Assembly (NCBI GenBank): GCA_964387885.1
Contig: CAYLYZ010000001.1
Location: 175,903 to 239,902 of the forward strand
Length of the DNA stretch: 64,000 bases
Source of the DNA: an uncultured bacterium
GTDB lineage: Bacteria > Electryoneota > AABM5-125-24 > Hatepunaeales > Hatepunaeaceae
Direction: 5' to 3'
Part shown: one piece after another, positions 1-64,000 of the stretch
How positions within the stretch are numbered: the first letter of the stretch is position 1
Layout: every line of letters begins with the position of its first letter
Notes under the pieces: generated by a model
What the model was told of the DNA's origin: nothing
Databases searched by the model: none
Seen by the model: the letters and a program-made list of their open reading frames with translations, nothing else
Position numbers and translations under genes: made by a program

Positions 1-1103
1 ATTGCTTCTCGCCAGCTAACTGAACCATGCCCGGCTGCATTCCAACATTTAAAAAACCTATTCCCTATTTGTAGCCCACCGTTACAAACCGCTCTCGATG
101 AATTGTTCACAATACCTGCTTCAATCGCAGCTCCGAGAACTGCCATCTTAAATGTTGATCCTGGAGGATATCGTCCCTGCACAGCCCTATTCAGCAATGG
201 GTGTCCAGGATCATCGATCAATTCATCCCAAACTTTCTGGGGCATAACTCCAGCAAATATAGACGGATCATAAGATGGGACACTCAACATTGTCAGCACT
301 GCACCATTTCTGGGATCAATTGCAACCACACCTCCGGTTTTTCCTTCCATGAGCTCAAAGGCGAATCGTTGCAGTTGACTATCAATATTCAGATGCAAAT
401 CCCATCCATTGGTTGGGTAAAGAGTTACACTTTCATCAGCTCTACCAACGGTTTTGCCAGATACATCGACCTGAAAATACTCAATGCCCGGTTCTCCACC
501 AATCCATTTCTCATAGACCAGTTCCAGCCCATGCTTTCCAACCAGTCCAATTCTACCACTCTTTTTAGATGCACTCGACCGATCAAGCTCACCAACATAT
601 CCTAATACATGAACAGCTTCTGGAAAGGGGTAAGACCTTTTAGATTCAAATCCAAAAGCAATCCCCGGTAATCCGATCTTTATTGTTTCAAGATGGGCCA
701 AAGTATTAAAATTTACATCTCTCTGAATAACAGCAGGCTGGAAGGTATTCCATCCATATCTCCCCACCCTTTTTTTTATCTCAAGGGAATCCATTTCCAG
801 GATTTTTGACAGTTTGTGGATTGTTTCAGAATTCCGTTTAATTGTCCAAGGGTGGGCGTATAGAGTGTATGCAGGTCTGTTTTCTACTAATAAGAGTCCA
901 TTTTTATCAAAGATCTTTCCCCGAGTAGGCTCAATGGCAATTGCTCGAACCCTATTCGCCTCAGCTTTTTTCAAAAAATCAGGGCGATTTATCAATTGAA
1001 TTGAAAATAATCTTAATTCTAAAACGAGTAGAAATAAGATGCACAAGGTCGTGAATACAATTCGTCGGTATTCAAACCACCATCTATTCTCTGACCTGAT
1101 CAC
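1..1103 (-). CDS. mrdA: Penicillin-binding protein 2 (peptidoglycan D,D-transpeptidase MrdA), 3' partial; the gene runs off the window start.
   Basis: I translated the minus strand downstream of mreD by hand. It gives a TM segment followed by RGKIFDKNGLLLVENRPAYTLYAHPW, GKTGGVVAIDPRNGAVLTMLSVPSYDP and GRYPPGSTFK, an SxxK transpeptidase motif. The mreBCD-mrdA order is canonical. The likely start is a GTG at 1101-1103 because an in-frame TGA lies just upstream. It is missing from the ORF track because it is truncated. Confidence 0.85.
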   Translation of the reverse strand, partial: MIRSENRWWFEYRRIVFTTLCILFLLVLELRLFSIQLINRPDFLKKAEANRVRAIAIEPTRGKIFDKNGLLLVENRPAYTLYAHPWTIKRNSETIHKLSKILEMDSLEIKKRVGRYGWNTFQPAVIQRDVNFNTLAHLETIKIGLPGIAFGFESKRSYPFPEAVHVLGYVGELDRSSASKKSGRIGLVGKHGLELVYEKWIGGEPGIEYFQVDVSGKTVGRADESVTLYPTNGWDLHLNIDSQLQRFAFELMEGKTGGVVAIDPRNGAVLTMLSVPSYDPSIFAGVMPQKVWDELIDDPGHPLLNRAVQGRYPPGSTFKMAVLGAAIEAGIVNNSSRAVCNGGLQIGNRFFKCWNAAGHGSVSWREA

Positions 1104-1128
1104 GAGAGCTCTGGCATTATTAATTCAA

Positions 1129-1644
1129 TCACTTGATTCTTCCGCTATGGGTTTTTACCTTTTTCCATCGTGTTGAGTTCATCGGAATAAGAGCCCATAA
1201 GCCCCCAAGCACACTTGTGTATATTGCAACAGGAACAATAGATCCGAAAATAAAACTTACTAAGTCAGTCTCAGAATTTTGGATTACAAATAATCCCTGC
1301 CAGATGCCTTGAGTAATAACACTGAAGAAAATTATCAGCATCCATAACCAGGTGCGGACAGATTGCTCTCTTCTTTCAATCCATCTACCAGTCCAAAATC
1401 CGAGGCTACTTTTTGCAAGTGCGTAAATCCCAAGAAATCCAAGTGCTGTTATATCCTGTGCTAAACCTGAGAAGAATCCAACCATCAGCGCATGATTTCT
1501 ACCTCGTCGAATACTTGTTCCAATTGTGAATATAAGCATTAGATCCGGACGTACTCCAAGAATGTCGAAATACTTTCCCGCACCGTTCTCCAGGGATAGT
1601 AACAAGATACCAATTATCACATAGCGGGTGATATCACTTATCAT
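1129..1644 (-). CDS. mreD: Rod shape-determining protein MreD.
   Basis: A 171 aa polytopic membrane protein lying directly after mreC in the mreBCD order. It overlaps mreC by 11 nt. Confidence 0.75.
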   Translation of the reverse strand: MISDITRYVIIGILLLSLENGAGKYFDILGVRPDLMLIFTIGTSIRRGRNHALMVGFFSGLAQDITALGFLGIYALAKSSLGFWTGRWIERREQSVRTWLWMLIIFFSVITQGIWQGLFVIQNSETDLVSFIFGSIVPVAIYTSVLGGLWALIPMNSTRWKKVKTHSGRIK

Positions 1645-2413
1645 TCTTTATCCCGGACACTACAAATATTTCCTCTAACTGACCATATTCAACACTGGGT
1701 TTTACTGTGACCTGCCATAGCCAACCATTTGCATCCGGTTCGACCATTATTACGTATCCAATTGTTATACCTTGCGGGAAAAAGCCTCCTAATCCTGAGG
1801 TAAGAACGGTGTCCCCAACAGCAACTGAAGAGGATATTGGAACGCCATCAAATTTGAGCAATCCTCTCCCTGCGGAGTGCACTATACCATCTTCCCTGCT
1901 TCTACGAATTCGTCCTGCAATGCCGAGATTTGGATCGGAAAGCAGTTGAATCAGTGAGCTCCGATCCCCTACCCTGTGAACCAGACCTACAATACCATTC
2001 AGAGAAAGTACCGGGGAGTTTACATCTATCCCGTCATTTCTACCCTTATCAATCAGGAAACCTTTCACACCAGGATCACTGCTGTTTGCAATAACCTCGG
2101 AAGCAACCAAAATGTATTCGTTAGATGCTTTGAATTCAAGCATTTCGCGCAATTTCGAATTTTCCGCCTGATACTCCATATACGTGGCGAGATCCATACT
2201 CATTTCAGCCAAGGTAGCATGAAGTTTTTTGTTCTGACGCCAAACCTGAAATCCTTTGAGTGGAACTGTAACAGGATACGCTATTGAAATGATAAAATCT
2301 GCGAGACGTCCCCGCAGTAATTCACCCTGTGGATTCTGATTAGTCAGAATCAGGGTAAGGGAGAGTGCAGTGATTGCAATCCAGGAAAAGTAGGGTCTTA
2401 AGGTGCTGAACAT
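1634..2413 (-). CDS. mreC: Rod shape-determining protein MreC.
   Basis: A 259 aa protein with an N-terminal TM/coiled-coil segment, sitting between mreB and mreD; MreC-like beta-rich C-terminal region. Confidence 0.8.
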   Translation of the reverse strand: MFSTLRPYFSWIAITALSLTLILTNQNPQGELLRGRLADFIISIAYPVTVPLKGFQVWRQNKKLHATLAEMSMDLATYMEYQAENSKLREMLEFKASNEYILVASEVIANSSDPGVKGFLIDKGRNDGIDVNSPVLSLNGIVGLVHRVGDRSSLIQLLSDPNLGIAGRIRRSREDGIVHSAGRGLLKFDGVPISSSVAVGDTVLTSGLGGFFPQGITIGYVIMVEPDANGWLWQVTVKPSVEYGQLEEIFVVSGIKNDK

Positions 2414-2428
2414 TACAGATCAGATAAC

Positions 2429-3454
2429 CTAATTATTTGTCAGAAGCAAGTCCTTGTATACTTCAAAATCGTCGAGGACTTTACCAGTTCCTCTTACAAC
2501 ACAGGTTGCGGGATCTTCGGCAAGATTCGCGGGGAGATTAGTCTCATCTCGAAGACGTTGATCAAGGCGTTTGAGAAGTGCCCCCCCACCTGTCAGGATG
2601 ATACCTCTGTCTCTGATGTCGGCAGACAATTCAGGAGGTGATTTTTCCAATGCTTCTCTTACAGCCGCAACTAATTGGGATACGGTTTCGGACAGAGCTT
2701 CCCTTATTTCTTCAGATCCGATCTCGACTGCTTTCGGCATTCCGGTTACTAAATCTCGACCTTTTGCCGTCAAGGTAATCTCTTCAGGCAACGCCATTGC
2801 AGATCCAACCGTACACTTTATCCACTCCGCCATTCGCTCACCAATAAGTAGATTATAATTCCTCCTTATATACATTGCTATTGATTCGTCCATTTCATCA
2901 CCCCCAATTCTGATCGAGTGATTTGTGACAATTCCACCGAGTGACATTATGGCAATTTCTGTCGTTCCACCTCCAACATCAACTATCATCGAACCCACTG
3001 GTTCTTTAACCGGCAACTTCACCCCCAGAGCCGCCGCCATCGGTTCTGCAATCAGGTGTACTTCACGAGCACCTGCATATTCAGCAGAATCACGAATTAC
3101 ACGTTTCTCGGATTTCGTAACACCACTTGGGACACAGACAATAATCCTCGGTCTCATCAACCGATTCTTTTGAACACGTCGAATAAATCTTCTTATCATT
3201 AATTCGGCAATTTCATCATCGTCAATTACACCATCACGCATTGGTCTTATCACACTGATATCACCATGTGTTTTACCCATCATAGCAAGAGCTTGTCGAC
3301 CTATAGCTATATCCTTTTTATCCCGTCTGTCTATGGCTACGACTGATGGTTCTGTGATCACAATACCCTGACCCTTTACATAGACAAGAGTATTAGCTGT
3401 TCCAAGATCAATGGCGATATCATTCGAAAATATCGTCATAGGATTATTTAACAT
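2429..3454 (-). CDS. mreB: Rod shape-determining actin homolog MreB.
   Basis: The N-terminus FSNDIAIDLGTANTLVYVKGQGIVITEPSVVA and the actin-fold motifs DVGGGTTEIAI are present. Confidence 0.95.
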   Translation of the reverse strand: MLNNPMTIFSNDIAIDLGTANTLVYVKGQGIVITEPSVVAIDRRDKKDIAIGRQALAMMGKTHGDISVIRPMRDGVIDDDEIAELMIRRFIRRVQKNRLMRPRIIVCVPSGVTKSEKRVIRDSAEYAGAREVHLIAEPMAAALGVKLPVKEPVGSMIVDVGGGTTEIAIMSLGGIVTNHSIRIGGDEMDESIAMYIRRNYNLLIGERMAEWIKCTVGSAMALPEEITLTAKGRDLVTGMPKAVEIGSEEIREALSETVSQLVAAVREALEKSPPELSADIRDRGIILTGGGALLKRLDQRLRDETNLPANLAEDPATCVVRGTGKVLDDFEVYKDLLLTNN

Positions 3455-3535
3455 TGAAAATCACTCCAAAAGGTAAATCAGAAAACTGCTGAATAAATTT
3501 ATAATTAATCATTAGGTGATCACCTATCCTGTTTT

Positions 3536-4129
3536 TTACTTGAAACTGTCAGCGATTCTTGAATCGTAAGTTGATGTGTGGTGAAAGGTCGCTTTCGCCA
3601 GTCGAATTGAGTAATCAACTGAAACTACTCCTGAATTGTTAACAATTCTCTCAACTGTCTGAGAGAAAAGTTCCGCTCGACATATAACAGTAACATACTT
3701 ATAATTCTTGGCTGCTGCTCTAATCAGAGATACTCCTCCAATATCGATCAATTCAACCGGTATATCCTCTTCCTCACTGACATCAGTCGGAAATGGGTAT
3801 AGGTCAATTGCGACGAGATCAAACGGTTTTAGTCCAAATTTTTCAAGATCCTGTATGTCCCCCGGATCGTCTCTCCTGGCAAGAATTGCAGCATAAATCG
3901 CCGGGTGCAGCGTTTTTACGCGCCCTCCGAGTAAATCGTTAAATCCGGTAATATCTTCGAGTCGATTTACACTTATGCCTGCTTCACTTATCGCATCAGC
4001 TGTCCCACCACTCGCATAGAGATTTATACCGATTTTTGCAAGTTCCGTTGCAAGTTCAACAGCTTCCGGTTTCCTCCAGGAGCTAATCAGAGCATTTCTG
4101 ATTGTAATTGTCTCTACAGACTTTGCCAT
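3536..4129 (-). CDS. purH: Stand-alone IMP cyclohydrolase domain (the MGS-like N-terminal domain of PurH); no AICAR-transformylase domain is encoded here.
   Basis: The 197 aa product contains ALISSWRKPEAVELATELAKIGINLYASGGTA, GRVKTLHPAIYAAIL and ends RLAKATFHHTSTYDSRIADSF at the PurH interdomain linker. Only 80 nt separate its stop from mreB. Confidence 0.75.
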   Translation of the reverse strand: MAKSVETITIRNALISSWRKPEAVELATELAKIGINLYASGGTADAISEAGISVNRLEDITGFNDLLGGRVKTLHPAIYAAILARRDDPGDIQDLEKFGLKPFDLVAIDLYPFPTDVSEEEDIPVELIDIGGVSLIRAAAKNYKYVTVICRAELFSQTVERIVNNSGVVSVDYSIRLAKATFHHTSTYDSRIADSFK

Positions 4130-4726
4130 TTATTTCTGCTCCTTGTATTTTCTAAATAACTTCTTCAAAACTGCTGAATAAAACCTGTGCTCTTCTTTAA
4201 GAACTCGTGCTGAGAGTTGTTCAGGTGTTTCACCTGATAAAACAGGAATTCGAGATTGATCGATAATCTCACCCTCATCATATTCCTCATTCACGTAGTG
4301 AATGGTAACACCTGTTTCAGCAGCTCCGGATTCCACTACAGCGCGGTGAACATTCATACCGTACATCCCCTTTCCTCCGAAATCAGGCAGAAGTGCAGGA
4401 TGTATATTAATGGTGCGATTATGGAAAACTCTCAGAACCCGTGGTGGAATTTTTCGAAGGTACCCCGCAAGTATAATAAAATCTGTTTCATGCTCATTCA
4501 AAACCTTCAACATATAATCTGCAAATAATTTACCATCTTGATAGCTTTTACGGTTAAAAACTGCTGTGTTGAATCCCATTTCAGCAGCTTTTTGAAGGCC
4601 GACTGCCTCTTCCTTATTGCTCGCAACCAGTACTATCCTTGCGTCGAGTCTTCCCTCGTTGATTGCCGTTGACATCGCTTCAAAGCTTGATCCCCTCCCA
4701 GAAAGAAAAATTGCAATATTTGTCAT
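4130..4726 (-). CDS. purN: Phosphoribosylglycinamide formyltransferase.
   Basis: Motifs IAIFLSGRGSS, FIILAGYLRKIPPRVL, NIHPALLP and the G-rich loop are present. Confidence 0.9.
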   Translation of the reverse strand: MTNIAIFLSGRGSSFEAMSTAINEGRLDARIVLVASNKEEAVGLQKAAEMGFNTAVFNRKSYQDGKLFADYMLKVLNEHETDFIILAGYLRKIPPRVLRVFHNRTINIHPALLPDFGGKGMYGMNVHRAVVESGAAETGVTIHYVNEEYDEGEIIDQSRIPVLSGETPEQLSARVLKEEHRFYSAVLKKLFRKYKEQK

Positions 4727-5655
4727 TGAAGAACCTCATTTCCCAGGTTATATTGAAACGCACAATCTTCTGAAATGCTTGAATTTACACCCATTGGTAT
4801 TGTTATTCGATCATCTACATGTCCCCAGGGCAAGTCATACCATACACCAAATTCAGAATCCCGAAATAAATCAGCGATGATACCGCCAACTTGATTAGAT
4901 ATATTCTCACCCTCCCACCTGAAATGTCCAAGAATTATTCCGCTGATTCCGTTCAAAGCACCCGAATCTCTTAATTGCAGTAGCATTCTATCTAAGCTGT
5001 ATGGTGGTTCGTTCAGATCTTCCAAACAAACTATCGCCCCCGTTAAATCCGGCATCCAGGGTGTACCGACTAAACTTACAAGGATTGATAAACAAGTAGG
5101 GACAATAACTCCTGAAGCAGCTGTTCCACGTATTTGCTTGAGAAAAATCTTCCCATCAGACCATTCTGAATTCGTAAAATCACCCTTAAGAAAAGACTTC
5201 AGGTTTTCTATTGATCTCTTTGTCAAATCACCACTTAATGCCATACCTGCCTGAGGACCCGAAAGATTAATCCACCCGCTTCTCGACCATAATTGCAGCA
5301 TAATCGCGGAGATATCACTGAATCCTACAAAATACTTTGGCGGTAAGTCCCGAAGGCTATCCCAGGGTATATCCTTCAATATCCTTCCTGATCCATAACC
5401 TCCGCGACTGCAGATCACAGCCTTAATTTCAGGATCTGTAAAAGCTTTATGCAGATCTTTACTTCGATCCTTATCAAATCCTGCGAGGTAATCCTTCTTT
5501 GACAAGGCATGGGGTGCAACATTGACCTGAAATCCCCAACTTTTCAAACGGGTAATTCCAATATTCAACCTGGCTTCATCAACTGGTCCTGCCGGTGAAA
5601 CGATCTGAATTAGATCTCCGGGATTAAGTGGTTCTGGCAGTCTAATAGTTCTCAT
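4723..5655 (-). CDS. ldcA: LD-carboxypeptidase (muramoyltetrapeptide carboxypeptidase, peptidase S66).
   Basis: Motifs CSRGGYGSGR and YFVGFSDISAI (the Ser nucleophile region) are present, in an LdcA-like 310 aa protein. Confidence 0.8.
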   Translation of the reverse strand: MRTIRLPEPLNPGDLIQIVSPAGPVDEARLNIGITRLKSWGFQVNVAPHALSKKDYLAGFDKDRSKDLHKAFTDPEIKAVICSRGGYGSGRILKDIPWDSLRDLPPKYFVGFSDISAIMLQLWSRSGWINLSGPQAGMALSGDLTKRSIENLKSFLKGDFTNSEWSDGKIFLKQIRGTAASGVIVPTCLSILVSLVGTPWMPDLTGAIVCLEDLNEPPYSLDRMLLQLRDSGALNGISGIILGHFRWEGENISNQVGGIIADLFRDSEFGVWYDLPWGHVDDRITIPMGVNSSISEDCAFQYNLGNEVLQ

Positions 5656-5676
5656 AAATTCAAATTCTGTTTTTGA

Positions 5677-6957
5677 TTACCAAAACGGAGACACTAACCT
5701 GAAGTCTCCAAATCCATTCTCATCCCTGAAGACAAATTGTTTTCCAAGGTGACTATAATACCAGATTATTGTCGGAGCCTTTCGATCAACAAAAATATGT
5801 TTCTCTATATCTGTAGGTTTTCCGTAGATCAAATAAACTCTACCCCTATCGGTTCTCCATCCCTCGTGCCCATCACCAAACTGATTATTTACATAATTTA
5901 TCCTGCGATAGTACTCCCTCATTTTTCCGTTATTATCTTCATCAGGAGTTGGGAATATCTGATTCCAGAATTCAATTAGCTTCTGTTCCCGTTCAGATTT
6001 CGGATATGACAGCAAATCCAACATTTCCTCACTACTCGCGATTAAAGACAGCTGTTTTATTGCATCATCAATATCCCGTATCGATCCTGGCAATCCGTTT
6101 GAATTTCTTGAAAATTGGTAACGGTTCTCTATCTTCTCTCCGTTATATCTGATTATTAGTCTGAGGGTATATCTACCAAAGGTCAATCCTCTACAGTCAA
6201 CAGGCATAAAATAAGTAGCTAATTGCTCACCGCCGATTGTAGTCAATGTATCAATACTTTGAATTTCATCATCTGCATTGAGGACAGATAGTTCAAGGTG
6301 AATTACCTTCTGAGGATCCACTCGATACATTTCAAAGAAACAATATACATCAGAGATTCCATCAATATCTTCAGGAGTGACAACGGGATCAACCGGTGTA
6401 TTTAAAATGGGATCTATCTGCCGAGTAGTTGTTAACATCATCCCTGAAACGCCTAATGGATCATTCTGTGGCTCTCTTAGTATAACCTCTTTCTCAGCAC
6501 GTGATGTTCTTTTTGATTCACGATCCGTGACTAACATCGTGAGAATATATTTTCCCGGCGCTAAGTCTAAAACAAACGTTCCAATTAAGAACTCATTCCT
6601 GGAGTTCGTTGTTGAATAATCAATCGTTTCTGCATTGAAGTATTTGATTTTTCGATCGAGCAATGCACCATCTTCTCCCGATACCGACAGGTTCATCTCA
6701 ACAGAGGCGACAAATGCGCTGTCCTGACGTATAAACTGCAAAATATCATACTTGATCGGAATGTAAACTTCAAGTCTGATCAGCTCGGAGCTCGAAGAAA
6801 ACCTCTGAAATTCGAAGAGACGAAAAATAGGTTCTCCGATCTGACCATCTTCACGCCACATTGGATAATCCTCGCTACCCGCATACATCACAGTACCGAA
6901 CAGGAAAGCGACTGTTATGATGATGAGAATTACACTAATTCGAAAGTAACGCATCTG
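5677..6957 (-). CDS. GWxTD domain-containing protein (secreted or membrane-anchored).
   Basis: The C-terminus reads GDGHEGWRTDRGRVYLIYGKPTDIE, a GWxTD motif, and there is an N-terminal TM/signal segment. I moved the start to the internal ATG (MQMRYF...) to limit overlap with ftsY. Confidence 0.65.
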   Translation of the reverse strand, partial: QMRYFRISVILIIITVAFLFGTVMYAGSEDYPMWREDGQIGEPIFRLFEFQRFSSSSELIRLEVYIPIKYDILQFIRQDSAFVASVEMNLSVSGEDGALLDRKIKYFNAETIDYSTTNSRNEFLIGTFVLDLAPGKYILTMLVTDRESKRTSRAEKEVILREPQNDPLGVSGMMLTTTRQIDPILNTPVDPVVTPEDIDGISDVYCFFEMYRVDPQKVIHLELSVLNADDEIQSIDTLTTIGGEQLATYFMPVDCRGLTFGRYTLRLIIRYNGEKIENRYQFSRNSNGLPGSIRDIDDAIKQLSLIASSEEMLDLLSYPKSEREQKLIEFWNQIFPTPDEDNNGKMREYYRRINYVNNQFGDGHEGWRTDRGRVYLIYGKPTDIEKHIFVDRKAPTIIWYYSHLGKQFVFRDENGFGDFRLVSPFW

Positions 6958-7849
6958 CATAAGCTTTAGCATCAAAGGGATACATATCATTAACACTTTC
7001 GCCAATTCCAATAAACTCTATCGGGAGTTTCAATTGACTGAGAATGGGTATTATTATGCCTCCTTTAGCGGATCCATCCAGCTTGGTTACAACAAGACCG
7101 GATACGCCGGCAGAACGAGTGAATCCATGGGCTTGTGAAAGCCCGTTCTGACCGGTAATTGCGTCAATAATTAACAGGACTTCATGCGGAAGAGTTTCAT
7201 CAAAACGCTTCAGAACATTTGTGATTTTCCTGAGTTCCTGCATTAGATTATGTTTGTCCTGGAGGCGACCGGCTGTATCGACAATTAGAACGTCCTCCTT
7301 ATGAGCCAATACAGATTGGTATGCATCGAATGTAACAGCAGCCGGATCAGCACCGGTTGCCTGTTTTATAATTCGAGCACCACTGCGTTTTGCCCATATT
7401 TCAACTTGCTCTATAGCTGCGGCGCGAAAGGTATCTGCAGCGGCAATTGCCGTCGTCTTTCCTTCCAGGGAGAACTTGTGTGCCAACTTGCCGGCGGTTG
7501 TTGTTTTCCCAGATCCATTCACTCCGACAAGGATTATTACCCATGGTTTCCTTGTAAGTCTATTCGATGCTTTCGACTCTGGACCAATCATCATTTCCGA
7601 AAGTTCGGATCTTAAAATATCCCCGATCTGGTTAGAACCTCTAGATTTTTCTTGTTTTACATGTTCGCGAACAGTATCAATAAGTTGATCGACGGAATCT
7701 ACTCCGACATCCGCTTCCAGTAGAGCCTCTTCAAGTTCTTCGAGCAGATCTTCATCGATTTTTTTTCCTGAAAAGAAATCGTTCAGCCTATCCACCGTCA
7801 ATTCTCGAGTTCTCGCAAGCCCGGTTTTAAGTTTCTCAAATAATCCCAT
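6935..7849 (-). CDS. ftsY: Signal recognition particle receptor FtsY.
   Basis: P-loop GVNGSGKTTTAGKLA, DTAGR and the SRP54-type GTPase motifs are present. Confidence 0.95.
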   Translation of the reverse strand: MGLFEKLKTGLARTRELTVDRLNDFFSGKKIDEDLLEELEEALLEADVGVDSVDQLIDTVREHVKQEKSRGSNQIGDILRSELSEMMIGPESKASNRLTRKPWVIILVGVNGSGKTTTAGKLAHKFSLEGKTTAIAAADTFRAAAIEQVEIWAKRSGARIIKQATGADPAAVTFDAYQSVLAHKEDVLIVDTAGRLQDKHNLMQELRKITNVLKRFDETLPHEVLLIIDAITGQNGLSQAHGFTRSAGVSGLVVTKLDGSAKGGIIIPILSQLKLPIEFIGIGESVNDMYPFDAKAYADALLSN

Positions 7850-7856
7850 TTATAAG

Positions 7857-8741
7857 CTACGCCAAAGGTTCTCTGTGCAATTTATCACGCCAATGTAATT
7901 TATTTCGCAACAGTTTATTAAAACTAAAGTCACGAAATATCACCACGCGTGTGATACAGGGTGCACGTTTAATAATTAACGAAGAATCAGATTTTAATTC
8001 CCACACCTTCTGCCCATCGACTGAAACCTGAAATTTGCCGGAATGACTGAATGCAGATATTTCAATCTGCCGATTGTCCGAAACTACAATTGGGCGGTTA
8101 GCCAACATATGAGGACTAATCGGGTTAATAATAATCCCATGAATGCAAGGTTCGAGAATTGGACCACCCGTTGATAGGGAGTATCCTGTTGAGCCTGTGG
8201 AAGTTGCAACTATCAGACCATCTGCATTGAACGTATTTAAATATTCACCATCAATACTGGTATCAAGACGAATAATTCTTGCAGATCCACCCCTATCGAC
8301 AACTACATCATTCAAACTCCAGTGTACATCTCCGGTTTCATCCCCCCTGACATTTACCTGCAGCATCATCCGTTCCTGTTCAAGGAAATTACCATCAAGC
8401 AGATCTTTGACTCTTTGACGCATTTCGTTTACCGGAACTTCAGCTAAATATCCAAATTCCCCCATATTTATACCGAAAATCGGAACCTGGAGAGGTGCAA
8501 CGAGTCTTGCAGTCTGCAGAAATGTCCCATCACCACCAAATGAAAGAACAAAATTACTTTTCCTGGCGATTTCCTCCGGAGGTGCAACGCTCACATTGCT
8601 CAGATCCATAAGAGGTGCTAAATCAGATGCAACAGTGAAGCAGATTTCTTCTTTTGATAGCCAACTCAGAAATCCGGGTAATATTTCACCGACCTTTGGC
8701 TTTCCAGTGTTAGCAATTATTCCGAGAGATATTCGTTTCAT
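7857..8741 (-). CDS. nadK: NAD(+) kinase.
   Basis: Motifs GGDGTFL, NMGEFGYL and GSTGYSLS are present. Confidence 0.9.
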   Translation of the reverse strand: MKRISLGIIANTGKPKVGEILPGFLSWLSKEEICFTVASDLAPLMDLSNVSVAPPEEIARKSNFVLSFGGDGTFLQTARLVAPLQVPIFGINMGEFGYLAEVPVNEMRQRVKDLLDGNFLEQERMMLQVNVRGDETGDVHWSLNDVVVDRGGSARIIRLDTSIDGEYLNTFNADGLIVATSTGSTGYSLSTGGPILEPCIHGIIINPISPHMLANRPIVVSDNRQIEISAFSHSGKFQVSVDGQKVWELKSDSSLIIKRAPCITRVVIFRDFSFNKLLRNKLHWRDKLHREPLA

Positions 8742-10708
8742 TTCTCAACCTTTTCAAGCTGGGTCTTCTTTAAAACGGTATTTGTAAATCGACCGAAAAA
8801 ATCTAACGACTGAGATACGATGGAGTTCTCATCAAATTCGAGCTCTTTCCAAAGACTTGACCTATCTCCGTGGGCTATAAACCTGTCGGGGATACCGAGG
8901 CGTTTAACTTTCACCGAACCCAACCCATGTTCACTAAGAAACTCTAACAAAAGAGATCCCATCCCGCCAAGAATAGCATTTTCCTCAAGAACCAACCAAC
9001 GGTTGAAGCGTTTAGCTACCATTCTCATGAATTCCACGTCAAGTGGTTTAATGCACCTGAGATTGAGAATCGCAATTTCCCATTTTTTTAATTTCTTAAG
9101 AGTTTCTGCTGCTTTTAAACAGTTTTCAAGAAGAGGTCCGGCACTGATAATTACACCTTTGTATCCGTTTTTGAGGAATTCCGGTTCCCACATATTGTCA
9201 TTCGGCTCAATGTCCAAATCAAACTTGGGAGCTGAACCTCTTGGGAACCGTATTGCGACAGGACTGTCATTAACTTTAAACGCTTCACGAAGCATCAACC
9301 TGAGTTCATTTCCATCCCGTGGGGCAAAAATTGAAATTCCCGGAATATGTCTCAAATAACTTAGATCGAATACACCATGATGAGTTGGACCATCTTCTCC
9401 GACTATTCCGGCACGATCAATGCCAAGGATAATCGGCAAATCCTGCAGTGCAATATCATGGATCAATTGATCGTATGCTCGTTGAAGAAATGTAGAATAA
9501 ATCGCAACTACCGGTTTCATTCCCTGAGTAGCTAATCCTGCTGCAAATGTAAGCGCATGTTCCTCAGCAATACCAACATCAAAACAGCGTTCGGGGAATT
9601 TTGTCTGAAAATCTCCAAGACTGCTGCCGGCAATCATTGCCGGAGTAATTACGCATACCTGTTCATCTTCTGTCGCGATTTCAGTTAGTTCTTCGCTGAA
9701 ATGTTGACAGTAGTCCAATTGATCGAAATTCAGTTTTTTCTTTTGAGGACCTACTTGAGGATCAAATTTACTTACACCGTGTAAATGAGTATGATCCAGC
9801 TCTGCAATCGGATACCCCTTTCCCTTCTCTGTAATTACATGAACTACAACCGGACCTGATATGCGACGAACCCACTTCAGCATCGAAATTAATTCTGGCA
9901 GGTCATGTCCGTTTATTGGACCTATATATCTAAAACCCAACCGTTCAAACCACATACCGGGCATTAACATGGATTTCAGGCCTTCTCCCATACCATGCAT
10001 TGCCTTTCGCAATTTGGCACTGCTCGGTAACCTTCCTGCGAGCTCCCAGAGGTTGTCCTTGATCTTTTCAAATCTCAAGTCGGTTCGGATATTAGACAAC
10101 ATATTGGATAATGCACCGACATTCGGCGATATTGCCCACCTGTTATCATTATAAACAACCGTTATGTCTGTATTACTTCCCCCCGCGTTATTCAATCCTT
10201 CGAAAGCAAGGCCTCCGGTCATACCTCCATCACCAATAACCGCCAGCACCTTGAAATCTTCATCATGAAGATCCCGTGCTTGAGCCATACCAAGGGCTGC
10301 TGAAATCGAAGTTGATGCATGACCTACACCAAACGTGTCATATTCACTCTCATCACGTCTGGGAAATCCTGCGATTCCGTTATACTGTCTATTCGTGTGA
10401 AACTTATTTCTGCGACCGGTAAGTATCTTGTGAGAATATGCTTGACAACCTACATCCCATACGATCTGATCTCGAGGCGTATTATAAACATAATGCAAGG
10501 CAATTGTAAGTTCTACTGTCCCAAGATTAGATCCCAGGTGTCCTCCGGTTTTTGACACGGTGTCAATAAGGAATTTTCGCAACTCTTCGGCAAGTACTTC
10601 TAATTCCCTTTCCTTGAGTTTCTTTAAGTCAACGGGACTATTTATTTTGGAAAGCACTGGTGAACCTGATGATTTACTCAAGTTCTGTCTCCTCAATATT
10701 GTATCCAT
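8738..10708 (-). CDS. dxs: 1-deoxy-D-xylulose-5-phosphate synthase.
   Basis: The N-terminus GGHLGSNLGTVELTIALHYVYNTPRD and the thiamine-diphosphate-binding and transketolase-like domains are present, in a 656 aa protein. Confidence 0.95.
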   Translation of the reverse strand: MDTILRRQNLSKSSGSPVLSKINSPVDLKKLKERELEVLAEELRKFLIDTVSKTGGHLGSNLGTVELTIALHYVYNTPRDQIVWDVGCQAYSHKILTGRRNKFHTNRQYNGIAGFPRRDESEYDTFGVGHASTSISAALGMAQARDLHDEDFKVLAVIGDGGMTGGLAFEGLNNAGGSNTDITVVYNDNRWAISPNVGALSNMLSNIRTDLRFEKIKDNLWELAGRLPSSAKLRKAMHGMGEGLKSMLMPGMWFERLGFRYIGPINGHDLPELISMLKWVRRISGPVVVHVITEKGKGYPIAELDHTHLHGVSKFDPQVGPQKKKLNFDQLDYCQHFSEELTEIATEDEQVCVITPAMIAGSSLGDFQTKFPERCFDVGIAEEHALTFAAGLATQGMKPVVAIYSTFLQRAYDQLIHDIALQDLPIILGIDRAGIVGEDGPTHHGVFDLSYLRHIPGISIFAPRDGNELRLMLREAFKVNDSPVAIRFPRGSAPKFDLDIEPNDNMWEPEFLKNGYKGVIISAGPLLENCLKAAETLKKLKKWEIAILNLRCIKPLDVEFMRMVAKRFNRWLVLEENAILGGMGSLLLEFLSEHGLGSVKVKRLGIPDRFIAHGDRSSLWKELEFDENSIVSQSLDFFGRFTNTVLKKTQLEKVEK

Positions 10709-10916
10709 CTGGTTGAATCTTCAATATCTTAAGTCTCTTTTCAGCTTGATCCAGAATTGCATGACACGAGTCAATTAATTTCTGTCCTTCCGAATATAAT
10801 TCAAAGGAGTCCTCAAGAGGTGTGTTGCTATCTTCAAGTTTCTTTGCGATCTCCTCCAATCGTTTGTATGCATCCTCAAAACTAAGCTGACTCTGCTGAT
10901 TTTCATTTTTTGACAT
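10674..10916 (-). CDS. xseB: Exodeoxyribonuclease VII small subunit.
   Basis: LSFEDAYKRLEEIAKKLEDSNTPLEDSFELYSEGQKLIDSCHAILDQAE is present. I trimmed the start to MSKNEN, which avoids a long overlap with xseA. Confidence 0.85.
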   Translation of the reverse strand: MSKNENQQSQLSFEDAYKRLEEIAKKLEDSNTPLEDSFELYSEGQKLIDSCHAILDQAEKRLKILKIQPDGYNIEETELE

Positions 10917-12114
10917 CTTGCCAGACCTCCAATACATAGGCAGCGAAACCACCTTTTGATAGTTGCAATTTCAACTCTTCACCGGATTTAACCTGATTAC
11001 TTGTTCGAACGATTACATCATCCTGACGTCTTGCTACACAATACCCACGTTCCATCACGGATTCGGGGGAAAGTGCTCTTAGCCTGCTTTTTACTGATTC
11101 AAATGACTTTCCATAATCCATCACCTGTCTATTGAGATTTTTGCTCAATCGTCTCGATACGTCATCGAGTCTCTGCCTCTCATCTCCAATCCGCCCGGTA
11201 ATCCTTTTAAAACCATACCCCATTGCTATTGAATTCACACGTTCCCGCCAGAGTGACAGCACTCGAACTACCGAGGTATTCAAGGTGAATGATCTTTCTT
11301 CTAAAGCTTTCTTGAGATCATCTTTATCAGGAACAACAAGACTTGCCACCGCTGTTGGAGTTGGTGCCCTGACATCAGCAGCCAGGTCACTCAGAGAAAT
11401 ATCAACCTCGTGACCAACTGCTGAAACAATTGGTATTTCTGATGCAGCGACAGCTCTTATTACGACCTCTTCATTGAACGCCCAGAGGTCTTCTAATGAT
11501 CCCCCACCACGTCCGATTATTATCACATCTACAACGCTGAGTCTATTAAACGTTTCAATTGCTGCTGCAATTTCAGAAGCTGCACCTGCTCCCTGAACTG
11601 CTACTGGCAATAAAATAACATCCGCAACGGGATACCTTTTTTTAAACCCCCACACGATATCACGAATAGCTGCACCGGTTGGAGATGTAGCGACGCCAAT
11701 CCTGGATGGAAAATATGGTAATGGTTTCTTGTTATTGAGATTAAAGAGACCTTCTTCAGAGAGTTTCTCCTTTAATGCATCAAATGCTGCCTGAAGATCG
11801 CCAATACCAACCGGCATTGCAGACTGCACATCGAACTGATAGCGTCCTCCCTGCTCCCAAACAGTGACTTTCCCATAAAGCCTTATCGATAGTCCATCCT
11901 GAATTGTAAAGCCCGGAGTTTTCCGGGTCCTCCACATTACACAGGCTATCTGAGCTTTTTGATCCTTAAGCGTAAAATATCTATGCCCCGAACTATGTTG
12001 TTTGAAGTTAGATATCTCGCCCTCTACCCATAGCATTGGAAGACTGTCTTCAAGAAGATTTCTGATCTTCCGACTTAGATCTGAAACAGATATTACCTGT
12101 TCGGTTTTGTTCAA
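10903..12114 (-). CDS. xseA: Exodeoxyribonuclease VII large subunit.
   Basis: It has an N-terminal OB-fold (VSDLSRKIRNLLEDSLPMLWVEGEISNFKQHSSGHRYFTLKD) and a catalytic core, in a 403 aa protein. Confidence 0.9.
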   Translation of the reverse strand: MNKTEQVISVSDLSRKIRNLLEDSLPMLWVEGEISNFKQHSSGHRYFTLKDQKAQIACVMWRTRKTPGFTIQDGLSIRLYGKVTVWEQGGRYQFDVQSAMPVGIGDLQAAFDALKEKLSEEGLFNLNNKKPLPYFPSRIGVATSPTGAAIRDIVWGFKKRYPVADVILLPVAVQGAGAASEIAAAIETFNRLSVVDVIIIGRGGGSLEDLWAFNEEVVIRAVAASEIPIVSAVGHEVDISLSDLAADVRAPTPTAVASLVVPDKDDLKKALEERSFTLNTSVVRVLSLWRERVNSIAMGYGFKRITGRIGDERQRLDDVSRRLSKNLNRQVMDYGKSFESVKSRLRALSPESVMERGYCVARRQDDVIVRTSNQVKSGEELKLQLSKGGFAAYVLEVWQDVKK

Positions 12115-12218
12115 AATGCTACCAGGAGCTTAAAGTTTAGTATTTTTGGCTGTTTCGCCCTAATCCAGGTTTCCTAACCTCGGGGATTGAATAATTTATC
12201 CATCTTTATCAAACCGCA

Positions 12219-12254
12219 GCTCAAGCGGACAGGAATGTCCGCACTTCCCTTGAG
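12219..12254. promoter_or_regulatory. Nested perfect hairpin/palindrome ctcaag-GCGGACAggaaTGTCCGC-acttcc-cttgag, about 105 nt upstream of xseA.
   Basis: I read the inverted repeat directly. The core GGACAGGAATG.CCG recurs in both terminal repeats of the 14380-14749 element. Confidence 0.4.
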
Positions 12255-12319
12255 ATGGAAGCCTGACAATTTATTCGACTATTTAAATCCAGAGCAAAGA
12301 AATCTCTGAACAGATATTT

Positions 12320-12832
12320 CTATCTTGTCAGAGATTTCTCCAGTTCACCATTCAAAGCATAGATTTCAGCTTTGATATGAGTACTATCAATCTCAATAAG
12401 CCCGTAACTTGGGTATGGTGCACGTCGATGATCCGTCGGACTGCCCGGATTCAACATAATTACACCATCCCAGGATTTGAGCAGGTATTGATGGCTATGG
12501 CCAAATATTATAATATCAACGTCTTTAAACAAGTTGCGTACATTATACACAACCTGGTCCGGTGCCCCGAAACCATGAACCACACCTATCCTGATACCCT
12601 CAGCATCAAGCCTTGTTCTTTCAGGAAAGTGTGAAGAAACAGGCAGTGCGTCCATATTTCCACGAACAGCAACGACCTTACAGTTTTCTTCTAATCCAAA
12701 TAGTACAGCCTCTCTGGTTACATCTCCGGCATGGATAACCAAATCAACCTGTTTGGCAATTTCCAAAATTTGGGTGGGCATGTCCTCCGATCTCTTTAAA
12801 TGAGTATCGGAAATTACCAGAATCCTGACCAC
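12320..12832 (-). CDS. Metallophosphoesterase (YfcE/MJ0936 family).
   Basis: Motifs ISDTH, AGDV, VRGNMD and IIFGHSH are present. Confidence 0.8.
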   Translation of the reverse strand: MVRILVISDTHLKRSEDMPTQILEIAKQVDLVIHAGDVTREAVLFGLEENCKVVAVRGNMDALPVSSHFPERTRLDAEGIRIGVVHGFGAPDQVVYNVRNLFKDVDIIIFGHSHQYLLKSWDGVIMLNPGSPTDHRRAPYPSYGLIEIDSTHIKAEIYALNGELEKSLTR

Positions 12833-12852
12833 AAGTTATTCCTAAAAAACTT

Positions 12853-12915
12853 CTACCGAACCTTTTTCTTGTGACGATTCTTACGGAGACGTTTTTTTCT
12901 TTTATGCGTCGCCAT
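12853..12915 (-). CDS. Small polybasic ORF (MATHKRKKRLRKNRHKKKVR), a possible bS22-like ribosomal small protein. It could extend to a TTG start at 12948 (31 aa) preceded by GAGGAG.
   Basis: I found it by hand-translating the 150 nt gap between the phosphoesterase gene and hup; it is not in the ORF track. It has ATG...TAG in frame, and 15 of its 20 residues are Lys/Arg. Confidence 0.3.
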   Translation of the reverse strand: MATHKRKKRLRKNRHKKKVR

Positions 12916-12983
12916 CTTGTGACGTTTCCGTTTTTTACCGCAGGGCAATTGCTCCTCGCACGTTAAATTATTTTAATCATTGT

Positions 12984-13268
12984 TTACAACTTTACACCTT
13001 TCACAGCTTCACGTAATTTAGGAGATGGTTTGAATATCGGAACAGTCCTGGCTTCTACCTGAACAGGTTCTCCCGTACGTGGATTTACTGCTTTTCGAGC
13101 TGCTCTACTGACACATCGAAAAGTACCAAATCGTCGTAATTCAACAGTACCACCAGAAATTAACTCACCTTCGATGGATTTCAGAATTCCCTCGAAGACT
13201 GCTGAGACTTCGGCACGAGTCAAACCGGTGGCGTTGGATACCTTCTCAACAATTTCAGCGCGGTTCAT
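12984..13268 (-). CDS. hup: DNA-binding protein HU.
   Basis: MNRAEIVEKVSNATGLTRAEVSAVFEGIL... and RNPRTGEPVQVEARTVPIFKPSPKLREAV are present. The start is at MNRAE, preceded by GGAGGT. Confidence 0.9.
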   Translation of the reverse strand: MNRAEIVEKVSNATGLTRAEVSAVFEGILKSIEGELISGGTVELRRFGTFRCVSRAARKAVNPRTGEPVQVEARTVPIFKPSPKLREAVKGVKL

Positions 13269-13459
13269 ACTTACCTCCGTATATTTCCGTAAAAACTGTA
13301 ACTTTAGAAGATAAACCATAATCCCGTCTCCTGCAAGCTATTTTGTGCTAACTATTAACAGAAAAGCAGTTATAATACAGTATTATTTAATATTTATTCA
13401 TTTGATCTTATCCTTTCCATTCACTATTTTGATATCAATAATCAAAAACAGGAAGATCC

Positions 13460-14359
13460 TTGCGCAAAATCATCGTCGGAAGCAGAGGCAGCGAGCTGGC
13501 ATTAACACAAACAAAAACTGTAGTTGATGCCATCCAGGATAAAACAAACCTTAAATGTGAAGTGCGTGTAATCAAGACTAAAGGAGACCTTGACCAGGTT
13601 AATCCCCTCGCATCAATCGGAGCTACAGGCTTGTTTACGCGGGAAATAGAGACACAATTATTAGGCGGAGACATAGATGTCGCCGTACACTCCCTTAAAG
13701 ACCTGCCACTTCTCCAGCCCGAGGGATTGATGATTGCCGCTATCTCAAAAAGGGTAAACCCGGCAGATGTCCTCGTAATTTCTCCGGATGTCTTTCAGTC
13801 TGACAGGCCAGAAATACCCTTAAAAGCCGGATCTACAGTCGGGACTTCGTCTATGCGACGAAAATCTCAAATACTAAGAATGCGAGATGATCTCCAAATA
13901 GAACCGATTCGCGGAAATGTAACGACACGATTGGATAAAATAGCAAAAGGAAAATATGGAGCATCGGTTTTTGCTGCGGCTGGATTGGAAAGGCTAGGTT
14001 TGAACCTTGATAATTTCAAAGTATTCGAACTTAGCTGTGATGAGTTCCCACCTGCCCCGGGTCAAGGAGCACTTGCTATCGAAATGCGGGTAGATGACCC
14101 GGATCTTGGAAAAGTAAATCAGACACTCAACGATGACTCAACCTCAGAATGTGTCCGCGCCGAACGTGAAATTCTCGCTCTTTTCGGCGGGGGATGTTCT
14201 CTGCCATTGGGCGTATTGATTGAATACTACTCCGGTGCATATCACCTTACGGGATCATATCAAACGGAAAAGATATTCAGAAGAGCGAAATTTGAGGATA
14301 AAGATATTAAGACCGGCGTTGTAAGACTGCATAAAGAACTGTCCGGTGAAGGCACCTGA
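13460..14359 (+). CDS. hemC: Porphobilinogen deaminase (hydroxymethylbilane synthase).
   Basis: Motifs IIVGSRGSELALTQT, LFTREIETQLLGGDIDVAVHSLKDLP and the C-terminal GGCSLPLG cofactor Cys are present. Confidence 0.9.
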   Translation: MRKIIVGSRGSELALTQTKTVVDAIQDKTNLKCEVRVIKTKGDLDQVNPLASIGATGLFTREIETQLLGGDIDVAVHSLKDLPLLQPEGLMIAAISKRVNPADVLVISPDVFQSDRPEIPLKAGSTVGTSSMRRKSQILRMRDDLQIEPIRGNVTTRLDKIAKGKYGASVFAAAGLERLGLNLDNFKVFELSCDEFPPAPGQGALAIEMRVDDPDLGKVNQTLNDDSTSECVRAEREILALFGGGCSLPLGVLIEYYSGAYHLTGSYQTEKIFRRAKFEDKDIKTGVVRLHKELSGEGT

Positions 14360-14379
14360 CAGCACTCCTCACCGGAAAA

Positions 14380-14749
14380 AGTAGGATCGGCATTCCTGCC
14401 TGTCCATCCCGCACAAGCGGGAACCTAAGTTAGGATTTACTGAAAAAATCATGATGTTTGATTTTCGCACATGCTCGTTTATTACCCCCTCTTTAATCCC
14501 CCTCTGCAACAGCAGGGGAAGAGACCATTCTCCCCCCTTCTATTGAAGGGGGGAACTAAAGGGGGGTTGAGTTACCAGATTAATGCAATCTATTTCACTG
14601 AAAAGGTAATTATCCCTGCACCTAATAACTGATTTTCATGGTTTAACTCTTGTAGATCATAATATTATGACTTATTCAGCAAACACTAAGTTAGCAAACA
14701 CACGACTCCGTCTATCGACGGATGGTCGGACAGGAATGACCGTCCTACT
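14380..14749. mobile_element. MITE-like non-autonomous element of ~370 bp with ~33 bp imperfect terminal inverted repeats, inserted between the convergent hemC and C_GCAxxG_C_C genes.
   Basis: The left end AGTAGGATCGGCATTCCTGCCTGTCCATCCCGC aligns with the reverse complement of the right end, AGTAGGACGGTCATTCCTGTCCGACCATCCGTC. The interior has no ORF but has strong C-run/G-run hairpins such as TCCCCCCTTCtattGAAGGGGGGA. Confidence 0.5.
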
Positions 14750-14751
14750 GA

Positions 14752-15591
14752 TTAATTCTTCAACACTTCAATGAGCTCCTCGCACCCACCTTCAGCTAAA
14801 TAACCTGCATGATCATTGACATTCTCAAATTTCCGACCGACAATTTCGGAACATTCAAATTTGTAATCTGTATGTTTCAGAAATCTCTCTATCAGTTCAA
14901 TCGCCTTAGGATCTTTAAAATCCATCTTAATGTCTTCGTCTTTGCCCTTTTTTACCCCATTAATCCATATCGCAGCCCCAAGTGCTCCACAAGCACCACC
15001 GCTCAAGCCAATTCCACCGGCAAATCCGGATGCCATTACCGTCTGCAGGTCGGAGAGACCTGCTTTTTGCGCTAATACTGCTGCACAACTCACTGGAAAG
15101 GAAGGCGCATCGACATTATCTTCGGAAAGAGCGGTATTTATGTCATTGTAAGCAATTGGGGCGTATCTTGCTGACATGCGGAGGCAACCGATTGTTCCTC
15201 CTTTTATGAGGAAGAACTTGATCATCTTCCAGGTTGAGGATGACTTGTCAATATCGGTTATTTCGAGGCAGTTTATGGTGTTTTCGCGTGTTCTGAATGA
15301 ATCCACAACCATTTGTGAAGCAAGAAGTGCCATTGTTTCTGCTTTCGCACCTGCACCAAAGCGTTTATGTGCCTCAGCCCCGGCTGCCAGGGCTGCTCCC
15401 CAGATCATTCCGCATTGATACCCATGCTGCATTATACCGCCTGCCAGGGGCATAGAAGCATTCTCCTCAAGCTTCAATGGGTGATCAAAAGCCCGGTCAA
15501 GAACGTTGACAATTGTCTCCGAGCATGTCCCAACCTTCATGAAGGTACGCATTGCCCGCATTGACGGTATGTTGTTTTTAGCTTTTGCCAT
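14752..15591 (-). CDS. C_GCAxxG_C_C family protein (putative redox-active protein, duplicated module).
   Basis: The signatures GYQCGMIWGAALAAG and GGACGALGAAIWING (GCAxxG), then CSEIVGRKF and GGCEELIE, are present in a 279 aa protein. Confidence 0.7.
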   Translation of the reverse strand: MAKAKNNIPSMRAMRTFMKVGTCSETIVNVLDRAFDHPLKLEENASMPLAGGIMQHGYQCGMIWGAALAAGAEAHKRFGAGAKAETMALLASQMVVDSFRTRENTINCLEITDIDKSSSTWKMIKFFLIKGGTIGCLRMSARYAPIAYNDINTALSEDNVDAPSFPVSCAAVLAQKAGLSDLQTVMASGFAGGIGLSGGACGALGAAIWINGVKKGKDEDIKMDFKDPKAIELIERFLKHTDYKFECSEIVGRKFENVNDHAGYLAEGGCEELIEVLKN

Positions 15592-15686
15592 CAGGTTTCT
15601 CTTTAATTATTGTCAAATGCATTAGTTCAGAATTATAGCATTCCCAAAAGTACTGAAGGATGTTAGTCAACGCGAGAAACGAAGTG

Positions 15687-15787
15687 ACGAAGCGATCTGT
15701 TTGAATATATGCGACATAAGAGATTGCTTCACTGCGTTCGCAAAGACTATGCTTTCAATAAATGCTAAAAAACACATTTCCACTTTT
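15687..15787. repeat. Copy 1 of a ~100 nt conserved intergenic element (core AGAGATTGCTTCACTGCGTTCGCAAAGA), ~130 nt upstream of the C_GCAxxG_C_C gene start.
   Basis: It aligns at ~80 % with 49263-49380. The 28 nt core differs at a single position. Confidence 0.6.
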
Positions 15788-15867
15788 AGACCTTCTTCAA
15801 CATAACGGTGCGCATCGACGATTTGTTCCGATGGATTGTGATTTATTTACCACGAAATTTAATCAAT

Positions 15868-17985
15868 TTACTTAATAAGAGTAACATTTACCTGGTCGAC
15901 GTCTCCCGCGTTCTTAATCCTTAATAAGTACGTGCCCGAGCTCAGGTATCCGGTAATGCTTCCAAGGCTCTTTTGCCTGAGACCAGATCCTATGCTGAAT
16001 TCCCTTTCATACCAGATTTCTCTTCCGAGCCGGTCGTAAATCAAGAATTCTACAACTCCCGATTGTTTGATATCATATTGTATGGTGAGAGAATTGTTAA
16101 ATGGATTTGGGAATACTGAATTTATCGATACTGATGATGGGAATAGATTCCTTCTGCCAATTCCTGGCTTCACGTCCAATGCGAGTTCAATATCGATTTT
16201 TCCCCACCCCCAGGAGAAATTTGGGACATTTCCGGTGAATTCATCTGTTCGTGCTGAGGTGAGAATCCTTCTGCGAAGTTGAGCTGGTGTCATTTCGGGA
16301 TTTGCCTGCAGTATTAGCGCAGCAGCACCAGCAGCAGCCGGACTCGACATCGAAGTGCCTTCAAGCGCGATATAATCGGCAGGTTCACCAAAAGTCCCAT
16401 CGTTTGAAACGATTCGTGATGCCATCGATGGATGATTTAAAGGAATTATCTCAGTGTGTCGACAAGAAATTGTCTGTTCTCCGGGGGCTGTAATATCTGG
16501 TTTTTGGACTCCATCAATTCGGGGTCCTCGCGATGAGAACCAGGTGAGATTATTTAGTGTCCCACTGAAATCTCTCTCAAAGCCCCGATAATCCATAAAG
16601 GTATCTCGACTTGTATAAGCTCCAACTGAAATACAGCTGTCAGCAGTGGAGGGAACTCCTACGAGGGTTGTTCGATCTGCCTGTATGAAACGGAGGTCCC
16701 AATAATGGGAGATAAAAAGGTGGAATTCCTGATTCTGTTCAGAATTATTAGTAACTTCAATAAAATATGAAATTGAATCCGCTGGCAACTCCAGTATTGG
16801 CAGGTAAATCCTGGCTTCCGTTCCACGCGGACTTGAAACCCATTCCGGTTCATCATAGAATGTCTGTTCACCCCTGTCATCGAGAATTACAGCGCTAATG
16901 TCCCTGTGAACAGATGTATCTGGCCCATCATACCAGGATAAGATCAGCTGCCAGGTCGCTCCGGCCTGCGGCATTTGGGCAACTACCTGAATCGGTCTTG
17001 TTGTTTCTCCGGCTCGAACAGTTTGTTTATGATGCCAGCCTCTTGCACCTGAGTTTCCTGCGGACATAAAATTCGTTACACCCTGTGACACCGCCCAGTC
17101 AACTGCCTGCTCCTCTGCTGACGAACCATCATTAAAACCATCGTTACCACCGTAGCTCATAGTGGCAATATCTGCATCCGCCCATGCCGCTGCCCCGCGT
17201 ATTGCCCCAACAGTTGCAGCAACAGTTGCTTCCGGTGAATCGTCCTTTCCTATTTTAAAATAAAGTGGATCTGCGTCCGGAGCCATCCCGCGAAACATTC
17301 CCTCTGAAAGTACTCCGGAACCAAAAGCTGTTCCTGCAGTATGTGTCCCGTGACCTGAACGGTGATCGGAGACATCTACGCTTGTATCCGGATAATCCGC
17401 ATAATCCATAGATGCTGCAGGTTCCGGAAGATCTGGATGCTCAAGTTGAAAACCGGAGTCAATTACAAGCAGTCGAATTCCACTCCCAGTCAGAGAAGGC
17501 TGGCGTTGCCATGCAAATGACGCGCCGGTTTCAATCGCTGCTAAATCGTTTAAAGGTTGGAGTTTCCGATATGCTGACGTAATCCTCTTTACTTTGCTGT
17601 CCGTCGCTAACATTCGCAAAATTGAGGATTTCACTTCTATCAGCACATAACCTGTCCGGTGCCCTCCTACGGGGGGCATCCAGGTATGTGGATAAAGTTT
17701 CTCAACCACATAATAAAGCCATTCAAAACTATCCTTGACATTAATTTCACTTAAATGGATAAAAACTGGCAACACCGGATCCAACTCGGCAGGAACGCCG
17801 TAACTGATTAGTCTTTTAAAATTCTCTGCGGTCGGTTTTGACCTGTAGTTCTCAATCAGATGAAGATCACGTGCCATGTAAAGGTCCAACTTACTCGTCG
17901 GATGGTTCGACTCAACAGATGCCGTCACAGGTGAACATGATAACGTCAGAGTAATTATTAATGCTGCCAAAAACAGTTTTTTCAT
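15868..17985 (-). CDS. Secreted subtilisin-like serine protease (peptidase S8) with a C-terminal T9SS (Por) sorting domain.
   Basis: It has a signal peptide MKKLFLAALIITLTLSCS and the catalytic triad motifs (His in HGTHTAGTA, Ser in GTSMSSPAAAGAAALI). The C-terminal ~80 aa beta-sandwich ends ...LLRIKNAGDVDQVNVTLIK. Confidence 0.85.
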   Translation of the reverse strand: MKKLFLAALIITLTLSCSPVTASVESNHPTSKLDLYMARDLHLIENYRSKPTAENFKRLISYGVPAELDPVLPVFIHLSEINVKDSFEWLYYVVEKLYPHTWMPPVGGHRTGYVLIEVKSSILRMLATDSKVKRITSAYRKLQPLNDLAAIETGASFAWQRQPSLTGSGIRLLVIDSGFQLEHPDLPEPAASMDYADYPDTSVDVSDHRSGHGTHTAGTAFGSGVLSEGMFRGMAPDADPLYFKIGKDDSPEATVAATVGAIRGAAAWADADIATMSYGGNDGFNDGSSAEEQAVDWAVSQGVTNFMSAGNSGARGWHHKQTVRAGETTRPIQVVAQMPQAGATWQLILSWYDGPDTSVHRDISAVILDDRGEQTFYDEPEWVSSPRGTEARIYLPILELPADSISYFIEVTNNSEQNQEFHLFISHYWDLRFIQADRTTLVGVPSTADSCISVGAYTSRDTFMDYRGFERDFSGTLNNLTWFSSRGPRIDGVQKPDITAPGEQTISCRHTEIIPLNHPSMASRIVSNDGTFGEPADYIALEGTSMSSPAAAGAAALILQANPEMTPAQLRRRILTSARTDEFTGNVPNFSWGWGKIDIELALDVKPGIGRRNLFPSSVSINSVFPNPFNNSLTIQYDIKQSGVVEFLIYDRLGREIWYEREFSIGSGLRQKSLGSITGYLSSGTYLLRIKNAGDVDQVNVTLIK

Positions 17986-18012
17986 GACCTAATCCTTAAA
18001 CTATTAAACAGA

Positions 18013-18052
18013 AAAAGCTTGTCCGAATTGTTATGTCGAACAAGCTTTTTCA
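18013..18052 (-). terminator. Rho-independent terminator for the upstream subtilase gene.
   Basis: The hairpin AAGCTTGTCCGAA-ttgttatg-TCGAACAAGCTT is followed by a T-run on the minus-strand transcript (CTTTTTCTGTTT). Confidence 0.6.
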
Positions 18053-18114
18053 AAGTTCGCAAACCTAAGTCTTCAAAGAGACGAATTTCAATTTATACCG
18101 ATCAGAATCCTTCA

Positions 18115-20751
18115 CTACTTGATCAACACTACTCTTTGCTCAATAGGTTGATATCCGGCTACATCAAGCTGAATCATATAAGTTCCAGAGGGCAACGCAT
18201 CTGCATTCCACTGCAAGTTGTTACTGCCGACTGAACCGATCCCCGATCCAATTGTAAGTTCGCGTCCATTCAGATCCAGCGCAGATATTCTGTATGCTGA
18301 TCTTCCGGGCAGCGTAAAGTTGAGCATTACTGAACTGTTGAATGGGTTGGGATATGCCGGGTTAAAGCTGTAGGTTAGCGGTATTCCAGCATCCAATGGT
18401 GATGATTCAGGATCTGGCATCTGACCGGTGAACCAGTTAAACAGGTTCTGCAAAACATCGGATTTGGGAGTTAACCTGTCATTTACAGATTCGAATGCGA
18501 AACCAAAATAGGCAGTTTTCGATTCATATCTCTCATCCTCTCTGTAAACACCACCCAGTCCAGTGACTTCTTCACCTACAGTGTAAACAACCAGACTATC
18601 CGCTCCGGCAACGGGCTGCATTGTTGATGGACTTAATCGTCCATCTCCTGCTTCACCCGCTCCAAAAAGCATCATAACGGTGTTATCAGCTACAGGACGA
18701 TTCCCACCAAGTCCGTTGACTAACATTGCTCGAACAGAATCCTGCTGATGATGGGCACCAAAGAAATTCCTGAGGAGTGATCTGTTTTCGGGATCATCAC
18801 CGACTCTCTTCCCTATCAATAAAATATTAGCACCTTCCTCAATACCTGACTGAATTTGGAATTTATCGAGCTCATCCAAAGGTTCTAAAGAACGTCCGGT
18901 AGACCAGATCACCATTGGATAATCTGTTATAGTCATCAAATCCGGAGTAAAGTCCTGCTCCACATCCCAATGAACCCAACCTTTATCCAACTCTTCAATG
19001 GATCTTTTAAACCATCTCTCAGTATCCCCACCTTCGTCATCATCAACTATCAGGATATCCGGATGACCTATAACAACCGGGAATGTTTCCTCAATAAAGA
19101 GTTGGCCGGGTTCTGCATTAACTGTTACCTTAATTGTAGTTGAATGGGCAATCGCGTCAGGATTAACATTTATTGTAAATGGATCTTCTTCGTTTAAAAA
19201 GCCGTCACCCTGGTCAATATCAGGAAATTCAATAGAAGCCTCCTGGAAAGTGAAGTCGAGATCTTCAGAACTTAGACTTACAAATACATTCTCGGCTGCT
19301 GTGCTATGCTCTCCATTTACAATTTCGACTGCAACTCTGACCGTCTCGCCAGGATCAAATTTACCGTTTTCGTTGTCATCGGCAATTACTTCAAGACTCT
19401 CGACTGTTAAAACCGGAATTGCACTCAGTCTCATGGATGCATGTGCATTTATTCTTCCAGCCCCCATAAGTCCGGCACGGTTACCAAGGTTTCCATCGAT
19501 ATCATCACATCCATCAACAATAAATCGCCAGATATCATCAATACTCAGATGTGGATAAGCAGCACGCATCAGGACTGCCTGACCTGCCACTAACGGACAT
19601 GACATTGATGTACCACTTGAGTTCCCATATCTTCCACCGGGAATCGTACTGTAAATATTCACACCGGGAGCACTCACATCGATATGTTCACCCCAGTTGG
19701 AGAAATTAGCCTTTCTATCACGATTGTCAGTAGCCCCAACAGACATTGCATGATCATAGTTGCTTGGGAAATGATCGTTATTAACGTTATCATTTCCTGC
19801 TGCTGCAATCACTAAGGCATCATGCTCATATGCGTAATTAATTACATTCTCTGCCCATCGTGCGCTTTGGTACCCACCCCATGAACAACTAATGACTTTT
19901 GCTCCCTCTCTTGCAGCATATTCGATACCCTGATAACCATAAACAACTGTTAGACCTGTACCGGTGCGGACTGCCATAATGCTGCAATCATATCCTATAC
20001 TGGAAATTCCGCGATTGTTATTGGTGATTGCAGATGCAATTCCTGAGCAATGGCTCCCATGTCCACTCTGGTCGTTGGGATTGTTATCCTCTCGGTGATT
20101 ATTCCCCTGCTGACCATTACCATAAAAATCCCAGCCGATTATGTCATCGACCTTTCCATTTCTATCATCATCTTCACCATTTTCCTCCTCATCAGGATTT
20201 GCCCACAGATTTCCCTCCAGATCTGCATGGTCAACATCAACACCGGTATCAATGATTGCTACTGCAACAGTTGGATCTCCGGTTGAGAAATCATGTGCAA
20301 GGTTGGCATCAATCAGGTCGAGATGATACTGCCTTCTACGTTCAGGATCATTGTGATCAAGACAAATTTTATCAATAAACCAGGGATCGGCATAATCAAC
20401 CACATCAAACTTGGTTAGATCATGGCATACATCCCTGACAGTAATAGTCTCCGGGAAATAAACGGTGTAAATTGTGGATAGATCCGTGCCGTTGGGAACC
20501 GGTGGCAAACAGTGTGGAAATGTTCGCTCAACCCATGTTGCATCTAATTGATCGAAATACTCATCTAATTGATCAATGCCCAGACGAGTGGATCCGTCTA
20601 TAGGAATTATTACATTAAATTCCGGATGCAATGAAAATACAGCAATACCTGGACGTAACGGCTGATCTTCAATTACATTACCAGCTTGTGTGTTATTAAT
20701 ACTTATCACGAGAAACAGTAATGCGAGTAGCACTATGTTTTTAGAACTCAT
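18115..20751 (-). CDS. Secreted subtilisin-like serine protease (peptidase S8) with a C-terminal T9SS sorting domain; paralog of the adjacent gene.
   Basis: It has a signal peptide MSSKNIVLLALLFLVISINNTQA and motifs DTGVD, GHGSHCSGIASA and GTSMSCPLVAGQAVLM. The C-terminal domain ends SGTYMIQLDVAGYQPIEQRVVLIK. Confidence 0.85.
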   Translation of the reverse strand: MSSKNIVLLALLFLVISINNTQAGNVIEDQPLRPGIAVFSLHPEFNVIIPIDGSTRLGIDQLDEYFDQLDATWVERTFPHCLPPVPNGTDLSTIYTVYFPETITVRDVCHDLTKFDVVDYADPWFIDKICLDHNDPERRRQYHLDLIDANLAHDFSTGDPTVAVAIIDTGVDVDHADLEGNLWANPDEEENGEDDDRNGKVDDIIGWDFYGNGQQGNNHREDNNPNDQSGHGSHCSGIASAITNNNRGISSIGYDCSIMAVRTGTGLTVVYGYQGIEYAAREGAKVISCSWGGYQSARWAENVINYAYEHDALVIAAAGNDNVNNDHFPSNYDHAMSVGATDNRDRKANFSNWGEHIDVSAPGVNIYSTIPGGRYGNSSGTSMSCPLVAGQAVLMRAAYPHLSIDDIWRFIVDGCDDIDGNLGNRAGLMGAGRINAHASMRLSAIPVLTVESLEVIADDNENGKFDPGETVRVAVEIVNGEHSTAAENVFVSLSSEDLDFTFQEASIEFPDIDQGDGFLNEEDPFTINVNPDAIAHSTTIKVTVNAEPGQLFIEETFPVVIGHPDILIVDDDEGGDTERWFKRSIEELDKGWVHWDVEQDFTPDLMTITDYPMVIWSTGRSLEPLDELDKFQIQSGIEEGANILLIGKRVGDDPENRSLLRNFFGAHHQQDSVRAMLVNGLGGNRPVADNTVMMLFGAGEAGDGRLSPSTMQPVAGADSLVVYTVGEEVTGLGGVYREDERYESKTAYFGFAFESVNDRLTPKSDVLQNLFNWFTGQMPDPESSPLDAGIPLTYSFNPAYPNPFNSSVMLNFTLPGRSAYRISALDLNGRELTIGSGIGSVGSNNLQWNADALPSGTYMIQLDVAGYQPIEQRVVLIK

Positions 20752-21226
20752 TGTTACCTCGTATTTTGTGACAACTACTTGGACTTGTTGTACGTTAATC
20801 TTCCAACATTATATAATACAATGTAAATCGGCAGAATGCAATTAAATATCAACTGCTAACATGAGAGTCTGCCAACCTGCACCTCTTTGTGTTTTGATTT
20901 GAGCTGACCATCCAGCATTACCAGGCGACCGAATTACCGAATCGTCAGGACGTGTAAGAACATCTGTCATAATATACTTACGGAGCCCGATGACTAAAAT
21001 TGGTGGGGAATTGGTAAGTAATGATAGCCCAACCTTTTAAAAGCTGCTCCCGGTTTTCCCAAGTTCTGAATCACTTTTCAGTTCCGCAGTGCAATCCTGT
21101 CTCTGAACCAGGGTTTCTCAACGGTGAAATATCATCCATTAACTAACCCAGAGGATTCGAAGGATCTTATTTCATAAAATGAAATTAAAAGTATCTCATC
21201 ACTGAAATGAAGTACTGCGGAGAGAA

Positions 21227-22024
21227 TTAGTGTTGACAAACAGGACAGAAAAATGTGCTTCGTTGAGACTGAACAATTCTCTCAATCTTGTTGCTGCATT
21301 TAGTGCAGTTTTGATCTTTTTTTGCATAGACTTTCAGGAATCCTGAAAAATCCCCTTCTCGTCCATTTGAGAGCTTAAAATCCTTGAGAGTTGTCCCATT
21401 TGCCCTGATTGCGGCTTTGAGTATTTTGCGAGTGGATTTGAGAACTGAGGCAAGTTCCTTTTTTGTGAAAGTTTTTGCCGGTTTTTTAGGATTGATTCCG
21501 GCATCGAAGAGTATCTCCGATGCATAGATATTTCCAATTCCTGCCACCACGGCCTGGTCAAGTAACACCGTTTTGATCGGAATTGATCTTTTGGATAATA
21601 ATGTTTGCAGGAACTCTGGTGTCAATTGGTCATCGAAAGGCTCCAACCCCATTCTTTTCCACGGATGATCATCCCTACGATTTACCCAGATACCTCCCAG
21701 AGTCCTCGGATCCCGGAAAAGAAGTCTACCATTTTCAAATCCGATAACAGCCCTTATATGGGAAGGTGTGTCCTCAAGCCCTTTTCGCCATAAAAGTGTA
21801 CCTGACATGCGCAGGTGGATATAAATGGTAAGTTTTTCTGTTGTTTCAAGTACCAGGTATTTCCCGCGTCGGGTAACCTTAGTGAATGTCAATCCGACCA
21901 AATGATTAAGTGAACCACTTCTGATTATTCTTGGCAGAAGGACTTCAATCCAGGTAACTTCATTGCCTTGAATTCGAGCAACCAAATCACGACGAACGGA
22001 TTCTACTTCCGGAAGTTCAGGCAT
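21227..22024 (-). CDS. mutM: Formamidopyrimidine-DNA glycosylase.
   Basis: The N-terminus MPELPEVE (catalytic Pro2/Glu3), the H2TH motif and the C-terminal CxxC...CxxC zinc finger (CTKCSNKIERIVQSQRSTFFCPVCQ) are present. Confidence 0.95.
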   Translation of the reverse strand: MPELPEVESVRRDLVARIQGNEVTWIEVLLPRIIRSGSLNHLVGLTFTKVTRRGKYLVLETTEKLTIYIHLRMSGTLLWRKGLEDTPSHIRAVIGFENGRLLFRDPRTLGGIWVNRRDDHPWKRMGLEPFDDQLTPEFLQTLLSKRSIPIKTVLLDQAVVAGIGNIYASEILFDAGINPKKPAKTFTKKELASVLKSTRKILKAAIRANGTTLKDFKLSNGREGDFSGFLKVYAKKDQNCTKCSNKIERIVQSQRSTFFCPVCQH

Positions 22025-22033
22025 GGTAAACTC

Positions 22034-22489
22034 TCATTCCTTTTCAGCTAACCGAGCAACAATCATTTCGAGAAATTCCTGATCTTCGGCATTAAATGGA
22101 TCTACTTCATCGCTATCAATATCAAGGACTCCGATGATCTCTTCACCTTTCATAACCGGGATAACTATCTCTGACCTTGTATTAATAAAGCATGCGAGGT
22201 ATCCCGGTTCGGCACGGACATCCGGGACGATAACCGTCTTGCCTTCATTAGCCGATAATCCGCAGATTCCTGTACCCTGTGGGATATGCACATGTTGAGT
22301 TGCTGTGGGACCAGACCAGGGACCCAGGACAAGGTCTCCGCCTTTTACCCAGTATATTCCCACCCAGTTATAGTATGGAACCTTTTCCCTGAGCCATCTG
22401 ACTACTGCACTTGAGATTGTCCTCTGAGAAGAGTCCCAGGGCAACTCATTCAAGGAGTTTTCCAATTTGCTAAATAAAATTCTCTCCAT
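22034..22489 (-). CDS. GAF domain protein (free methionine-(R)-sulfoxide reductase-like).
   Basis: A 151 aa protein with WVGIYWV...GTGICGLSANEGKTVIVPDV...EIVIPV, the fRMsr/GAF pattern. Confidence 0.7.
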   Translation of the reverse strand: MERILFSKLENSLNELPWDSSQRTISSAVVRWLREKVPYYNWVGIYWVKGGDLVLGPWSGPTATQHVHIPQGTGICGLSANEGKTVIVPDVRAEPGYLACFINTRSEIVIPVMKGEEIIGVLDIDSDEVDPFNAEDQEFLEMIVARLAEKE

Positions 22490-23415
22490 CAGCTATCCTT
22501 CATTTTATATTTTGTTGGTATTTCCAAACCAAAAATCCCGCTCAATGACCCGTTCAACAAGGCAAATATTGCGTGTATTTTACCTCGAAAAACCAATTGC
22601 ACTGAAATCACAATTCCTCCGATAAACCCAAAAAACAGGGGGAGAGTCCACCACCAATATGGAGCATGCTTCTTGAACAATAACAGCATGCTTCTGCTTC
22701 GATAAAACGCTTTGAATGGAGAGAGTTCCCCTCCCATCGAAGACGAAACCCTATGGAAACTCTTTAGTTCAGGATCAATCCATAACTCCCGGTCTGCTTT
22801 TCGAATTCTCAGGCTAAGGTCAACATCTTCAGAATACAATCCAAAACTCTCGTCAAATCCTCCGACCTCTTTTAAGACTGAGGTTCTCACCAGGAATATG
22901 CATCCGCTCAGGTAATCAGTTTGATTTAATTGCAAGTTTTTTGGTCTGTATGATCTCCGTAGAAAAAGATGTCCAACCGCACCAAGCCATATAAGTACAT
23001 ATCCTCCTCCATACCAGATAACATCTCGCTTATCATTATAGAGGATCACAGGTGTAACAGCTCCTGCTTTCGATTTGCTAATTAGTAGATCAACGAGTCC
23101 CGTAACAGTATTTGTCTCAACTGTCGCATCGCTGTTAATAAAGAGAATTAGATCTGCTGATGATTCATATCCAGCTTCAACTCCAAGATTGCAGCCTTTT
23201 GCAAAGCCAAGATTTTTCTCGTTTCGAATCAGGATTACATCAGGATATTCAGCGGCAATCTTATTTACCGAACTATCACTTGAATTGTTGTCAACAACAA
23301 TTACTTCTATTTCCGGATAATCGCTCTTTTTCAGCGATTCTATAGTTTCAAGTACTACCTCTCCCCCATTGAAGTTCACAATTACCGCGACTACTTTAGG
23401 TTTGAGATTAACCAT
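22489..23415 (-). CDS. Glycosyltransferase family 2.
   Basis: The N-terminal motif VAVIVNFNGGEVVLETIESL...VIVVDNNSSD is GT-A fold DxD-type, and there is a C-terminal TM segment. Confidence 0.85.
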   Translation of the reverse strand: MVNLKPKVVAVIVNFNGGEVVLETIESLKKSDYPEIEVIVVDNNSSDSSVNKIAAEYPDVILIRNEKNLGFAKGCNLGVEAGYESSADLILFINSDATVETNTVTGLVDLLISKSKAGAVTPVILYNDKRDVIWYGGGYVLIWLGAVGHLFLRRSYRPKNLQLNQTDYLSGCIFLVRTSVLKEVGGFDESFGLYSEDVDLSLRIRKADRELWIDPELKSFHRVSSSMGGELSPFKAFYRSRSMLLLFKKHAPYWWWTLPLFFGFIGGIVISVQLVFRGKIHAIFALLNGSLSGIFGLEIPTKYKMKDS

Positions 23416-24547
23416 TTTTTAACTCGCATATTTCACGGGAAAATTTGATGGTTTCGGTTGAATATTGACTCCAGCTCAGTTTTGCACACATCTGCTTTAT
23501 TCCTTCGGAGAGATCAGGATTCCTATAGTCAATAAAGAATCTCCGAATCGCATTTGCAAGTTGAGTTGGATCTCCAGGCTCAACGAGATAACCGCTTTGA
23601 TCCTCTGTTACTGCATCGGGAAGGCCACCCACACGGGTGGCAATTACTGGACGATTACACCGATATGCTATTGGAATAATCCCACTCTGTGTTGCTGACC
23701 TGTACGGCAGCACAACAACATCCGCAGCTCTGAACCATAATGCAACCTGTTCATTTGGAATATACTCATCTACCAATCTAATCTTATCCGGAGAAATTTC
23801 AGCGATCAACTTGTCAATCAGCTCCCTCTGTGAATATACTTCACCAACAACGATACATTTCAACCGGTCGACATCGCCCAGTCTTTTAACCGCTTTCAGT
23901 AATACATCTACCCCTTTGTAAGGACGGATTAATCCGAAATTTAAAATAACCCTGGCATTCTCTTCAATGTGCAAAGTTTTTCGAGCTTCCTGTCGAGAAA
24001 TTTTTTCACCTGGAAAAACATCATATATGGGATGAAATAAACTCAGAATCCGGGCATTTGGTTTAAGCTTTTTTAGATCTGTTATCTCAGTTCTGCTGTG
24101 AACTACATAGCCATCCATTTTCCCAAGTCCGAATTTTACTGCTCGTTTCCATAGAATACTCTTATCATGCGGGAGCACATTGTGACATATAGCAACTTTT
24201 GTAGTTTTCTTCCCGGAAAATCTGGATATTTCTCGATATGCCGGTCCGAAGAATGGGTGCCACCAGTGAAAGATAACTGTATCAGGTTCACTTTTTGTGA
24301 TGTATCTTCCCGTTCGGAGCCAGGAAAGTGGATTTAACGAGTCGAGTAATCGTACACTTTCAAACTCAATTTGAGAATTGCTCTTGTCGTATTGAGTCTT
24401 ACCAGGAAATAGAACACCGGGATAAAGACGGCTGAAATTTATGTATTGACAGGTATGTTCTTTAGCCAGCTCCTTTGCCAATCGGACACCGAATGCGGCT
24501 ATTCCACCGCGATAGGGATAAGCTGGTGCAACACATGCGAGATTCAT
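23408..24547 (-). CDS. Glycosyltransferase family 4 (GT-B, group 1).
   Basis: It has the GT4 C-terminal domain with the E-x7-E-like region (VVLPYRSATQSGIIPIAYRCNRPVIATRVGGLPD) in a 379 aa protein. Confidence 0.8.
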   Translation of the reverse strand: MNLACVAPAYPYRGGIAAFGVRLAKELAKEHTCQYINFSRLYPGVLFPGKTQYDKSNSQIEFESVRLLDSLNPLSWLRTGRYITKSEPDTVIFHWWHPFFGPAYREISRFSGKKTTKVAICHNVLPHDKSILWKRAVKFGLGKMDGYVVHSRTEITDLKKLKPNARILSLFHPIYDVFPGEKISRQEARKTLHIEENARVILNFGLIRPYKGVDVLLKAVKRLGDVDRLKCIVVGEVYSQRELIDKLIAEISPDKIRLVDEYIPNEQVALWFRAADVVVLPYRSATQSGIIPIAYRCNRPVIATRVGGLPDAVTEDQSGYLVEPGDPTQLANAIRRFFIDYRNPDLSEGIKQMCAKLSWSQYSTETIKFSREICELKNG

Positions 24548-25503
24548 TTTCCGGAATCCGGATGAATTGAATCGGAGTCATTTCGGAGAGAAAGTCTTTC
24601 TCGATGAGTGCGCTCTACAATCATTTCGGCTAACAAACCAAGGGTTATTAGTTGGACACCTGCAATCACACCAAGAATTCCGATTAAGAACAATGGACGG
24701 TTTCCAATCCAGATTCCATTAAACCACCCAATAACGAGATAAAGGATTATTCCGAGTCCGATTACTAAACTCATAAGCCCTAAACTACCGAATAAATGCA
24801 TCGGTTTTGTCACGAACTTCATCCGGAATAATAAAGTGATGAGATCGAAAAATCCTGCAATAAATCTATAAGCTCCGAACTTGGTCTTCCCATGCTTACG
24901 TGGATGGTGTTCTACTGCTAATTCACCTACTTTAAAACCCTGCATGTGTGATAGCACCGGGAGAAAACGATGTCTTTCTCCATAAACCGTCAATTCTTTA
25001 ACAACTTCATTTCTATAAATTTTTAAACCGCAGTTAAAATCATGTAGCTTAACTCCGGAAAAAAATCCGACTACGCCATTGAAAATCTTAGAAGGTAATG
25101 TCTTTGTTATCGGATCGTGCCTGATCTTCTTCCAGCCTGAAACAAGATCGTATCCTTTTTCGAGTTGATTAATTAGGTTTGGGATTTCTGCAGGATCATC
25201 CTGCAAGTCAGCGTCCATTGTCACAACATAGTTTCCAACTGCCGCTTGAAATCCAACTGATAATGCCGCAGATTTGCCCTGATTTCTTCTGAAGGTTAAC
25301 AACCGTACAGCTCTGTCGTGAGCACGGAATTCTTTAACCAGCTTATTCGAATTATCCGTTGATCCATCATCTATAAATATCAGCTCATATTGAGTTTCCA
25401 AATCCGACAGAACCGAAGTCAGCCGCCTGTACAATTCTGTCAGAGATCCTTCCTCGTTAAGGAATGGAATTATTACCGAAATGCCAAGTTCTGATTCTCC
25501 CAT
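24544..25503 (-). CDS. Glycosyltransferase family 2, polyprenyl-phosphate sugar transferase type (GtrB/ArnC/DPM1-like).
   Basis: Motifs ISVIIPFLNEEGSL...ELIFIDDGSTDNS and a C-terminal pair of TM helices are present. Confidence 0.8.
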   Translation of the reverse strand: MGESELGISVIIPFLNEEGSLTELYRRLTSVLSDLETQYELIFIDDGSTDNSNKLVKEFRAHDRAVRLLTFRRNQGKSAALSVGFQAAVGNYVVTMDADLQDDPAEIPNLINQLEKGYDLVSGWKKIRHDPITKTLPSKIFNGVVGFFSGVKLHDFNCGLKIYRNEVVKELTVYGERHRFLPVLSHMQGFKVGELAVEHHPRKHGKTKFGAYRFIAGFFDLITLLFRMKFVTKPMHLFGSLGLMSLVIGLGIILYLVIGWFNGIWIGNRPLFLIGILGVIAGVQLITLGLLAEMIVERTHRERLSLRNDSDSIHPDSGK

Positions 25504-26267
25504 TATTGAAAAGCCTCAATATCATTTTCGAGGGCCGAAAGGTAGTTGTATGTCAACGAGTTATACCGGATATTCAATTTTAACATCCCGGCAACTACGC
25601 TAATTTCTGTCACTTTGGTAGACTTTTTTGATTTATAGGAATAGTCTCTCTGATAGATGACAACGCCATCTATCAGTCGTACTTCCCGAATAACTCTCAG
25701 AGGTGAATACTCAATATTCAGCTTCATTTCATGGTTCTCTTCCTTGATCATCTTCTTCAAACTTAACTCTTCATCTAATCCCGAATTGGAACCTTGCAGC
25801 TCCCAGTTATCGGATTTTTGAATATCGAGCATAGGTACTAAGGCACGAGTCAGGGTTTGCAGCTCAGGAAAAACGAGATCAAATTTCGGAACCTCTATTG
25901 GCATTTCCATAGATCCTGTTTTTATACCACCAATAAGCTTTGAGTTAATTGTATACTCTTTCCCGTTTGTTGATATTTCACCCATTTCGATTCCGAGAGG
26001 ACCTGTGAACCGCAAATCCCATTCATCTGCGCCGTCATAATAAACACTTCCGTTCATTTTAAACTTTCTTGAAGGTGTGACTAATTCAAAAACACCTTCT
26101 CCCTCGAAATTACGGAACTCCGACCGTCTGCGCATTAGCTCATCAATAGCTTCTGGTGCTGAAGATGCTGAATATTCGGAAAACGGAATCTGAGGTGAAC
26201 AACTAATGAGCAAAATCAGAAAACATATAATGAAACTCTTACTTTGCCAATCTCTTGTACTTTTCAT
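25503..26267 (-). CDS. Hypothetical lipoprotein.
   Basis: I chose an internal start that gives a lipoprotein signal MKSTRDWQSKSFIICFLILLISCS. There are no recognisable catalytic motifs. It is adjacent to a TPR lipoprotein. Confidence 0.5.
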   Translation of the reverse strand: MKSTRDWQSKSFIICFLILLISCSPQIPFSEYSASSAPEAIDELMRRRSEFRNFEGEGVFELVTPSRKFKMNGSVYYDGADEWDLRFTGPLGIEMGEISTNGKEYTINSKLIGGIKTGSMEMPIEVPKFDLVFPELQTLTRALVPMLDIQKSDNWELQGSNSGLDEELSLKKMIKEENHEMKLNIEYSPLRVIREVRLIDGVVIYQRDYSYKSKKSTKVTEISVVAGMLKLNIRYNSLTYNYLSALENDIEAFQ

Positions 26268-27669
26268 TTTCAGGATCAAGCTCATAAGCTTTTCTCCAAA
26301 TTTCCTTTGCTTTTTCATTATCTCCACGAGCCTCGTGAATATACCCGAGATGCTCATAAATCTCAGCATTTTCTTCTACACTTTGAGAGGCCTTTAGTAT
26401 ATCCTGCAAAGCTCTGTCATAGTTGCCCATCTGGTAATGAACCCAGCCACGCGTATCAAGATATGTCGGATTATCCGGTTCAACCTTTAGAGCTTTTTCA
26501 ACCATATCCAGAGCATCTTCAAGTCGAAACTTTTGCATCGACAGCATATAAGCATAATTATTCAGTATCAATGGATTATCCGAATCTTGCAAAAGGGCGG
26601 CATCATATACTTCAGCACTCTTTTCCCAGTTCTTCTGATCATGGTATAAATATCCCAGAGATTGATAGGAGCTTAAGCGTGCAGAATCCAGAGCAATGGA
26701 TTGTTGCAAAGCTACAATAGCCTCTTCATAACGTTTGAGCGTTGTTAAAACATTACCATGCATTTCAAAAAAGAATGCCGATTCCGGAAAACTCTTAATT
26801 GCCTCTGAGGTTACATTTAATAACTCCTCATCTTCTTTCTGAAGATCGAGGGCACCCATCAAACTTGACCAGTATTTAAGTTCACCTGGTTCAATATTCA
26901 ATGCCGACCTGAAGAGTGTTTCAGCATCCTTGAAGTTTTTGTCATTCAGCTCAATACTACCCAGCAAGAATAAAACACTATGATTATCCGGGTCTATATC
27001 AAGTATCTTGTAAAATATCTTTTTTGCAGAATCAATATCTCTTTTCAAAATATGGATATGAGCAATTTTATCCAGTACCCAGGGCTGCTCTCCAAAATCC
27101 ACTAAAATTGAATTATATATTGTAAGGCTCTCATCAAGTCGATTCATCTTTGTCAGCACTAACGCAAATTGTTTTAACTCATTTTCATTCAGAGGTCTAA
27201 GTTGTTTCAATTCGTCGAATAATCTGACTGCCTGATGAAATTGTCCGGAATATACATAGCTCTGTAGAAGTGCAATTAGCAGCTCTTCATTTTCGGAATC
27301 TGACTTCCTGCCATTCTCAAGAAGAATCCCTGCTGCTTTGTGCTCCCCAAGCTTAAGATAAGTTTTTGCAAGTGAAAGAATTATCTCAACGGATTCAGGA
27401 TCATAAATATGCGCTAACTGATATTGGATGACAGCAAGATACATCTCACCAGCTTCCTCATGAATAGTTCCGTTCAGATAATATTCAATAGCCTCCTCTT
27501 TCTGTAATGAATCGGATATCTCAACCAATTGATTTATCAATTTCAGTTCAGGCTGCGTACTACTGCATCCAGTCATCATTAGAAACAGAAATAATATCTT
27601 TGCGGTTCTGATGGTAGTTCTATGAAGAGAATTCTGTTTTCCTAACACGTTTTTTATGTTTTTTATCAT
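26239..27669 (-). CDS. Tetratricopeptide-repeat (TPR) lipoprotein.
   Basis: It has a lipobox LMMTGCSS and many 34-residue TPR units (..AIEYYLNG.., ..YHDQKNWEKSAEVYDAAL..). Confidence 0.8.
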   Translation of the reverse strand: MIKNIKNVLGKQNSLHRTTIRTAKILFLFLMMTGCSSTQPELKLINQLVEISDSLQKEEAIEYYLNGTIHEEAGEMYLAVIQYQLAHIYDPESVEIILSLAKTYLKLGEHKAAGILLENGRKSDSENEELLIALLQSYVYSGQFHQAVRLFDELKQLRPLNENELKQFALVLTKMNRLDESLTIYNSILVDFGEQPWVLDKIAHIHILKRDIDSAKKIFYKILDIDPDNHSVLFLLGSIELNDKNFKDAETLFRSALNIEPGELKYWSSLMGALDLQKEDEELLNVTSEAIKSFPESAFFFEMHGNVLTTLKRYEEAIVALQQSIALDSARLSSYQSLGYLYHDQKNWEKSAEVYDAALLQDSDNPLILNNYAYMLSMQKFRLEDALDMVEKALKVEPDNPTYLDTRGWVHYQMGNYDRALQDILKASQSVEENAEIYEHLGYIHEARGDNEKAKEIWRKAYELDPENEKYKRLAK

Positions 27670-27711
27670 TTTTATTGCATACCTTTAAAACATCTTTATC
27701 AACTATATAAG

Positions 27712-28788
27712 CTACTTAGAAAAAAACACACGAATCACATCGAAATATGATACAGTAATCATCAAAAGCAGCAATGATGATAATCCTCCCCAAATAATAA
27801 TTGACTTAACTTTTATCGGAATCGGTCTCCTGATAATCGCCTCAATAATCATAAACAGCAGATGACCTCCATCGAGTGCCGGAATTGGTAAAATATTCAG
27901 AAATCCGATTGAGATACTTATGAAGGCAATGAATATAATAAAGCTCCCAAAACCGCTTCGAGCACTGTCACCTGACATTTTTGCAATTCCGAGTGGTCCG
28001 GAAAGGTCTCTAATACCCGCCTGCCCGGTCACGAGCCATGTGATTGTTGTTATACTCCGGTCAATATCCAACCAGACATTTTGACCGGCATAAACGAATG
28101 CATCGAAAAAGTCCACGGGGTGCCGGACAATGGTTCCCAAAACTCCAAGTTGTCCAACTGAATCCCGATCTCCGGTTTCCATATTTATTGAAGGCACCAC
28201 ATTCGGTACAATAGTCGCCCGATACAAACTGTCACCACGCAGCCATTTTACAATTATCGAATCTCCGGGGTGTCTTCGGACAATACCTGTTAGTTCTTCC
28301 CACTCGGTTATGGGAGTTCCCTCAATCTCTACAATTTTATCACCCTTCAGGATGCCTGCGACCTCAGCCGGAGATCCAGCACTCACCATGTTGATCTCAG
28401 TTCCCTCTATTGTTCCAAGACCCATTGTCATTATTACTGAAAGGTATATAAGATAACCGAGTATAAAATTCATTATTACACCTGCAGTAATTATGAAAAC
28501 CCGATTAATAAAAGGCTTGTTTATGAATGCTTTCGGGTCATTTGGATCGAAATCATCATCAAGTGACTCATCAAGCATACCGGTCATTTTTACAAAACCA
28601 CCTAAAGGTACCCAGGCGATTTGATACTCGGTTTCCCCTACCGTTTTGCTAAACATCTTCGGTGGAAATCCGAGCGAAAAGATTTCGACTCTAACACCAG
28701 ATAACTTGGCTGCAAGAAAATGCCCAAGTTCATGCACAAATATGATTACACCAATTACAACTATAAATGAAAGGATGGTTAACATCAA
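27712..28788 (-). CDS. rseP: RIP metalloprotease RseP (site-2 protease).
   Basis: It has HELGHFLAAK (HExxH) in TM1, a PDZ domain (GSPAEVAGILKGDKIVEIEG) and a C-terminal LDGG motif. Confidence 0.9.
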   Translation of the reverse strand: MMLTILSFIVVIGVIIFVHELGHFLAAKLSGVRVEIFSLGFPPKMFSKTVGETEYQIAWVPLGGFVKMTGMLDESLDDDFDPNDPKAFINKPFINRVFIITAGVIMNFILGYLIYLSVIMTMGLGTIEGTEINMVSAGSPAEVAGILKGDKIVEIEGTPITEWEELTGIVRRHPGDSIIVKWLRGDSLYRATIVPNVVPSINMETGDRDSVGQLGVLGTIVRHPVDFFDAFVYAGQNVWLDIDRSITTITWLVTGQAGIRDLSGPLGIAKMSGDSARSGFGSFIIFIAFISISIGFLNILPIPALDGGHLLFMIIEAIIRRPIPIKVKSIIIWGGLSSLLLLMITVSYFDVIRVFFSK

Positions 28789-28807
28789 GTTTTCTCTTTA
28801 AATCACT

Positions 28808-29977
28808 TTACTTTAAATCCGAGATGAGGTTTTCAGCATACTCCCTGCCCCATCTATCCGCACTAATGATCTCCTTAATGTCCTTTGCATCGGACACATT
28901 AAGAGCATCGAGAGTTTTGTTAATTATCTCTGAGATGCCTCCGAATACCAAACGATTGTCAAGGAAACCCGCAACTGCCGCCTCATCGGCTCCATTTAGC
29001 ACAGCAGTCGCCGTCCCACCCATTAAAATAGCCTTATATGCCAGATCAAGACAGGGGTATCTTTCCCGCTCAACTATGCTGAACTCAAGAGGAGGCCAAT
29101 CTGCCGGATCATCGTCCCGTAATACCATCTCCCTGTGTGAAGGGAAAAAAAGTGCATGTTCAATTGGGATGCGCATATCCGGGACTCCCAATTGAGCCTT
29201 AAATGATCCATCGATAAATTCCACCATTGAGTGCACAATTGAAAGAGGATGTATTCTCACATCAATTTTCTCAATTGGGAATTTAAATAGATGGTAGGCT
29301 TCGATTATTTCGAGACCCTTGTTCATCAAGGTTGCGGAATCAATGGTAATCTTAGGCCCCATACTCCAGGTTGGGTGATTCAATGCTTCTTGTCTGGTTG
29401 CGTTTCTAATCTTTTCAAGTGGCCATTCCCGAAAAGGTCCACCCGATGCAGTCAGTATTAAACGCTTAACCTCGGATTTCTTCTCTCCTTGTAAACACTG
29501 TAAGATTGCACTATGTTCCGAATCAACCGGAAGAATTTTGGAATTTGTCTTTTGCGCAATAGAGTTAAGCAGATCACCGGCAAGGACTAATGATTCCTTA
29601 TTTGCCAGAGCCAGGTCAATTCCTCGGTTCAACGCATGATAACTCGGCAATAATCCCGCAACTCCAACAAGTCCGTTTAAGCAAAGGTCATACTCCTCAT
29701 TTTCAGCAACCCGAGCGTTAGCATCCTCTCCGGCAAAAATCTCAATCCCTGACCCAAAAAGAGAATCCTGCAGTTCTTTGTATCGACTGTCATCACTGAT
29801 TGCAACACATCGAGGTTTCCACATAAGAGCCATATCTGCTAATGAACGCCATTGAGAACCTGCGGTCAAAAGTTCAATATCAAAATCACCCAATCTGTTT
29901 ATCACATCGAGAGTCTGCGTTCCGATTGATCCCGTTGCACCAAATATTGCTATTTTTCTTTCTGGTTTTGCTTTCAT
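28808..29977 (-). CDS. dxr: 1-deoxy-D-xylulose 5-phosphate reductoisomerase.
   Basis: The N-terminus IAIFGATGSIGTQTLDVI and the Dxr core/C-terminal domain are present, in a 389 aa protein. Confidence 0.95.
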   Translation of the reverse strand: MKAKPERKIAIFGATGSIGTQTLDVINRLGDFDIELLTAGSQWRSLADMALMWKPRCVAISDDSRYKELQDSLFGSGIEIFAGEDANARVAENEEYDLCLNGLVGVAGLLPSYHALNRGIDLALANKESLVLAGDLLNSIAQKTNSKILPVDSEHSAILQCLQGEKKSEVKRLILTASGGPFREWPLEKIRNATRQEALNHPTWSMGPKITIDSATLMNKGLEIIEAYHLFKFPIEKIDVRIHPLSIVHSMVEFIDGSFKAQLGVPDMRIPIEHALFFPSHREMVLRDDDPADWPPLEFSIVERERYPCLDLAYKAILMGGTATAVLNGADEAAVAGFLDNRLVFGGISEIINKTLDALNVSDAKDIKEIISADRWGREYAENLISDLK

Positions 29978-30822
29978 GATGCCTTTCTGGAGACACTTAG
30001 TCTATCAAAATTCCCTCGATGATTTGTTATTGAGATCAACTCCGATTTCGACCATTGAGCGGGACATAACTTCATATTAAATTGCTTTTTAAGTGCATTA
30101 GAGAAGGAAATTGCCAAATCAGTGGGAGACGGAGGAAGATCACAAAATCTCTCAAGAGAAGCTGCTTTATTATATAAAAACAATTCAAGTTCACCAATCT
30201 TTTCCGAAGGTACATTCACCACACCTGCAACGCTTGTTATATCACCTTTAAGTGGTATTGAACCATGCTGAAGAATACTGTTTCTGTAAATCTTCTGCGC
30301 TGCTGAGGATATTTTTATCCCGTTCACAGTTACCTCGCCTCTCACACAACTGCTAATGCATAACTTTGCACGATGTACAGTTGGATTCCGCAGGGATCTC
30401 GTTGAAGGAACTAACGAATCTGTTGCCTTTATGTCAAAATTAGATAATGCTGAGATTAGAGCTGTTGCGACTGATTTATATAAAATTCCCAGCTGTGAAA
30501 TTGAGCTCTCATTTGATCTCAGGATTACAGAGTAACTGAGATCGTTATCATGAAGCAGAGTGCGACCACCAGTTGGTCTTGATACGACATCCCAACCTAA
30601 ACGTCTGCAGACATTTGTATCAATTTCATTTTCACTTTGGTGAATTCCAAGTGAAATTCCGGGGGGAGACCATGTGTAAAACCTGAGGATTGCCTGGAAA
30701 TCACTTTCCGGAATAGTCTCAGCGAGAAAATCATCAGCAGCCATGTGGAACCAACCAGATCTCGAATTCCCAATCTTTCCGGGGATATCCCAGATTAATC
30801 GTGTATTTATCAGAGGGATCAT
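29974..30822 (-). CDS. Lipoate/biotin protein ligase family protein (BPL/LPL catalytic domain; LplA/LipM-like).
   Basis: Motifs FYTWSPPGISLGIHQ and RRPTGGRTLLHDNDLSYS (the RRxTGG lipoyl-AMP-binding loop) are present. Confidence 0.65.
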   Translation of the reverse strand: MIPLINTRLIWDIPGKIGNSRSGWFHMAADDFLAETIPESDFQAILRFYTWSPPGISLGIHQSENEIDTNVCRRLGWDVVSRPTGGRTLLHDNDLSYSVILRSNESSISQLGILYKSVATALISALSNFDIKATDSLVPSTRSLRNPTVHRAKLCISSCVRGEVTVNGIKISSAAQKIYRNSILQHGSIPLKGDITSVAGVVNVPSEKIGELELFLYNKAASLERFCDLPPSPTDLAISFSNALKKQFNMKLCPAQWSKSELISITNHRGNFDRLSVSRKAS

Positions 30823-31613
30823 CCCTTAATTATTCCGCGAACCGAATTCTCGATAAAATCCAGAATAGCCTTAATCACCTCGGATTGTTCGAGGTCGTTC
30901 TTAATTGCATCGACAGCCTGAACAAGGTTCAATTTAGATCTGTAGACCAGTTTATATGCCCTTTTGATCGATAATATCTGATCGTTTGAAAATCCCTGAC
31001 GTTTAAGACCAATTGAGTTTGGGCCGTAGTACTTCAGAGGCTCACCGGTCGTTAAAATATATGGGGGAACATCTTGAGCCACTCGAGATGATCCGCCGAT
31101 AAATGCATATTTCCCAATTTTTACAAACTGATGAATTGCTGTTAAACCACCGATACTTACATTGTCGTGTATTTCAACATGTCCGGCCATATTAACTGCA
31201 TTTGCCAGGATTACATGATTGCCGAGTTTACAATCATGTGCAACATGAGCATATGCCATCAGGAGACAATCTGATCCAACCTGTGTTATCCCACCACCAT
31301 GTTCTGTTCCACGATTGAGCGTACAATACTCTCTGATAACAGTTCTGTCACCAATCCTGAGCTCACTTTTCTCTCCGCCAAATTTCAAATCCTGTGGATT
31401 AGTCGCAAGTACAGCGCCGTGTGACACTTGACAATCCATTCCCAACCGGGCACCATTTGCGATTAACACCGTTGAATCGATTTGGCAATTTTCCCCAATA
31501 GAAACGTCGTCTTCAATTATACTGAATGCTCCAATTGAGACATTCTTTCCAAATTGAGCCTCAGGCCCAACTATTGTTGAATTATGTATCTTCAAGTTTC
31601 TTTTTATCCGCAT
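30819..31613 (-). CDS. lpxA: Acyl-ACP--UDP-N-acetylglucosamine O-acyltransferase.
   Basis: It has left-handed beta-helix hexapeptide repeats plus the LpxA C-terminal helical domain (..PYILTTGEPLKYYGPNSIGLKRQGFS..). Confidence 0.9.
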   Translation of the reverse strand: MRIKRNLKIHNSTIVGPEAQFGKNVSIGAFSIIEDDVSIGENCQIDSTVLIANGARLGMDCQVSHGAVLATNPQDLKFGGEKSELRIGDRTVIREYCTLNRGTEHGGGITQVGSDCLLMAYAHVAHDCKLGNHVILANAVNMAGHVEIHDNVSIGGLTAIHQFVKIGKYAFIGGSSRVAQDVPPYILTTGEPLKYYGPNSIGLKRQGFSNDQILSIKRAYKLVYRSKLNLVQAVDAIKNDLEQSEVIKAILDFIENSVRGIIKG

Positions 31614-32327
31614 TTAATCAGAAAGATTATTCTCTTGATTTTCTCTTTGCCTTCGTCTCGCTATTTTACTTTTTTGCTGAAACCGAATATTATGAACAGT
31701 AATTGCTTCCTTTTGCTCATCAGATATATCCAGGAATCGGCAAACCAACATGCCCGATGATTCATTTTTCGAGTTTGTGGAGCTTTCCAATATCAATGCC
31801 TTGTTTTCAAGTGCAAATTTCGGGTCTTTTAGTTTCAGCTTTATATCTACGATTGCCCCTGGACGGTAACCCCAAATATCATCTGCGGGGATGTTAAATT
31901 TTAATCCTCCTGCAGAGATATTAACAACATTCCCCTCACTGAAATCACGTAAATTCGGTTCGGGAGAAAGATCCGATCCTCGAAACGAAAGCGGTATGTC
32001 AACACTTAGCCGCGAATAACTGCGCCTTTGGATGCGCTCTATTTTTTCAGGTATTGGAATTTTAAGAGCAGGAATCTGATCGACTTTGCCAAACCTGGCA
32101 AAACTTGTTTTGAACTTGTACGAACCATCTGATTTCTTCAGAACAATTGAAATCTCACAGCCAATTATCCTTGACATCATCTTCTGATCAATATTCGATC
32201 TACTTACAGAAATATTATCATCATTAATCTCAAGGACATCTACTTCGAAAACGCTGTTAAAACCCCCATTCGACAGATGAATTTCGACTTGATCAAGTAT
32301 TCTTAGACCTTTCTTAGAACCTCTCAA
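31614..32327 (-). CDS. PilZ domain protein (YcgR-like c-di-GMP receptor architecture).
   Basis: The c-di-GMP motifs RRSYSR (RxxxR) and NISAGGL (D/NxSxGG) are present in the C-terminal half. Confidence 0.65.
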   Translation of the reverse strand: MRGSKKGLRILDQVEIHLSNGGFNSVFEVDVLEINDDNISVSRSNIDQKMMSRIIGCEISIVLKKSDGSYKFKTSFARFGKVDQIPALKIPIPEKIERIQRRSYSRLSVDIPLSFRGSDLSPEPNLRDFSEGNVVNISAGGLKFNIPADDIWGYRPGAIVDIKLKLKDPKFALENKALILESSTNSKNESSGMLVCRFLDISDEQKEAITVHNIRFQQKSKIARRRQRENQENNLSD

Positions 32328-32431
32328 TTCTACACCTCAAAAGGATTGAACTGTGTTGGTTTACGATACATATCGTTTGGATGTACTGTAGCAAATCTCT
32401 TGTTGCTGCATTTTTTCAGACAAGTGTGAGC

Positions 32432-33229
32432 TCAATCTTCGTTTAATTCTGCATGTTGTTTCTCAGCCGCATCATGGACAGCATCCTCGAAATTCTCTCC
32501 GGATGAGGCATATATAATGCCTCTCGATGAATTTACATATACCGGAGCTGAATAGTCCTTCAGAGCATTGCGTAGTGCTTTAACATCTCCACCCTGTGAT
32601 CCGACACCGGGAATTAGCAATGGCAGATCAACAGCTGCTTCTAAAACCATGGGTAAAATGTCACTTTTCGTCGCACCAACAACCAATCCGACATTTTTGT
32701 GAGTATTAATTGACTTGACCATATTAATAACGTGAATAAATAGTGGTTTCCCATCAACTAATAATGTCTGTAAATCAGCACCACCGGGATTGGATGTTAC
32801 TGCCAATGCAAATATTCCATGTTCCTCGTCTTCAATAAATGGCTTAATTGAGTCTCTACCAAGATATGGACTCACAGTTGCCATATCGGCTTTTAAACCT
32901 GAGAAAAGTGCTTTACTGTAAGCTTTAGCAGTATTGCCAATATCACCTCGTTTTGCATCAGCAATCACTAACCTGTCATTTGGAATTGCCTGAATAGTCT
33001 TCTCAAGCTGGATCCAGCCTCCCGCACCCAGTGCTTCGAAAAACGCGAGGTTCGGTTTATACGCACAGGCAATGTCTACAGTCGCTTCTATAACAGTTTT
33101 ACAAAATTCGAAAAAAGGTTCCCTCGAATTGTGAAATTTCTCAGGAATTTTCTCTAAGACCGGATCTAATCCAACGCATAATCCTATCCGGGAAGTGCTG
33201 ATTTTCTGTAGTTTTTTAGATAATAACAT
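32432..33229 (-). CDS. pyrF: Orotidine 5'-phosphate decarboxylase (type 2).
   Basis: GLCVGLDPVLEKIP, DAKRGDIGNT and an OMPdecase TIM-barrel are present, in a 265 aa protein. Confidence 0.85.
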   Translation of the reverse strand: MLLSKKLQKISTSRIGLCVGLDPVLEKIPEKFHNSREPFFEFCKTVIEATVDIACAYKPNLAFFEALGAGGWIQLEKTIQAIPNDRLVIADAKRGDIGNTAKAYSKALFSGLKADMATVSPYLGRDSIKPFIEDEEHGIFALAVTSNPGGADLQTLLVDGKPLFIHVINMVKSINTHKNVGLVVGATKSDILPMVLEAAVDLPLLIPGVGSQGGDVKALRNALKDYSAPVYVNSSRGIIYASSGENFEDAVHDAAEKQHAELNED

Positions 33230-33560
33230 CTTACTCCTAAATGAACTTGAAAAACTCTTTTCAGGTATCTATCTGCAAGGGAAAGTCCTGCAAAACTGTC
33301 GAAGTTATTAATATTAAAAAAAACAAAGTCGAAAGCAACTGCATGCATCTATCATCGTGAAAAAAATTATCTTTTTAATATTTGAAAACGTATTTTAGTA
33401 TTATCTCTTTAGATTCCATTCCATCTTGCATTATAAGCTGTTTTTTTAGTATAATAGTTCAGTAATGCAAATCTTGTATTCTCTTCCGTTAATCGGCATT
33501 GTTCACTTTGACAAATAGGTGTTGAAACTTGGTTTTTAAGAGGGTGAAACTGTACAATTA

Positions 33561-34442
33561 ATGAATATCGATTCAAAGTACCCAATCAGGCATAATGTAT
33601 ATCCGGAAATTGGTACTCCGGATATTCGACGTAAAATAGCAAATGAGCTTCGTTCCGCTCGTGAATTTAACGAGATGAGTCTGGATCAAATCAGATCGGT
33701 CACAAAGATAAATACTCTCTATCTTGAAAATCTGGAGACGGGCAACTGGTCATTTTTGCCAGCTGTTTATGTCAATTTGTTTATCAAAGCTTATGCTCAA
33801 GCTGTTGGAGTTCAATCTGACGAATTCAGTGATCGATTAAATGAAGTGTTTGAGTCAATAGAACCTGCATTCAGGCCTGTTGAAATTTCCGATTATTTTG
33901 GGGATACCACGCAACAACCAAATCTGGCAAGGGCTCCCGGTCTAATCTCTTGGGTTGAGAAGAACCGCTCGATTTTATTATCTGGTGGGATTACAATTAT
34001 CGCAATTATCGTAATCGCCTGGTATCTGGTTCGACCACCACAATCCGATAACATTGTCGTGGACGCGAAACCGAACATTCCCGATGTAACAGAATCCAAT
34101 TTTAACAACGATTCTCGCTCGGAGCGAATAAGTGAAGAAGCTGAGACCGTTGAAGTAATTGAGAGCGAACAGGCTGAAGAGATTATTCATGAGACATTCA
34201 AACTTGGACTTCTTGCTCTTGGCACATGTTACGTAAAAGTGGAAGATCAGGACTCTATTCTCTACGATCGAACTCTCTGGCCTGGTAATCTGATAACGAA
34301 CGAATACCCCGATCCTGTAAAATTAACGCTTGGAAATGCCCCAGAAATGAGACTGCTTGTTAATGGTGATACTCTCGATGCTTTCGATCCGGAAAGAAAG
34401 GTTCGGGTCATACGGGTTGGATCTAATGGGGTCGTTGAATAA
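33561..34442 (+). CDS. rodZ: RodZ-like cytoskeleton protein (HTH-XRE domain, TM segment, C-terminal DUF4115).
   Basis: It has an N-terminal HTH (IANELRSAREFNEMSLDQIRSVTKI), a TM segment (ILLSGGITIIAIIVIAWYLV) and a C-terminal ...LTLGNAPEMRLLVNGDTLD. Confidence 0.7.
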   Translation: MNIDSKYPIRHNVYPEIGTPDIRRKIANELRSAREFNEMSLDQIRSVTKINTLYLENLETGNWSFLPAVYVNLFIKAYAQAVGVQSDEFSDRLNEVFESIEPAFRPVEISDYFGDTTQQPNLARAPGLISWVEKNRSILLSGGITIIAIIVIAWYLVRPPQSDNIVVDAKPNIPDVTESNFNNDSRSERISEEAETVEVIESEQAEEIIHETFKLGLLALGTCYVKVEDQDSILYDRTLWPGNLITNEYPDPVKLTLGNAPEMRLLVNGDTLDAFDPERKVRVIRVGSNGVVE

Positions 34443-34475
34443 AAACAACACTTTAAACTGCAAAGTTGATAAAAA

Positions 34476-36008
34476 ATGGTAGATACACCAACTTCAGACC
34501 AAGATCAAACTCCGGAAGAAAATCGGGAGAAACTTGATCATGTGATGCGGGCAAGATTCGAAAAGCTCGCTCGACTCCGCGAACTCGGAGTGAACCCTTT
34601 CCCCTATGGATTCACAAGAACACACACTGTTGAAGCCTTACTTTCGGATTTTGATAAATTATCAGGATCTGAAGAGATTGTGAAAATTGCCGGTAGGATT
34701 GTGTCAGTGCGACTAATGGGAAAAGCAGCATTTACGCACATTCAGGAAGAAGAACATAGAATTCAGCTCTACTTTAAGATGAACCTCCTTGAAGAGTTGG
34801 ATTGGGAAGTTTTCCAGCTCGGCGACATCGGTGATATTTTCGGAGTATCAGGAATCTTGTTCACTACCAGGACTGGTGAGCGCACCCTGAAGGTTTCAAA
34901 ATTGACGTTACTGTCAAAAAACATAAGACCCCTTCCTGCTATTAAAGAAAAGGATGATAATGTCTGGTTTAAATGGGATGATAAAGAAGAACGCTATCGC
35001 AATCGCACAATTGACCTGATCCTGAATCGTGAGTCAAGACAGGCTCTTGTTACACGAAGCCTTATAACAAGGGAGATAAGAGATTTCCTTGAAGAAGATG
35101 GATTTTTAGAAGTTGAAACTCCAATTATGCAAAGTATGTATGGTGGAGCTGCAGCGAAACCATTTGTAACCCATTATAATGCACTTGACCATGACTATTA
35201 TTTGCGTATTGCAGATGAACTCTACCTGAAACGACTGATTGCGGGAGGTATCCCGAGAGTTTTTGAGATCGCAAAGGATTTTAGAAATGAAGGTATAGAC
35301 CGGCTGCACTCGCCTGAATTTACAATGATGGAGTGTTATGCTGCCTACGAAGATTATAATTTCTGTGCTGACCTTGTTGAAAGAATGTTTGTCAGATTGT
35401 CCGAAAATGTATTGAAAAAGGAAACCATCATATTCGGAGACCACGAAATATCACTGAAAGCACCCTTCAGACGGGCAACCATGTCGGAGCTCGTAAAAGA
35501 GAACTGTAACATTGATATTATTGGTCGGGATCGTGATGAACTGGCAAGTGAAGTTAAAAAGCTCGGTTTACATGTTGAGGATAACTGGGGTGTGGGAAAG
35601 ATTATTGATGAATTATTCTCTGAGAAAATTGAACCAGAATTAATCCAACCCACATTTGTAATGGACTATCCTGTTGAACTGTCCCCTCTTGCAAAAAAGC
35701 ATCGCAGTATTGATGGATTGGTTGAGAGATTTGAGCTGTTCATCGCCGGAATGGAAGTTGCTAATTCATTTAGCGAATTGAATGACCCAATAGATCAACG
35801 CAGCAGATTTGAAGAACAGGCACGGTTGAAAGATGAAGGAGATGACGAAGCACATCCGATTGACGAAGAATATCTTCAAGCGCTTGAAATAGGAATGCCT
35901 CCGACAGGCGGACTCGGTATGGGAGTTGATAGAATAGCGATGATTTTGACTGGGACTGATTCCCTCAGAGATGTGATTTTATTCCCGACATTACGTCCAA
36001 GGTCGTAA
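34476..36008 (+). CDS. lysS: Lysine--tRNA ligase (class II).
   Basis: It has an N-terminal OB-fold anticodon-binding domain, class II motifs 1-3 (..FRNEGID.., ..[14 protein letters not shown]..) and 510 aa. Confidence 0.95.
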
Positions 36009-36009
36009 T

Positions 36010-37302
36010 TTGGGCTATGAGTTATTTATAGCAGAGAGATACCTCCGCTCAAAACGCCGGACAGGAGCTATATCATTAATTACATATATCTCAGCAACCG
36101 GTGTTATGGTTGGAGTGGCCGCTCTTGTCATTGTCCTCTCTGTTGCAAATGGTTTCGAAGCAGAAGTCCGAAACCGAATAATTGGCGCAAGTGCCCATAT
36201 CAATCTGAATTTGTTCCATCAACAACCGATGCCAAATTATCTTGAGACCATTCAACAGGTGATGAATGTTAAACAGGTGACAGGAGCTTCTCCATACATT
36301 GAAGGCAAGGGGATGCTGCGAAAGAATAAAGCGGTTGAAGGGGCACTGATAAAGGGTGTAGATGAATCAACTGTTAGTCAAGTCGGAAATTTACCTGAGA
36401 CAATTGTCTCAGGAAGATTAGCTCTGAAACCGGAAAAAGCCGAAACTCAAACTCAGGATCATCTGTTACCCGAATTCCCCGACCTTAATTTAGAAATAAA
36501 ACATCCCCGGACTCTACCTGGGATTGTGCTGGGAACTCAGCTCTCCTACAAGCTCGGTGCATCTGTTGGTGATACGATAATCGCGATCAGTCCAACAAAA
36601 ATGACAAGTTTCTTATCAGCACCACAAGTAAAGAAGTTCGTTGTGACGGGTATCTTCGAGACTGGAATACATGAATACGATAATACAAGTTCCTATATCG
36701 ATATTGAATCTGCACAATATCTCTTCATGACGAAATTGGCTGTATCGGGAATTGAAATCAAATTGAAAGACCTTGATCAGGCAGATGAAGTTAAAAATGA
36801 ACTTGAAGACATGCTTGGATATCCTTACCATGCAAAAACCTGGTTTTCGATGCACTCAACACTATTCCGATGGATGAAAATGGAAAAGTGGTTGTTTACA
36901 ATCCTCCTGTCGCTGATAATATTAGTTGCAGCTCTAAATATTGTATCCAGCCAGATAATGATAGTCCTTGAGAAGAAACGGGAAATTGGAATTTTGAAGG
37001 CAATTGGTGCTCCACGCGAAGGAGTAATGCGAATTTTCCTATACGAGGGTATGATAATTGGTGTTGTTGGAACTTTGCTCGGATTAATTGTAGGTTATGG
37101 TGTATGTTGGGGGCAGCAGACCTTTGAATGGCTATCCCTTCCCGGAGATGTCTATTTTTTAAGTACTCTGCCTGTTCAAATGCAAGTATTGGATTTTATT
37201 ATAATCACGATCGTCTCCCTTGGGCTGGCAATATTAGCCTCTGTATTTCCGGCACGACGCGCCAGTGCCCTTGATCCGGTAGAAGCAATCAGGTACGAAT
37301 AA
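36010..37302 (+). CDS. lolE: Lipoprotein-releasing system permease (LolC/LolE family, FtsX-like).
   Basis: The N-terminus FIAERYLRSKRRTGAIS, a large periplasmic loop and a C-terminal FtsX TM bundle are present. Confidence 0.85.
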   Translation: MGYELFIAERYLRSKRRTGAISLITYISATGVMVGVAALVIVLSVANGFEAEVRNRIIGASAHINLNLFHQQPMPNYLETIQQVMNVKQVTGASPYIEGKGMLRKNKAVEGALIKGVDESTVSQVGNLPETIVSGRLALKPEKAETQTQDHLLPEFPDLNLEIKHPRTLPGIVLGTQLSYKLGASVGDTIIAISPTKMTSFLSAPQVKKFVVTGIFETGIHEYDNTSSYIDIESAQYLFMTKLAVSGIEIKLKDLDQADEVKNELEDMLGYPYHAKTWFSMHSTLFRWMKMEKWLFTILLSLIILVAALNIVSSQIMIVLEKKREIGILKAIGAPREGVMRIFLYEGMIIGVVGTLLGLIVGYGVCWGQQTFEWLSLPGDVYFLSTLPVQMQVLDFIIITIVSLGLAILASVFPARRASALDPVEAIRYE

Positions 37303-37309
37303 TCAAACA

Positions 37310-39034
37310 TTGGTGTCCGTTTTGATAAAATCACAAACGCTGAAAACTACAGTAATAATATTAGTGTTATTAACCATCTCTAATGGATTTTCTGCTACTC
37401 GCGCTCCTGTATGGTCCAAATCCGATCAGGGTATGGTTGCAACTCCCCATTCAGCTGCAACCGATGCGGCAATAGAGATACTTAATATGGGCGGTAACGC
37501 CATTGACGCAATTGTAGCAGCATCGTTTGCCCTCACTGTTGTAGAACCATATCACAGCGGAATCGGAGGTGGAGAATTCACATTAATAAGAATGGAATCT
37601 GATTCGAAAGTGTATGTTTGCGATGCACGCGAATCAGCCCCTGCTGCCTCAACTCCTGATATGTACATTAATCCTGATACTGGCAAAAGGTATAAGGATC
37701 GATCCTGGCGCGGTGGTCTCGCCGTCGGAGTTCCCGGAAGTGTTAAAGGAAAAATCGAGTTAATCAACAAATTCGGGAACTTATCCCTGAAAAAGATCCT
37801 GGCTCCTGCAATTAGACTGGCAAAAGAAGGATTTCTTGTTGATAAATCTCTCAGCAGCAGATTAAAAAGTAATACGGATCGATTTGCTGAAAATAAAGAT
37901 TTAGCTGAGGTATTTCTGCCTGGTGGTAGAGCTCCGAATCGCGGTGATATCCTCGTCCAGAGAAAACTTTCCAAATGTCTTGCGGAGATAGCTCGTGATG
38001 AGGGCAGGTCTTTTTATAACGGGAAGATGGCTGATCAGATATCCCTTACATGCCGGAAAGAAGGTGGGATAATAACTCCGGAAGACATGGCTGAATACAA
38101 GGTTGTCTGGCGTGAGCCAATCCGGTTTTCCTACAGAGATTATACAGTATACTCGATGCCCCCACCCTCTTCAGGTGGTGTCTGCCTGGCACAGATATTC
38201 AACATCCTCGATGGATTCCCAATGGACTACATGTCACCCGGCAGTGCTGAAACCTACCACCTGATTGCTTCGGCATTTGAAGCAGCATTTGCGGACAGAG
38301 CAAAATGGCTTGGAGATCCGGATTTCAATCCCATTCCTGTGGAAGGATTGACAAGCAGGGCTTATGCCGAAGAATTGCGAAAAGAGATCGATCGATTCCA
38401 CCGCGAACCTGTTAAGGATGCAGGTGATCCGTGGATCCATGATTCGGACTCCAACACCAGTCACCTGTCGGCAATTGATAGCCAGGGAAATATGTGCTCT
38501 ATGACAACATCAGTAAATTCATCTTTCGGATCACAAGTATACGTTTCGGAATTGGGATTCTTCCTTAACAGCACCATGGATGATTTTTCCACCGCTCCCA
38601 GGGAACCGAACAAATTCGATTTGATAGGAAGTGATGTTAACGCTATCGCTCCGGGTAAGAGACCATTATCAAGTATGTCCCCTACCCTGGTACTAAAAGG
38701 TGATAAACCCTACATGTCAATCGGATCTGTGGGAGGACCGAGAATAATAACTTCTGTAGCCCAGATTCTTATTAATGTCATGGATTTCGGAATGGACATA
38801 CAGGAGGCTATCGATGCACCAAGAATTCATATGCAATGGAAACCGGACAAACTTTACCTTGAAAAAGAAATCACGTCTGAAGTAATTTCTGAAATTAGAA
38901 ACCGGGGCTGGACTGTCAATCAATCTGGACATTGGTCATTAAGTCAGGGTGTAATGATCGATATTGAAACCGGAGAATTCTTTGGCGCAAGCGATGCTCG
39001 TGGTGTTGGTTCAGCTGGTCCCCGAAGCGATTAA
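37310..39034 (+). CDS. ggt: Gamma-glutamyltranspeptidase.
   Basis: GGT family motifs (..GGNAIDA.., TSHLSAID with the autoprocessing Thr, GGPRIITSV) are present, with a signal peptide. Confidence 0.9.
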   Translation: MVSVLIKSQTLKTTVIILVLLTISNGFSATRAPVWSKSDQGMVATPHSAATDAAIEILNMGGNAIDAIVAASFALTVVEPYHSGIGGGEFTLIRMESDSKVYVCDARESAPAASTPDMYINPDTGKRYKDRSWRGGLAVGVPGSVKGKIELINKFGNLSLKKILAPAIRLAKEGFLVDKSLSSRLKSNTDRFAENKDLAEVFLPGGRAPNRGDILVQRKLSKCLAEIARDEGRSFYNGKMADQISLTCRKEGGIITPEDMAEYKVVWREPIRFSYRDYTVYSMPPPSSGGVCLAQIFNILDGFPMDYMSPGSAETYHLIASAFEAAFADRAKWLGDPDFNPIPVEGLTSRAYAEELRKEIDRFHREPVKDAGDPWIHDSDSNTSHLSAIDSQGNMCSMTTSVNSSFGSQVYVSELGFFLNSTMDDFSTAPREPNKFDLIGSDVNAIAPGKRPLSSMSPTLVLKGDKPYMSIGSVGGPRIITSVAQILINVMDFGMDIQEAIDAPRIHMQWKPDKLYLEKEITSEVISEIRNRGWTVNQSGHWSLSQGVMIDIETGEFFGASDARGVGSAGPRSD

Positions 39035-39072
39035 TGGTGTTGGTTCCGACAAATTTTGAAAACTTGGGGAGT

Positions 39073-39123
39073 GCGGATATATTTATCCGCATAGAGGTTA
39101 TTTGACGGATAAATATATCCGTC
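39073..39123. promoter_or_regulatory. Two tandem palindromes sharing the half-site CGGATA/TATCCG (GCGGATAtattTATCCGC and GACGGATAaataTATCCGTC) between ggt and cutA.
   Basis: I read them directly. Both have 7-8 bp perfect arms with 4 nt spacers and no downstream T-run, so they look more like an operator than a terminator. Confidence 0.4.
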
Positions 39124-39157
39124 CTCCCTGAAACAGATAAACTTGATGCAATAGGAT

Positions 39158-39481
39158 ATGAAGCAGACAGAAGTAATCATTATCTTGATAACTGTCCCGG
39201 ACAAACAAACAGCTAATCACCTGGCCTCAATATTAATTGAGAACAGGCTTGCGGCTTGTGTGAATGTTATTCCGGGCATAACCTCACACTTCCGTTGGGA
39301 AGGTAAAGTCTGTTCAGATTCGGAATTAATGCTAATCATAAAAACCCGACAAAGCATATTTAAGATTGTAGAAAAATTAATCCTTGATGAACATCCCTAC
39401 GATGTACCGGAAATTATTGCTTTGAATCTCACAGATGGGTTTCCCGGTTATCTCAACTGGGTTATTAACGAAACATCTTAA
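39158..39481 (+). CDS. cutA: Divalent-cation tolerance protein CutA.
   Basis: A 107 aa protein with VIIILITVPDKQTANHLASILIENRLAACVNVIPGITSHFRWEGKV, the CutA1 fold. Confidence 0.85.
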   Translation: MKQTEVIIILITVPDKQTANHLASILIENRLAACVNVIPGITSHFRWEGKVCSDSELMLIIKTRQSIFKIVEKLILDEHPYDVPEIIALNLTDGFPGYLNWVINETS

Positions 39482-39526
39482 CCGGCTGAGTAGTAAAACA
39501 AAGAAAACTTTAACAGAGGATTCAAA

Positions 39527-40471
39527 ATGGCAGATACAGTGGAACACCATCGGATTATAATCATCGGTTCTGGTCCAGCCGGACTTACCGCTGCAATATA
39601 CAATGCAAGAGCAGATCTCCCACCACTTGTGATTGAGGGAATACAACCTGGTGGTCAGTTGACCATAACCACAGAAGTTGAAAATTATCCGGGATTTCCT
39701 GAAGGAATAATGGGACCGCAATTAATGGACCAAATGCGTGCCCAGGCCGAGAGATTCGGCACTAAATTTCTGACTGATGCCGTAACATCAGTCGATCTGA
39801 ACATTCGCCCGTTTTCAATCAACGTTGGGAAAAAACTGTTCACATCAGATATTGTAATTATCTCAACCGGAGCATCGGCGAGATTACTTGGGCTTGAATC
39901 GGAATCAAAGTTAATGGGTCATGGGGTTTCAGCCTGTGCAACATGCGATGGCTGGTTTTTCAGAGAGAAGGAGATTATCGTTATTGGCGGTGGTGACACA
40001 GCCTGTGAAGAAGCAAATTTCCTTACCAAGTTTGCCAGCAAGGTAACAATTATTCACAGACGAGATGAATTGCGCGCTTCTAAGATAATGCAGAAACAAG
40101 TCTTTGACAATCCGAAAATCGAGATGAAGTGGTTCAGCACCGTATCAGATTTTATCGAATCTCCTCAGGGAATGCTGGAAGCGGTTTTACTAAAAGATCC
40201 TCGAACGGGTGATGTAGAGAGATTTGCTTGTGATGGAGCCTTTATTGGAATAGGACACACTCCGAATACATCGCTATTCGAGGGCCAACTTGAAATGGAT
40301 GAGAACAATTACATAATTACAGCACCTGACAGCACAAAAACAAGCGTACCAGGTGTATTTGCATGCGGTGACGTTCAGGATCACACATACCGTCAAGCAA
40401 TTACCGCAGCAGGATCCGGCTGCATGGCAGCAATTGAAGCGGAACGCCTGTTAATATCCGAAGAGGATTGA
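39527..40471 (+). CDS. trxB: Thioredoxin-disulfide reductase.
   Basis: It has [16 protein letters not shown] (FAD), the redox-active CATCDG and an NADPH Rossmann motif ([10 protein letters not shown]). Confidence 0.95.
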
Positions 40472-42102
40472 AAATGAAGAAACCAGCAGCAGTTAAGACC
40501 GTAGTATTTCTTTTTGTCCTGATACTTACCGCATTACAATTTATTGGTTGTTCAAAGGCGCGTAGTGATTACAAATCGGGAATTTACTGGATGGAGAAAG
40601 AGAACAACTGGCAAATGGCGGTTCGATCCTTCAGACGAGCTCTCGAGAAAGATCCAACCAGTTGGAAGATTAATCATAAGATGATTCAGGCAATGTCCAT
40701 GGGTGAAGATCCGAAAGTTTTTGAATCACAATTGAAGAAAACATTAGCACTCTTTCCTGACAGTGCAAGAGCCACATCTATCGCTAAACCCGGTTCAGAA
40801 TTATTGGGCGAAGCGCGCTATAACAAAGTCGCCGGTGGAGTTGAATTGATGCATCTGGGAACCCAGATATCAAGGGACAGAGACAACGAAGTTCTCCTTG
40901 CGAAGAGCATTATGGCTGCTTGCCGGGTAACTGACACACTTGCTGCAATTGATTACTTTAAACGGTTCATCAGTTTGGCCGATGGTAAAAGTATTTCGGA
41001 CAGTATTCTTCAGGAGTTGAGGTTCTTTATAGGACATTCCCGATTAGATTGGATAACTCTTGAAGCACAGGTTTCCAATCATCCTGATGATCTTGACGCC
41101 CGACTTGCACAACTTGATGCCGGAATACTTGCAGGGGACTCAACGGGTGCTGTCGGCAGACTTATCAAGCTGAGTCAGATCATTCCCAATGCGGTTGACA
41201 ATCAGGAATTAGCTAATAGATATGGACTTTTGGTTGATTATGATCCGTTCCAGACAAAGGAATTAGCTCGAGGGTGGGAAGGTTCGCTATCTCCTGATGG
41301 AAAGAGTATTATTTATGTCAAAGACATGGGTGAAGAGGATTGGTCTGACCTTTATATCTATCAAATGCCTGTTTCCGGGGGTAGCGGAAAACCTGTTCTT
41401 AAAGCAGCTCAGCAGAATCTGGACATCCTCGCCTGGCCTCGCTATTCACCTGATGGCAAATGGATATATTTCTACGGATCCAAAGATAAATCCTGGAAAC
41501 CCGGGAAAGTTGGCAGATTCCACCTGTTCCGGGTTAAACCAAGATACAACTCCACTCCTCAAAGACTCACCGACGCCGATCTGATTATTACAGATCCGTA
41601 TTTCGAGAAAGGAGGCAGCGTATTGCTTGTTCGCCGTGATGTCGGCAGTGTTCGCTCATCCGTGGAGATTATCAGGGTACATCCGGAGAAACGGCAGATT
41701 GATGCTGTAAGCAGGATTGGAGAACCGGTGAGTAGTGCGACCTTTAACCATACAGGCGATTCTCTGATATTCGTAACTGATAGAGGAATATTCAGACGAT
41801 CGATAGATGGTGGTATAATCTCAGTTGATCTCCCCTGGACAAATGTTTCATTCCCACAAATTTCACCTGATGGTAAACTTCTGAAACTCTGTAATTCATC
41901 AGACCAACTCATTATTGTTTCCAGGGAAAATCCTGTACCGGTATTCCTGGGATCGGTTTCCTCGCCCTGGATTACCTTTGGGAAAGATAACCAGATCTAT
42001 ACCAGCAGGTTCAGTAGAAAATGGAAAAGACTCGTGCGTTTAAAATACGACGCCCCATTAATTAATACTAAAGATTTCAAATCCAAGATAAAGGCAAATT
42101 AG
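40468..42102 (+). CDS. Lipoprotein with an N-terminal TPR-like helical region and a C-terminal TolB-like (PD40/WD40-like) beta-propeller.
   Basis: It has a lipobox LQFIGCSK and repeated xSPDGKxIxF propeller signatures ([32 protein letters not shown]). Confidence 0.6.
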
Positions 42103-42103
42103 C

Positions 42104-42943
42104 ATGCAGATAGGTAAGTTTAAGTTAACAGCACTCGAATTCGGAAGATTCAAGCTGGATGGTGGAGCAATGTTCGGTGTTATCCCCAGAGTACTTTGGG
42201 AAAGACAACATCCTGCTGATGAAAAAAACCGGATAGATATGGCTCTGCGATGCTTATTAATTGAAATAGATGACCGTAAGATTCTGGTTGACACGGGATT
42301 TGGACAGGACCGAACGGAGAAGTTTCGCAAAATATTCCAATTTGATGGTGATAATAATTATTTGGAAAAATCCCTGTCTGAGGTAGGATTAACAACTGCC
42401 GATATAACAGATGTTATTTTAACACACCTGCATTTCGACCATGATGGTGGAGCTACGATTAATAAGGATAGTAATCCTATCCCAGCCTTCCCGAATGCCA
42501 GGTACTATATTCAACAAAAACAACTCGATCATGCTCGCGCTCGATTTGAGCGAGATAAAGCAAGTTATTTACCGGAAGATTTCGAACCTCTATTCGAAGC
42601 GAATGTCGTAGAGATTGTTGATGGTGAGTGGAAGCTTCTCCCGGGAATTGACTTTTTGATCTGCAATGGTCATACACCTGCCATGCAACTGGCTCGAGTG
42701 CGGGATCATGGACTTACGCTGGTTTACGGAGCTGATCTGATCCCATTGGCTTCGCAATTTCCCTTGCCCTGGATTATGTCATATGACCTTTATCCGGTGC
42801 AAACACTTGAGGAAAAACGAAGGATATTGACCGAAGCTGCAGAAGAAGATTGGATGTTCTTTTTCGAACACGATCCAGAGATTGTGATTGGGAAAGTTAG
42901 AAAAACACCTAAGGGATTTGCATTAGCCGAATTGGAGCAGTAA
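42104..42943 (+). CDS. MBL-fold metallo-hydrolase.
   Basis: THLHFDHDGG (HxHxDH zinc motif) and downstream His/Asp ligands are present. Confidence 0.8.
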   Translation: MQIGKFKLTALEFGRFKLDGGAMFGVIPRVLWERQHPADEKNRIDMALRCLLIEIDDRKILVDTGFGQDRTEKFRKIFQFDGDNNYLEKSLSEVGLTTADITDVILTHLHFDHDGGATINKDSNPIPAFPNARYYIQQKQLDHARARFERDKASYLPEDFEPLFEANVVEIVDGEWKLLPGIDFLICNGHTPAMQLARVRDHGLTLVYGADLIPLASQFPLPWIMSYDLYPVQTLEEKRRILTEAAEEDWMFFFEHDPEIVIGKVRKTPKGFALAELEQ

Positions 42944-42972
42944 AGCCTGTCCTGCAAATCTCAACTAATAAT

Positions 42973-43003
42973 AAAAAAACCCGTCCATCCGGACGGTTTT
43001 TTT
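42973..43003. terminator. Bidirectional rho-independent terminator between convergent genes.
   Basis: The stem-loop AAAAAAA-CCGTCC-atcc-GGACGG-TTTTTTT has an A-run upstream and a T-run downstream. Confidence 0.75.
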
Positions 43004-43027
43004 ATCTATTCTTAAGTTAGGATGATC

Positions 43028-44170
43028 TTAGCGGCTTTGCCTCTGACGAAGTTGTATTTTGAGTCGTTCAAGTTCACGTTCGGCAACGATTCGCTCCTGA
43101 CGAATCTTTTCGAGATCAACATCAACCGAATTAACCTGTTTACCTTCGTCTTCGATTGCCCATTTGAACATATCATAACGTTTATCAACAAGTCCCTGGC
43201 TCTTCGTATAGACCGGTTTATCCAACTGTGAAGGCAATCCTAAACCAACGATTGAATGCATCGGAGGAGCAAAGTTGAAACGGGCTGTAAATCTCCAGGT
43301 CGGGTAATTGTAATATTCAGACATGTCAAGGCCATCCGGGGGAATTGTCGTATCCTCATCTCCATTTACGAGAATATCAACACCAAACGTATACCGGATT
43401 CGTAAATAGGTTTGTGTACGAATCATTGGAGTAACATATATATAGTCTTCCCTGCCTAACACATGCCAGCCTGGTGAGTCTATATAATTCTGACCATGAA
43501 CCTCAAGACCAAGATCAAATGGGATTTTATTAAAAGGAACTAATCCACTGACTAGCCAGGATACAGAGCTTGTCGATATATCATCTCCACGGGAATCATC
43601 ATTATGATAGCGGAATCCAACATTTCCGTGGAAAGACAATCCTTCATCCGGGAACAATGGTTTATCATAATATGATACCATTGCGTTAAGCTCATATTCC
43701 AAATTATCACTTGAATATGGCTCGAATTGAATATCATTATATTTAGCAATCCGATAAGTTAATACCGGCATGAATCCCAGAAACGTATTTCTCGCAATTC
43801 GGACATTACCATACTTCATGCGGAAGTTGATATCACCTGGAATCATAAATCCATCATCGCCCTCATCAGTGCCAATCGTCTCGTTGTAATCCTGATAGAT
43901 AACCTGACTGAAGGAGAATTCCGCATTTTTAGAATAGCCGTAGGTTCCAGATATTGCTACGGTGCGATTATATAAAACAGAATCGGTGGTGTTTCTGTAT
44001 CCCCCCACGTAACCACGAAAATAAACCCCAACCTCTGTTGTTTCTCGAGGTATGACAAGCGCAGAGTTCGTGTTCAGATAGCCAAAACCACCAGAGAACT
44101 GTGCTCCGATTGAGGGCACTACCATTAACATCAGCAATGCGATTATTAAAACATATGAATATCGATTCAT
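43028..44170 (-). CDS. Hypothetical outer-membrane (beta-barrel-like) protein with a C-terminal charged coiled-coil tail.
   Basis: It has a signal peptide and an amphipathic beta-strand pattern rich in aromatic and Gly residues, and ends ...QERIVAERELERLKIQLRQRQSR. Confidence 0.45.
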   Translation of the reverse strand: MNRYSYVLIIALLMLMVVPSIGAQFSGGFGYLNTNSALVIPRETTEVGVYFRGYVGGYRNTTDSVLYNRTVAISGTYGYSKNAEFSFSQVIYQDYNETIGTDEGDDGFMIPGDINFRMKYGNVRIARNTFLGFMPVLTYRIAKYNDIQFEPYSSDNLEYELNAMVSYYDKPLFPDEGLSFHGNVGFRYHNDDSRGDDISTSSVSWLVSGLVPFNKIPFDLGLEVHGQNYIDSPGWHVLGREDYIYVTPMIRTQTYLRIRYTFGVDILVNGDEDTTIPPDGLDMSEYYNYPTWRFTARFNFAPPMHSIVGLGLPSQLDKPVYTKSQGLVDKRYDMFKWAIEDEGKQVNSVDVDLEKIRQERIVAERELERLKIQLRQRQSR

Positions 44171-44224
44171 TTTAATCCTCTAAATCTTGAAAACAGGGAA
44201 TTAATTCTTCGGGTTGACTTTGTG

Positions 44225-45010
44225 TCAGCCACCAATTCTTAACCCGGCTCGAATCTGAAGGTAATCAGTGCGGCCATCAGCATCAGACTTTTTATCTTCG
44301 TCCCATACTCTTGCGGGTTGTCCCCAATAAATAACTGCTCCGTTGTCTTTTCCGATATCAACGTAATTATAAGCAGCAGACAGGTCTAAGAACAGATATT
44401 TTTGAAGTTGATAAGAAACGCCAATAGCGAGTTGAAATCCGACATCTGATCCATCAGCCTTATCTGACCATTCATCAGTGTGAACTTGTTGAGTCATATT
44501 TGGTGCGTTAATTTCTCTGACAAGATCTTGAGCTCGAGCAGAATTCCATAGTTGTACGACCATTGCAAAAGAACCATACCCTCTCAACTGTCTGGTATTC
44601 AAAATACTTATAAGACGTTCAGAATACAATCCGAAACCGATGGGAACCTGTCTGTAGGAACCGGATTGACTGCTGTAAGTGATTTCAGCATAAGGTTGAA
44701 ATTCTTCAGGCAAATTCTGAAGGGTTGAGGTGCTGAGAATTTCATCTTGTGAAAGATCTGTAAAATACGATTTCCTGATTCCTGTGAAGAGTAAAATTCC
44801 GTTACCGGGAGAAATCTGGTAGCGTAAACTGATCTCGTTCCCGATTGCCGGCTTCCATCTTTCACCCCACCACCCAACAGGTAATCCAATACCACTGGTG
44901 ATGCCAACATTTACCTTCGCAGGTGCTGCTGCAGATTGTTGATTACTCAGAAGAATCAGCAGAAAAACGACGATTGTAAGAAGTGTGTATCTTTGAAGCT
45001 TTATTAGCAT
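44225..45010 (-). CDS. Hypothetical outer-membrane beta-barrel protein.
   Basis: It has a signal peptide (LLSNQQSAAA), alternating hydrophobic beta-strand periodicity and a terminal aromatic-rich strand. Confidence 0.4.
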   Translation of the reverse strand: MLIKLQRYTLLTIVVFLLILLSNQQSAAAPAKVNVGITSGIGLPVGWWGERWKPAIGNEISLRYQISPGNGILLFTGIRKSYFTDLSQDEILSTSTLQNLPEEFQPYAEITYSSQSGSYRQVPIGFGLYSERLISILNTRQLRGYGSFAMVVQLWNSARAQDLVREINAPNMTQQVHTDEWSDKADGSDVGFQLAIGVSYQLQKYLFLDLSAAYNYVDIGKDNGAVIYWGQPARVWDEDKKSDADGRTDYLQIRAGLRIGG

Positions 45011-45301
45011 TTACTTTGTAACCTTATGGCTTTGCACTTTTAGCTGATTACATGAATATAAATCTGCAAGTCAACATTGTCAAGCGAAAGACCAGTACTT
45101 TATCACTTTTGACAATGTGAACAGTCATTAATCCCTGTCCGAAGCCAAAATAGCGCTTAAATTTATTGAATAACTCACACTTGAATATACACATCTAATT
45201 GCGGAGTAACCACATTTCGAATATATTATTTGAACATATCTAATATCATTTAGCAATGATCAGGTTTCGATTAGTGTTTTTTTTGTCCGGGGTAATCCAG
45301 A

Positions 45302-46390
45302 ATGAATTTCGAAAAAGTTAGAATTCTCGATTGGCTTAAAACAGCAGCAGAAGTCCCTCTCGATTTGACAGCCAGCGGTATGTCTTCACTTGAAAATCTG
45401 TCAGAATTAGGCTTGAAAGTCGATGATTTACCAATCAGCGGAGATAACTTCTACGGATATAAACCGCTTCGTGAATATTTAGCTCGTGCTTATAAAACTG
45501 TCCCGGAGCGTATAACAATTGGTGCCGGAGCAAGTATCTGCAACTTTGCGGCTATGAGCGTTCTTTATCAGAGAACTGGCTGGGTTACGATTGAAAGCCC
45601 AGCTTATGAACCCTTTATCACACTGACAAAAGCAGTTACTCAAACCTCTCCTGAAAGGATCTTTAGAAATCCGGAAAACAATTACCGCATTAATCCCGAT
45701 GATCTACTTTTCCGGGATGGCAGACCGCGGATAATGTTAATGGCAAACCCTCATAATCCAACCGGGCTATACGAGAGCCCTGGAACAATTGGAAAAATAG
45801 CAAAACAAATTGAGTCTGATAATGGTTGGATGATTATTGATGAAGTATTTATGCCATTTCTCGAGAATGGCGATCAGATATCCTGTTCACAACTCAACAA
45901 GCGGATTGTGTCAACCTGCAGTCTAACAAAAGCCTGGGGACTATGGTCTCTCAGAATTGGCTGGATAATTGGTCAGGAGGATGTCATATATGATATAGAA
46001 AGGACATTTGATAATCTTCTTGTGGTTCAACCATTTATAACTGAATTCATCGCCTATCATGTCTTGCACGAGACGGACATTGGGAAGAATCTTCTTCAGG
46101 CTGCAAGAGATATTAGCAGGAAACACCTCGAAATAGTGACCGGTTATCTCGACCAATTACCTGAAGTAACATACATTACTCCCGACTGCGGGATTTCAAT
46201 TTTAGTGAGATTTAAAGATAGTAGAAACACTGATGAGTTTTGTGAAAATCTTGAGTCGGAATATGGAGTTCGCGTTATAAATGGGAGTTATTTTGAAATA
46301 CAGGACGGTTTCAGGATGTCTTTCGGAGTAGATGAAGAAACCCTGAGAAAGGGAATGGAGGCAATTTCACAGGCGATAAGAAACTCATAG
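45302..46390 (+). CDS. PLP-dependent aminotransferase class I/II fold enzyme (CobD/HisC-like size).
   Basis: SLTKAWGLWSLRIGWIIG contains the PLP-lysine segment (SxxK), and the protein has a fold-type I layout over 362 aa. Confidence 0.6.
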   Translation: MNFEKVRILDWLKTAAEVPLDLTASGMSSLENLSELGLKVDDLPISGDNFYGYKPLREYLARAYKTVPERITIGAGASICNFAAMSVLYQRTGWVTIESPAYEPFITLTKAVTQTSPERIFRNPENNYRINPDDLLFRDGRPRIMLMANPHNPTGLYESPGTIGKIAKQIESDNGWMIIDEVFMPFLENGDQISCSQLNKRIVSTCSLTKAWGLWSLRIGWIIGQEDVIYDIERTFDNLLVVQPFITEFIAYHVLHETDIGKNLLQAARDISRKHLEIVTGYLDQLPEVTYITPDCGISILVRFKDSRNTDEFCENLESEYGVRVINGSYFEIQDGFRMSFGVDEETLRKGMEAISQAIRNS

Positions 46391-46410
46391 TTTCAGATAT
46401 ACTTCCCGGT

Positions 46411-47970
46411 TCATCTCATTCGTTGAGCATCTTCACAGATCGCATCAACCAAACCGGGTACATTAAACACCTTAGCTTCCACGTCAACCTTTAAACCGAG
46501 CTTCTTAGCGAATGCTGATGTCGAAGGTCCGATAGTGGCTATTCTTGATTTTGCGGTGATCTCACGAACGAGTTCAATACCGAGAATTTCGACAAACCTG
46601 TCAACAGTTGAGCCGCTGGTAAATGAGATGTAATCGGGAGGTTGATTGCTAATCTTATCGATCCAATTTTGCTCCCATTGGGCATTTGTATTCCGGTAAA
46701 CATTTAACGTTACAACTTCAGCACCAGCCGTAGAGGACATATCCTCCACAGACTCATCAGCAAGATTACCCCGAACCCTTATCACATAAGAATCCTTAAT
46801 ATCATCCTTTTCAACAAGCGTTTCAGCCAGTCTCTTAACCAGTGCCCTGTCAGGCATCAAATCTGCTTTGAATCCCCTTTCAAGCAATTCTACAGATGTA
46901 CCGTGACCAACTGCAGCTATTTTAAATCTGCCTAACGAACGATTATCAAATCCACGAGAGATGAGCTCTTTGAAGAAATGCCTTACTCCGGCTTCACTGG
47001 TAAATACACACCAACCACCGTGATCAATTGTCTTTTCAAACTTATCCCAGCCTTTGTCATCGCTCACATGAATCAAGGAAATTGTCGGATATGGAATTGG
47101 TGTAGCACCCCGTTCACGTAATAATTCACAGATACTGCCGATTTGTTCCGCCGGTCGAGTTACCAATACGCTTTTTCCGGCAAGGGGCATTTCTTTTGCT
47201 GAAAGTGAAAATTCATCCATCCCTGTAACATCCCCGATGAAAATAAGAGCCGGGGCTACAACTTTGGCTTCTCGGCACTTGTCAACAATTTCAGATAACG
47301 GTGCACGAACTATCTGATGTATGCCTGTAGATGCATTTTGAATTACAGCGATTGATTTTTCCGGATTCATTCCACCCTTTAATAGGCTGAGGACAATCTC
47401 TTTCATCCGCCTGACGCCCATGTAAACTGCAATTGTTCCACCTTCAAGCTTTCCAATCCTTTCCCATGGAACAGGAGCCGAATCAGATTTGGCTTCACTG
47501 CCAGTCGCGAGCATCACCCAGGATGAACTCCGTCTATCTGTCAATGAAAATCCTGCGTCAGCGGCAGCAACAGATGCGGAGGTTATCCCTGGGATGATCT
47601 CATGAGGTATCCCATGCTCTTTTAAGTAGGCTGCTTCCTCGGCAACTCTTCCGAAAACCATGGGATCTCCTCCTTTCAATCGAACAACTCTTAATCCCCT
47701 TTCAGCAAGTTCACAGAGCAATTCGTTCGTTTCCCCTTGCGGTTTCGAGTGGTGTCCCGACCTTTTACCAACATAGTATCTTTTTATATTCTCAGGTAAT
47801 CCAACAACAATTTCAATCGGTATTAAATCATCATAAACAACTGCATCGCAGGAATTAAGGAGATCATATCCCAATTTTGTAATCAATCCGGGATGCCCTG
47901 GTCCGGCACCAACTAAATAGATAATTCCTTTTCCCTGTTGCTTATCCCTCACATTTCCCTCTTTCTTCAT
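46411..47970 (-). CDS. cobA: Bifunctional uroporphyrinogen-III C-methyltransferase and uroporphyrinogen-III synthase (CobA/HemD fusion).
   Basis: The N-terminal SUMT domain (GIIYLVGAGPGHPGLITKLG, VVRLKGGDPMVFGR) is followed by a ~250 aa HemD-like C-terminal domain. Confidence 0.85.
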   Translation of the reverse strand: MKKEGNVRDKQQGKGIIYLVGAGPGHPGLITKLGYDLLNSCDAVVYDDLIPIEIVVGLPENIKRYYVGKRSGHHSKPQGETNELLCELAERGLRVVRLKGGDPMVFGRVAEEAAYLKEHGIPHEIIPGITSASVAAADAGFSLTDRRSSSWVMLATGSEAKSDSAPVPWERIGKLEGGTIAVYMGVRRMKEIVLSLLKGGMNPEKSIAVIQNASTGIHQIVRAPLSEIVDKCREAKVVAPALIFIGDVTGMDEFSLSAKEMPLAGKSVLVTRPAEQIGSICELLRERGATPIPYPTISLIHVSDDKGWDKFEKTIDHGGWCVFTSEAGVRHFFKELISRGFDNRSLGRFKIAAVGHGTSVELLERGFKADLMPDRALVKRLAETLVEKDDIKDSYVIRVRGNLADESVEDMSSTAGAEVVTLNVYRNTNAQWEQNWIDKISNQPPDYISFTSGSTVDRFVEILGIELVREITAKSRIATIGPSTSAFAKKLGLKVDVEAKVFNVPGLVDAICEDAQRMR

Positions 47971-48592
47971 TCTTTTTTAACCACTCTATCCATTCCTGAT
48001 AATCCGCATCTTCTGTTGGTGCAGAGAGATAATTATCTTGATGGATTTTCGAAAACCTCTTCATCAGCTCAATGTTTGCCTCCGATGAGTTATCACTATT
48101 AATGAGCATTTTTCGAAATTGTCCACCTGTTTTAACCCACTGACCCAAACCCTGATTGTTCTCAGCAAGACGATTGCGGATATCTCTTGCTAAAAAGGGT
48201 GCTTTTCCACTCGTTGATACAGCAACAATAAGGGGATCATCCCGCCAAACCGCTGATAGCACTACTGTGCATAATTCAGGATCATCAACGACATTTACAG
48301 GTACATGCAATTCTTGAGCCTCTTCAGAAATCTGTTTGTTTACCTTTCTTGATGCTGTTGCAGCAATTATCAGATCGAATCCCCTGCAGTCTCCATCACG
48401 ATATTCTCGCTTTTCCCATTTTAATTTTTCTTTACTCGACAATTGAGAAATCGTTCGAGTTACTTCAGGAGAAATAATCGAGATTTTACAGCCTGCTTCT
48501 AAAAGCCTCTCGACTTTGTTTGATGCAACATCTCCCCCACCAACAATCAAACAAGTTATGATTTCAGTTTTAAAGAATACCGGAAGAAACAT
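47942..48592 (-). CDS. sirC: Precorrin-2 dehydrogenase / sirohydrochlorin ferrochelatase (siroheme synthase N-terminal domain type).
   Basis: It has an NAD Rossmann motif (CLIVGGGDVASNKVERLLEAGCKISIISPE) and CysG-N/Met8 domain organisation. Confidence 0.75.
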   Translation of the reverse strand: MFLPVFFKTEIITCLIVGGGDVASNKVERLLEAGCKISIISPEVTRTISQLSSKEKLKWEKREYRDGDCRGFDLIIAATASRKVNKQISEEAQELHVPVNVVDDPELCTVVLSAVWRDDPLIVAVSTSGKAPFLARDIRNRLAENNQGLGQWVKTGGQFRKMLINSDNSSEANIELMKRFSKIHQDNYLSAPTEDADYQEWIEWLKKNEERGKCEG

Positions 48593-48628
48593 TTACTTTT
48601 CTATTAGTCCTTTTTGTATAACACATCT

Positions 48629-49111
48629 TTAAACCGCCACAGCCACTGGAATTGGGTTCAATGTCAGGTAAATTATAAGAACAATTGCTACAATTGCAAC
48701 AAATGATCCTGCCACAATTGCAGTTTTAATGAGGGATTCTTTTACCTGTACTTCAAAAACCTCAACTTTAGTTATCGCTGAAAGATCTATCGCTACCCGT
48801 TCAGTCCTATTCTCCGGAGGATTGAAAGAAGAATCAACGAATACATGCGGGATCGTTTTCAAATTATGAGCCTTATAACCTGGTATCCGCCTGTGAATTA
48901 CACCCTTTAACTGATTGTTTTTAAAACTTACATCGGTAATTTGAAATTCACGATTCTGCCAATGTAATATTACTGTCTTTTTACTTACAGGTATACTTTC
49001 ATTAACTGGTAATCTTACAGTAGAATATGAAACACATCCATTAATAAAACATACCAGTAACACTACTGAGATAATCCCAATAACTTTATCATTTAACTTC
49101 ATGCTGAACAC
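48629..49111 (-). CDS. Hypothetical lipoprotein with a C-terminal TM anchor.
   Basis: It has a lipobox FINGCVS and a C-terminal hydrophobic segment TAIVAGSFVAIVAIVLIIYL. I recognise no domain. Confidence 0.4.
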   Translation of the reverse strand: MFSMKLNDKVIGIISVVLLVCFINGCVSYSTVRLPVNESIPVSKKTVILHWQNREFQITDVSFKNNQLKGVIHRRIPGYKAHNLKTIPHVFVDSSFNPPENRTERVAIDLSAITKVEVFEVQVKESLIKTAIVAGSFVAIVAIVLIIYLTLNPIPVAVAV

Positions 49112-49262
49112 CTATCCACGAGTGTTAAAGATTGATATGTGTTTTCGCGGGAACAAACTTATTCTGCGCTCATATCTGTCCAGAATAGAAATCTAAGACA
49201 GAAATGAGTCCATACTTTTTACGAAAGTAATGACCTATGTTCGTCTTTGCAATGAACAAAGA

Positions 49263-49380
49263 GACGAAGCGGTTTTTTGTATATGTAGGGAGTAAAGAGA
49301 TTGCTTCACTTCGTTCGCAAAGATGTTACTTTTTGGAAATGCTGTAACAAACAAATATCCATAATAATTTCCCACTTTCC
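49263..49380. repeat. Copy 2 of the ~100 nt conserved intergenic element (core AGAGATTGCTTCACTTCGTTCGCAAAGA), ~190 nt upstream of the hypothetical lipoprotein/sirC/cobA genes.
   Basis: It aligns at ~80 % with 15687-15787 in the same orientation relative to the downstream minus-strand gene. Confidence 0.6.
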
Positions 49381-49434
49381 AAAGGATATACATAGATGTA
49401 AAAACTAAAGGAAAACAATCGGTACTTCGGGGAT

Positions 49435-50628
49435 TCACTCAGGAGAAGTTGGTGTGTTCATTGAATTCACGCGTCTCAGAAACTGACGATACAGACTACG
49501 AGACAGAGCCTCAAGCGCTTTTGAGTCACCCTGTCTGAAACTGTTCCTGAATTGCCCAAGAACCTCGATGCGATCATCGTCGAGTCTCTTTCGAAGTTCA
49601 GATGCACCAAAATCACTCGATTTGCGACGCCACTGTTCAAATACATCAACCTGTTCTTCAATGAGGTCTAATGCATAGGGCATTTCAACTGCTCGATCCT
49701 GCTGTACATCATCCAAATATCTTTTCAGATCATCAAGATCAAGAACTGTTACCCCTGATGCCTCTGCTACTTGCGGTTCGATATCCCGTGGAACCGCCAG
49801 GTCAACCGCTACTAATTGCCTGTTGTCACGGGGAATTGTTAAATTATCTTTAAGTACTACAAAATCGTTAGCTGAGGTTGCACTAAACAAGAGATCAGAA
49901 TTTGCAATCACTTCCGAAATATTTTCAATAGAATCTGTCAGGGCACCTACAGTGCGAGCCAATTTCTCAGCTTTGTGAACTGTCCTGTTCAGGATTGTAA
50001 TATTAACACTCTCACGGTTAAGCCTGCGAACGAGCATATCCGTTGATCTATTAACACCAATCACCGCTGCACTTAATCCGGAAATTTTTATTCCAAGAAG
50101 ATCTTTTAAAATATCAACAGCCGCACCGGCCAGCCCTTGAGCACCGATACCAATTTCTGTTTCACTTCGGATTCGTTTTGATATCTGGAAGGCATTGTGG
50201 AAAAGCTTGTGTAATCCTTTTCCAGGGCCATCAACTGAACAGGCTTCACTATAGGAGGATTTCACCTGTCCTAGTATCTGATACTCACCAAGTAATACTG
50301 AATCAAGCCCTGGTGCTACTTTAAACAGGTGTCTTGCTGCACTCGTTCCCTGACGGACAAATAGGAGTTTATCGAGATTCTTTTTATTACCGGTTATCCC
50401 TCGCGACTCATAAAAGGATGTAACACCTTCTTTTGCGTCGACTTTCTCACGATCTATTCTGTAGAATTCAATTCTGTTGCATGTTGCAAGAACAACAGCT
50501 TCAGGAGCTCCTGTTATTTCCTTAAAATCACTGGTTGCTTTTGCCAGCTCGTCCTTTTGCAATTGAAAAGGCTCTCTTTCTGACAAAGTGCAAGTATTAT
50601 GATTTATTCCACAACAACTTAAGAACAC
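49435..50628 (-). CDS. hemA: Glutamyl-tRNA reductase.
   Basis: The catalytic Cys in VLATCNRIEFY and an NADPH Rossmann motif (AAVIGVNRSTDMLVRRL) are present. Confidence 0.9.
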   Translation of the reverse strand: MFLSCCGINHNTCTLSEREPFQLQKDELAKATSDFKEITGAPEAVVLATCNRIEFYRIDREKVDAKEGVTSFYESRGITGNKKNLDKLLFVRQGTSAARHLFKVAPGLDSVLLGEYQILGQVKSSYSEACSVDGPGKGLHKLFHNAFQISKRIRSETEIGIGAQGLAGAAVDILKDLLGIKISGLSAAVIGVNRSTDMLVRRLNRESVNITILNRTVHKAEKLARTVGALTDSIENISEVIANSDLLFSATSANDFVVLKDNLTIPRDNRQLVAVDLAVPRDIEPQVAEASGVTVLDLDDLKRYLDDVQQDRAVEMPYALDLIEEQVDVFEQWRRKSSDFGASELRKRLDDDRIEVLGQFRNSFRQGDSKALEALSRSLYRQFLRRVNSMNTPTSPE

Positions 50629-50634
50629 AATTCT

Positions 50635-52344
50635 CTACGCCTTCTCATTTTGGCTTTCCATACTCGTGCTTATATTTTTAGGCATAAACAAAGCACCACC
50701 AGCCAGGATTCCAACATCACTCCATCCCGCTCGTCTTAAAATCAGAGCCGCATCCCAGGACCTACTCCCCATTTCACAGATAATCACCAATGTACACTTT
50801 TTCGGGATATCGTTAATTCTCCCTCTGAGTTCTTCGATAGGGATTTCTACATATCGATGATTTCTCTTATCGATTACAACGGTCTCTATCTCTTCAGGTT
50901 TTCTGACATCGAGGATTACCGTTTCATCTGAAAGGCTGTAAAAATCATTTGGAGAAATCAATTTAACACCGGCTGAGCGACTATTGTCTTCAATAAAAGC
51001 CATTGTGTGGAATGGATCAAATGGCTGTGAAAAGGGCGGAGAGTATGCCTGCTCAAGATCAGTTAACTTATCTATAGCCCACCCGGCATGAACAATCTGA
51101 GCTGCCTTATCTGCAAGGTGAAGGACATCACCTCTGGCTATTGCCTGCACACCAAGGATCTGTCCGTTCTTGTCATCATAAATGAGCTTGATATGGGTTT
51201 TTCCAGACTCTGGAAAATACCACAAACGATCGTGGAAAGTACCCCAGCAACTCGATATATCGTAGCCGTTCTCCCGGCAAGATGCAGAGCTCAACCCAAC
51301 CGAAGTAATTGCCAAATCAAAAAACTTCACGATAGTTACACCTGCAACAGGACCAAATCTTGAGTCACCATTGCAAATATTATCACCCGCAATTCTACCC
51401 ATCCGGTTAGCAAGAGATCCAAGAGCCCAATAGCCTGGTTTACCATCAACAGCATTGGTCATTTCAGCACAGTCACCGGCTGCGTAAATCTCCGGATCCG
51501 ATGTCTGCAATCTATCATTAACTTCGATCCCTCCAGTCACTCCGAGCTTTAGTCCTGTATCGTCAGCAAGCCTTGAGTTAGGAATAACTCCCGTAACTAC
51601 AAGAACCTTGTCAACAGTTATCGTTTCGTCTTCACCATCGGTTAGGACAAGCTTCTCACCGACTTTTTTGATCTCGCGACAATTGCATCCAAGCTTCAGG
51701 TTTACTCCCTGCTCAATCAGTTCCGATTCAACCAGTCGCGAGAGTTCTGGATCAAGGATCCCGGACATTACCTGTGATCGGAGTTCAATTAGATGTACAT
51801 CCACACCCCACATTGCACGGAAAGCTTCGCATAATTCAATACCGATGAAACCACCGCCAATAATTGCGACTGAACCTATCTTTCCTTGCTCGAGCTCTTT
51901 TCTCGTTTTAATCGCATCATTCAAAGTATGGAAGTACTCAACGCCTGGTAATGTTATTCCGGGAATGCCGGGGAGCAATGGGGATGAACCTGTAGCGATA
52001 ACCAGACGGTCATATGGCAGAGTTTTGGGCGAGTTCGATTTTAAATCGACGCAGCGAACAAACCTCGCAATTCGGTCAATCGAAACAGCCTCGTGCCCTG
52101 TTAAGATTTCAACACCTTTTACATCGTGGAAATACTTCATATCCTTGATCGTACCGGCCGGGGTTGAAATGAGATCTTTAGCCTGATCGATATCTCCGGA
52201 CAAAAAATATGCCATACCGCAAGTGGAATACCCAAAGGTATCCTCTTTTACGATAACGGTTACGTTAGCATCCGGTTGTAGACGGTGGATTCGGCATGCG
52301 GCTTTTAGACCCGCAGCCGAACCACCGATAACGATAACTTCCAT
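50635..52344 (-). CDS. CoA-disulfide reductase / NADH oxidase family flavoprotein fused to a C-terminal rhodanese domain (NADH-dependent persulfide/polysulfide reductase-like).
   Basis: The FAD motif VIVIGGSAAGLKAA and the CoADR-type redox Cys YSTCGMAY are present. The C-terminal rhodanese module has the active-site loop CEMGSRS (Cys + 4 residues + Arg; the canonical rhodanese loop is CX5R/T). Confidence 0.75.
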   Translation of the reverse strand: MEVIVIGGSAAGLKAACRIHRLQPDANVTVIVKEDTFGYSTCGMAYFLSGDIDQAKDLISTPAGTIKDMKYFHDVKGVEILTGHEAVSIDRIARFVRCVDLKSNSPKTLPYDRLVIATGSSPLLPGIPGITLPGVEYFHTLNDAIKTRKELEQGKIGSVAIIGGGFIGIELCEAFRAMWGVDVHLIELRSQVMSGILDPELSRLVESELIEQGVNLKLGCNCREIKKVGEKLVLTDGEDETITVDKVLVVTGVIPNSRLADDTGLKLGVTGGIEVNDRLQTSDPEIYAAGDCAEMTNAVDGKPGYWALGSLANRMGRIAGDNICNGDSRFGPVAGVTIVKFFDLAITSVGLSSASCRENGYDISSCWGTFHDRLWYFPESGKTHIKLIYDDKNGQILGVQAIARGDVLHLADKAAQIVHAGWAIDKLTDLEQAYSPPFSQPFDPFHTMAFIEDNSRSAGVKLISPNDFYSLSDETVILDVRKPEEIETVVIDKRNHRYVEIPIEELRGRINDIPKKCTLVIICEMGSRSWDAALILRRAGWSDVGILAGGALFMPKNISTSMESQNEKA

Positions 52345-52364
52345 GATCTTATTCTACCAAAAAC

Positions 52365-53519
52365 TCAAGCAATCGATTTACGCACACCAAGCGCAATCTT
52401 ATATAGAACTGTTATAATCCCGGCACCAAGTGCATACACAGCAAGTGTAATTGCTACTTCCGGGAATGTTGGCATATATTCTGTCACTGTACCCAATGGT
52501 GATGGGATAAATCCGGTAACAACCATTCCCATTCCTTTATCGATCCAAATGGACAGGAAAAGAATAATACATGCAAATACAAGAACGTTTTCTTTCTTTC
52601 GTGTATTTGGATTAAGTAAAAGGACTAAGGATAATACAGCCAGAACAACCGAAGCCCACATCCATGGAACTAATGCTGTTTTATCTCCGAGACCAAAAAA
52701 CATATAGGTAAAATGCGACGTATGTTCAGGCATACTGCTATAATAAGCGGTGAACAACTCCATCAGGATCAGGAATATGTTCAAACACATCGCATACGTA
52801 ACGATTAACGCAAGCTGTTGCATTGCTTTCTTACCGATATCAAATGTTGATACTTTTTTCAGCACCATCGCAATAATAATCAATAATGCTGGTCCCGCAG
52901 CAAATGCAGAAGCAAGGAATCGCGGAGCTATCACAGCACTCAACCAGAACGGGCGACCCGCCAGTCCTGAATAAAGGAACGCGGTTACCGTATGAATGCT
53001 AAAAGCCCAGGGTATTGATAGAATGATGAAAGGTTTAATCCATTTCGGAGGAGCAATCCCTTTCTTCTCTGCGTTTAGACTGAAATGGCTGATGAATACG
53101 TTTAGTATCAGATACCCAAACAAAACAACTGTATCCCAGAACATCATTGATGATGGGGACGGATGCAGAAACACGTTCGTGATCCGAAACGGCATACCCA
53201 TATCTACAAAGATAAAGGACATGCACATGATACATGCACCAATTGCAACGAATTCACCGAGAACGGTCATTTTCCCGAATGCTTTATAATTGTGGAGATA
53301 ATATGGGAGCACAACCATCACTGCAGATGCAGCGACACCAACAAGAAAGGTGAATTGAGCGATATAGAATCCCCAGGTTACATCTCTACTTAATCCTGTG
53401 ATACCGAGCCCGTAGTCAAATTGTTTCAGGTAGAAAAGTACTCCGAAACCAATGACTGCTGCGAGGGCGAAAAGCCAGACCCAATACCCTTTATTCCCAC
53501 TTAATGCTTTTTCTAACAT
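52365..53519 (-). CDS. dsrP: DsrP, the NrfD/PsrC-like integral membrane quinone-interacting subunit of the DsrMKJOP complex.
   Basis: A 384 aa polytopic membrane protein of the NrfD family, sitting directly downstream of the DsrO-type ferredoxin. Confidence 0.75.
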   Translation of the reverse strand: MLEKALSGNKGYWVWLFALAAVIGFGVLFYLKQFDYGLGITGLSRDVTWGFYIAQFTFLVGVAASAVMVVLPYYLHNYKAFGKMTVLGEFVAIGACIMCMSFIFVDMGMPFRITNVFLHPSPSSMMFWDTVVLFGYLILNVFISHFSLNAEKKGIAPPKWIKPFIILSIPWAFSIHTVTAFLYSGLAGRPFWLSAVIAPRFLASAFAAGPALLIIIAMVLKKVSTFDIGKKAMQQLALIVTYAMCLNIFLILMELFTAYYSSMPEHTSHFTYMFFGLGDKTALVPWMWASVVLAVLSLVLLLNPNTRKKENVLVFACIILFLSIWIDKGMGMVVTGFIPSPLGTVTEYMPTFPEVAITLAVYALGAGIITVLYKIALGVRKSIA

Positions 53520-53526
53520 CTAAGCC

Positions 53527-54300
53527 TCACACTATGTAGTAAATTTGAGGTTCGGTTCCAAGACCTGGCCTACGACGAATTGTAAAATTATTTTCCAGAA
53601 GCTCTCTGACTTTACTGTGAGTATCATTTAAATCACCAAAAGTCAGTGCTCCCGCCTTACAGGCATCAACACACGACGGCATTTTTCCTCTCGCCAGACG
53701 TTCCTCACAGAATGTACATTTCTCAACAACTCCGCGCATCCGAGTCGGATATTCAAGGTTGATTTTCTTCTTCAGATTGTCAGCCTCACGAGGATCGCGC
53801 CAATTGAAACTACGAGCCCCATAAGGACAGGCAACAACACAATACCGACAACCAATACATCTGTGCCAATCCATCATTACTATACCATCCTCATCCCGTT
53901 TCCATGTCGACTGAGTCGGACATGCTTTTACACAGGGCGGATTATCACAGTGGTTGCATAGGACGATTGAAGGGCCATGTAGAATATGCTCGGCAAGGTG
54001 GTCATGACCTACATCATGAAATGCCCCATGAAAACTCTCTTTCCAGATCCACTTTAATTCATCCTTCGGATTACCGAAATCTGGTACATTGTGTGTTTGA
54101 TGACAGGCATCTACGCATGCTGTACAATCTTTTTCATGGTGACATTTAGGAAGATCAATTACCATTGCCCATCTTTTACCGGATTTCTTTGATCCTTCAG
54201 GAATCTTTACCTTTGCAAAAAGATCGATGGCTGGACCAGCTGTCAAACCGACCGTACCAAGTCCGGCTAATTTAAGGAAATCTCTTCTGTCTATACTCAT
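53527..54300 (-). CDS. dsrO: DsrO, a periplasmic Tat-exported 4x[4Fe-4S] ferredoxin subunit.
   Basis: It has a Tat signal RRDFLKLAGLG and four Cys clusters (CTACVDAC, CNHCDNPPCVKACP, CIGCRYCVVACPYGA, CTFCEERL...CVDAC). Confidence 0.8.
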   Translation of the reverse strand: MSIDRRDFLKLAGLGTVGLTAGPAIDLFAKVKIPEGSKKSGKRWAMVIDLPKCHHEKDCTACVDACHQTHNVPDFGNPKDELKWIWKESFHGAFHDVGHDHLAEHILHGPSIVLCNHCDNPPCVKACPTQSTWKRDEDGIVMMDWHRCIGCRYCVVACPYGARSFNWRDPREADNLKKKINLEYPTRMRGVVEKCTFCEERLARGKMPSCVDACKAGALTFGDLNDTHSKVRELLENNFTIRRRPGLGTEPQIYYIV

Positions 54301-54680
54301 TATTTAAAGTCCTCCGGTACGATATGACACGTCCAGCAATAGGGTTTAACTCCCATATAGTTATGGCATTGGTCACAGAACTTCTCCTTGCTCGGATGAC
54401 AGTCCAGGCAAGTGTTGGTTAAACTGCGATCATACTTTTTCCCATTTGGAGCCACATGATCCCTCTCACCTTTTCGAACGACTTCTTCACGCCATTCGTT
54501 CAGCAAGTCCATGTGATAAGCAGTCATATATTCTTTTTCCATAACACATGCTTCACCTTTTGGCTTTTCAAGCTTAGGTCTTTCGGAAGACGTTCCTGTA
54601 GCCAGGTTAAGCCAAATCGGGATTGTCATGAGAACGACGAATATAATCACACCGATTACAACGTTTCTCTTATCACTCAT
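54300..54680 (-). CDS. dsrJ: DsrJ, a triheme cytochrome c.
   Basis: A 126 aa protein with an N-terminal TM/signal segment and three CxxCH motifs (CLDCH, CDQCH, CWTCH). Confidence 0.8.
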   Translation of the reverse strand: MSDKRNVVIGVIIFVVLMTIPIWLNLATGTSSERPKLEKPKGEACVMEKEYMTAYHMDLLNEWREEVVRKGERDHVAPNGKKYDRSLTNTCLDCHPSKEKFCDQCHNYMGVKPYCWTCHIVPEDFK

Positions 54681-56298
54681 CCTTATTACCCTCCTCGGTT
54701 AAGAAGGGTTCGCCACGCATATCGGTACGATCCTCCTTCTCACCTTTCATAACGAGTGCATTTCCAACAAGTTCATGTACACCTGCAACCTGTACTTCCG
54801 GAACCCAGAACTCCAATAAAGGAGGTAGGGTTGCCTTATCAATAGCGCAAACACAGGAAAGGACGTTAACACCGTGTTTTTCATGAACATGTTTGACAGC
54901 ATTTGCTCGAGGCAAACCTCCACGCATCCTCATTTCGAAGTTTTCATCGGTACCAAGTCCCGAACCACTTCCACAGCAGAATGTCTGTTCGCGAATGGTG
55001 TTCTCCGGCATTTCATGGAATTTGTTTACAACATTATTTATTACATACCTGGGTTCATCAAGCAATCCCATCGCACGAGCCGGATTACAAGAATCGTGGA
55101 ATGTAACATTCCACTGATCATTTCGGCTTTTATCGAGTTTCAGCTTATTATTTTTTAACAAGTCAGCAGTGAACTCACAAATGTGAACCATTTTCGTGGA
55201 TTTAGCATTCTCAAATACAGTACCCGTTATTGGAGACTTTGGTACTTCCATGAAGTCTGCAGGACCGTTCATCGTGTCCATATACTGGTGAAGTACTCGC
55301 CACATGTGACCGCATTCAGCACCGATAATCCACTTTACACCAAGTCGTTTGGCTTCCATATAGATTTTAGAATTCAAAGTTTTCATCATCTCGTTGGAAT
55401 GGAAAAGTCCGAAATTCCCACCCTCGGATGCAAAAGCGCTGAGGGTATAATCGAGTCCGATTTCATGGAACAATGAAAGATAGCCGAGGAATCCGAAATA
55501 GTGGGGATCGCCAAAATAGTCTGCTGAGGGTACGACAAATAGAATCTCTGCACCTTTCTTATTTACGGGAGCGTCAACTTTAATACCCGTAATATCTTCC
55601 AGATCGTCAATTGCAAAATCGACACTGTCCTGAAATCCGTGTGGTTGAATACCAAGGTGGTTTCCGGTTCTGAAGCAATTAGCTGCTGGCGTCGTGATCC
55701 AGTCAATCCCAAGTCCAAGTAACTGTAATAGCTCACGAACCATCATCGTGATTTCTGCAGTGTCAATCCCATACGGACAGAAAACAGAACATCTCCGACA
55801 CTCCGTACACTGATAGAAATAATAGAACCATTCTTTGATCACATCGACGGTTAATTCACGGCCTCCAGCCATCTTACCCATTATCTTACCGGCAAGAGTA
55901 TATTCCTTCCTGTAAATCGACCGCAGCAATTCTGCTCTGAGAACAGGCATATTCTTCGGATCACCGGAACCGATGAAAAAATGGCATTTATCCGCGCAAG
56001 CACCACAGCGAACGCAGATATCCATAAATACTTTGAGTGATCTAAATCTGTCCAAACGGTCTCGCAAACCATCGAATATTATTTGCTGCCAATTAGCTGG
56101 AAGCTGCCAATCTTCTTCATTAGTCTGCCATTTACGTGGATTCGGGAGGTCAAGATATTCTTGCGACTTTTGTATTGCAGCCCAGTTGAAAGTTCCCTTC
56201 TTATATTCGGTTTTTGGGTCTTCCCAACCTTTTTTGGAAGGAGTAAATTCTATCTGAGCTACGCTTTCTGGTGTAGGTTTTTTTTCTGACATACTCAC
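54673..56298 (-). CDS. dsrK: DsrK, the HdrD-like catalytic subunit with CCG domains.
   Basis: It has two ferredoxin motifs (CVRCGACADKC, CTECRRCSVFCP) and CCG domains (FCCGSGSG), in a 541 aa protein. Confidence 0.85.
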   Translation of the reverse strand: MSMSEKKPTPESVAQIEFTPSKKGWEDPKTEYKKGTFNWAAIQKSQEYLDLPNPRKWQTNEEDWQLPANWQQIIFDGLRDRLDRFRSLKVFMDICVRCGACADKCHFFIGSGDPKNMPVLRAELLRSIYRKEYTLAGKIMGKMAGGRELTVDVIKEWFYYFYQCTECRRCSVFCPYGIDTAEITMMVRELLQLLGLGIDWITTPAANCFRTGNHLGIQPHGFQDSVDFAIDDLEDITGIKVDAPVNKKGAEILFVVPSADYFGDPHYFGFLGYLSLFHEIGLDYTLSAFASEGGNFGLFHSNEMMKTLNSKIYMEAKRLGVKWIIGAECGHMWRVLHQYMDTMNGPADFMEVPKSPITGTVFENAKSTKMVHICEFTADLLKNNKLKLDKSRNDQWNVTFHDSCNPARAMGLLDEPRYVINNVVNKFHEMPENTIREQTFCCGSGSGLGTDENFEMRMRGGLPRANAVKHVHEKHGVNVLSCVCAIDKATLPPLLEFWVPEVQVAGVHELVGNALVMKGEKEDRTDMRGEPFLTEEGNKDE

Positions 56299-57287
56299 TC
56301 CTTCTCCAGGGGCATATCCGCCGCCTTCATTACATCACGGAATTCGTCTTCCCACTCTTCGTAGGTGTGAAGTTTTACTTTCGGATTCCATGGATTGATG
56401 TGGCGTACTTCCCTGTTATTGTTAGACATATTTCGCGTTGGACTTAAGAAAATACCGCCCATATGCATCAATTTACTCAGCGGGAAATAAATCAACAGCA
56501 CGCTCACAAGGAATAAGTGGACGAAAAATATCGCGTCAATTCCCTCTGGGATAACGGGCTGGAAGCTAAATAATCCAAGTGTAAACTGTTTTACACCGAT
56601 TATATCGACCTTGCCAAAATACCTCATCCACACACCTGTAAGGGCAATCCCTATTATAAGCAGCAGTGGAAAATAATCCGCAACGAGAGAAATGTAGCGC
56701 AGCTTAGGATCAATAATTCTTCTGAAGAACAGGACAGTTAATCCGAGCAGAAGGACAGCATCGGTCATGAATAAAATTGGCAAGCCAATTTGCATGAATC
56801 CATCAAGACTTTCCAGAAGAGGAATAAAACTGGGAACTTCCTGAAGAAAAATCTTAAAATGACGTATAAAAATCACGAGAAATGACCAATGAAAGGCAAG
56901 GGATGCCGCCCATAAAATCTTATCTGGTCCGTACACGATTTTTGGTCCCTCTTTCAGTCCTGTTCTTGTATTTCTGAACAATGATCTGAAAAACAGAACC
57001 TCTAATACCATCCGCCAGAAAACACCAGCGGTGTTATGCGGACTTTCAAGGTTATTGTTGTTAATCCATGGTAACGACTTCTGCTGCCCGCAAGTAGTTG
57101 TTATCTTGAATGGTACAGGTATCTTCGCCCATTTCAGGACACGGATGCTCATCCCGATCACAAAAGTAAGAATTGCAATGTAAGGGATTATTACTCCAAA
57201 AAGATACACCAAACCACTGACCTTGGATCCGATTAACGGAATTCCGAAGAGGATTAACACTAATATTAGGGAAATGATAAATTTCAT
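56295..57287 (-). CDS. dsrM: DsrM, a NarI-like dihaem cytochrome b membrane subunit.
   Basis: It is a ~330 aa polytopic membrane protein of the NarI/HdrE type that precedes dsrK. The ORF track started it at a TTG; the ATG 6 nt downstream (MKFIISL) is more likely. Confidence 0.75.
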   Translation of the reverse strand: MKFIISLILVLILFGIPLIGSKVSGLVYLFGVIIPYIAILTFVIGMSIRVLKWAKIPVPFKITTTCGQQKSLPWINNNNLESPHNTAGVFWRMVLEVLFFRSLFRNTRTGLKEGPKIVYGPDKILWAASLAFHWSFLVIFIRHFKIFLQEVPSFIPLLESLDGFMQIGLPILFMTDAVLLLGLTVLFFRRIIDPKLRYISLVADYFPLLLIIGIALTGVWMRYFGKVDIIGVKQFTLGLFSFQPVIPEGIDAIFFVHLFLVSVLLIYFPLSKLMHMGGIFLSPTRNMSNNNREVRHINPWNPKVKLHTYEEWEDEFRDVMKAADMPLEKE

Positions 57288-57401
57288 TAGCAATTCCCTG
57301 ATAATGAGTTATTCCGGTATATCATAATTGCCCTCAATCTCCTCAATTGGAAAGAAACCAAATCTACACTTTAGGTGCGGTTTGATTCACTTATTTCCGG
57401 T

Positions 57402-57911
57402 CTACTCCTGAGGTTCAATCAATCCTGCACGAGTCAGGAGTTTAAAATATTTTCTCTTCACCTCATTGGCTCTGATTTCGAAAGTCTTCTCACGACATGC
57501 TACATAAAGGTCAAAAGCCAACAAACAAAGGTGGTCTATTCTGTTTTCAAACGCAGTTAATTCATCGAAATCGCTTTTTTTCTCGACAAATTTAAACAGG
57601 TGTGAACGAATGATATTTTTAAGTTCAAAAGTAAAACTGATAGCTTGGGAAGGAGAGAAATCCTGTACTGATCTGATGTGTATAACTTCATCAAGTTCCT
57701 TCCTGACCAGATCCACATCCGGAGAATCCAATAATGACTCAAAAATCGTTTCGAGACACCTTGAGAGTGTATGACCTACAGGATTATGGAACCGATTCTT
57801 TTTACCTGTCAAAAACTTCAAACCGCCTTCAAGATATGAACTGAAAAGTATATTCTGCCACTCTTCAATAATTCCTTCTTTCTCTGCTCTAAGTATTTCT
57901 TTGAGCTTCAT
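57402..57911 (-). CDS. dsrT: DsrT-like protein (RsbRD-N-like small protein that commonly precedes dsrMKJOP).
   Basis: A 169 aa soluble alpha-helical protein immediately upstream of dsrM. The assignment rests on position and size more than on motifs. Confidence 0.45.
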   Translation of the reverse strand: MKLKEILRAEKEGIIEEWQNILFSSYLEGGLKFLTGKKNRFHNPVGHTLSRCLETIFESLLDSPDVDLVRKELDEVIHIRSVQDFSPSQAISFTFELKNIIRSHLFKFVEKKSDFDELTAFENRIDHLCLLAFDLYVACREKTFEIRANEVKRKYFKLLTRAGLIEPQE

Positions 57912-58180
57912 ATCTGAGACGGTCTTGCGTTTTCATATCTGTTAAGCTGTATACAGATAAAAATCTCGCTTCTCTCCGGTTATTTGTAAATTGGATTAAA
58001 TGATCAATATCTCAAATCCAGAACAGAGCAAATGATCAACATAGCCATCGCGATTTACTTTTCTCAAACCTGCAGATCTGCATGAATCATCAACAAACGA
58101 ACGGTATTTAATTCCACCGAATGAATGTTTAGTACGCTTACCTGCAGGCCAGAGAATTTACCAGCTAAACAAACCGGAGA

Positions 58181-58498
58181 TCAGACACACCCGGTTGGCT
58201 TGGCAAGACCTGCAACCTTACAGGCACCCTTTGCAGGACCTGATGGGAACATGTCATATACTTCCTTGAGTGAGAATCCGGTTTCTTTACAGAGCTTGCG
58301 GATCATCGGTGCAATACCGAATTTGGCATAGTAATCACGAAGATAATTAATCATTTTCCAATGATTATCATCAAGTTCATCAACACCTTCGGTACTTGCT
58401 AATGCAAGAGCTACTCTGTCATCCCATTGTTCGGGATTTTCCATGAATCCGTCTTCATCGACATCAATTTTGACTTCATTCCACTCAAATGTCGCCAT
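58181..58498 (-). CDS. dsrC: DsrC, the sulfite reductase co-substrate / sulfur carrier.
   Basis: A 105 aa protein with a C-terminal arm ...GPAKGACKVAGLAKPTGCV carrying the two conserved Cys (CysB, and CysA penultimate). GGAGG lies upstream. Confidence 0.9.
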   Translation of the reverse strand: MATFEWNEVKIDVDEDGFMENPEQWDDRVALALASTEGVDELDDNHWKMINYLRDYYAKFGIAPMIRKLCKETGFSLKEVYDMFPSGPAKGACKVAGLAKPTGCV

Positions 58499-58547
58499 TT
58501 TAGTTTCCTCCGTAATCTATTTAGATTAAAATTTTCTGCCCAACAAG

Positions 58548-60227
58548 TTACTTCATCTCGATGTAACCACAGGGGCATGCTTCTTTACATTTATCACAAC
58601 CATTACAAAAGTCCAGTTTAAACTTGTATGGTTCACCAGGAATCAAAGGTTTAATGATAGCCTGATCCTGGCAATAACTCCAACATGTACCACAATCGAA
58701 GCAGGAACCACAGCTCATGCAGCGTTTCGCTTCTTCTATAACCGAGGCTTCCGGTAAAGTTGTGGTGATCTCTTGCCAGGGTTCTTCAAATCGTCTGTCT
58801 GGTGGCACACTCTCACACTCATTACGCAGGGCTTGCTCGTAAAAAGTAAGTATCATTCGATCCGGTGATGCCAAGGGTAATGGTTCTTTTTTCTTAAGCT
58901 CAATACCGCGGAATTGCGCGTGAATCGTTTCTGCGGCAAGTCGTCCCTGGGCGAGGGCTATAGTCACCAGACCAAGGTCCAATACGTCGCCACCACCGTA
59001 AGTTTTATCTTCTTTAGTCTTTCCCCATTCATCGACTTTTACCCAATCGCGTCCTTCATGGAGATTGTCAAGACCTTCGAAATCCGGTTCCTGTGAAATA
59101 GCCGGAATTAATGAAGTCAACTCGACAGTAAACGTATCACCCTCAATCGGCACAGGGCGTCTGCGACCTGATGAATCAGGTTCACCCAGCTCCATCTGCT
59201 GACATTCCATCCTGACAACCTTGCCATCCTCGAGCTCAAGTTTTTTTGGCGCGGCGAGGAAATGGAAGATTACGCCTTCTTCCTCAGCTCCAACGATTTC
59301 TTCTTCAATCGCGGGCATCTCATTTCTTGTGCGACGATAGAGGATTGTAACTTCCTTGGATCCAAGCCTCAAAGCAACTCTTGCAGCGTCGATGGCGGTA
59401 TCACCTCCACCGATTATAACAACCTTATCTCCGATCTCAACATGATTACCATCGGCAATTTGATTCAGAAAGCCGACTCCGCTGAAGACGTTTGGGGCAT
59501 CCTCATTTTCAAGCCAGAGCCCTTTGCCTTTGTGTGCACCGATTCCGACAAAAATCGCATCATAGTCCGATTGAACCTGTTCGTAGGGAATGTCCCTGCC
59601 AACTGCAATATTGGTTTTTAACTCAACACCGAGATCAAGAATCTTTTGGATTTCACCATCAAGAATATTATGCGGAAGACGGTATGAGGGGATTCCATAC
59701 CTGAGCATACCACCAGGTTTTGAAAAAGCCTCGAAAATTGTCACCGCATATCCCTGGCGAGCCAAATGATAAGCACAGCCAAGTCCGGCAGGTCCAGCGC
59801 CCAGAACTGCAATCTTTTCGGATTGAGTTTCATCGGTAAGTTTCTTATAAGGGAGATCCTTTTCAATTCCCCAGTCACCGATGAATCGCTCAACATTGTT
59901 GATTGCTAAAGCACCGTCTTTGCCAATTCTATTACATGCTTCTTCACATGGATGAGGGCAAACTCGTCCACATGTCGCTGGGAGAGGATTTTTCTTTGTA
60001 AGTGTTTCCCAGGCTTCCATGAATGCTTCTTCCTGGGGTCTTTCATATTTTTCTGCTTGAGCAATTGTCATCAGAACACTGCGAATCTCCGTACCTTGCG
60101 GACATGCGCTAATGCAAGGTGCTTCTTTTTCAAGCACATACGGTCGTCTTGAGCTTGTTTCACTCCCGGACGATCCACCACCACTGCGTATTACAAGTTT
60201 TTTCTTTTTCTTCTTCAGTAAGGCCAT
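58548..60227 (-). CDS. dsrL: DsrL, a GltD-like NAD(P)H:acceptor oxidoreductase with a C-terminal 2x[4Fe-4S] ferredoxin domain.
   Basis: It has N-terminal Fe-S Cys clusters (CISACPQG, CGRVCPHPCEEAC), FAD/NAD(P) Rossmann motifs (VLGAGPAGLGCAY, VIIGGGDTAIDAA) and a C-terminal ferredoxin region CMSCGSCFDCGTCWSYC...CNGCDKCKEACPCG. It lies between dsrN and dsrC. Confidence 0.75.
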   Translation of the reverse strand: MALLKKKKKKLVIRSGGGSSGSETSSRRPYVLEKEAPCISACPQGTEIRSVLMTIAQAEKYERPQEEAFMEAWETLTKKNPLPATCGRVCPHPCEEACNRIGKDGALAINNVERFIGDWGIEKDLPYKKLTDETQSEKIAVLGAGPAGLGCAYHLARQGYAVTIFEAFSKPGGMLRYGIPSYRLPHNILDGEIQKILDLGVELKTNIAVGRDIPYEQVQSDYDAIFVGIGAHKGKGLWLENEDAPNVFSGVGFLNQIADGNHVEIGDKVVIIGGGDTAIDAARVALRLGSKEVTILYRRTRNEMPAIEEEIVGAEEEGVIFHFLAAPKKLELEDGKVVRMECQQMELGEPDSSGRRRPVPIEGDTFTVELTSLIPAISQEPDFEGLDNLHEGRDWVKVDEWGKTKEDKTYGGGDVLDLGLVTIALAQGRLAAETIHAQFRGIELKKKEPLPLASPDRMILTFYEQALRNECESVPPDRRFEEPWQEITTTLPEASVIEEAKRCMSCGSCFDCGTCWSYCQDQAIIKPLIPGEPYKFKLDFCNGCDKCKEACPCGYIEMK

Positions 60228-60321
60228 TGCCTATCCTCCATAGAAAACCCTTACTTTCACGTACATGAAGTGATTAACGGTTTTCTGTTAAATGTCTGTT
60301 CTTATCGTGCCGGATGTTCTC

Positions 60322-61710
60322 TCAGCATCTTTTCTTGTTCAAATTTAATATTTTATATCTTTTAGCAGCCTTCTTCATACCGTCCGCCCATGCCTGGGCA
60401 CCTGATACGTGAAGGTGAAGATAACTTGCTAGCACATTACGATGTAATAAACCATCGCGTGCATCTCCTACTCCGACTCCTCTCTTCACCCTGAAAACTG
60501 TAGAAAGACTGGATTGCGTTTCAATTCTTGAATAATGAAACTCATGCCCGCGTAATTGCTGCCCCTTCTTAAAGAAGGGATTCTCTTCTTCAACCACAAC
60601 TTCTTGATAACCGTGACCCTGAGGTCGTTTGCTAATCTGAATCGAATGTTCAAATACTCCTGCCATCGGGTATGTATTGCCTTCCCAATGAATGGATTTC
60701 GAAAGGAACATTAGTCCCCCGCATTCGGCATAAATGGGCAATCCCTTTTCAGCAGCTTCTGCAACCGATTTTCGAATCGATTCGTTATCTGAAAGTCTTG
60801 CGGCATGTGTTTCCGGAAAACCACCGCCTATATAAAGAGCTTCTATATCTGGTAATTCAGTAATTTCAAATGGATTTACCGGAACGAGAGTGAAACCATC
60901 CCCGCTCAGTGCCTCAAGATTTTCCGGGTAATAGAAAGTGAAGGCACTACCGGTAAAATAACCTATCCTAATTGGTTTATCCCTCTGTGGGATAATTACT
61001 GACTGTTCAGACTGAACACCGGAAGGGATTTCAATGCCTGTGACATCTCCAGCTATTTCCGAGATTCTGTCTAAATCAACATTATCTTCAATCAACTTTG
61101 CAGACAATTCAATTGCTTTATCTGCAACCTGATTTTCTTCTGGTGTCACCAGACCTAAATGTCTGCCCGGTAACGGATCTTTTCTCATGCGGGGGATGAT
61201 TCCAAGTACTGGTATCCCCGCTTCATTTTCAACGGCATCACGAATAACTCTCGCTTGCCGTTCAGTAGCAATCTGGTTGAGAATGACTCCAGCAAAGTTG
61301 ACATCCCTGTCAAACATCTTGATTCCCATCAAGATCGCAGCTATTGTGCGTGTCACCTTAACAACGGGAATAACAATAACTACGGGAAATCCCAGTAATT
61401 TTGCCATTTCCGCCGATGAATGAGTTCCCTGAGCATTCTCCCCATCATGTAGGCCACGATTAGCTTCCATGATGTTTAAGCCATCCGTAATGACATACTC
61501 TGAGAATGATCTTAGAACCTGTCGTGTGCCCATCATCCATGTATCGAGATTATGCGCTTCCCTGCCGGCAGCCAGACGCAACCAGGCGGGATCTATGTAA
61601 TCAGGACCTTTCTTAAAGGGCATCACGGGAATTCCCTTGCGACGGTAGGCACCGATGAGCCCTAACGTCGCAAGAGTTTTCCCACTATCACCACCCGCTC
61701 CGGCTATCAT
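60322..61710 (-). CDS. dsrN: DsrN, a cobyrinic acid a,c-diamide synthase (CbiA/CobB) homolog, putative siroheme amidase.
   Basis: It has the N-terminal ATPase domain (MIAGAGGDSGKTLATLGL) and a C-terminal glutamine amidotransferase-like domain, in a 462 aa protein. Confidence 0.8.
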   Translation of the reverse strand: MIAGAGGDSGKTLATLGLIGAYRRKGIPVMPFKKGPDYIDPAWLRLAAGREAHNLDTWMMGTRQVLRSFSEYVITDGLNIMEANRGLHDGENAQGTHSSAEMAKLLGFPVVIVIPVVKVTRTIAAILMGIKMFDRDVNFAGVILNQIATERQARVIRDAVENEAGIPVLGIIPRMRKDPLPGRHLGLVTPEENQVADKAIELSAKLIEDNVDLDRISEIAGDVTGIEIPSGVQSEQSVIIPQRDKPIRIGYFTGSAFTFYYPENLEALSGDGFTLVPVNPFEITELPDIEALYIGGGFPETHAARLSDNESIRKSVAEAAEKGLPIYAECGGLMFLSKSIHWEGNTYPMAGVFEHSIQISKRPQGHGYQEVVVEEENPFFKKGQQLRGHEFHYSRIETQSSLSTVFRVKRGVGVGDARDGLLHRNVLASYLHLHVSGAQAWADGMKKAAKRYKILNLNKKRC

Positions 61711-61751
61711 TAACCGTGGCGGATTGATAGCAGTTTCGGGAGACTTCAGAA

Positions 61752-62000
61752 TCAGTCGTTTGCTGAAGCTTCTTTATGAGGCAGTTCAACAAAACTGCCG
61801 CCGAAATATGTGTAAACACACTGTCCGGTATCAACCAGATTCTTCACTGCATTTTTGGCAAGTTTCTTATCAACATCCGGGTAAAGCTGCCTTACAGCCT
61901 TAACCAGATCCATTGATTTCAACTTTTTCTTTACTGCAGTTGCATCCTTGACTATTTTCAACATTGCTGCTGAAAGTTCTTCCATTGTAGGATCTGCCAT
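61752..62000 (-). CDS. dsrD: DsrD, a small winged-helix protein.
   Basis: An 82 aa lysine-rich protein whose C-terminus ...GQCVYTYFGGSFVEL matches the DsrD (E)YW/Y-SSG-S signature. It is directly downstream of dsrB. Confidence 0.75.
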   Translation of the reverse strand: MADPTMEELSAAMLKIVKDATAVKKKLKSMDLVKAVRQLYPDVDKKLAKNAVKNLVDTGQCVYTYFGGSFVELPHKEASAND

Positions 62001-62018
62001 CAGAACGTCTCCTGAATA

Positions 62019-63101
62019 TTAAAACCGCAGGTGCGTTGACCGCTTGTAGGTCAAGCCTGCATGTTTGAAGTCGTCAATATGCTCTTTTTCGAATTCAATG
62101 CCGGTCATTTCAAAGAAACGAGGCCAGCCAATCCGATCAATCCATTCACCCATACGTTCGTATGGTTGAGCATTGTCTTTCCAGGTGTAGACCAGATTCT
62201 TAATTGCTTCAACAGTCTCAGGCCAGCGTGGAGGAGTGTTGGGCAGGAACGGAATAGCGAGTTTCGAGAACATCGGCTCTTTACGTGCGTTTGACACTTT
62301 ACCACCAACCCAGATTGAAACACCGTCTGTGACGGAATCGTTCAGGGTCATTGAGGGGCAAACAGTGTAGCAGTTAGCACAGAACATACAGCGATCATCG
62401 ATAACTTCAACTGATTCGAATCCATCTACTTCTGCCGGACGAATCGCAGCAGTCGGGCAGGATGCGAGAACACTCGGGATCTCACATACTTTTTTCACAC
62501 TGTCATGTGCAACAATTGGCAAGCGACGGTGGACACCAAGGATAGCAATGTCTGAGCAGTGAACAGCACCACACATATTCAGGCAGCATGCAAGAGCGAT
62601 ACGCATCTTGGCTGGAAGATTATGACCGGTGAATTCATCAATCAACTCATCCATCACAGCCTTGACGATACCTGATGCATCTGTTGCAGCCGAGTGACAG
62701 TGAATCCATCCCTGGGTATGAACGATGTTTGAAATTGAATTTGCGGTTCCACCTACCGGGTGTCCCAAAGCTTCAATTTCTTTCTTTATGCCAGCAATGT
62801 TATCTTCATTTGTCGTCATGAACTCGACGTTATTACGACTTGTGAAGCGAAGATATCCATCGCAGTATTTATCGGCAATATCACAATATTGCCTGATCTT
62901 CTGGATCGAAAGCAATCTTGGTGAAGATGCTCTGACGGTAAAGATCTTGTCTCCGGATTCTGCAACGTGAACGTAGACACCCGGAGCGAGAATTTCGTGG
63001 CGATCCCACTTGTGATAGTTGTTTAGAATAACAGGCGGCAGATTCTCTTTAAAATGAGGCGGCCCGATATCTGTCAACCTTTTAGCAGGTTCTGCAGTCA
63101 T
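62019..63101 (-). CDS. dsrB: Dissimilatory sulfite reductase beta subunit.
   Basis: It has the siroheme/[4Fe-4S] coupling Cys cluster [16 protein letters not shown] and ferredoxin-like insert Cys residues ([12 protein letters not shown]), in a 360 aa protein. Confidence 0.9.
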
Positions 63102-63171
63102 TTATAACTCCTGTATCGAATTTTTTCTTGAACTTAATTAATCGATTTAGAGAATTGAACAAAAAGTATTT

Positions 63172-64000
63172 CTACTCATCGTCCTCATCATCATCTAACG
63201 TATAGAAGACATAAGGATTATCCCTTGGTTGCGCGACCATCTCAGGCATCGGTTCGAGACCGATAGCATCGAGGAAGTTACCCTTACCGATACGTTCGAT
63301 AAATTCACCGATACGCTCACGGTTTTTACCTTCTTCACCCCAGATTTCCCAAATCTCATCGATGAGATCTTTGAGATCTTCGAAGTTTGGATCTTCATCG
63401 TTAAACGGTTCATCCATTTTCATGAATGGAACCAGTACGCTTGATAGAAGTGCTCCTTCGAGGATCGGAGCTTTTGAACCTAACAGAACTGTTGCTCCGC
63501 GATCTTTACCCGGTTTGAGTGCGAGGTGCATTACATTGATACAATGCATGCAACGGGCACAATTACGGTTATCGATATTAAGTTCTTTTCCGTCCCATGC
63601 CATACAATCGGTCGGGCAGCGATTGATTACATCACGCTGGATGTTCAGTCCTTCATCAACATATTGCGCAACGCGGTCGTTGTTTACCTGAATATCATCT
63701 CGCCATGTACCGATAATAGATAAATCAGCACGTGCAATTGAAGCTACACAATCGTTCGGGCAACCCGCCATCTTAAATTTGAACTTATACGGGAAGAATG
63801 GGCGGTGAAGCTCATCTTGATAGTGCATTGTCAAATCATAGGTGACCTTCAACGTATCATACATTGCCCATTCACAACGGGCGGGACCGTTGCAGCAGGA
63901 AGGTGTACGCATCACAGAACCTGAACCACCGAGGTCAAAACCGAGTTTCGTCAGTTCATCAAAGGTTGGTTCCAGCTCATCGGTATTTGTTCCCAGGAAT
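63172..64000 (-). CDS. dsrA: Dissimilatory sulfite reductase alpha subunit, 5' partial; the N-terminus lies beyond the window end.
   Basis: The frame is open to the window edge (...FDLGGSGSVMRTPSCCNGPARCEW...). There is a ferredoxin-like domain (CPNDCVASIARADL, CPTDCMAWDG, CARCMHCINVM) and an unusual acidic C-terminal tail DDDEDDE. Confidence 0.85.
   Translation of the reverse strand, partial: FLGTNTDELEPTFDELTKLGFDLGGSGSVMRTPSCCNGPARCEWAMYDTLKVTYDLTMHYQDELHRPFFPYKFKFKMAGCPNDCVASIARADLSIIGTWRDDIQVNNDRVAQYVDEGLNIQRDVINRCPTDCMAWDGKELNIDNRNCARCMHCINVMHLALKPGKDRGATVLLGSKAPILEGALLSSVLVPFMKMDEPFNDEDPNFEDLKDLIDEIWEIWGEEGKNRERIGEFIERIGKGNFLDAIGLEPMPEMVAQPRDNPYVFYTLDDDEDDE

Follow-up and report, generated by a model that had tools for sequence, protein, structure and literature searches.

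The 370-bp element at positions 14380-14749 of the window (i.e. the whole 64-kb stretch of DNA that was analysed) is likely to be an inverted dimer of two GTAG-type REP units, similar to a REPIN or BIME but in an expanded form, from a family linked to the HUH-Y1 transposase RayT (TnpA_REP). Both arms of the element belong to this family, which is dispersed, habitually forms dimers, is found flanking RayT genes and is biased towards the ends of genes. We infer that the copy in the window was mobilized in the past. It is probably now an old and immobile relic, since its arms have lost stem pairs, a single copy is present in the 64 kb and the window contains no gene for RayT.

Location and structure of the element

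The element lies in an intergenic stretch of 392 nt between two convergent genes. The gene upstream of its left arm is hemC (hydroxymethylbilane synthase, PF01379) at 13460-14359 on the plus strand, and that upstream of its right arm is a gene of the C_GCAxxG_C_C family (PF09719) at 14752-15591 on the minus strand. The hemC ORF ends at 14359, leaving a gap of 20 nt to the element, and its stop is 21 nt before the GTAG tetranucleotide of the left arm. On the other side the stop codon is TAA at 14754-14752; the gap to the element is 2 nt and the right GTAG starts 3 nt after the TAA. The position and both gaps were given correctly in the first-pass annotation of this DNA.

That annotation had also described the ends as imperfect terminal inverted repeats, and the arms at 14380-14409 and 14720-14749 are indeed 80% complementary over 30 nt each, with 310 nt between them. 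A strong hairpin of C-runs and G-runs that it had picked out, TCCCCCCTTC-tatt-GAAGGGGGGA at 14531-14554, proves to be perfect, with 100% complementarity over 10 bp. There is no target-site duplication, again as described, the 10-nt flanks of the element (CACCGGAAAA and GATTAATTCT) having no common direct repeat. The interior was said to be free of ORFs; the element contains ORFs of 46 and 53 aa and no others. A coding role for the longer of these was considered and rejected, as its lone match in 1.84 billion proteins is an unrelated repeat protein.

The intergenic stretch folds far more stably than shuffled sequence on both strands (z = -7.9 on the plus strand and -9.0 on the minus strand), and its minimum free energy fold pairs the two ends of the element. 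The element is layered, with a 45-nt REP unit at each end, then an AT-rich inverted repeat of ~38 nt, and a centre of ~190 nt with hairpins of C-runs and G-runs. The left copy of the AT-rich repeat (CTAAGTTAGGATTTACTGAAAAAATCATGATGTTTGAT) is at 14425-14462 and the right copy at 14656-14694, each defined by local alignment to the other. Alignment of the left copy with the reverse complement of the right gives a local score of 31, compared with 15.7 +/- 2.2 and a maximum of 25 for shuffled sequences (0 of 300 shuffles reach 31). The hairpin complex of the centre occupies 14484-14567 (z = -4.3 on the plus strand and -3.7 on the minus strand); its outer arms are ACCCCCTCTTTAATCCCCC and GGGGGAACTAAAGGGGGGT, and these enclose the perfect hairpin at 14531-14554.

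The arms are REP units of two hairpins

The left arm forms part of a REP unit at 14380-14424 on the plus strand. The GTAG head is at 14381-14384, and is followed by hairpin 1, in which 14384-14392 is paired with 14397-14405 to make a 9-bp stem containing one T.G wobble and one C.T mismatch, closed by a TTCC loop at 14393-14396. Hairpin 2 (ATCCCGC-ACAA-GCGGGAA) is immediately adjacent at 14406-14423. The right arm is organized in the same way within a unit at 14705-14749 on the minus strand, where the GTAG head is at 14748-14745, hairpin 1 is at 14745-14724 with two mismatches in the stem, and hairpin 2 (ATCCGTC-GATA-GACGGAG) is at 14723-14706. The calculated folding of the left and right units as single-stranded DNA is -12.0 kcal/mol (z = -3.6) and -10.9 kcal/mol (z = -3.1), respectively.

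A profile of the 45-nt unit was constructed for nhmmer from 16 sequences from other metagenome samples, with none from the window. It gave full-model matches at 14380-14422 on the plus strand (E = 2.4e-10) and at 14749-14707 on the minus strand (E = 2.7e-13). Since an independent profile thus matches both arms, their likeness to one another exceeds that expected by chance. The two units are inverted, with their GTAG heads on the outside and 318 nt between the cores. Both are decayed compared with other members of the family, stem pairs having been lost in each hairpin 1. With mismatches in both of these stems the arms of the window might no longer be recognized by RayT.

BLAST, pattern search and the profile found no further copies of the arms in the 64-kb window other than a weak relic at 12223-12247 on the minus strand. 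This is a possible decayed single REP hairpin (GCGGACA-TTCC-TGTCCGC; nhmmer E = 0.11) that lacks a GTAG head. It lies in the spacer between xseA and a metallophosphoesterase gene, and the orthologous spacers of relatives are rearranged at this point.

The core is a widely dispersed family

The core of the unit, i.e. the GTAG tetranucleotide joined to a hairpin that has a 9-bp stem and a TTCC loop, was used for a scan of one genome per GTDB species. The pattern comprised the positions common to both arms (AGTAGGANNGNCATTCCTGNCNGNCC), with 20 specified nucleotides, for which about one match is expected by chance. The 25-nt core was found in at least 120 loci, in ~59 assemblies or species-level genomes among the matches listed, as counted from accession prefixes. 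The matched sequences are near-identical, AGTAGGACAG(A/G)CATTCCTG(T/C)CTGTCC, and lead to a 25-nt consensus of GTAGGAC(A/G)G(A/G)CATTCCTG(Y)C(Y)GTCC. The consensus hairpin of the family as a single-stranded REP is GTAGGTCAGGCATTCCTGCCTGACC.

Among the matches listed, the hosts include Pyrinomonadaceae, Blastocatellia, Chloracidobacterium and Bryobacteraceae; Planctomycetota including Kuenenia, Gemmataceae and a 4-Mb contig of Mariniblastus; Verrucomicrobiales, Lentisphaerae and Kiritimatiellae; and Calditrichaeota, Sumerlaeales, Zixibacteria, Edwardsbacteria, Nitrospinaceae, Ignavibacteria and a Bacteroidetes bin. Some of the loci are on contigs of Mb scale, and several genomes have at least 4-10 separate core loci, including JBOGOP01, DASYMB01, JAXMBW01 and DATMDU01. 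Among viral contigs just two loci carry the core, so that phages are not an obvious carrier of it. When all the ORFs of the 120 loci were clustered no gene family was found to recur beside the repeats, as expected for dispersed REPs.

When hairpins were found by loop and pairing alone, NGTA-G preceded 270 out of 282. The stem of the family is 91% paired, with covariation at positions 3, 5 and 7 (A-T/T-A/G-C), while position 4 is either C-G or T.G. The T.G wobbles are confined to the GTAG strand. It is by a GTAG followed by an imperfect palindrome that GTAG-type REP sequences are defined (PMC3733652).

A scan of metagenomes in which the next six bases were required to be CCATCC found 42 loci. 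Many of these come from samples Ga0233430/31/37, and two are identical to loci of the Calditrichaeota MAG co234_bin30. They reveal the complete 45-nt unit as GTAG, hairpin 1 and then a second hairpin of the form ATCC-NNN-loop-NNN-GGAT. When 15 units were aligned the two-hairpin structure had 93.8% of its cells paired, and 7 pairs exhibit compensatory changes; on sliding the partners by 1-3 columns the extent of pairing fell to 23-43%. The unit exists as two types of arm, type A (GGATAGGCA...TGCCTGTCC) and type B (GGTTGGACA...TGTCCGACC), and in the window the left unit is A-like and the right unit is B-like. In co234_bin30 and the Ga0233430/31/37 metagenomes an A and a B unit are combined as compact doublets of 115-140 nt. 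These are inverted with GTAG on the outside, and their spacers of 25-60 nt vary from copy to copy.

RayT genes are flanked by the core

ORFs of the HUH-Y1 class lie directly between copies of the core (i.e. as REPtrons) in four independent places. At one planctomycetial locus (L070, Planctomycetia) the RayT gene has a doublet upstream and another at its 3′ end, and in a second locus (L075, Pyrinomonadaceae) a frameshifted RayT gene has doublets on both sides. Homologues of the L070 protein were taken from the protein database, and three of these are flanked by the core; one (L168) is preceded by three doublets and followed by four, while in the other two (L172 and L173) a single REP precedes the gene and a doublet follows it. 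Another three homologues, which are more distant (45-47% identity), are not flanked by the core. A core-RayT-core layout is that of a REPtron as defined previously (PMC6006769).

The core-flanked proteins match Pfam Y1_Tnp and carry the HVH (HuH) and Y..NP motifs. Their sole match in the PDB is E. coli TnpA_REP (4ER8), with an alignment that extends through both motifs, and homologues are named 'REP element-mobilizing transposase RayT' by JGI. Identity between the L070 and L075 proteins is 36-42%. The evidence concerning RayT is drawn from ORFs read from the loci; a presumed sequence of E. coli RayT, which gave no Pfam match, served as a lead only. A candidate for the cognate transposase that the first-pass annotation suggested seeking is found in other genomes, where it is flanked by the same core, but there is no RayT gene within the 64-kb window.

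The binding and cleavage of single-stranded REP by RayT have been demonstrated for the REPtrons of E. coli, S. maltophilia and Marinomonas only (PMC8266576). By analogy with the E. coli, Stenotrophomonas and Marinomonas systems, RayT of the present family would bind the single-stranded GTAG-plus-hairpin, cleave beside the hairpin and rejoin the DNA. REPs or REP doublets would thereby spread without duplication of the target site. Action on single-stranded hairpins, with no target duplication, fits the absence of any such duplication around the element.

Dimers and the long form of the element

A total of 346 instances of the core provided the counts of dimers and of gene ends. The dominant arrangement has GTAG on the outside, with 89 dimers that have a spacer of up to 150 nt (median 35 nt). 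There are also six long dimers in the GTAG-outside orientation, with spacers of 162-371 nt, and the 318 nt of the window falls into this tail. We note that a spacing of 318 nt is far outside the 20-100 bp that is usual for REP dimers, and this stands against the reading as a REP dimer.

Significant inverted symmetry is present within the spacer in all six of the long dimers of other genomes, with z = 7.8-20.7, and for the window the value is 5.8. Three of the long forms, at loci L011, L116 and L066 of Pyrinomonadaceae SE1493, are diverged copies, with 73-84% identity, of a REP-bounded element of ~290 bp, and its inner inverted-repeat module recurs in other Pyrinomonadaceae. Long palindromic elements of 210-420 bp bounded by REPs are present elsewhere, and one genome of the Pyrinomonadaceae has several copies. 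A long, MITE-like architecture with REP termini is therefore real for this family; it recurs, and is at least sometimes multi-copy. The core often abuts a stop codon or supplies it, and the ends of palindromic elements of 200-400 bp consist of the core in some genomes.

The first-pass annotation proposed that copies be counted. BLAST found no second copy of the 370-bp unit in the 64-kb window, and the whole unit is likewise absent from the 120 genome loci and the 42 metagenome loci; it is the arms that recur. Comparison with a REPIN leads to a divided outcome. The two inverted REPs of the window can pair into a long hairpin, but the spacer of 318 nt is not short, and in place of many copies of the doublet no second whole unit was found.

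The interior of the element (14443-14702) gave no match by BLAST in the 120 genome loci or the 42 metagenome loci. Lacking relatives in the searched loci, it may be unrelated DNA or a nested insertion. The element could then be composite, i.e. a compact REP doublet of ~115-140 nt that later took up a nested and unrelated insertion of ~190-260 nt, comprising the C-run/G-run centre, so that the length of the spacer would be secondary. We regard this as the less probable course of events, yet a serious one. Compact doublets of the same A and B types exist, with spacers of 25-60 nt, and the centre differs in composition from the remainder and has its own self-contained hairpin complex. Two independent assemblies, with contigs from different samples, also break off at 14474, on the edge of the centre. 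Against this, the inverted symmetry runs past the REP units into the spacer, just as it does in all six of the long dimers elsewhere, which argues that long palindromic bodies are a native form. Nor is there a copy of the centre in the searched loci, and no insertion scars are visible. We prefer the inverted REP dimer in an expanded form.

The core is often located at the ends of genes

The core is coupled to stop codons. In 111 of the 346 instances an ORF of 100 codons or more on the same strand has its stop between -6 and +10 nt from the GTAG, compared with 4 of 346 for the opposite strand. In 57 out of 268 testable cases the 100 upstream codons are open in the frame that is terminated by the TAG of GTAG, compared with 20 and 18 cases for the other two frames, so that this frame is open about three times more often than either. 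The possibility that GTAG is the target of insertion was considered as an explanation for this coupling and rejected, since GTAG is a guide sequence and cleavage occurs at a neighbouring CT or CA (PMC8266576). Published REPs lie mostly downstream of ORFs and between convergent genes, and their G.T pairs have been taken as a hint of a function at the level of RNA (PMC3733652).

In the window the GTAG heads point outwards between convergent genes, so both mRNA species would carry a unit in the sense orientation. Each would end in a sense-strand REP stem-loop, located 21 nt past the stop codon of hemC and 3 nt past that of the C_GCAxxG_C_C gene. REPs in such 3′ positions can protect 3′ ends and influence termination. 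On this analysis the element now probably supplies 3′-UTR stem-loops to both genes, and any effect that it has today is likely to be on RNA.

It is a larger step to suppose that the element is a structured non-coding RNA, or a bidirectional terminator or insulator, that evolved in place and has no mobile history, its REP-like ends being mere stem-loops of RNA, and we consider this improbable. The predicted fold is very stable on both strands (z = -7.9 and -9.0) and the element is seated exactly between two stop codons; the T.G wobbles of the family are restricted to the GTAG strand, the orientation is strongly sense with respect to upstream genes, and the sequence of the element is identical across all population contigs, from every sample. 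All of this would be in keeping with a function as RNA. But Rfam gave no match in the region at E <= 1 except for two miRNA models far below threshold that were judged to be spurious, and scanning the 64-kb window together with 18 loci of the family gave no match other than tRNAs, so that identity with a known RNA family was ruled out. A scan of the element for promoters and terminators found nothing, and there is no T-run terminator. The interior is conserved in no searched locus, and relatives lack the whole locus (see below). The arms come from a dispersed, multi-copy family linked to RayT, and an RNA that evolved in place leaves them unexplained. As a secondary role of the REP dimer, an sRNA or terminator is conceivable but unsupported.

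The locus in related bacteria

The DNA is that of a marine member of the Calditrichota, from samples labelled SUTE22-1/SCRA20-1, and the DXS protein of the window is 85% identical to a protein of a MAG named "Calditrichaeota bacterium". The closest relatives, with DXS 84-85% identical, lack hemC, the element and the C_GCAxxG_C_C gene. The syntenic contigs of two relatives have genes in the order S8 peptidase, S8 peptidase, HU, metallophosphoesterase, xseA, xseB and dxs, and only 160-324 nt where the window has the C_GCAxxG_C_C gene, the element and hemC. On comparison of these sequences, ~2.4 kb (roughly 13396-15867) is specific to the lineage of the window. This fits with the lack of any HemC homologue above 49%, the identity of the nearest.

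Relationship to known elements

A classical MITE, i.e. a 370-bp deletion derivative of an IS in many near-identical copies, with ~30-bp terminal inverted repeats (TIRs) read as double-stranded DNA by a DDE transposase acting in trans, is very unlikely: terminal inverted repeats, inverted symmetry reaching ~85 nt inward, an intergenic and non-coding character, the break of two assemblies inside the element and the multi-copy long elements with the same arms in a Pyrinomonadaceae genome would all suit it, but there is no target-site duplication, a second whole unit is absent from every sequence searched, the arms are each an autonomous unit of GTAG and hairpin, found mostly singly or as short doublets, and the arm-flanked transposase genes found are exclusively those of HUH-Y1 RayT and not DDE. 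The term MITE-like in the first-pass annotation was apt insofar as the element is miniature, non-coding, bounded by inverted repeats and a member of a dispersed family that depends on a transposase. It was misplaced for the ends, which are two REP units and not the TIRs of a DDE-MITE. Bacterial MITEs of the Correia, ERIC/IRU and RPE types resemble the element in size (~100-400 bp), in having TIRs, and in being intergenic and non-coding with a strongly folded transcript, but they duplicate the target site and their TIRs are those of DDE insertion sequences, and neither trait is found here.

The closest likeness is to the GTAG REP/BIME systems, including the REPtron of E. coli (4ER8) and the families described by Di Nocera et al. 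2013 (PMC3733652). As in those, a 5′ GTAG precedes an imperfect palindrome with compensatory variation in the stem and G.T pairs; dimers with GTAG outside ('HH') predominate; the repeats are located downstream of ORFs or between convergent genes; and the same repeats are found on either side of RayT. Earlier work documents how REP, REPIN and REPtron are defined, that HH dimers predominate, that spacers are 20-100 bp and that sites lie downstream of convergent ORFs (PMC3733652, PMC6006769, PMC8266576). The present family differs in that the unit comprises two consecutive hairpins over 45 nt, in that the core scarcely varies over many phyla whereas theirs are specific to a species or genus, and in the spacer of the window, which is 318 nt compared with a known range of 20-100 bp. 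Cleavage by RayT is a prediction for the present family.

In the REPINs of Pseudomonas fluorescens (Bertels & Rainey 2011, PMC3116915) two inverted REPs and their spacer fold into a single long hairpin, regarded as the replicating unit. They are non-autonomous, depend on a single-copy RayT and leave no target duplication, and the element is comparable in these respects. But those REPINs are ~100 nt in length with hundreds of near-identical copies per genome, whereas here a single 370-nt copy is seen in 64 kb, its arms are 80% complementary and there is no RayT in the window. Elements of the IS200/IS605 group and their miniature derivatives (PATEs) share the HUH-Y1 chemistry, subterminal hairpins of single-stranded DNA, a 5′ guide tetranucleotide and the lack of target duplication. 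Unlike the present element, the ends of IS200/IS605 are not mutual inverted repeats, and they carry tnpA and tnpB aboard. In the element of the window the ends are the same unit inverted, and RayT of the family is of class 2 (Y..NP) and is located outside the element.

REPs, REPINs, BIMEs and REPtrons are already well described, including those of Planctomycetes and Verrucomicrobia. What may be new is the near-identity of the core over about a dozen phyla, the two-hairpin variant of Calditrichota and the frequent role in providing stop codons. The 22-mers of the core gave 0 matches in 8 million full texts, but the core may already have been described among the 24 published GTAG families.

Significance

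Assignment of the element changes its annotation from "possible MITE or sRNA" to a REP dimer of a RayT-linked family. Membership of this class explains the absence of both a target duplication and an ORF. There is also a practical warning, in that core hairpins break assemblies and lead to spurious peptides (such as VGQAFLPV or RQECLTY) in gene calls.

The phyla that have the core include Acidobacteriota, Planctomycetota, Verrucomicrobiota, Lentisphaerota, Calditrichota, Sumerlaeota, Zixibacteria, Ignavibacteria and Nitrospinota, and conservation is higher for the core than for the adjoining RayT proteins. We tentatively suggest that the core is a single REP family that has remained near-unchanged in ~59 or more species-level genomes over about a dozen phyla, either through movement of the REPtron between phyla or because the sequence is held by the host. 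REP-RayT systems have been described as lineage-specific and vertically inherited. If the suggestion is correct, then either one lineage of REPtron has repeatedly crossed between phyla, or a conserved host function at the 3′ ends of mRNA fixes the hairpin, and both would contrast with the accepted view of lineage-specific co-evolution of REP and RayT with mainly vertical inheritance. A core spread over about a dozen phyla would thus provide a test both of how REPtrons spread and of whether REPs are retained for host functions, for which protection of mRNA 3′ ends and translation termination are candidates.

The hemC segment and two syntenic relatives that lack it

The REP element of the window lies between the convergent hemC and C_GCAxxG_C_C genes, and the three together make up a 2.4-kb segment (window ~13396-15867). 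This segment is missing from two syntenic Calditrichota relatives (L174 7016-7339; L177 7107-7266), whose DXS is 84-85% identical to that of the window genome. In both, the S8 peptidase gene is followed by the HU gene with nothing of the segment between them. No HemC homologue of greater than 49% identity was found, and for this reason comparison of the sequences suggests that the 2.4-kb segment has been acquired. The spacer of L174 (7016-7339) contains decayed REP-like hairpins, GGTTCGGACATTCTTGTCCGTC.

Within the window element, assemblies L004 and L005, made from different samples, both end at the identical base, 14474, directly preceding the C-run/G-run centre. The shared break may mark the edge of a repeat, or arise from a structural variant or from a drop-out in sequencing. 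Another hairpin repeat, GTCAACGCGAGAAACGAAGTGACGAAGCGATCTG ... AGAGATTGCTTCACTGCGTTCGCAAAGAC, unrelated to the REP element, is found at window 15640-15760, between the start of the C_GCAxxG_C_C gene and the stop of the S8 peptidase gene. Logan contig L002 of the same locus terminates inside it, at ~window 15707. A homologous copy adjoins a secreted-protein gene in a contig of metagenome Ga0233430 (L149 740-845), and the repeat looks like a further dispersed family.

REPs and coding sequence

Among 346 REP instances (L006-L167), upstream genes often stop at the TAG within the GTAG head. Reading upstream from this TAG, its frame stays open for 100 codons in 57 of 268 cases, compared with 18-20 for the other frames, and orthologous genes of two Pyrinomonadaceae (L017 and L063) both terminate at this TAG. 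REP copies are also translated within called ORFs at two loci that carry RayT transposase genes, in Planctomycetia (L070 823-900 and 2442-2492) and Pyrinomonadaceae (L075 3049-3078), and the resulting peptides include VGQAFLPD, GECQAGMPDI and MRTGKNACPT. A 1090-aa restriction-enzyme-like ORF of L070 contains one REP doublet with its frame intact.

Other arrangements of the repeats

Four REP-like two-hairpin units lie in tandem in direct, head-to-tail orientation at L149 100-430, with a variant of hairpin 1 (GTAGAACAAGCGTCCCTGCTTGTT) in two of the four. Candidatus Kuenenia (L085 7061-7373) has the core three times in direct orientation, at spacings of 94 and 193 nt. Each copy shares an identical ~25-nt upstream flank, so the sequence points to tandem duplication of a longer unit.

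Pyrinomonadaceae repeatedly carry an inner inverted-repeat module with many TTTCCATTTGTCATTTG motifs, often nested within REP dimers (L011 5905-5945; L116 7325-7400; L066 3231-3357; also L015, L038, L061, L078, L092, L097 and L054). This module may constitute a repeat family of its own, or an array to which a protein binds.

Follow-up and report, generated by a model that had tools for sequence, protein, structure and literature searches.

What two similar stretches of non-coding DNA, each lying ahead of an otherwise unrelated gene, might be and do is the question raised by this locus. The window, i.e., the whole 64,000-nt stretch of DNA that we analysed, comes from an uncultured bacterium of the FCB group with dsr genes. 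An earlier note on this DNA had offered three explanations for the shared element, namely a promoter plus operator of a redox/siroheme regulon, a small RNA gene, or a REP-type repeat. Our analysis points to the last of these: both copies are very probably decayed dimers of a repetitive extragenic palindrome (REP), a small, non-coding, and non-autonomous element. This identification draws on the anatomy of the element, its membership in a family represented in multiple phyla, its extragenic location, the compensating changes in its stems, and its presence or absence in relatives. Since the 28-base core recurs almost unchanged between genes in many phyla, we regard it as part of an ordinary dispersed repeat and not as a haem or redox switch.

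Two copies of a palindromic element in the window

The core of the element, AGAGATTGCTTCACT[G/T]CGTTCGCAAAGA, has two exact matches in the window, at 15719-15746 and 49296-49323, both on the plus strand; a single base out of the 28 differs between the two copies, and none would be expected from shuffled sequences. The similarity extends beyond the core, with a local alignment of 15647-15782 against 49224-49361 attaining a score of 88 (shuffles: 21 +/- 2.6, maximum 34) and an identity between the copies of about 78% over ~125 nt. The two similar copies are thus real; as reported, they share one orientation relative to the minus-strand genes that follow, and both lie between co-directional minus-strand genes. 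Copy 1 is situated between the stop (15868) of a gene for an S8 peptidase (T9SS-type) and the start (15591) of the gene for a C_GCAxxG_C_C protein, and copy 2 between the hemA stop (49435) and the start (49111) of a 160-aa ORF, which in the window precedes sirC and then cobA/hemD. A mechanical ORF finder called a spurious 67-aa ORF (49235-49438) across copy 2; such repeats attract spurious short ORF calls in annotation more generally.

The extent first assigned to the copies had to be revised. With bounds set by a three-way alignment with the copy of a relative (locus L266, described below) and by an HMM of the element, the palindromic element starts ~45 nt further left, such that copy 1 occupies 15641-15765 (element HMM E 1.6e-36) and copy 2 occupies 49218-49342 (E 3.3e-35). 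Left of the formerly assigned start, the core recurs as a degenerate reverse complement. Both copies are imperfect palindromes of ~125 nt, in each of which a REP dimer, composed of a long but degenerate left unit, a spacer of 28 nt, and a short right unit (the core recognized earlier), is enclosed by lineage-specific outer inverted repeats (TTTCTTGAAAGTAA ... TTACTTTCAAGAAA, clearest in L266). The order from the outside to the inside is outer inverted repeat, left unit, spacer, and right unit.

The right unit is R-GA-TTGCTTCRCTNCGYTCGCAA-TGAC-R, or YGTC-ATTGC-GA-GCGNAGC-GAA-GCAAT-CC on the other strand. On this tagged strand, the 28 nt of the unit comprise an unpaired YGTC tag, ATTGC, an internal loop (GA), an inner hairpin, GAA, GCAAT, and a CC(A) tail, with the inner hairpin in its short form being either GCGNAGC or ACGNAGT, wherein the closing pair is changed on both sides. 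Two such inverted units, with their tags pointing outward and ~28 nt apart, can fold into one long hairpin or a cruciform.

In copy 1, the left unit (AGTC-AACGCGA-GAAACGAAGTGAC-GAAGCGAT-CT; 15665-15698, tagged strand plus) is a decayed long partner; its alignment to a profile of 37 foreign dimers spans profile positions 2-34. It is followed by the loop (15699-15720) and the right unit, i.e., the 28-nt core (AGTC-TTTGC-GA-ACGCAGT-GAA-GCAAT-CTC; 15721-15748, minus strand), recovered by the exact pattern and by an nhmmer profile of the unit (E 2.9e-10). Copy 2 is organized in the same way, with a decayed long left partner (CGTC-TTTGCAA-TGAACAAAGAGAC-GAAGCGGT-TT; 49242-49275, plus strand) identified through the dimer profile and a right unit, again the 28-nt core (CATC-TTTGC-GA-ACGAAGT-GAA-GCAAT-CTC; 49298-49325, minus strand), identified through the exact pattern and the nhmmer profile (E 7.8e-10). 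As read from the sequence, GCGA/GCGG in the left unit and TTGC in the right unit are 28 nt apart in both copies (15696-15723 in copy 1).

Signs of decay are apparent throughout the window copies. Their tags are CGTC on the left of copy 2, AGTC on both arms of copy 1, and CATC on the right of copy 2, with CGTC being found in four of the six arms of the copies from this lineage. The right units have TTTGC...GCAAT in place of the family consensus ATTGC...GCAAT, which breaks the first stem pair, the left units are decayed further, and the tail is a CTC/CTG variant or TTT. The decayed tags (AGTC, CATC) and the broken first pair of the right units count against the reading as REP dimers. A 12-nt insertion in the left arm was considered and dropped, the left unit being the canonical longer hetero-partner of the dimer, and the extra bases fall between the outer repeat and the left tag.

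The fold and covariation analysis that the earlier note had called for recovered a palindromic hairpin, and covarying pairs in foreign dimers. When treated as RNA, each window copy forms a single long, imperfect hairpin at -27 to -33 kcal/mol (z -1.5 to -2.7); the copy in L266 reaches -50.3 kcal/mol (z -6.0) and is nearly perfect, whereas the window copies are eroded. A search for additional copies had likewise been called for. Neither a looser pattern nor the nhmmer unit profile found a third copy in the window, and none lies within ~10 kb past either window end; many units are present in foreign genomes. The count of only two copies in the ~84 kb examined is a further point against REP dimers.

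The unit recurs in extragenic DNA of many phyla

The pattern TTGCTTCRCTNCGTTCGCAA was found in 11 unrelated IMG/VR contigs, and a genome scan with the core returned at least 120 matches, isolates included, with at least 14 phylum-level groups among the matches listed. These groups, again among the matches listed, include Dehalococcoidia, Anaerolineaceae, Desulfobulbaceae, Syntrophales, many Bacteroidota, Alpha-, Beta-, and Gammaproteobacteria, Rickettsiales, Legionella, Ignavibacterium, Sulfurimonas/Sulfurovum, Nitrospirota, Nitrospina, Elusimicrobia, WOR-3, Hydrogenedentes, Fibrobacter, cyanobacteria, Bacillota, and Actinomycetes, and the isolates among them include Microvirga massiliensis, Lacinutrix venerupis, and Bradyrhizobium lablabi. 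A metagenome scan with the window-specific 'AAAG' variant similarly gave unrelated organisms among the matches listed, with the 28-nt core being the only part in common. The unit further occurs in megaplasmids and phage contigs: a Novosphingobium megaplasmid has it at no fewer than 40 places in one replicon, and it is present, unannotated, in closed megaplasmids of Novosphingobium, Methylosinus, Aulosira, and Calothrix. Because the flanks differ, and because isolates and closed plasmids carry the unit, the foreign copies are unlikely to be assembly or vector artefacts.

Position-specific frequencies across 149 foreign copies delineate a unit with sharp edges, R-G-A-TTGCTTCRCTNCGTTCGCAA-T-G-A-C-R, embedded in random flanks. 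In these copies, GCAA is followed by T (133), G (143), A (144), C (141), and R (G 92, A 43), which corresponds to Y-GTC-A on the other strand, the Y of the tag being C in 92 and T in 43 of the 149. As for partners, among 151 units an inverted one lies upstream in 54 (mostly 13-40 nt away) and downstream in 20, 81 units are solo, and tandem arrays are also present. The units are predominantly extragenic, with 6.5% of them falling in open frames of at least 900 nt versus 58.5% of random positions in the same loci. In a set of 127 distinct dimers from other genomes, the modal spacer is 27-28 nt, and the tail after GCAAT is C, then C (76) or T (25), and then A (81).

A dimer profile for which only 37 dimers of other genomes had served as input aligns with the window copies over 15667-15749 (E 1.2e-11; profile positions 2-83 of 83) and 49243-49325 (E 1.3e-8; profile positions 1-82 of 83), with both matches being almost gap-free and in the long-left, short-right orientation. 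Together with the extragenic occurrence of the unit in multiple phyla and the filled and empty sites discussed below, this end-to-end match to a foreign-dimer profile sustains the REP-type repeat among the explanations originally offered.

The stems of the unit show compensating changes. Positions 7 and 13, which close the inner mini-stem, covary, being G-C in at least 120 loci in IMG/VR, A-T in 10, A-C in six, and G-T in one; at positions 8 and 12, C-G and T-A replace one another, and the N in the middle varies freely. The left unit of the dimer is often longer, its inner hairpin being swapped, for instance, for GGAGCGAAGCGAC, GCCCGAAGGGC, or GCCCGCCTTCGGCGGGC along with compensating changes. 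The frames ATTGCGA and GAAGCAAT are constant around these alternative inner hairpins of the left units, and the canonical long left unit reads CGTC-ATTGCGA-GGAGCGAAGCGAC-GAAGCAAT-CC. Three pairs next to the unit also covary (CCAG/CTGG versus CTC/GAG), with Watson-Crick pairs seen in 102, 101, and 88 of the 127 dimers against 69, 69, and 57 expected. A part of this covariation may stem from subfamily descent instead of independent compensation.

Filled and empty sites in relatives of the source lineage

Judged by hemA, identity to the window is 53-56% for the closest relatives that bear a name (Candidatus Electryoneaceae, Candidatus Hatepunaea, and Calditrichota) and reaches 87%, 82%, and 59% for metagenomic relatives. 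All three metagenomic relatives keep the gene order NrfD(dsrP)-oxidoreductase-hemA-sirC-cobA/hemD, with sirC placed directly after hemA across a spacer of 164, 140, or 63 nt, and both the hairpin element and the 160-aa ORF are absent from the hemA-sirC spacer of the relatives (L264-L269). The 82% relative (L266/L267) has a well-preserved copy of ~123 nt (13541-13665 of L266) elsewhere, namely in the gap between cobA/hemD and an aminotransferase gene, whose stops converge there and leave no downstream gene start. The equivalent site in the window is empty, with a 20-nt spacer (46391-46410) between the convergent ends of the same two genes.

Given that copy 2 is missing in the relatives and that the L266 copy occupies a site that is empty in the window, the element is an inserted repeat and not a conserved operator; likewise, given that filled and empty sites differ among close relatives, it is gained or lost as a discrete unit. 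This suggests insertion or loss since the divergence of relatives whose hemA is 82-87% identical. As the short spacers have diverged, no target-site duplication is readable in the comparison of filled and empty sites, and the lack of a readable duplication and of a recognized mobilising enzyme counts against the REP-dimer reading.

The comparison also clarifies the flanks. Upstream of sirC, a block (49346-49385, minus strand) that reads TTTGGAAA..GATATTTGTT on the coding strand lies outside the element, adjoins copy 2 upstream in the window, and is conserved in relatives, being kept in L264 and L266 without the element there. Hence, part of the right flank that the earlier note had included in the similarity is ancestral DNA, and of the shared flanks the right-hand block ('..aa..aca..ccactttcc') drops out, as it lies outside the element and in copy 2 belongs to this ancestral flank. 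The ancestral block itself is possibly the sirC promoter.

The same flank bears on the alternative of a local duplication or gene conversion, whereby copy 1 would have been copied from the hemA-sirC locus along with ~17 nt of flanking DNA. Just past the right end of the element, 14 of 17 bases match between the copies (TAAAAAACACATTTCCA / TAACAAACAAATATCCA), with the stretch at copy 2 being ancestral and common to the relatives; the fixed register of this match suggests either copying with little flank or a target preference. However, the match is not significant when treated as a free local alignment (p 0.07), the left flanks do not match (p 0.63), and the L266 copy has unrelated flanks. We consider such a duplication very unlikely.

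Two of the lineage copies lie between unidirectional genes, one between convergent genes, and none between divergent genes. All three are at most about 1.5 kb away from tetrapyrrole genes (hemC; hemA/sirC; cobA-hemD), which could hint at more than random insertion, and we accord this little weight because the sampling was centred on those genes. Since homologues of the C_GCAxxG_C_C protein (the closest ~70% identical) are found in different gene contexts, there is no orthologous comparison for copy 1.

These observations allow an assessment of a single redox/siroheme regulon, in which a shared promoter and a regulator-binding palindrome would jointly control C_GCAxxG_C_C and ORF160-sirC-cobA/hemD. 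Beyond the like orientation of the copies upstream of minus-strand genes and the proximity of all lineage copies to tetrapyrrole genes, such a regulon could appeal to TTGCGA-N18-TTATGT/TTTACT, which was described as promoter-like. The strings can indeed be read on the minus strand, but the sigma-70 scan finds no promoter on that strand, the TTGCGA is part of a unit seen in random intergenic contexts of many phyla, and the supposed '-10' falls inside the variable spacer. Moreover, the element is missing at that place from relatives in which hemA, sirC, and cobA/hemD follow the same order, the L266 element sits between two convergent stop codons, where a promoter is not needed, and a conserved promoter-like block was already present upstream of the insertion. 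With its core generic across phyla and the operon of the relatives devoid of the element, the shared promoter and operator is highly improbable.

Searches for RNA families, encoded proteins, and a mobilising enzyme

A search of the window against Rfam gave nothing at the gathering score and only chance-level matches at E up to 10, and 17 loci with canonical dimers gave one tRNA and otherwise nothing. Scans for sigma-70 promoters and terminators were likewise empty at either copy on the relevant (minus) strand. A small RNA gene in two paralogous copies would agree with the ~78% identity over ~125 nt and the predicted structure, but the element, which is palindromic on both strands, has no Rfam match at any threshold, no promoter/terminator pair, and no positional conservation, and what is conserved in it is a generic repeat unit. 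We put the probability of a small RNA gene close to nil.

No Pfam or NCBIfam family was detected in translations of the repeat, and a protein search with the translated element, directed at spurious ORFs on other copies, gave no candidates. In the literature, the DNA strings of the unit and the peptides encoded by it in three frames retrieved only chance matches to primers, and the unit is absent from the RepRanger paper.

All-against-all clustering of the ORFs near units revealed no recurrent family, only common or phage structural families. An association of small GIY-YIG genes with these repeats was not borne out by this neighbour analysis. A jackhmmer search initiated with E. coli RayT, covering 11,384 ORFs in 2.8 Mb of flanks from ~390 loci, found no RAYT flanked by the unit; the single RAYT-like ORF in these flanks has REPs of its own around it, which differ from the unit. 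Neither the window with its 10-kb extensions nor the loci of the relatives contain a RAYT-like ORF.

Proposed mode of spread and local consequences

We propose that the REP dimer spreads, or once spread, into intergenic DNA, with the unit probably acting as a single-stranded hairpin, either as DNA or RNA, that is moved in trans by a non-adjacent enzyme. The two window copies would then probably be old, decaying passengers. Their sole likely local effect would be the introduction of a long hairpin into a read-through or 5'-untranslated transcript, which might alter its stability or processing. The messages so affected would be those of C_GCAxxG_C_C and ORF160-sirC-cobA/hemD, with transcripts running from the S8 peptidase gene or hemA; the one across copy 2 could alternatively start at the conserved block upstream of this copy.

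A stronger version of such an effect would be the co-option of the copies as cis-acting RNA hairpins, which would function between hemA and sirC and ahead of C_GCAxxG_C_C as a stabiliser of mRNA 3'-ends, an RNase III/E processing site, or an attenuator. The copies lie between co-directional genes at 86 and 74 nt past the upstream stop, where read-through is plausible, and fold better than shuffled sequence; further, the published account of CGTC-tagged REPs proposes that REPs between unidirectional and convergent ORFs act as RNA elements (PMC3733652). Yet it is the window copies that are eroded (z -1.5 to -2.7 versus -6.0 for L266), they have no T-run or terminator signal, and the relatives have no element at the orthologous site, and on balance we deem co-option unlikely.

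As regards the spread of the REP dimers, we tentatively raise the possibility, which we judge to be somewhat unlikely, that the unit is the recognition hairpin of a phylum-crossing system and not an ordinary vertically inherited REP. The basis for this is the combination of the same 28-nt sequence, YGTC tag, purine loop, and covarying GNA-capped hairpin, present in at least 14 phylum-level groups as well as in megaplasmids and phage contigs, with no linked transposase. If true, either an unlinked trans-acting enzyme has spread horizontally or a universal host factor selects the exact hairpin, and phylogenetic profiling against a very sharp motif would offer a way to answer the published question of what agent moves CGTC REPs.

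For the window, the similarity between the two copies gives no grounds for assuming a small RNA, a shared promoter, or a haem/siroheme regulon, and none of these should be annotated on its basis. The wider family is of interest in its own right, as its unit is unusually sharp, nearly invariant across phyla, and marked by structural covariation.

Comparison with known repeat systems

Several known systems share individual features with the element. Like Rho-independent terminators, it presents a GC-containing hairpin downstream of genes; unlike them, it has no T-run after the stem and far longer arms, and the terminator scan is empty at both copies. It resembles a MITE in being a non-coding element of ~125 nt with terminal inverted repeats, filled and empty sites, and an intergenic location. 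However, it shows no readable target-site duplication, no parent IS with matching ends was seen, and its conserved part is internal (the REP units), whereas its terminal repeats are lineage-specific.

The element shares several traits with the GTAG-tagged REPs and REPINs associated with RAYTs: a hairpin unit that is short and tagged, doublets whose inverted units pair into a long hairpin, an extragenic location, singlets as remnants, and the GCGNAGC apex, which is also found in enterobacterial REPs (Table 1, PMC2817692). In contrast to these, the tag is YGTC and not GTAG or GTGG, and while the RAYT REPINs are species-specific and vertically inherited, the unit described here is near-identical across phyla. 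The apex also has a counterpart in the d(GCGNAGC) mini-hairpin of Hirao and colleagues, a GNA-triloop structure described in a review as exceptionally stable as DNA for any N (PMC13037366). The short inner hairpin of the unit is exactly GCGNAGC/ACGNAGT with N free; the mini-hairpin is a physical motif and not a genetic element.

Di Nocera, De Gregorio and Rocco (2013, BMC Genomics 14:522; PMC3733652) describe REPs as comprising a GTAG-tagged and a CGTC-tagged superfamily. According to the text and supplements of that paper, the CGTC REPs have an unpaired CGTC tag (variants TGTC, CCTC), a stem starting with A-T, and a tail that is mostly CCA. They occur mostly as inverted dimers with spacers of 20-100 bp and ends that are often complementary, are sometimes nested in longer palindromes, sit between unidirectional and convergent ORFs, and apparently lack a dedicated transposase, with hosts including Alphaproteobacteria, Bacteroidetes, Chlorobi, Spirochaetes, Thermotogae, Neisseria (dRS3), and Rickettsia (RPE-4/RPE-6).

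The repeat studied here matches this description in multiple respects. The unit profile has an unpaired, terminal YGTC tag, the stem of the family consensus (ATTGC/GCAAT), unlike that of the right units in the window, starts with A-T, T-A, and the tail is a short CC(A). The units form inverted dimers with their tags outward, as in the supplement of that paper, with 27-28-nt spacers and covarying ends; they are extragenic, with the neighbouring ORFs unidirectional or convergent, lie in some cases inside longer palindromes, and have no adjacent transposase. The hosts of the unit likewise include Alphaproteobacteria, Bacteroidetes, Chlorobi-like lineages, Sulfurovum, and Rickettsiales. Moreover, its outer part is equivalent to the published R. 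palustris CGTC-3 dimer (VIAGLDPAIH...DARVKPAHD) when the latter is back-translated, CGTCATTGC...GCAATCCA, again with the tags outward.

The differences lie chiefly in the stem. The four CGTC families described in the text of that paper have uninterrupted stems of 8-9 bp and loops of 4-5 nt, whereas in the unit an outer stem of 5 bp leads through an internal loop (GA/GAA) into either 2 bp capped by a 3-nt GNA loop or a longer, variable inner hairpin. This mismatch with the four published families counts against the REP-dimer reading; the paper itself remarks that its search may have missed units with bulges. Further, the host here is an uncultured FCB-group lineage, and the tags in the window are partly decayed. 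Across the text and supplementary material of the paper that the analysis covered, the exact 28-nt unit was not found. Given this and the difference in stem and loop, we classify the repeat as being of the CGTC-tagged kind and not as one of the four families; with respect to the published text and supplements, it appears to be a member of that kind, possibly constituting a family outside the four described therein.

The element and the hemA-sirC region

A nearly perfect copy of the palindromic REP dimer, about 123 nt long, is present in a relative that shares 82% hemA protein identity with the window (metagenomic locus L266, 13541-13665; also found in L267). This copy has a predicted fold of -50.3 kcal/mol (z -6.0), and the stop codon of an aminotransferase gene lies one base from its right end. 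Comparison of the window with the hemA-sirC spacers of L266 and of L264, the corresponding locus of another relative, recovered a conserved block upstream of sirC with the organization TTTGGAAA-N(~18)-GATATTTGTT (window 49346-49385, minus strand), a putative FCB-group-type promoter of sirC. The insertion point of the element in the window is immediately downstream of this block.

Between the second copy of the element and sirC lies an ORF of 160 codons (48629-49111, minus strand), whose product resembles a lipoprotein at its N-terminus, is hydrophobic at its C-terminus, and matched no Pfam family. The ORF is missing from the hemA-sirC spacer in three relatives (L264-L269), and it may have arrived jointly with the element or beside it. 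The sequence immediately 5' of the sirC ATG in the window, TAGAAAAGTAAATG, is similar to GAAAGTAA, the lineage-specific outer repeat that encloses the REP dimer.

Immediately upstream of hemA, both in the window (~50635-64000) and in L400/L401, is a full dissimilatory sulfite reductase region comprising aprB/aprA-like and qmo/hdr-like genes, dsrAB, a dsrN-like CbiA gene, dsrC, and dsrMKJOP. The dsr genes are thus followed by the siroheme genes. The source organism is an uncultured FCB-group lineage with dsr genes.

Other inverted repeats in the window

A 25-nt inverted repeat has arms (4698-4722 and 29941-29965) that are complementary at 24 of 25 positions and 25 kb apart, with some 3e-4 such matches expected by chance according to a rough estimate. 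Each arm lies near the 5' end (first ~10 codons) of a gene on the minus strand, viz., a purN-like gene (4130-4726, MTNIAIFLSG) and a dxr-like gene (28808-29977, MKAKPERKIAIFGATGSIG); read on the coding strand, the arms are mutually reverse complementary around the palindrome AATATTGCAATATT. Separately, a strong local hairpin at 39067-39128 has 23-nt arms (GGGAGTGCGGATATATTTATCCG and CGGATAAATATATCCGTCCTCCC; 91% complementary) and a 16-nt loop.

The 28-nt unit in other genomes

One copy of the 28-nt unit occurs in locus L128, 2.5 kb from a gene for a RAYT-like (REP-associated tyrosine transposase) protein (3333-3950). That gene is bordered by its own REPs, TTTCGGTTGGTGAAGACACCAACCGATA, which are unrelated to the unit; therefore, two REP systems coexist in this genome. 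Elsewhere, the unit forms tandem arrays (L015, L027, L065, L122, L145, and L161) with a period of 64-225 nt. The "spacers" in these arrays are themselves repeated. They are not CRISPR arrays; they resemble the clusters of grouped REPs described in the literature.

Follow-up and report, generated by a model that had tools for sequence, protein, structure and literature searches.

An Npsr/CoADR-RHD-type flavoprotein gene is apparently an unreported accessory part of DsrL-2/DsrD-type dsr clusters in uncultured bacteria

Results

The gene under study occupies positions 50635..52344 on the minus strand of the window (the whole stretch of DNA analysed, 64,000 nucleotides from an uncultured bacterium) and encodes, from an ATG start, a 569-amino-acid Npsr/CoADR-RHD-type flavoprotein, hereafter CoADR-RHD. 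A preliminary description of this DNA had reported an open reading frame of this length with two cysteine motifs at these positions; the frame, its length and both motifs stood, and its strand was corrected to minus, the plus-strand reading of 50635..52344 giving a translation full of stops. The FAD/NADH-binding and dimerisation domains (51007..52344, minus strand, approximately residues 1–446) contain the motif GGSAAG (FAD), Cys42 in YSTCGMAY (codon 52221–52219), IGGGFIG (NADH) and Glu188, and the C-terminal rhodanese domain (50695..50952, minus strand, approximately residues 465–550, Pfam PF00581) carries Cys523 in the loop CEMGSR (codon 50778–50776). The public JGI call of the same gene is 526 amino acids long, starts at Met44 and is without the FAD motif and Cys42; the full-length start of the 569-amino-acid form is backed by homologue alignment beginning at residue 1.

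CoADR-RHD is part of a string of genes all lying on the minus strand in the order dsrA, dsrB, divergent dsrD, dsrN, dsrL, dsrC, dsrT, dsrM, dsrK, dsrJ, dsrO, dsrP, CoADR-RHD, hemA, orf160, sirC and cobA/hemD. The dsrTMKJOP–hemA string of the preliminary description was recovered but proved longer, reaching from dsrA, which is cut by the window end, to cobA/hemD. The genes upstream of the membrane-complex genes are the C-terminal part of dsrA (63172..64000, continuing past the window end), dsrB (62019..63101; TIGR02066, 494 bits), the divergent dsrD (61752..62000, 82 amino acids), conserved in the dsrB–dsrN gap of the loci, dsrN (60322..61710, a siroheme amidase of the CobB family), dsrL (58548..60227; NF009410, 575 bits), dsrC (58181..58498; TIGR03342, 113 bits), whose product has both C-terminal-arm cysteines (...GACKVAGLAKPTGCV), and a gene in the dsrT position (57402..57911; RsbRD_N, PF14361, 3e-15), a position upstream of dsrM that is conserved. 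Then follow dsrM (56295..57293; NF038037, 510 bits against a cut-off of 300), dsrK (54673..56298; NF045796, 731 against 400), dsrJ (54300..54680; NF038038, 158 against 100), dsrO (53527..54300; NF045797, 307 against 200) and dsrP (52365..53519; NF045798, 461 against 350). Downstream of CoADR-RHD are hemA, coding for glutamyl-tRNA reductase from a GTG start (49435..50628; TIGR01035, 265 against 210), a sirC/Met8-like gene with a CysG N-terminal domain (47942..48592; TIGR01470, 140 bits) and a cobA/hemD fusion coding for uroporphyrinogen-III methyltransferase and synthase (46411..47970; TIGR01469, 254 bits; NF004593).

The dsrL product is of type 2 by its YRR motif (ILYRRTRNE), the criterion for this type (Loffler 2020). 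On its own, the dsrD candidate had no match in Pfam, NCBIfam or the PDB, and a mixed profile with canonical-looking DsrD sequences reached DsvD (1ucr, E 3e-8); since 1ucr was reached only by way of this mixed profile, the label divergent DsrD is not certain. With the YRR motif of DsrL and the divergent DsrD, the cluster is of the DsrL-2/DsrD type (reductive type).

The short gaps given in the preliminary description were confirmed on the minus strand: 20 nt (52345..52364) separate the dsrP stop, ending at 52365, from the ATG at 52344, and 6 nt (50629..50634) separate the CoADR-RHD stop at 50635 from the hemA GTG at 50628, a junction that in many loci of relatives ranges from −27 to +20 nt. Given these same-strand gaps, CoADR-RHD is probably co-transcribed with dsrTMKJOP, with hemA or with both. 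A consensus scan found no promoter-like or terminator-like site in the 20-nt gap; promoter-like counts were below those of shuffled controls and terminator-like counts about 1.5 sd above them, and as these counts lay near or below the controls the scans were given no weight.

Pfam assigned Pyr_redox_2 (1e-63), Pyr_redox_dim (2e-10) and Rhodanese to the 569-residue protein, and together with the alignment of the catalytic cysteines to characterised enzymes and the predicted fold this bore out the earlier proposal of a CoADR/Nox-type core fused to a C-terminal rhodanese domain. Cys42 aligns with AfNpsr Cys42 and SlNpsr Cys43 and is invariant in alignments of 28 and 43 sequences, while Cys523, whose six-residue loop has the form CxxGxR, lines up with AfNpsr C519 and SlNpsr C531; checked against Npsr, CoADR-RHD and CoAPR, both active-site cysteines are aligned, and they are conserved in 40/40 full-length orthologues. 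The PDB entry 6pfz was matched over residues 1–553 (E 2e-105), and the AF2 model (pLDDT 91.3) found in it the closest solved structure (Foldseek, TM 0.92/0.97, rmsd 1.7 Å over 553 columns), with TM values of 0.86–0.92 across 6pfz, 3nta, 3icr and 8a56. The NCBIfam cut-offs for CoA-disulfide reductase were missed (TIGR03385, 320 against 579 bits; NF007123, 306 against 458); because these are equivalog cut-offs, the protein is kin of the bona fide enzyme and not to be filed as one. Its sequence and predicted fold place it among the Npsr/CoADR-RHD flavoproteins. In the stretch HLIE188L after IGGGFIG, Glu188 corresponds to AfNpsr E183, the acidic residue at the end of beta-2, and the position is E or D in all clade members. 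From the conservation of the NADPH-excluding Glu of AfNpsr, use of NADH is predicted; of the NAD(P)H-dependent persulfide/polysulfide reductase proposed earlier, the Npsr-type family assignment was upheld and the nucleotide was narrowed accordingly. The lid loop of the AfNpsr type, which forms the pocket, is also conserved across the dsr-linked clade, suggesting that bound CoA may serve as a swinging arm.

Among characterised relatives, AfNpsr (NoxA-3, 6pfz) resembles CoADR-RHD most (36–37% identity), sharing two domains, both cysteines, the lid loop and the NADPH-excluding Glu, and its host, Archaeoglobus fulgidus, is a sulfate reducer; AfNpsr branches, however, outside the dsr-linked clade. 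In A. fulgidus the gene is not known to adjoin dsr genes. AfNpsr reduces persulfides and polysulfide but not disulfides, uses NADH only and has NADH oxidase activity, in which persulfides outcompete O2, and its lid loop limits access to small substrates. A. fulgidus possesses this active enzyme yet does not respire S0, and its role in a sulfate reducer was a puzzle to its authors (PMC7969121). The Npsr of Shewanella loihica PV-4 (3nta) and the CoADR-RHD of Bacillus anthracis (3icr) share the fold, Cys43, the rhodanese Cys and a proposed swinging-CoA mechanism, but are 28–30% identical to the present protein and without dsr context; in the Shewanella enzyme a 6-residue deletion removes the lid loop, leaving the CoA pocket more open. 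Enterococcus faecalis CoAPR (8a56) is built in the same way and depends on both cysteines, the rhodanese Cys being persulfidated in vivo; it clears CoA persulfide under sulfide stress and so sets a physiological precedent for such a role, but it is 28% identical and is encoded with sulfurtransferases in a CstR-regulated cst-like operon rather than with respiratory genes. The second-best sequence match (E 2e-88) was 3iwa from Desulfovibrio vulgaris, a sulfate reducer, which has the flavoprotein core with the redox Cys but no rhodanese domain and falls outside, though next to, the dsr-linked clade; 3iwa is a D. vulgaris homologue of Nox (DVU3212), and the two are kept here as separate labels, whether or not they denote the same protein. 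DsrL, DsrN, DsrD, DsrT and DsrEFH are likewise conserved within the dsr clusters of some lineages only, and DsrL too is a pyridine-nucleotide-dependent flavoprotein, but all are unrelated in sequence to CoADR-RHD.

Synteny with dsr genes in relatives, on which the preliminary description had made its case depend, was conserved across phyla. Among 49 informative CoADR-RHD loci the gene directly upstream was dsrP in 36, dsrC in 3 (dsrP or dsrC, 39/49) and sat in 1, and the downstream neighbour was hemA in 28 of 44 informative loci, qmoC in 6 and sirC in 2. Overlaps of 9–27 nt between CoADR-RHD and hemA were common among relatives, and CoADR-RHD is coupled to hemA at least as tightly as to dsrP. 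In the locus with sat upstream (L005), hemA was not detected in the approximately 0.8 kb of contig downstream. The linked taxa are labelled Calditrichota, LCP-89, Zixibacteria, Bacteroidota/Ignavibacteriales, Fibrobacteraceae, Krumholzibacteriia, Acidobacteriota and 'Deltaproteobacteria', KSB1 loci having a variant string that begins with dsrC; uncultured bacteria of at least eight phyla keep CoADR-RHD between dsrMKJOP and hemA, a gene of siroheme synthesis. DsrMKJOP was complete in every linked locus, and the linked genes across loci include those for DsrD, sat, qmo and hppA. Two open reading frames of 987 (L014) and 963 (L015) amino acids were rejected as fusions, the extra part being a separate qmoC. 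When sampling was anchored on DsrK, CoADR-RHD was present in 11 of 53 informative loci, a number that counts cluster-linked copies and leaves room for unlinked ones elsewhere in those genomes; it occurred in 8/15 loci with dsrL and in 0/14 without. As the gene is confined to part of the dsrL-containing clusters, it is an accessory rather than a core component of the DsrL-2/DsrD type.

The dsr-linked CoADR-RHD genes group in a single clade that excludes the characterised Npsr enzymes, and they have co-diversified with the dsr genes: Mantel correlations were 0.75 with DsrK and 0.55 with DsrP (p about 5e-4). Linkage persists down to 35% protein identity, pN against the nearest orthologue was 0.085 versus a saturated pS of 0.76, and the composition of CoADR-RHD matches that of neighbouring genes. 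DsrK is 67–94% identical among loci of different phyla, and the conserved gene order could partly stem from lateral spread of the whole island and not from selection for adjacency. CoADR-RHD is a long-standing accessory member of the dsr cluster type that has DsrL-2 and DsrD.

In Ca. Thermonerobacter, the CoADR-RHD/hemA pair is intact and lies away from dsr. Transcription of this orthologue was roughly constitutive, which fits a housekeeping role; the gene, unlinked to dsr, was not co-regulated with dsrAB and fell outside the day-time, oxygen-protection expression cluster. The orthologue and hemA were apparently in different expression clusters, that of hemA being placed by file position only.

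Discussion

We tentatively propose, with a confidence that falls a little short of even, that CoADR-RHD is an NADH-using persulfide/polysulfide reductase of the Npsr/CoADR-RHD kind that serves as an accessory of the dsr cluster and reduces sulfane sulfur to H2S. By analogy with its relatives, the enzyme would carry out NADH-dependent reduction of persulfides or polysulfide to H2S. It is predicted to be a homodimeric, FAD-containing protein in which Cys523 on the rhodanese surface would take up sulfane sulfur as a persulfide, as in solved relatives; the pantetheine arm of bound CoA would then deliver the sulfur to the flavin-side Cys42, where NADH would reduce it via FAD with release of H2S. 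The sulfane sulfur may form as sulfite, sulfide and thiols come together while Dsr is at work, and candidate substrates are polysulfide and small persulfides, CoA persulfide among them, or alternatively DsrC-bound sulfur. The benefit would be that CoA- and cysteine-dependent enzymes are protected and stray sulfur is returned to the pathway as H2S. Some observations count against such clearance around Dsr: a general need for it among sulfite reducers would lead one to expect a wider spread than the 11/53 loci, and the 0/14 without dsrL, that were found; the very tight hemA junction is left unexplained; and co-regulation with dsrAB was absent in Ca. Thermonerobacter.

A closer involvement in sulfite reduction, which we consider unlikely on balance, would make CoADR-RHD a direct Dsr component whose rhodanese domain takes zero-valent sulfur from a DsrC trisulfide or persulfide for reduction with NADH, as a soluble NADH branch that runs alongside the membrane DsrMKJOP route or completes it. 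Its position after dsrP (36 loci) or dsrC (3 loci), its restriction to clusters with dsrL (8/15 versus 0/14), its co-diversification with DsrK, the presence of both arm cysteines in the DsrC encoded here and the role of the rhodanese Cys as sulfur acceptor in this family all fit this arrangement. Protein-bound persulfide, however, is not known as a substrate of any Npsr, and the lid loop that restricts AfNpsr to small substrates is conserved here; moreover, the complete DsrMKJOP of the linked loci leaves no gap needing replacement. The predicted use of NADPH by DsrL-2 (Loffler 2020), as opposed to NADH by the present enzyme, also argues against it.

That the enzyme is instead the reductive branch of polysulfide or S0 respiration, or of disproportionation, appears distinctly improbable. 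Npsr was originally put forward as an enzyme of sulfur respiration, AfNpsr reduces polysulfide well, and DsrL-2 clusters are found in organisms that reduce or disproportionate sulfur, Desulfurella being an example; but a soluble NADH-driven reaction alone conserves no energy, A. fulgidus cannot respire S0 despite its active Npsr, and the linked DsrD, sat, qmo and hppA point to sulfate or sulfite reduction. Desulfurella amilsii, the cultured DsrL-2 sulfur reducer that might serve as a model, has a different cluster, and its proteomics paper mentions no such enzyme. Of two further schemes, a loop in disproportionation in which Npsr would use up the NAD(P)H that DsrL supplies was ranked low because the predicted specificities differ (NADPH for DsrL-2, NADH here), and an NADH-dependent thiosulfate reductase, in which thiosulfate would yield a rhodanese persulfide and then H2S and sulfite, was rejected as uphill with NADH by textbook redox potentials.

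The strict conservation of the rhodanese Cys bears on two other readings, since neither electron transfer alone nor O2 reduction needs it. The first, very unlikely in our view, makes the protein an NADH electron-input module (to APS reductase, DsrAB or DsrC) and not a sulfane-sulfur enzyme. It draws on D. vulgaris Nox (DVU3212), for which transfer of NADH electrons to APS reductase has been reported, on Nox homologues that adjoin sulfite reductase genes in some Firmicutes, on the branching of 3iwa beside the dsr-linked clade and on sat or qmo as neighbours in some loci; a pull-down with D. vulgaris Nox, on the other hand, recovered no energy-metabolism partners. The second, which we rate as more improbable still, is oxygen defence by an NADH oxidase shielding the oxygen-sensitive Dsr and siroheme machinery. 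The NADH oxidase activity of AfNpsr, the Nox/Npx relatives and the view of D. vulgaris Nox as an oxygen-defence enzyme are in its favour, yet persulfides outcompete O2 in AfNpsr and the Ca. Thermonerobacter orthologue stands outside the oxygen-protection cluster.

The hemA neighbourhood raises the question of a siroheme or haem helper acting with hemA, sirC and cobA/hemD; it might, for instance, keep the catalytic Cys of glutamyl-tRNA reductase persulfide-free where the cytoplasm is sulfidic. Such a helper would account for hemA directly downstream in 28/44 loci, often overlapping by 9–27 nt, and for the CoADR-RHD/hemA pair kept away from dsr in Ca. Thermonerobacter. We nevertheless give it as little credence as oxygen defence: no role for an enzyme of this kind in tetrapyrrole synthesis is known, qmoC is the downstream gene in 6 loci and hemA was not detected in the approximately 0.8 kb after the gene in the sat-linked locus L005, and the two genes apparently belong to different Ca. 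Thermonerobacter clusters, with hemA placed by file position. Finally, it is scarcely credible that an ordinary cytoplasmic persulfide/disulfide reductase was captured in an ancestral dsr island as a hitch-hiker with no functional tie: the 67–94% identity of DsrK across phyla would fit a whole island having spread laterally, but the linkage outlives rearrangements both upstream (dsrP, dsrC or sat) and downstream (hemA, qmoC or sirC), persists to 35% identity under purifying selection, and shows co-divergence as for bona fide dsr genes.

Dissimilatory sulfite reduction is ancient and stands at the centre of the sulfur cycle, and the inventory of its Dsr proteins (DsrABCDEFH, L, N, T and MKJOP) has been treated as nearly closed. 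DsrL-2 and DsrD occur together in many new dsrAB carriers, among them Acidobacteriota, Calditrichota, Zixibacteria and Ignavibacteria/Kapabacteria, whose direction of operation and electron donors are still debated. CoADR-RHD is not listed as a Dsr protein in the comparative dsr studies consulted, and the suggestion of the preliminary description that it is not a described member of dsr operons held, the linkage not being found in the literature searched; nearest to it come the Nox homologues beside Firmicutes sulfite reductase genes and the listing of npsr in Calditrichaeota bins. For one type of dsr cluster, CoADR-RHD is apparently an accessory component that has gone unreported.

A co-evolved persulfide reductase adds to these clusters a testable NADH-linked handler of zero-valent sulfur, and it offers a lead on a question already raised in print, namely what an active Npsr is for in A. 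fulgidus, a sulfate reducer unable to respire sulfur (PMC7969121). In metagenomic surveys npsr is counted as a marker of sulfur or polysulfide reduction, and in the present setting it may report sulfite or sulfate reduction instead. Were sulfur bound to DsrC the true substrate, CoADR-RHD would, together with the NADPH-dependent DsrL-2, let sulfite be reduced to sulfide largely in the cytoplasm by soluble enzymes driven by pyridine nucleotides, in place of DsrMKJOP or in addition to it; its holders would be widespread uncultured sulfite/sulfate reducers of at least eight phyla, and the active Npsr of sulfate reducers such as Archaeoglobus would be explained as well.

The CoADR-RHD gene encodes a member of the Npsr family

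The CoADR-RHD gene (50635–52344, minus strand) lies between dsrP and hemA and encodes, from an ATG start, a 569-aa flavoprotein fused to a rhodanese domain. The preliminary description had this ORF and its length right; a plus-strand reading of its coordinates was ruled out, as that translation is riddled with stops, and with the strand corrected to minus the observation was confirmed and its interpretation as a whole supported. The spacing reported for the neighbouring genes also held, with 20 nt between the dsrP stop and the CoADR-RHD start and 6 nt between the CoADR-RHD end and hemA, which begins with GTG. The public (JGI) protein call for this gene, P0001, is 526 aa long, starts at Met44 and loses the FAD-binding motif and the redox Cys42; because homologues align from residue 1, the 569-aa ORF is the correct one.

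Pfam searches identified Pyr_redox_2 (1e-63), Pyr_redox, Pyr_redox_dim and a C-terminal Rhodanese domain (residues 465–550). The best solved relative was the NADH-dependent persulfide/polysulfide reductase (Npsr) of Archaeoglobus fulgidus (AfNpsr, 6pfz; E 2e-105, residues 1–553), followed in order by 3iwa of Desulfovibrio vulgaris, a flavoprotein relative that, unlike CoADR-RHD, has no rhodanese domain, and the homologues 3nta (Shewanella loihica Npsr), 3icr (B. anthracis CoADR-RHD) and 8a56 (E. faecalis CoA-persulfide reductase). An AlphaFold2 model built from 28 homologues was confident (pLDDT 91.3, pTM 0.87) and superimposed on 6pfz over its full length (TM 0.92/0.97, rmsd 1.7 Å). Cys42 in YSTCGMAY (codon 52221–52219, minus strand) and Cys523 in VIICEMGSRS (codon 50778–50776, minus strand), the two active-site cysteines claimed earlier, match both catalytic cysteines of characterised relatives and are kept in 40/40 full-length orthologues collected. 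The proposed CoADR–rhodanese fusion is thus borne out by domain content, the 6pfz match, the aligned cysteines and the superposition. Its score is far below the cut-off for bona fide CoA-disulfide reductases (320 vs 579 bits), and the protein was therefore classed as Npsr/CoADR-RHD rather than as CoADR proper. Glu188, which is E or D throughout the orthologues, corresponds to E183 of AfNpsr, held responsible by the AfNpsr authors for excluding NADPH; the orthologues also keep the lid loop that covers the CoA pocket, a loop that the same authors considered particular to AfNpsr and absent from bacterial structures. In a neighbour-joining tree all dsr-linked CoADR-RHD genes fell into one clade, with AfNpsr, Shewanella Npsr, D. 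vulgaris 3iwa and unlinked homologues outside it and a single truly unlinked member (locus L030) inside. CoADR-RHD is a new clade within a known enzyme family.

CoADR-RHD is embedded in a dsr gene string

The dsrM, K, J, O and P genes upstream of CoADR-RHD all scored above NCBIfam equivalog cut-offs, and hemA downstream was likewise above its NCBIfam cut-off. The complete minus-strand string reads dsrA (cut by the window end), dsrB, a divergent dsrD, dsrN, dsrL, dsrC, dsrT, dsrMKJOP and CoADR-RHD, followed by hemA, an unknown 160-aa ORF, a sirC/Met8-like gene and a cobA/hemD fusion; the base composition of CoADR-RHD is like that of its neighbours. The putative divergent DsrD (61752–62000, minus strand, 82 aa), located between dsrB and dsrN, carries VYTYFGGSF in place of the canonical YWSSGSTT and was missed by standard Pfam and NCBIfam models; clusters of the dsrL/CoADR-RHD type keep this variant, so some DsrD may escape annotation in the lineages concerned. 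DsrL (58548–60227, minus strand) contains the YRR motif, which defines DsrL-2 and predicts NADP(H) specificity (Loffler 2020). Judged from these residues, the cluster would contain two pyridine-nucleotide flavoproteins of opposite specificity, DsrL (YRR) for NADPH and CoADR-RHD (Glu excluding NADPH) for NADH.

The 160-aa ORF between hemA and sirC (48629–49111, minus strand) has hydrophobic stretches at both termini, a GC content of 35% (GC3 27%) vs 42–46% in its neighbours, and no family match; it is missing at this position in the closest relative, L001, and is probably a recent insertion. The annotated stretch at 23–46 kb contains housekeeping genes, and a thioredoxin reductase gene about 6 kb past the cluster end (39527–40471, plus strand; TIGR01292 above cut-off) is probably unrelated housekeeping as well.

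The linkage to dsr genes is conserved across taxa

Scanning one genome per species with patterns from the clade alignment yielded 43 loci, onto which the window proteins were mapped; dsrP was directly upstream of CoADR-RHD in most, and the labelled taxa comprised Calditrichota, LCP-89, Zixibacteria, Bacteroidota/Ignavibacteriales, Fibrobacteraceae, Acidobacteriota/Thermoanaerobaculia and 'Deltaproteobacteria'. Among all non-redundant informative loci (neighbours within 600 nt), the upstream gene was dsrP in 36, dsrC in 3, sat in 1 and another gene in 9, and the downstream gene hemA in 28, qmoC in 6, sirC in 2 and another gene in 8. The adjacency also survives rearrangements. In four Fibrobacteraceae/Krumholzibacteriia loci CoADR-RHD follows dsrC (dsrABNLC, CoADR-RHD, hemA), and in LCP-89-type loci it stands between dsrP and qmoC-qmoA-qmoB-sat. 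The six LCP-89/Zixibacteria-type loci (L012–L017) all have qmoC right after CoADR-RHD, and the only annotated one (L016:11738–18052) continues with qmoA-like, qmoB-like and sat, so that dsr through sat form one supercluster; the usual gene order is aprBA-qmoABC, from which this qmoC-first order differs. One seemingly unlinked Calditrichota MAG has CoADR-RHD after hppA and sat. A KSB1-type string (L040:1–8991 and L011), all on one strand, starts with dsrC, dsrM-like and dsrK-like genes, continues with an ORF, a Rieske protein, a split cytochrome b and two unknown ORFs (one of 532 aa), and ends with CoADR-RHD, an order suggesting that a bc-type complex and a DsrMK module are joined here. The position beside dsr genes is not due to chance, and a chance juxtaposition, the alternative raised beforehand, was not borne out. 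In an otherwise typical dsrABLNCTMKJOP locus, L099, the CoADR-RHD match is only partial (14516–15184, 728 nt after dsrP) and may be a decaying copy.

For a reverse analysis blind to CoADR-RHD, the best 80 of at least 589 metagenome loci were taken with DsrK as anchor; these are relatives of the window (DsrK 67–83% identical), so canonical Desulfobacterota are probably unsampled. CoADR-RHD followed dsrP in 11 of the 53 informative loci (dsrP present, at least 1.5 kb downstream), including 8/15 with dsrL vs 0/14 without it (at least 5 kb of upstream sequence; Fisher's exact p 0.002, uncorrected for relatedness), and is therefore an accessory part of some dsrL-containing clusters. Pairwise distances of CoADR-RHD correlated with those of DsrK (Mantel r 0.75) and DsrP (0.55) at least as strongly as DsrK did with DsrP (0.50), while CoADR-RHD evolves at about twice the rate of either. 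Against the nearest orthologue, pN was 0.085 and pS 0.76, the latter saturated.

In line with the earlier claim of novelty, the conserved dsr context appears undescribed within open-access papers and preprints: CoADR-RHD goes unmentioned in the searchable text of the dsr-cluster analyses of Neukirchen 2023, Thiel 2019, Hausmann 2018, Loffler 2020, Flieder 2021, Klier 2024 and Diao 2023 and of the D. amilsii proteomics paper. Vigneron 2021 listed npsr in Calditrichaeota bins that also have Dsr genes, the linkage not being noted; Chhabra 2011 described Nox homologues adjoining sulfite reductase genes in two Firmicutes; and the AfNpsr paper treated Npsr in a sulfate reducer as an oddity whose role was unidentified.

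Possible roles of CoADR-RHD

AfNpsr acts on persulfides and polysulfide, leaves disulfides unreduced and works with NADH only, and E. faecalis CoAPR removes CoA persulfide under high sulfide. We rank first, at a little under an even chance, a role in removing and salvaging small sulfane-sulfur species formed around the active Dsr pathway. Direct action on DsrC-bound sulfur comes second and is rather unlikely; adjacency to dsrP or dsrC and restriction to dsrL clusters speak for it, the substrate-limiting lid loop and a complete DsrMKJOP in every linked locus against it. Sulfur respiration or disproportionation, ranked third, is improbable, and an NADH electron-input role, as reported for D. vulgaris Nox with APS reductase, ranks fourth as more doubtful still.

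Oxygen defence has only a slim chance. In the diel metatranscriptome published by Thiel et al., the Ca. Thermonerobacter orthologue JGI24185J35167_100001238, which adjoins _100001239 (glutamyl-tRNA reductase), is found in the sheet just preceding 'Cluster C Day time'; judging by the order and size of the sheets, this would be Cluster B, of roughly constant expression. Cluster C holds the oxygen-protection genes, and the placement of the orthologue apart from them argues against a dedicated oxygen-defence role. The dsrAB genes are listed far below it in the file, as would fit membership of the strong night-time cluster; expression in the one lineage with separated genes thus gives no sign of tight co-regulation with dsr. 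A support role for HemA is equally improbable. CoADR-RHD has a second link, to hemA: their junction is closer than the one with dsrP and often spans -27 to +20 nt, suggesting translational coupling, and in Ca. Thermonerobacter the pair also occurs away from all dsr genes (MAG MS-B_bin-24, orthologue P0094 with both cysteines; L124:8001–10915 of a Ca. Thermonerobacter-like MAG, 30-nt gap). Pure hitch-hiking ranks last and is very improbable.

By analogy with the characterised relatives, sulfane sulfur would be accepted by the rhodanese cysteine, carried on the pantetheine arm of bound CoA to Cys42 at the flavin and then reduced to H2S with NADH.

Follow-up and report, generated by a model that had tools for sequence, protein, structure and literature searches.

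A probable core of a dissimilatory sulfate/sulfite-reduction supercluster, with a type 2 dsrL and a divergent dsrD-like gene, in an uncultured FCB-superphylum bacterium

The dsr locus described here lies at one end of a 64,000-nt stretch of DNA (the window) and is encoded on the minus strand, to which all gene coordinates below refer. In reading order, it comprises a partial dsrA, dsrB, a dsrD-like gene, dsrN, dsrL and dsrC, followed, after a gap of 269 nt, by dsrT, dsrM, dsrK, dsrJ, dsrO and dsrP; the positions and strand of these twelve genes, as listed in an earlier note on this DNA, were reproduced exactly. With the exception of the dsrD-like gene, all genes of the locus scored far above the cut-offs of curated models, and the E-values obtained against curated equivalog models (1e-47 to 1e-220) rule out chance similarity. 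The 3' two-thirds of dsrA (63172..64000; 275 codons; TIGR02064, E=2e-110) are present before the gene runs past the window end, and its full-length product was found to comprise 405 aa (546 bits, cut-off 393) on L001, a public 274-kb scaffold that is 100% identical to the window across 11,982 nt. The dsrB gene (62019..63101) encodes a dissimilatory sulfite reductase beta subunit of 360 aa (TIGR02066, 494 bits, cut-off 341.5), which matched reductive DsrB chains in the PDB with an E-value of about 1e-138. The dsrN product (60322..61710, 462 aa) is a siroheme a,c-diamide synthase homologue (CobB-type NF002204, 424 bits) with Pfam CbiA and GATase_3 domains, while dsrC (58181..58498) encodes a protein of 105 aa (Pfam DsrC, E=9e-37; TIGR03342, 113 bits), the C-terminus of which is translated as ...CKVAGLAKPTGCV. 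Both redox-active C-terminal cysteines, C93 and C104, are retained at the end of the DsrC sequence (...GACKVAGLAKPTGCV).

The genes for a complete membrane complex were identified further downstream. These encode the membrane cytochrome b subunit DsrM (56295..57293; NF038037, 510 bits, cut-off 300), the catalytic Fe-S subunit DsrK (54673..56298; NF045796, 731 bits, cut-off 400), in which the CCG motif reads FCCGSGSG, and the periplasmic triheme cytochrome c DsrJ (54300..54680; NF038038, 158 bits, cut-off 100), the translation of which contains three CxxCH motifs (CLDCH, CDQCH and CWTCH). They are followed by genes for the periplasmic Fe-S subunit DsrO (53527..54300; NF045797, 307 bits, cut-off 200), with a Fer4_11 domain and a Tat signal (TAT_signal match weak), and the NrfD-type membrane subunit DsrP (52365..53519; NF045798, 461 bits, cut-off 350; Pfam NrfD).

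The sequence between dsrC and dsrT (57912..58180) may represent a boundary between two transcription units. A single weak terminator-like site (58119-58102) and a single promoter-like site (58067-58038) were observed on its minus strand, at counts close to those of shuffled sequence, and the gap returned no match to Rfam families. The adjoining dsrT gene (57402..57911, 169 aa; Pfam RsbRD_N, E=3e-15) had been regarded as a marker of reducers. This view did not hold, as dsrT homologues are located upstream of dsrM in most of the related loci, including L046 and L059, in which they follow an oxidative-type dsrAB-dsrL arrangement. The gene is also present in green sulfur bacteria.

Analysis of the flanking regions placed the locus in a larger cluster. 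Upstream of dsrA, scaffold L001 carries aprBA, a gene for a CxxCxxCC protein and qmoCAB, co-oriented with dsrAB, and AprA and QmoC also exceeded curated equivalog cut-offs. The search beyond the window proposed earlier thus recovered both apr and qmo genes, at the place where dsrEFH had been thought possible; dsrEFH were absent from the window and the 9 kb upstream (~73 kb in total). No sat gene was seen, as the retrievable upstream flank stops inside aprB. On the other side, 20 nt downstream of dsrP, a gene (50635..52344) encodes a CoA-disulfide-reductase/rhodanese fusion of 569 aa, in which Pyr_redox_2, Pyr_redox_dim and Rhodanese domains were recognised. The fusion is similar to NAD(P)H persulfide or polysulfide reductases (best PDB matches 6pfz, 3nta and 8a56, the CoA-persulfide reductase), and an equivalent gene is found at this site in the loci of Hatepunaea, Ignavibacteria, Zixibacteriota and Acidobacteriota. 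In the window, the fusion gene is followed by a group of siroheme-supply genes assigned by Pfam/TIGR domain matches (46411..50628), consisting of hemA (49435-50628; GlutR_N), a membrane ORF of 160 aa without a family match (48629-49111), a sirC-like precorrin-2 dehydrogenase gene (47942-48592; NAD_binding_7 and Sirohm_synth_M) and a cobA-hemD fusion (46411-47970; TP_methylase and HEM4; TIGR01469, 254 bits).

The phylogenetic position of DsrAB was assessed in neighbour-joining (NJ) trees. The window sequence and all DsrD-linked sequences were separated from an oxidative-type clade in 200 of 200 bootstraps, in trees for which sequences had been fetched by DsrL-2-biased patterns and which did not include canonical Desulfovibrio-type and DsrL-1 references. 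The oxidative-type clade consisted of Desulforhopalus IMCC35007, Nitrospirae RBG_19FT_COMBO_42_15 (the DsrAB of both being classed as oxidative-type; PMC7596348) and gammaproteobacterial sequences. In agreement with this grouping, the identity of the window DsrA was 61-69% to the DsrD-linked group and 46-49% to the oxidative-type clade, so that the placement check suggested earlier assigns the enzyme to the reductive type.

The 559-aa product of dsrL (58548..60227; PRK12771, 575 bits, cut-off 516) is an iron-sulfur flavoprotein with a predicted NADPH:acceptor oxidoreductase function. It contains Fer4_20, Pyr_redox_2 and C-terminal Fer4_21 domains, with 11 cysteines in its last 60 residues, confirming the earlier identification of a genuine DsrL and speaking strongly against an NfnB/GltD paralogue lacking the ferredoxin domain. 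A YRR motif (Y297-R298-R299) is invariant across alignment A1, and in the S25-x-x-R28 segment Arg replaces Cys, as in all DsrD-linked DsrL proteins, whereas every DsrL linked to oxidative DsrAB possesses Cys at this position (NfnB-Cys42). The YRR motif, the Arg and the C-terminal ferredoxin characterise the NADP(H)-specific DsrL-2 that accompanies reductive DsrAB (PMC7596348), and typing thus indicated type 2, corresponding to DsrL-2C (Diao et al. 2023), with Desulfurella amilsii DsrL-2 (Löffler et al. 2020) as the biochemical model. Shared with DsrL-2 are the N-terminal two-cluster domain, the FAD/NAD(P) domain, the linker and C-terminal two-[4Fe-4S] ferredoxin, the length of ~560 aa, the absence of DsrL-1A insertions and the neighbouring reductive dsrAB and dsrD. 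In the NJ tree, the window protein formed a sister pair with Ca. Hatepunaea DsrL; its identity to the retrieved species-representative sequences was only 35-69%, and the closest public member of its cluster shares 89% identity with it. The location of dsrN between dsrD and dsrL is as in Ignavibacteria and Zixibacteriota, unlike most Acidobacteriota loci.

The gene directly 3' of dsrB (61752..62000) was called dsrD in the earlier note; its position was confirmed, while its family match proved weak, since the 82-aa product, with the motif CVYTYFGGSFVELPH, reached only 19.6 bits (E=1.2e-3) against Pfam PF08679, below the gathering score of 24.2. Its AF2 model (pLDDT 83; layout H-H-H-strand-strand) has a winged-helix fold and retrieved DsrD (1UCR) in Foldseek with TM 0.62/0.67, ranking only 20th. 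Comparison with Desulfovibrio vulgaris DsrD yielded no significant match at the sequence level, and hhalign against 1UCR gave a probability of 0.2%; the protein is not separable from generic winged-helix proteins by sequence or fold alone. Nevertheless, like canonical DsrD (PF08679; D. vulgaris DsvD, 1UCR), it is a lysine-rich winged-helix protein of ~80 aa encoded directly after dsrB, and both carry a Tyr/Gly/Ser-rich wing motif (YTYFGGS in the window protein, YWSSGSTT in canonical DsrD). The two differ in that canonical DsrD lacks Cys, whereas C61 is nearly invariant in the DsrD-like clade, members of which are annotated as 'hypothetical protein' in public databases. The gene is retained immediately 3' of dsrB in more than 20 loci/genomes, occurs at the equivalent position in the Desulfobacca-type dsrAB-D-N-fdx locus and was found in none of the oxidative-type loci compared. 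PF08679 was the family most often matched in the DsrD-like set A3 (7 of 45).

The gene assignments and their order, the motifs, the phylogenetic grouping and the synteny shared with other genomes, all described above, place the region, with a probability of about 0.78, as the central part of a supercluster for dissimilatory sulfate/sulfite reduction; the reductive type claimed earlier is borne out by the DsrAB grouping, the DsrL-2 features and the upstream aprBA-qmoCAB genes. By analogy with characterised homologues, from which we infer operating direction, NADPH use, the DsrD activator role and gene expression, AprBA would reduce APS to sulfite with electrons from QmoABC. Reductive-type DsrAB, its siroheme amidated by DsrN, would then act with DsrC to convert sulfite into the DsrC trisulfide, which the DsrMKJOP membrane complex would reduce to sulfide, regenerating DsrC in a step coupled to the quinone pool. 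DsrL-2 would deliver electrons from NADPH to DsrAB, and the DsrD-like protein would probably activate DsrAB allosterically, as canonical DsrD does (Ferreira et al. 2022), with the persulfide-reductase-like flavoprotein and siroheme-synthesis genes putatively supporting the pathway.

This set of genes is shared by sulfur disproportionators and by sulfide oxidisers of the Desulfurivibrio type, the latter with reductive-type enzymes (PMC8794893, PMC10591310). Disproportionation of S0, thiosulfate or sulfite, or a reductive metabolism limited to sulfite, thiosulfate or organosulfonates, in which DsrL-2 and the persulfide reductase would keep NADPH and zero-valent sulfur in balance, is an unlikely alternative to full sulfate respiration: the rhodanese-fused gene next to dsrP, the unobserved sat and the combination of reductive DsrAB, DsrD and DsrL-2 in non-sulfate-respirers such as Desulfurella and disproportionators (PMC8794893) are in its favour, but aprBA and qmoCAB beside dsrAB argue for a link to APS/sulfate, and related Electryoneota MAGs encode sat (PMC9324843). 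Operation in reverse, with sulfide/sulfur oxidation and DsrL passing electrons to NADP+, is more improbable still. Some organisms with reductive-type enzymes in oxic-anoxic transition zones provide a precedent, Desulfurivibrio and cable bacteria among them using such Dsr for sulfide oxidation (PMC10591310, PMC8794893); DsrL was originally known as essential in sulfur oxidation, and high-affinity oxidases and soeABC are frequent in Electryoneota MAGs (PMC9324843). Against it stand the placement of DsrAB outside the oxidative clade in 200 of 200 bootstraps, the DsrD-like gene, the Arg in place of Cys in DsrL and the lack of dsrEFH across about 73 kb. The oxidative clusters of Allochromatium (dsrABEFHCMKLJOPNRS) and Chlorobi (dsrNCABLEFHTMKJOP), which share dsrAB, dsrC, dsrL, dsrN and dsrMKJOP with the window, and dsrT in Chlorobi, differ from it by their dsrEFH, their DsrL-1 in place of the YRR/Arg type, their oxidative-clade DsrAB and the lack of a DsrD-like gene. 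Finally, a chance-neighbour NfnB/GltD-type paralogue beside an unrelated small winged-helix regulator is strongly disfavoured: many DsrL-like paralogues are not dsr-linked (e.g. L041-L044, L050 and L053-L061) and the 82-aa protein diverges from D. vulgaris DsrD, but the 559-aa protein clusters with dsrAB-adjacent DsrL apart from unlinked paralogues, its ferredoxin domain is DsrL-specific and missing from NfnB, PF08679 leads the matches of set A3, and dsrL and the DsrD-like gene keep their exact positions in at least six phyla.

Lysyl-tRNA synthetase (LysRS) showed 63% identity to the enzyme of Ca. Hatepunaea meridiana (Electryoneota), 61-64% to those of MAGs labelled 'Calditrichota bacterium' by NCBI and 54-55% to that of Caldithrix abyssi. 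On the markers tested, the host is closest to Electryoneota/AABM5-125-24, close relatives of which carry the NCBI label Calditrichota, as expected for the FCB-superphylum Gram-negative proposed earlier; the pair of S8 peptidases carrying T9SS sorting tails, the GWxTD protein, LpxA and LolE/FtsX-type permease of the window were likewise recovered. Since LysRS identity to Ca. Hatepunaea is only 63%, the host represents a lineage distinct from it, with the separation probably lying at family level or deeper.

The combination of reducer markers with dsrL had been considered unusual and under-described; it is already documented in several phyla, with a shared gene order. Löffler 2020 (PMC7596348) stated reductive DsrAB with DsrD and DsrL-2 as a rule, and Diao 2023 (PMC10591310) formalised the combination as 'DsrL-2C' in Acidobacteriota, Zixibacteria, AABM5-125-24 (= Electryoneota), Kapabacteria and others. 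The order qmoAB-dsrABDNLC-dsrTMKJOP-persulfide reductase was found in species-representative genomes of Ignavibacteria (L007, L009 and L010) and Zixibacteriota (L015), collinear with the window. Sulfate-reduction genes or dsr operons of Electryoneota were reported by Williams 2022 (PMC9324843) and Vigneron 2023 (PMC10439189), the latter with an adjoining NAD(P)H sulfur reductase gene. These operons likewise combine an FCB host, reductive dsrAB, dsrD, dsrL-2, aprBA, qmo and an attached sulfur/persulfide reductase gene with a proteolytic lifestyle and many S8 peptidases; dsrJOP is complete in the window, whereas petBCD replaces it in Ca. Tariuqbacter. The Kapabacteria operon of 'Ca. Thermonerobacter thiotrophicus', going by its account in Diao 2023, is grouped with Electryoneota as a close system. 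Electryoneota have already been inferred to be sulfate reducers (PMC9324843, PMC10439189, PMC10591310), and the present locus is an ordinary further example of the known combination of reducer markers with DsrL.

On the minus strand of the window, positions 52365-64000 were shown to encode 12 genes in the order dsrA (partial, extending past the window end)-dsrB-82-aa ORF-dsrN-dsrL-dsrC, followed after a 269-nt gap by dsrT-dsrM-dsrK-dsrJ-dsrO-dsrP. Genes were identified using curated NCBIfam equivalog models with their own cut-offs, and Pfam. The gene order that the earlier note had proposed for this region was borne out, with models matching nearly every gene and the DsrD assignment representing the only soft call. 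All five DsrMKJOP subunits scored above their equivalog cut-offs (DsrM, 510 bits versus 300; DsrK, 731 versus 400; DsrJ, 158 versus 100; DsrO, 307 versus 200; DsrP, 461 versus 350), with cofactor motifs present in DsrK (CCG) and DsrJ (three CxxCH motifs). Similarly, DsrA and DsrB both exceeded the dissimilatory sulfite reductase equivalog cut-offs (DsrB, 494 bits versus 341.5; the full 405-aa DsrA encoded on L001, an identical public scaffold, 546 versus 392.85), the partial DsrA protein of the window itself being matched at E=2e-110. DsrC (PF04358, E=9e-37) carries C93 and C104 in its C-terminal arm, within ...GACKVAGLAKPTGCV, and its sequence end, ...CKVAGLAKPTGCV, indicates that both catalytic cysteines are kept. 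DsrN was matched as a CobB-type amidase and DsrT by the Pfam RsbRD_N domain. A promoter and terminator scan of the locus returned sites at chance level and, for this reason, no operon boundary is claimed except at the 269-nt gap. Nothing relevant emerged when the window was scanned for Rfam families, tRNAs and tandem repeats.

An exact-protein look-up with DsrB retrieved the same locus from five public contigs, of which L001, a 274-kb ENA scaffold, is the longest and matches the window at 100 % identity across the 11,982 nt compared; the cluster is contiguous over >25 kb on this scaffold. Upstream of dsrA, L001 encodes aprB, aprA (TIGR02061, 888 bits), a 281-aa CxxCxxCC-domain protein, qmoC (NF038018, 380 bits), qmoA and qmoB. 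A search of the contig for aprAB and qmoABC, as suggested in the earlier note, thus located both modules ahead of dsrA, in the place where that note had considered dsrEFH possible: no DsrE/F/H-like proteins were detected among the window ORFs, including unassigned ones, or in the 9 kb upstream on L001. Of a complete sat, aprBA, qmoABC and dsr set, the apr, qmo and dsr genes were observed; sat was not seen in the retrievable flank, which ends in aprB. An exact 40-mer from the aprB end matched no metagenome contig, and an AprA-based scan of metagenome contigs recovered relatives at ≤80 % identity only, the window's own contig not being among them.

The 281-aa protein (L001:2813-3658, outside the window), located between aprA and qmoC, matches PF03692 (CxxCxxCC, YkgJ-like) and no NCBIfam model. 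Its homologues (36-47 % identity) are also aprA-adjacent in L008, L022, L025, L035, L043 and L049, loci labelled Acidobacteriota, Pseudomonadota or 'Hyphomicrobiales', and the protein may represent an undescribed accessory of the Apr/Qmo module. In L001:3660-8519, qmoC precedes qmoA and qmoB (aprBA-X281-qmoC-qmoA-qmoB), unlike the usual qmoA-qmoB-qmoC order of the acidobacterial loci L022, L025 and L043. The qmoB gene is split into two ORFs (471 and 292 aa) in JGI contig Ga0171656_1002788 (L002:6253-8519), as opposed to a single 755-aa gene on the otherwise identical L001, which probably reflects a frameshift or assembly error in one of the assemblies.

Downstream of dsrP, the block continues with a gene encoding a CoA-disulfide-reductase/rhodanese fusion, hemA, a small membrane ORF, a sirC-like gene and a cobA-hemD fusion. 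The reductase/rhodanese fusion (50635-52344, minus strand) lies 20 nt after dsrP, and its best solved relatives are persulfide or CoA-persulfide reductases; it carries STCGM in the N-terminal flavoprotein part and CEMGSR in the rhodanese domain. Homologues of this fusion also follow dsrP in Hatepunaea, Ignavibacteria, Zixibacteriota and several Acidobacteriota loci, which suggests that persulfide/polysulfide reduction is functionally linked to DsrMKJOP in a conserved manner. The hemA, sirC-like and cobA-hemD fusion genes (46411-50628, minus strand), located directly after the dsr cluster, represent siroheme supply, with hemC (13460-14359, plus strand) positioned 33 kb from these genes. A 160-aa predicted membrane ORF (48629-49111) without a family match lies between hemA and sirC.

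A pattern scan of genome contigs with the DsrL alignment returned at least 80 named loci, on which all dsr genes were mapped; the scan patterns are specific to DsrL-2, and neither DsrL-1 sequences nor the window organism's own genome are among the matches listed. Among these listed matches, identity to the window DsrA was bimodal, at 61-69 % where a small gene follows dsrB and 46-49 % where it does not. The latter group includes Desulforhopalus sp. IMCC35007, Nitrospirae RBG_19FT_COMBO_42_15, and gammaproteobacterial and Arenicellales MAGs, the first two having been classified as oxidative-type (Löffler et al. 2020, PMC7596348). In a concatenated DsrAB neighbour-joining tree (29 taxa, 749 columns), composed of sequences retrieved via DsrL rather than of canonical SRB or Desulfovibrio-type references, the split between DsrD-linked and oxidative-type loci was recovered in 200 of 200 bootstraps. 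The window DsrAB grouped with the DsrD-linked, reductive sequences, its neighbours being those of Ignavibacteria, Zixibacteriota, Gemmatimonadota and Acidobacteriota, and hence lay apart from oxidative rDsrAB, in answer to the placement that the earlier note had proposed as a check. A Thermoleophilia contig (L024) was found to harbour two dsr operons, one of each kind, which fall on opposite sides of this split; one operon of each kind has previously been described for an Actinomycetota MAG (Diao 2023, PMC10591310). A PDB search returned no solved DsrL and no oxidative rDsrAB, and the types are consequently not separable by this route. The proposed value of dsrT as a reducer marker did not hold, as dsrT also follows oxidative-type dsrABL in L046 and L059.

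The 559-aa protein encoded by dsrL (58548-60227, minus strand) had been taken as a genuine DsrL on the understanding that it carries a C-terminal ferredoxin domain, and this domain was found to be present. The protein consists of Fer4_20 (34-123), Pyr_redox_2 (138-428; the FAD/NAD(P) part) and the C-terminal ferredoxin domain Fer4_21 (508-558), the cysteines of which are invariant among the aligned relatives. The gene shares its strand with dsrB and lies ~1.8 kb downstream of it, a linkage likewise observed in at least about 30 related loci. In the DsrL tree, the protein branches within the dsrAB-D-linked clade, away from non-dsr paralogues, and its sister there, with which it shares 69 % identity, is the DsrL of Ca. 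Hatepunaea meridiana. A reading as an NfnB paralogue was rejected, since domain architecture, tree position and synteny all stand against it.

Two motifs bear on the DsrL type. The YRR motif (Y297-R298-R299, in the context TILYRRTRNE) has been tied to strict NADP(H) use in DsrL-2 (Löffler 2020, PMC7596348), and the S25-S-R-R28-P segment places an arginine at the NfnB Cys42 position. Arginine versus cysteine at this position has been put forward as a DsrL-2 criterion for organisms with reductive DsrAB (PMC7596348), with which the present alignment agrees exactly: among the matches listed, every DsrL beside DsrD-linked dsrAB has [ST]xxR, and every DsrL beside oxidative-type dsrAB has the cysteine (SWKC). 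Based on both motifs and the tree placement, the 559-aa protein is assigned by sequence to DsrL-2 and, within it, to what Diao 2023 (PMC10591310) named subcluster 2C. The typing as 1A, 1B or 2 called for in the earlier note accordingly gave type 2 by motifs; the tree was built without DsrL-1 sequences, and DsrL-1 is excluded by reference to the published motif criteria. By analogy, this DsrL-2 is predicted to act as an NADPH-specific oxidoreductase that passes electrons to DsrAB. DsrL-like paralogues unlinked to dsr (about 550-615 aa) are widespread, occurring in L050 (Ca. Hatepunaea meridiana, which has one besides its dsr-linked DsrL), L041-L044 and L053-L061; they mostly carry an N-terminal GSWR/GSWK motif and retain YRR and the C-terminal ferredoxin domain.

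The 82-aa ORF (61752-62000, minus strand) occupies the position of dsrD. Its Pfam PF08679 score was 19.6 bits, below the gathering score of 24.2, and at E<0.01 this family matched only 1 of 20 and 7 of 45 of its relatives, the latter in alignment A3, of which it matched more members than any other family. None of 119 database relatives showed a Pfam domain, and most named relatives are labelled 'hypothetical protein'. Sequence searches of the PDB with the protein and its family profile gave no significant match and did not find DsrD, and an hhalign comparison with Desulfovibrio vulgaris DsrD (verified as 1UCR) was not significant (probability 0.2 %). The AlphaFold model (pLDDT 83.4) predicts a winged helix of three helices and two strands (H-H-H-strand-strand), for which Foldseek with the AF2 model returned 1ucr_A (TM 0.62/0.67) at rank 20 only, among Fur-type and other generic wHTH proteins.

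Homologues of 76-87 aa were found directly after dsrB in more than 20 loci. The gene is present in the DsrD-linked loci and was not found in the oxidative-type loci L024b, L033, L036, L038, L039, L046 and L059a. The CVYTYFGGS family occupies the DsrD position in the window as well as in Acidobacteriota, Ignavibacteria, Zixibacteriota, Gemmatimonadota and Desulfobacca; one relative, which UniRef assigns to Desulfobacca acetoxidans, a sulfate reducer in culture, belongs to a dsrA-dsrB-[81 aa]-dsrN-ferredoxin locus that lacks dsrL. From gene position, predicted fold and the sub-threshold Pfam match, we conclude that the 82-aa protein represents a divergent DsrD clade, orthologous by position, independent of DsrL and formally under the Pfam threshold. 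Members share the motif CVYTYFGGS(F/Y)(I/V)ELP, whereas Desulfobacterota DsrD has YWSSGSTT. Within this motif, the clade has a nearly invariant cysteine (C61, in alignments A2 and A3), in contrast to the cysteine-free canonical DsrD; most members have a second (consensus xCKxAI), and C61 is the sole cysteine of the window protein.

The marker-gene taxonomy recommended in the earlier note is consistent with a host related to Calditrichota/Electryoneota. LysRS is 63 % identical to that of Ca. Hatepunaea meridiana, whose phylum is Ca. Electryoneota (AABM5-125-24), 61-64 % to NCBI 'Calditrichota bacterium' MAGs and 54-55 % to Caldithrix abyssi; DsrB and DsrL cluster mates at ≥90 % identity bear the NCBI label 'Calditrichaeota bacterium'. 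No information on the habitat came from a literature search with the sample accessions. Among the other genes of the window are those for two S8 peptidases bearing T9SS sorting domains, a GWxTD protein, LpxA and a LolE-type permease. For Electryoneota, sulfate reduction and a proteolytic lifestyle with many S8 peptidases have been inferred (Williams 2022, PMC9324843). Elsewhere in the window, gene orientation changes twice, from minus to plus near 33.4 kb and from plus to minus near 43 kb; the accompanying sign flips in GC skew (about 33.2-43.0 kb) simply track the coding strand. A stretch of 735 nt at 25.5-26.2 kb that had seemed gene-free is filled by a 288-aa ORF, and the gap was rejected as an artefact of ORF picking. 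Pfam returned no match, even at E<0.1, for a 380-aa ORF (43028-44170, minus strand) and a 104-aa ORF (7301-7615, plus strand).

The order qmoAB-dsrABDNLC-dsrTMKJOP-persulfide reductase also occurs in L010 (Ignavibacteria) and L015 (Zixibacteriota), and in the Ignavibacteria loci L007 and L009 the window order is kept from dsrA onward. Electryoneota dsr operons have been drawn with an attached NAD(P)H sulfur reductase gene (Vigneron 2023, PMC10439189), and full Dsr sets with dsrD and dsrL-2 were reported for AABM5-125-24, Zixibacteria, Acidobacteriota and Kapabacteria (Diao 2023, PMC10591310). The gene identities of the earlier interpretation stand and its claim of unusualness does not: in organisms that have DsrL and reductive DsrAB, DsrD together with DsrL-2 is the rule documented so far.

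Given the observed gene identities, motifs, grouping and synteny, and with direction, cofactor use and activator role taken by analogy from characterised homologues (PMC7596348, PMC8794893), the best-supported reading of the cluster is a sulfate/sulfite-respiration module (probability about 0.78). Sulfite would be made by AprBA with QmoABC and converted by DsrAB and DsrC to the DsrC trisulfide, which DsrMKJOP would reduce to sulfide. DsrN would amidate the siroheme of DsrAB, DsrL-2 may feed DsrAB with electrons from NADPH, and the DsrD-like protein may activate DsrAB, as DsrD has been shown biochemically to be an allosteric activator of this enzyme (Ferreira 2022, PMC8794893). The same gene set could serve disproportionation, or reduction of sulfite or thiosulfate only, which we consider unlikely. 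It is quite unlikely that the 82-aa family, instead of being a plain DsrD orthologue, is a cysteine-bearing DsrAB partner with a function of its own, or, alternatively, that the module runs in both directions; in the former case, the family might modulate DsrAB in another way in these lineages, for instance by regulation through C61 that responds to redox state or sulfur, and in the latter this pelagic FCB organism might operate the complete reductive-type module both ways at a redox interface. Reverse, oxidative operation is very unlikely, with the DsrAB clade, the DsrD-like gene, the Arg-type DsrL and the lack of dsrEFH in the 64-kb window or 9 kb upstream all arguing against it.

The locus is of practical use as a clean annotation template. 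Standard Pfam and NCBIfam models miss this DsrD variant, and DsrL receives generic names ('NAD(P)-binding protein' or 'FAD-dependent oxidoreductase'), so that automated pipelines under-call both in such genomes. The locus would represent one more well-assembled, NADPH-linked DsrAB-DsrD-DsrL-2 sulfite-reduction module from an uncultured FCB lineage and, rather than raising a new question, supports the existing view that sulfate/sulfite reduction reaches well past the classical Desulfobacterota and Firmicutes.
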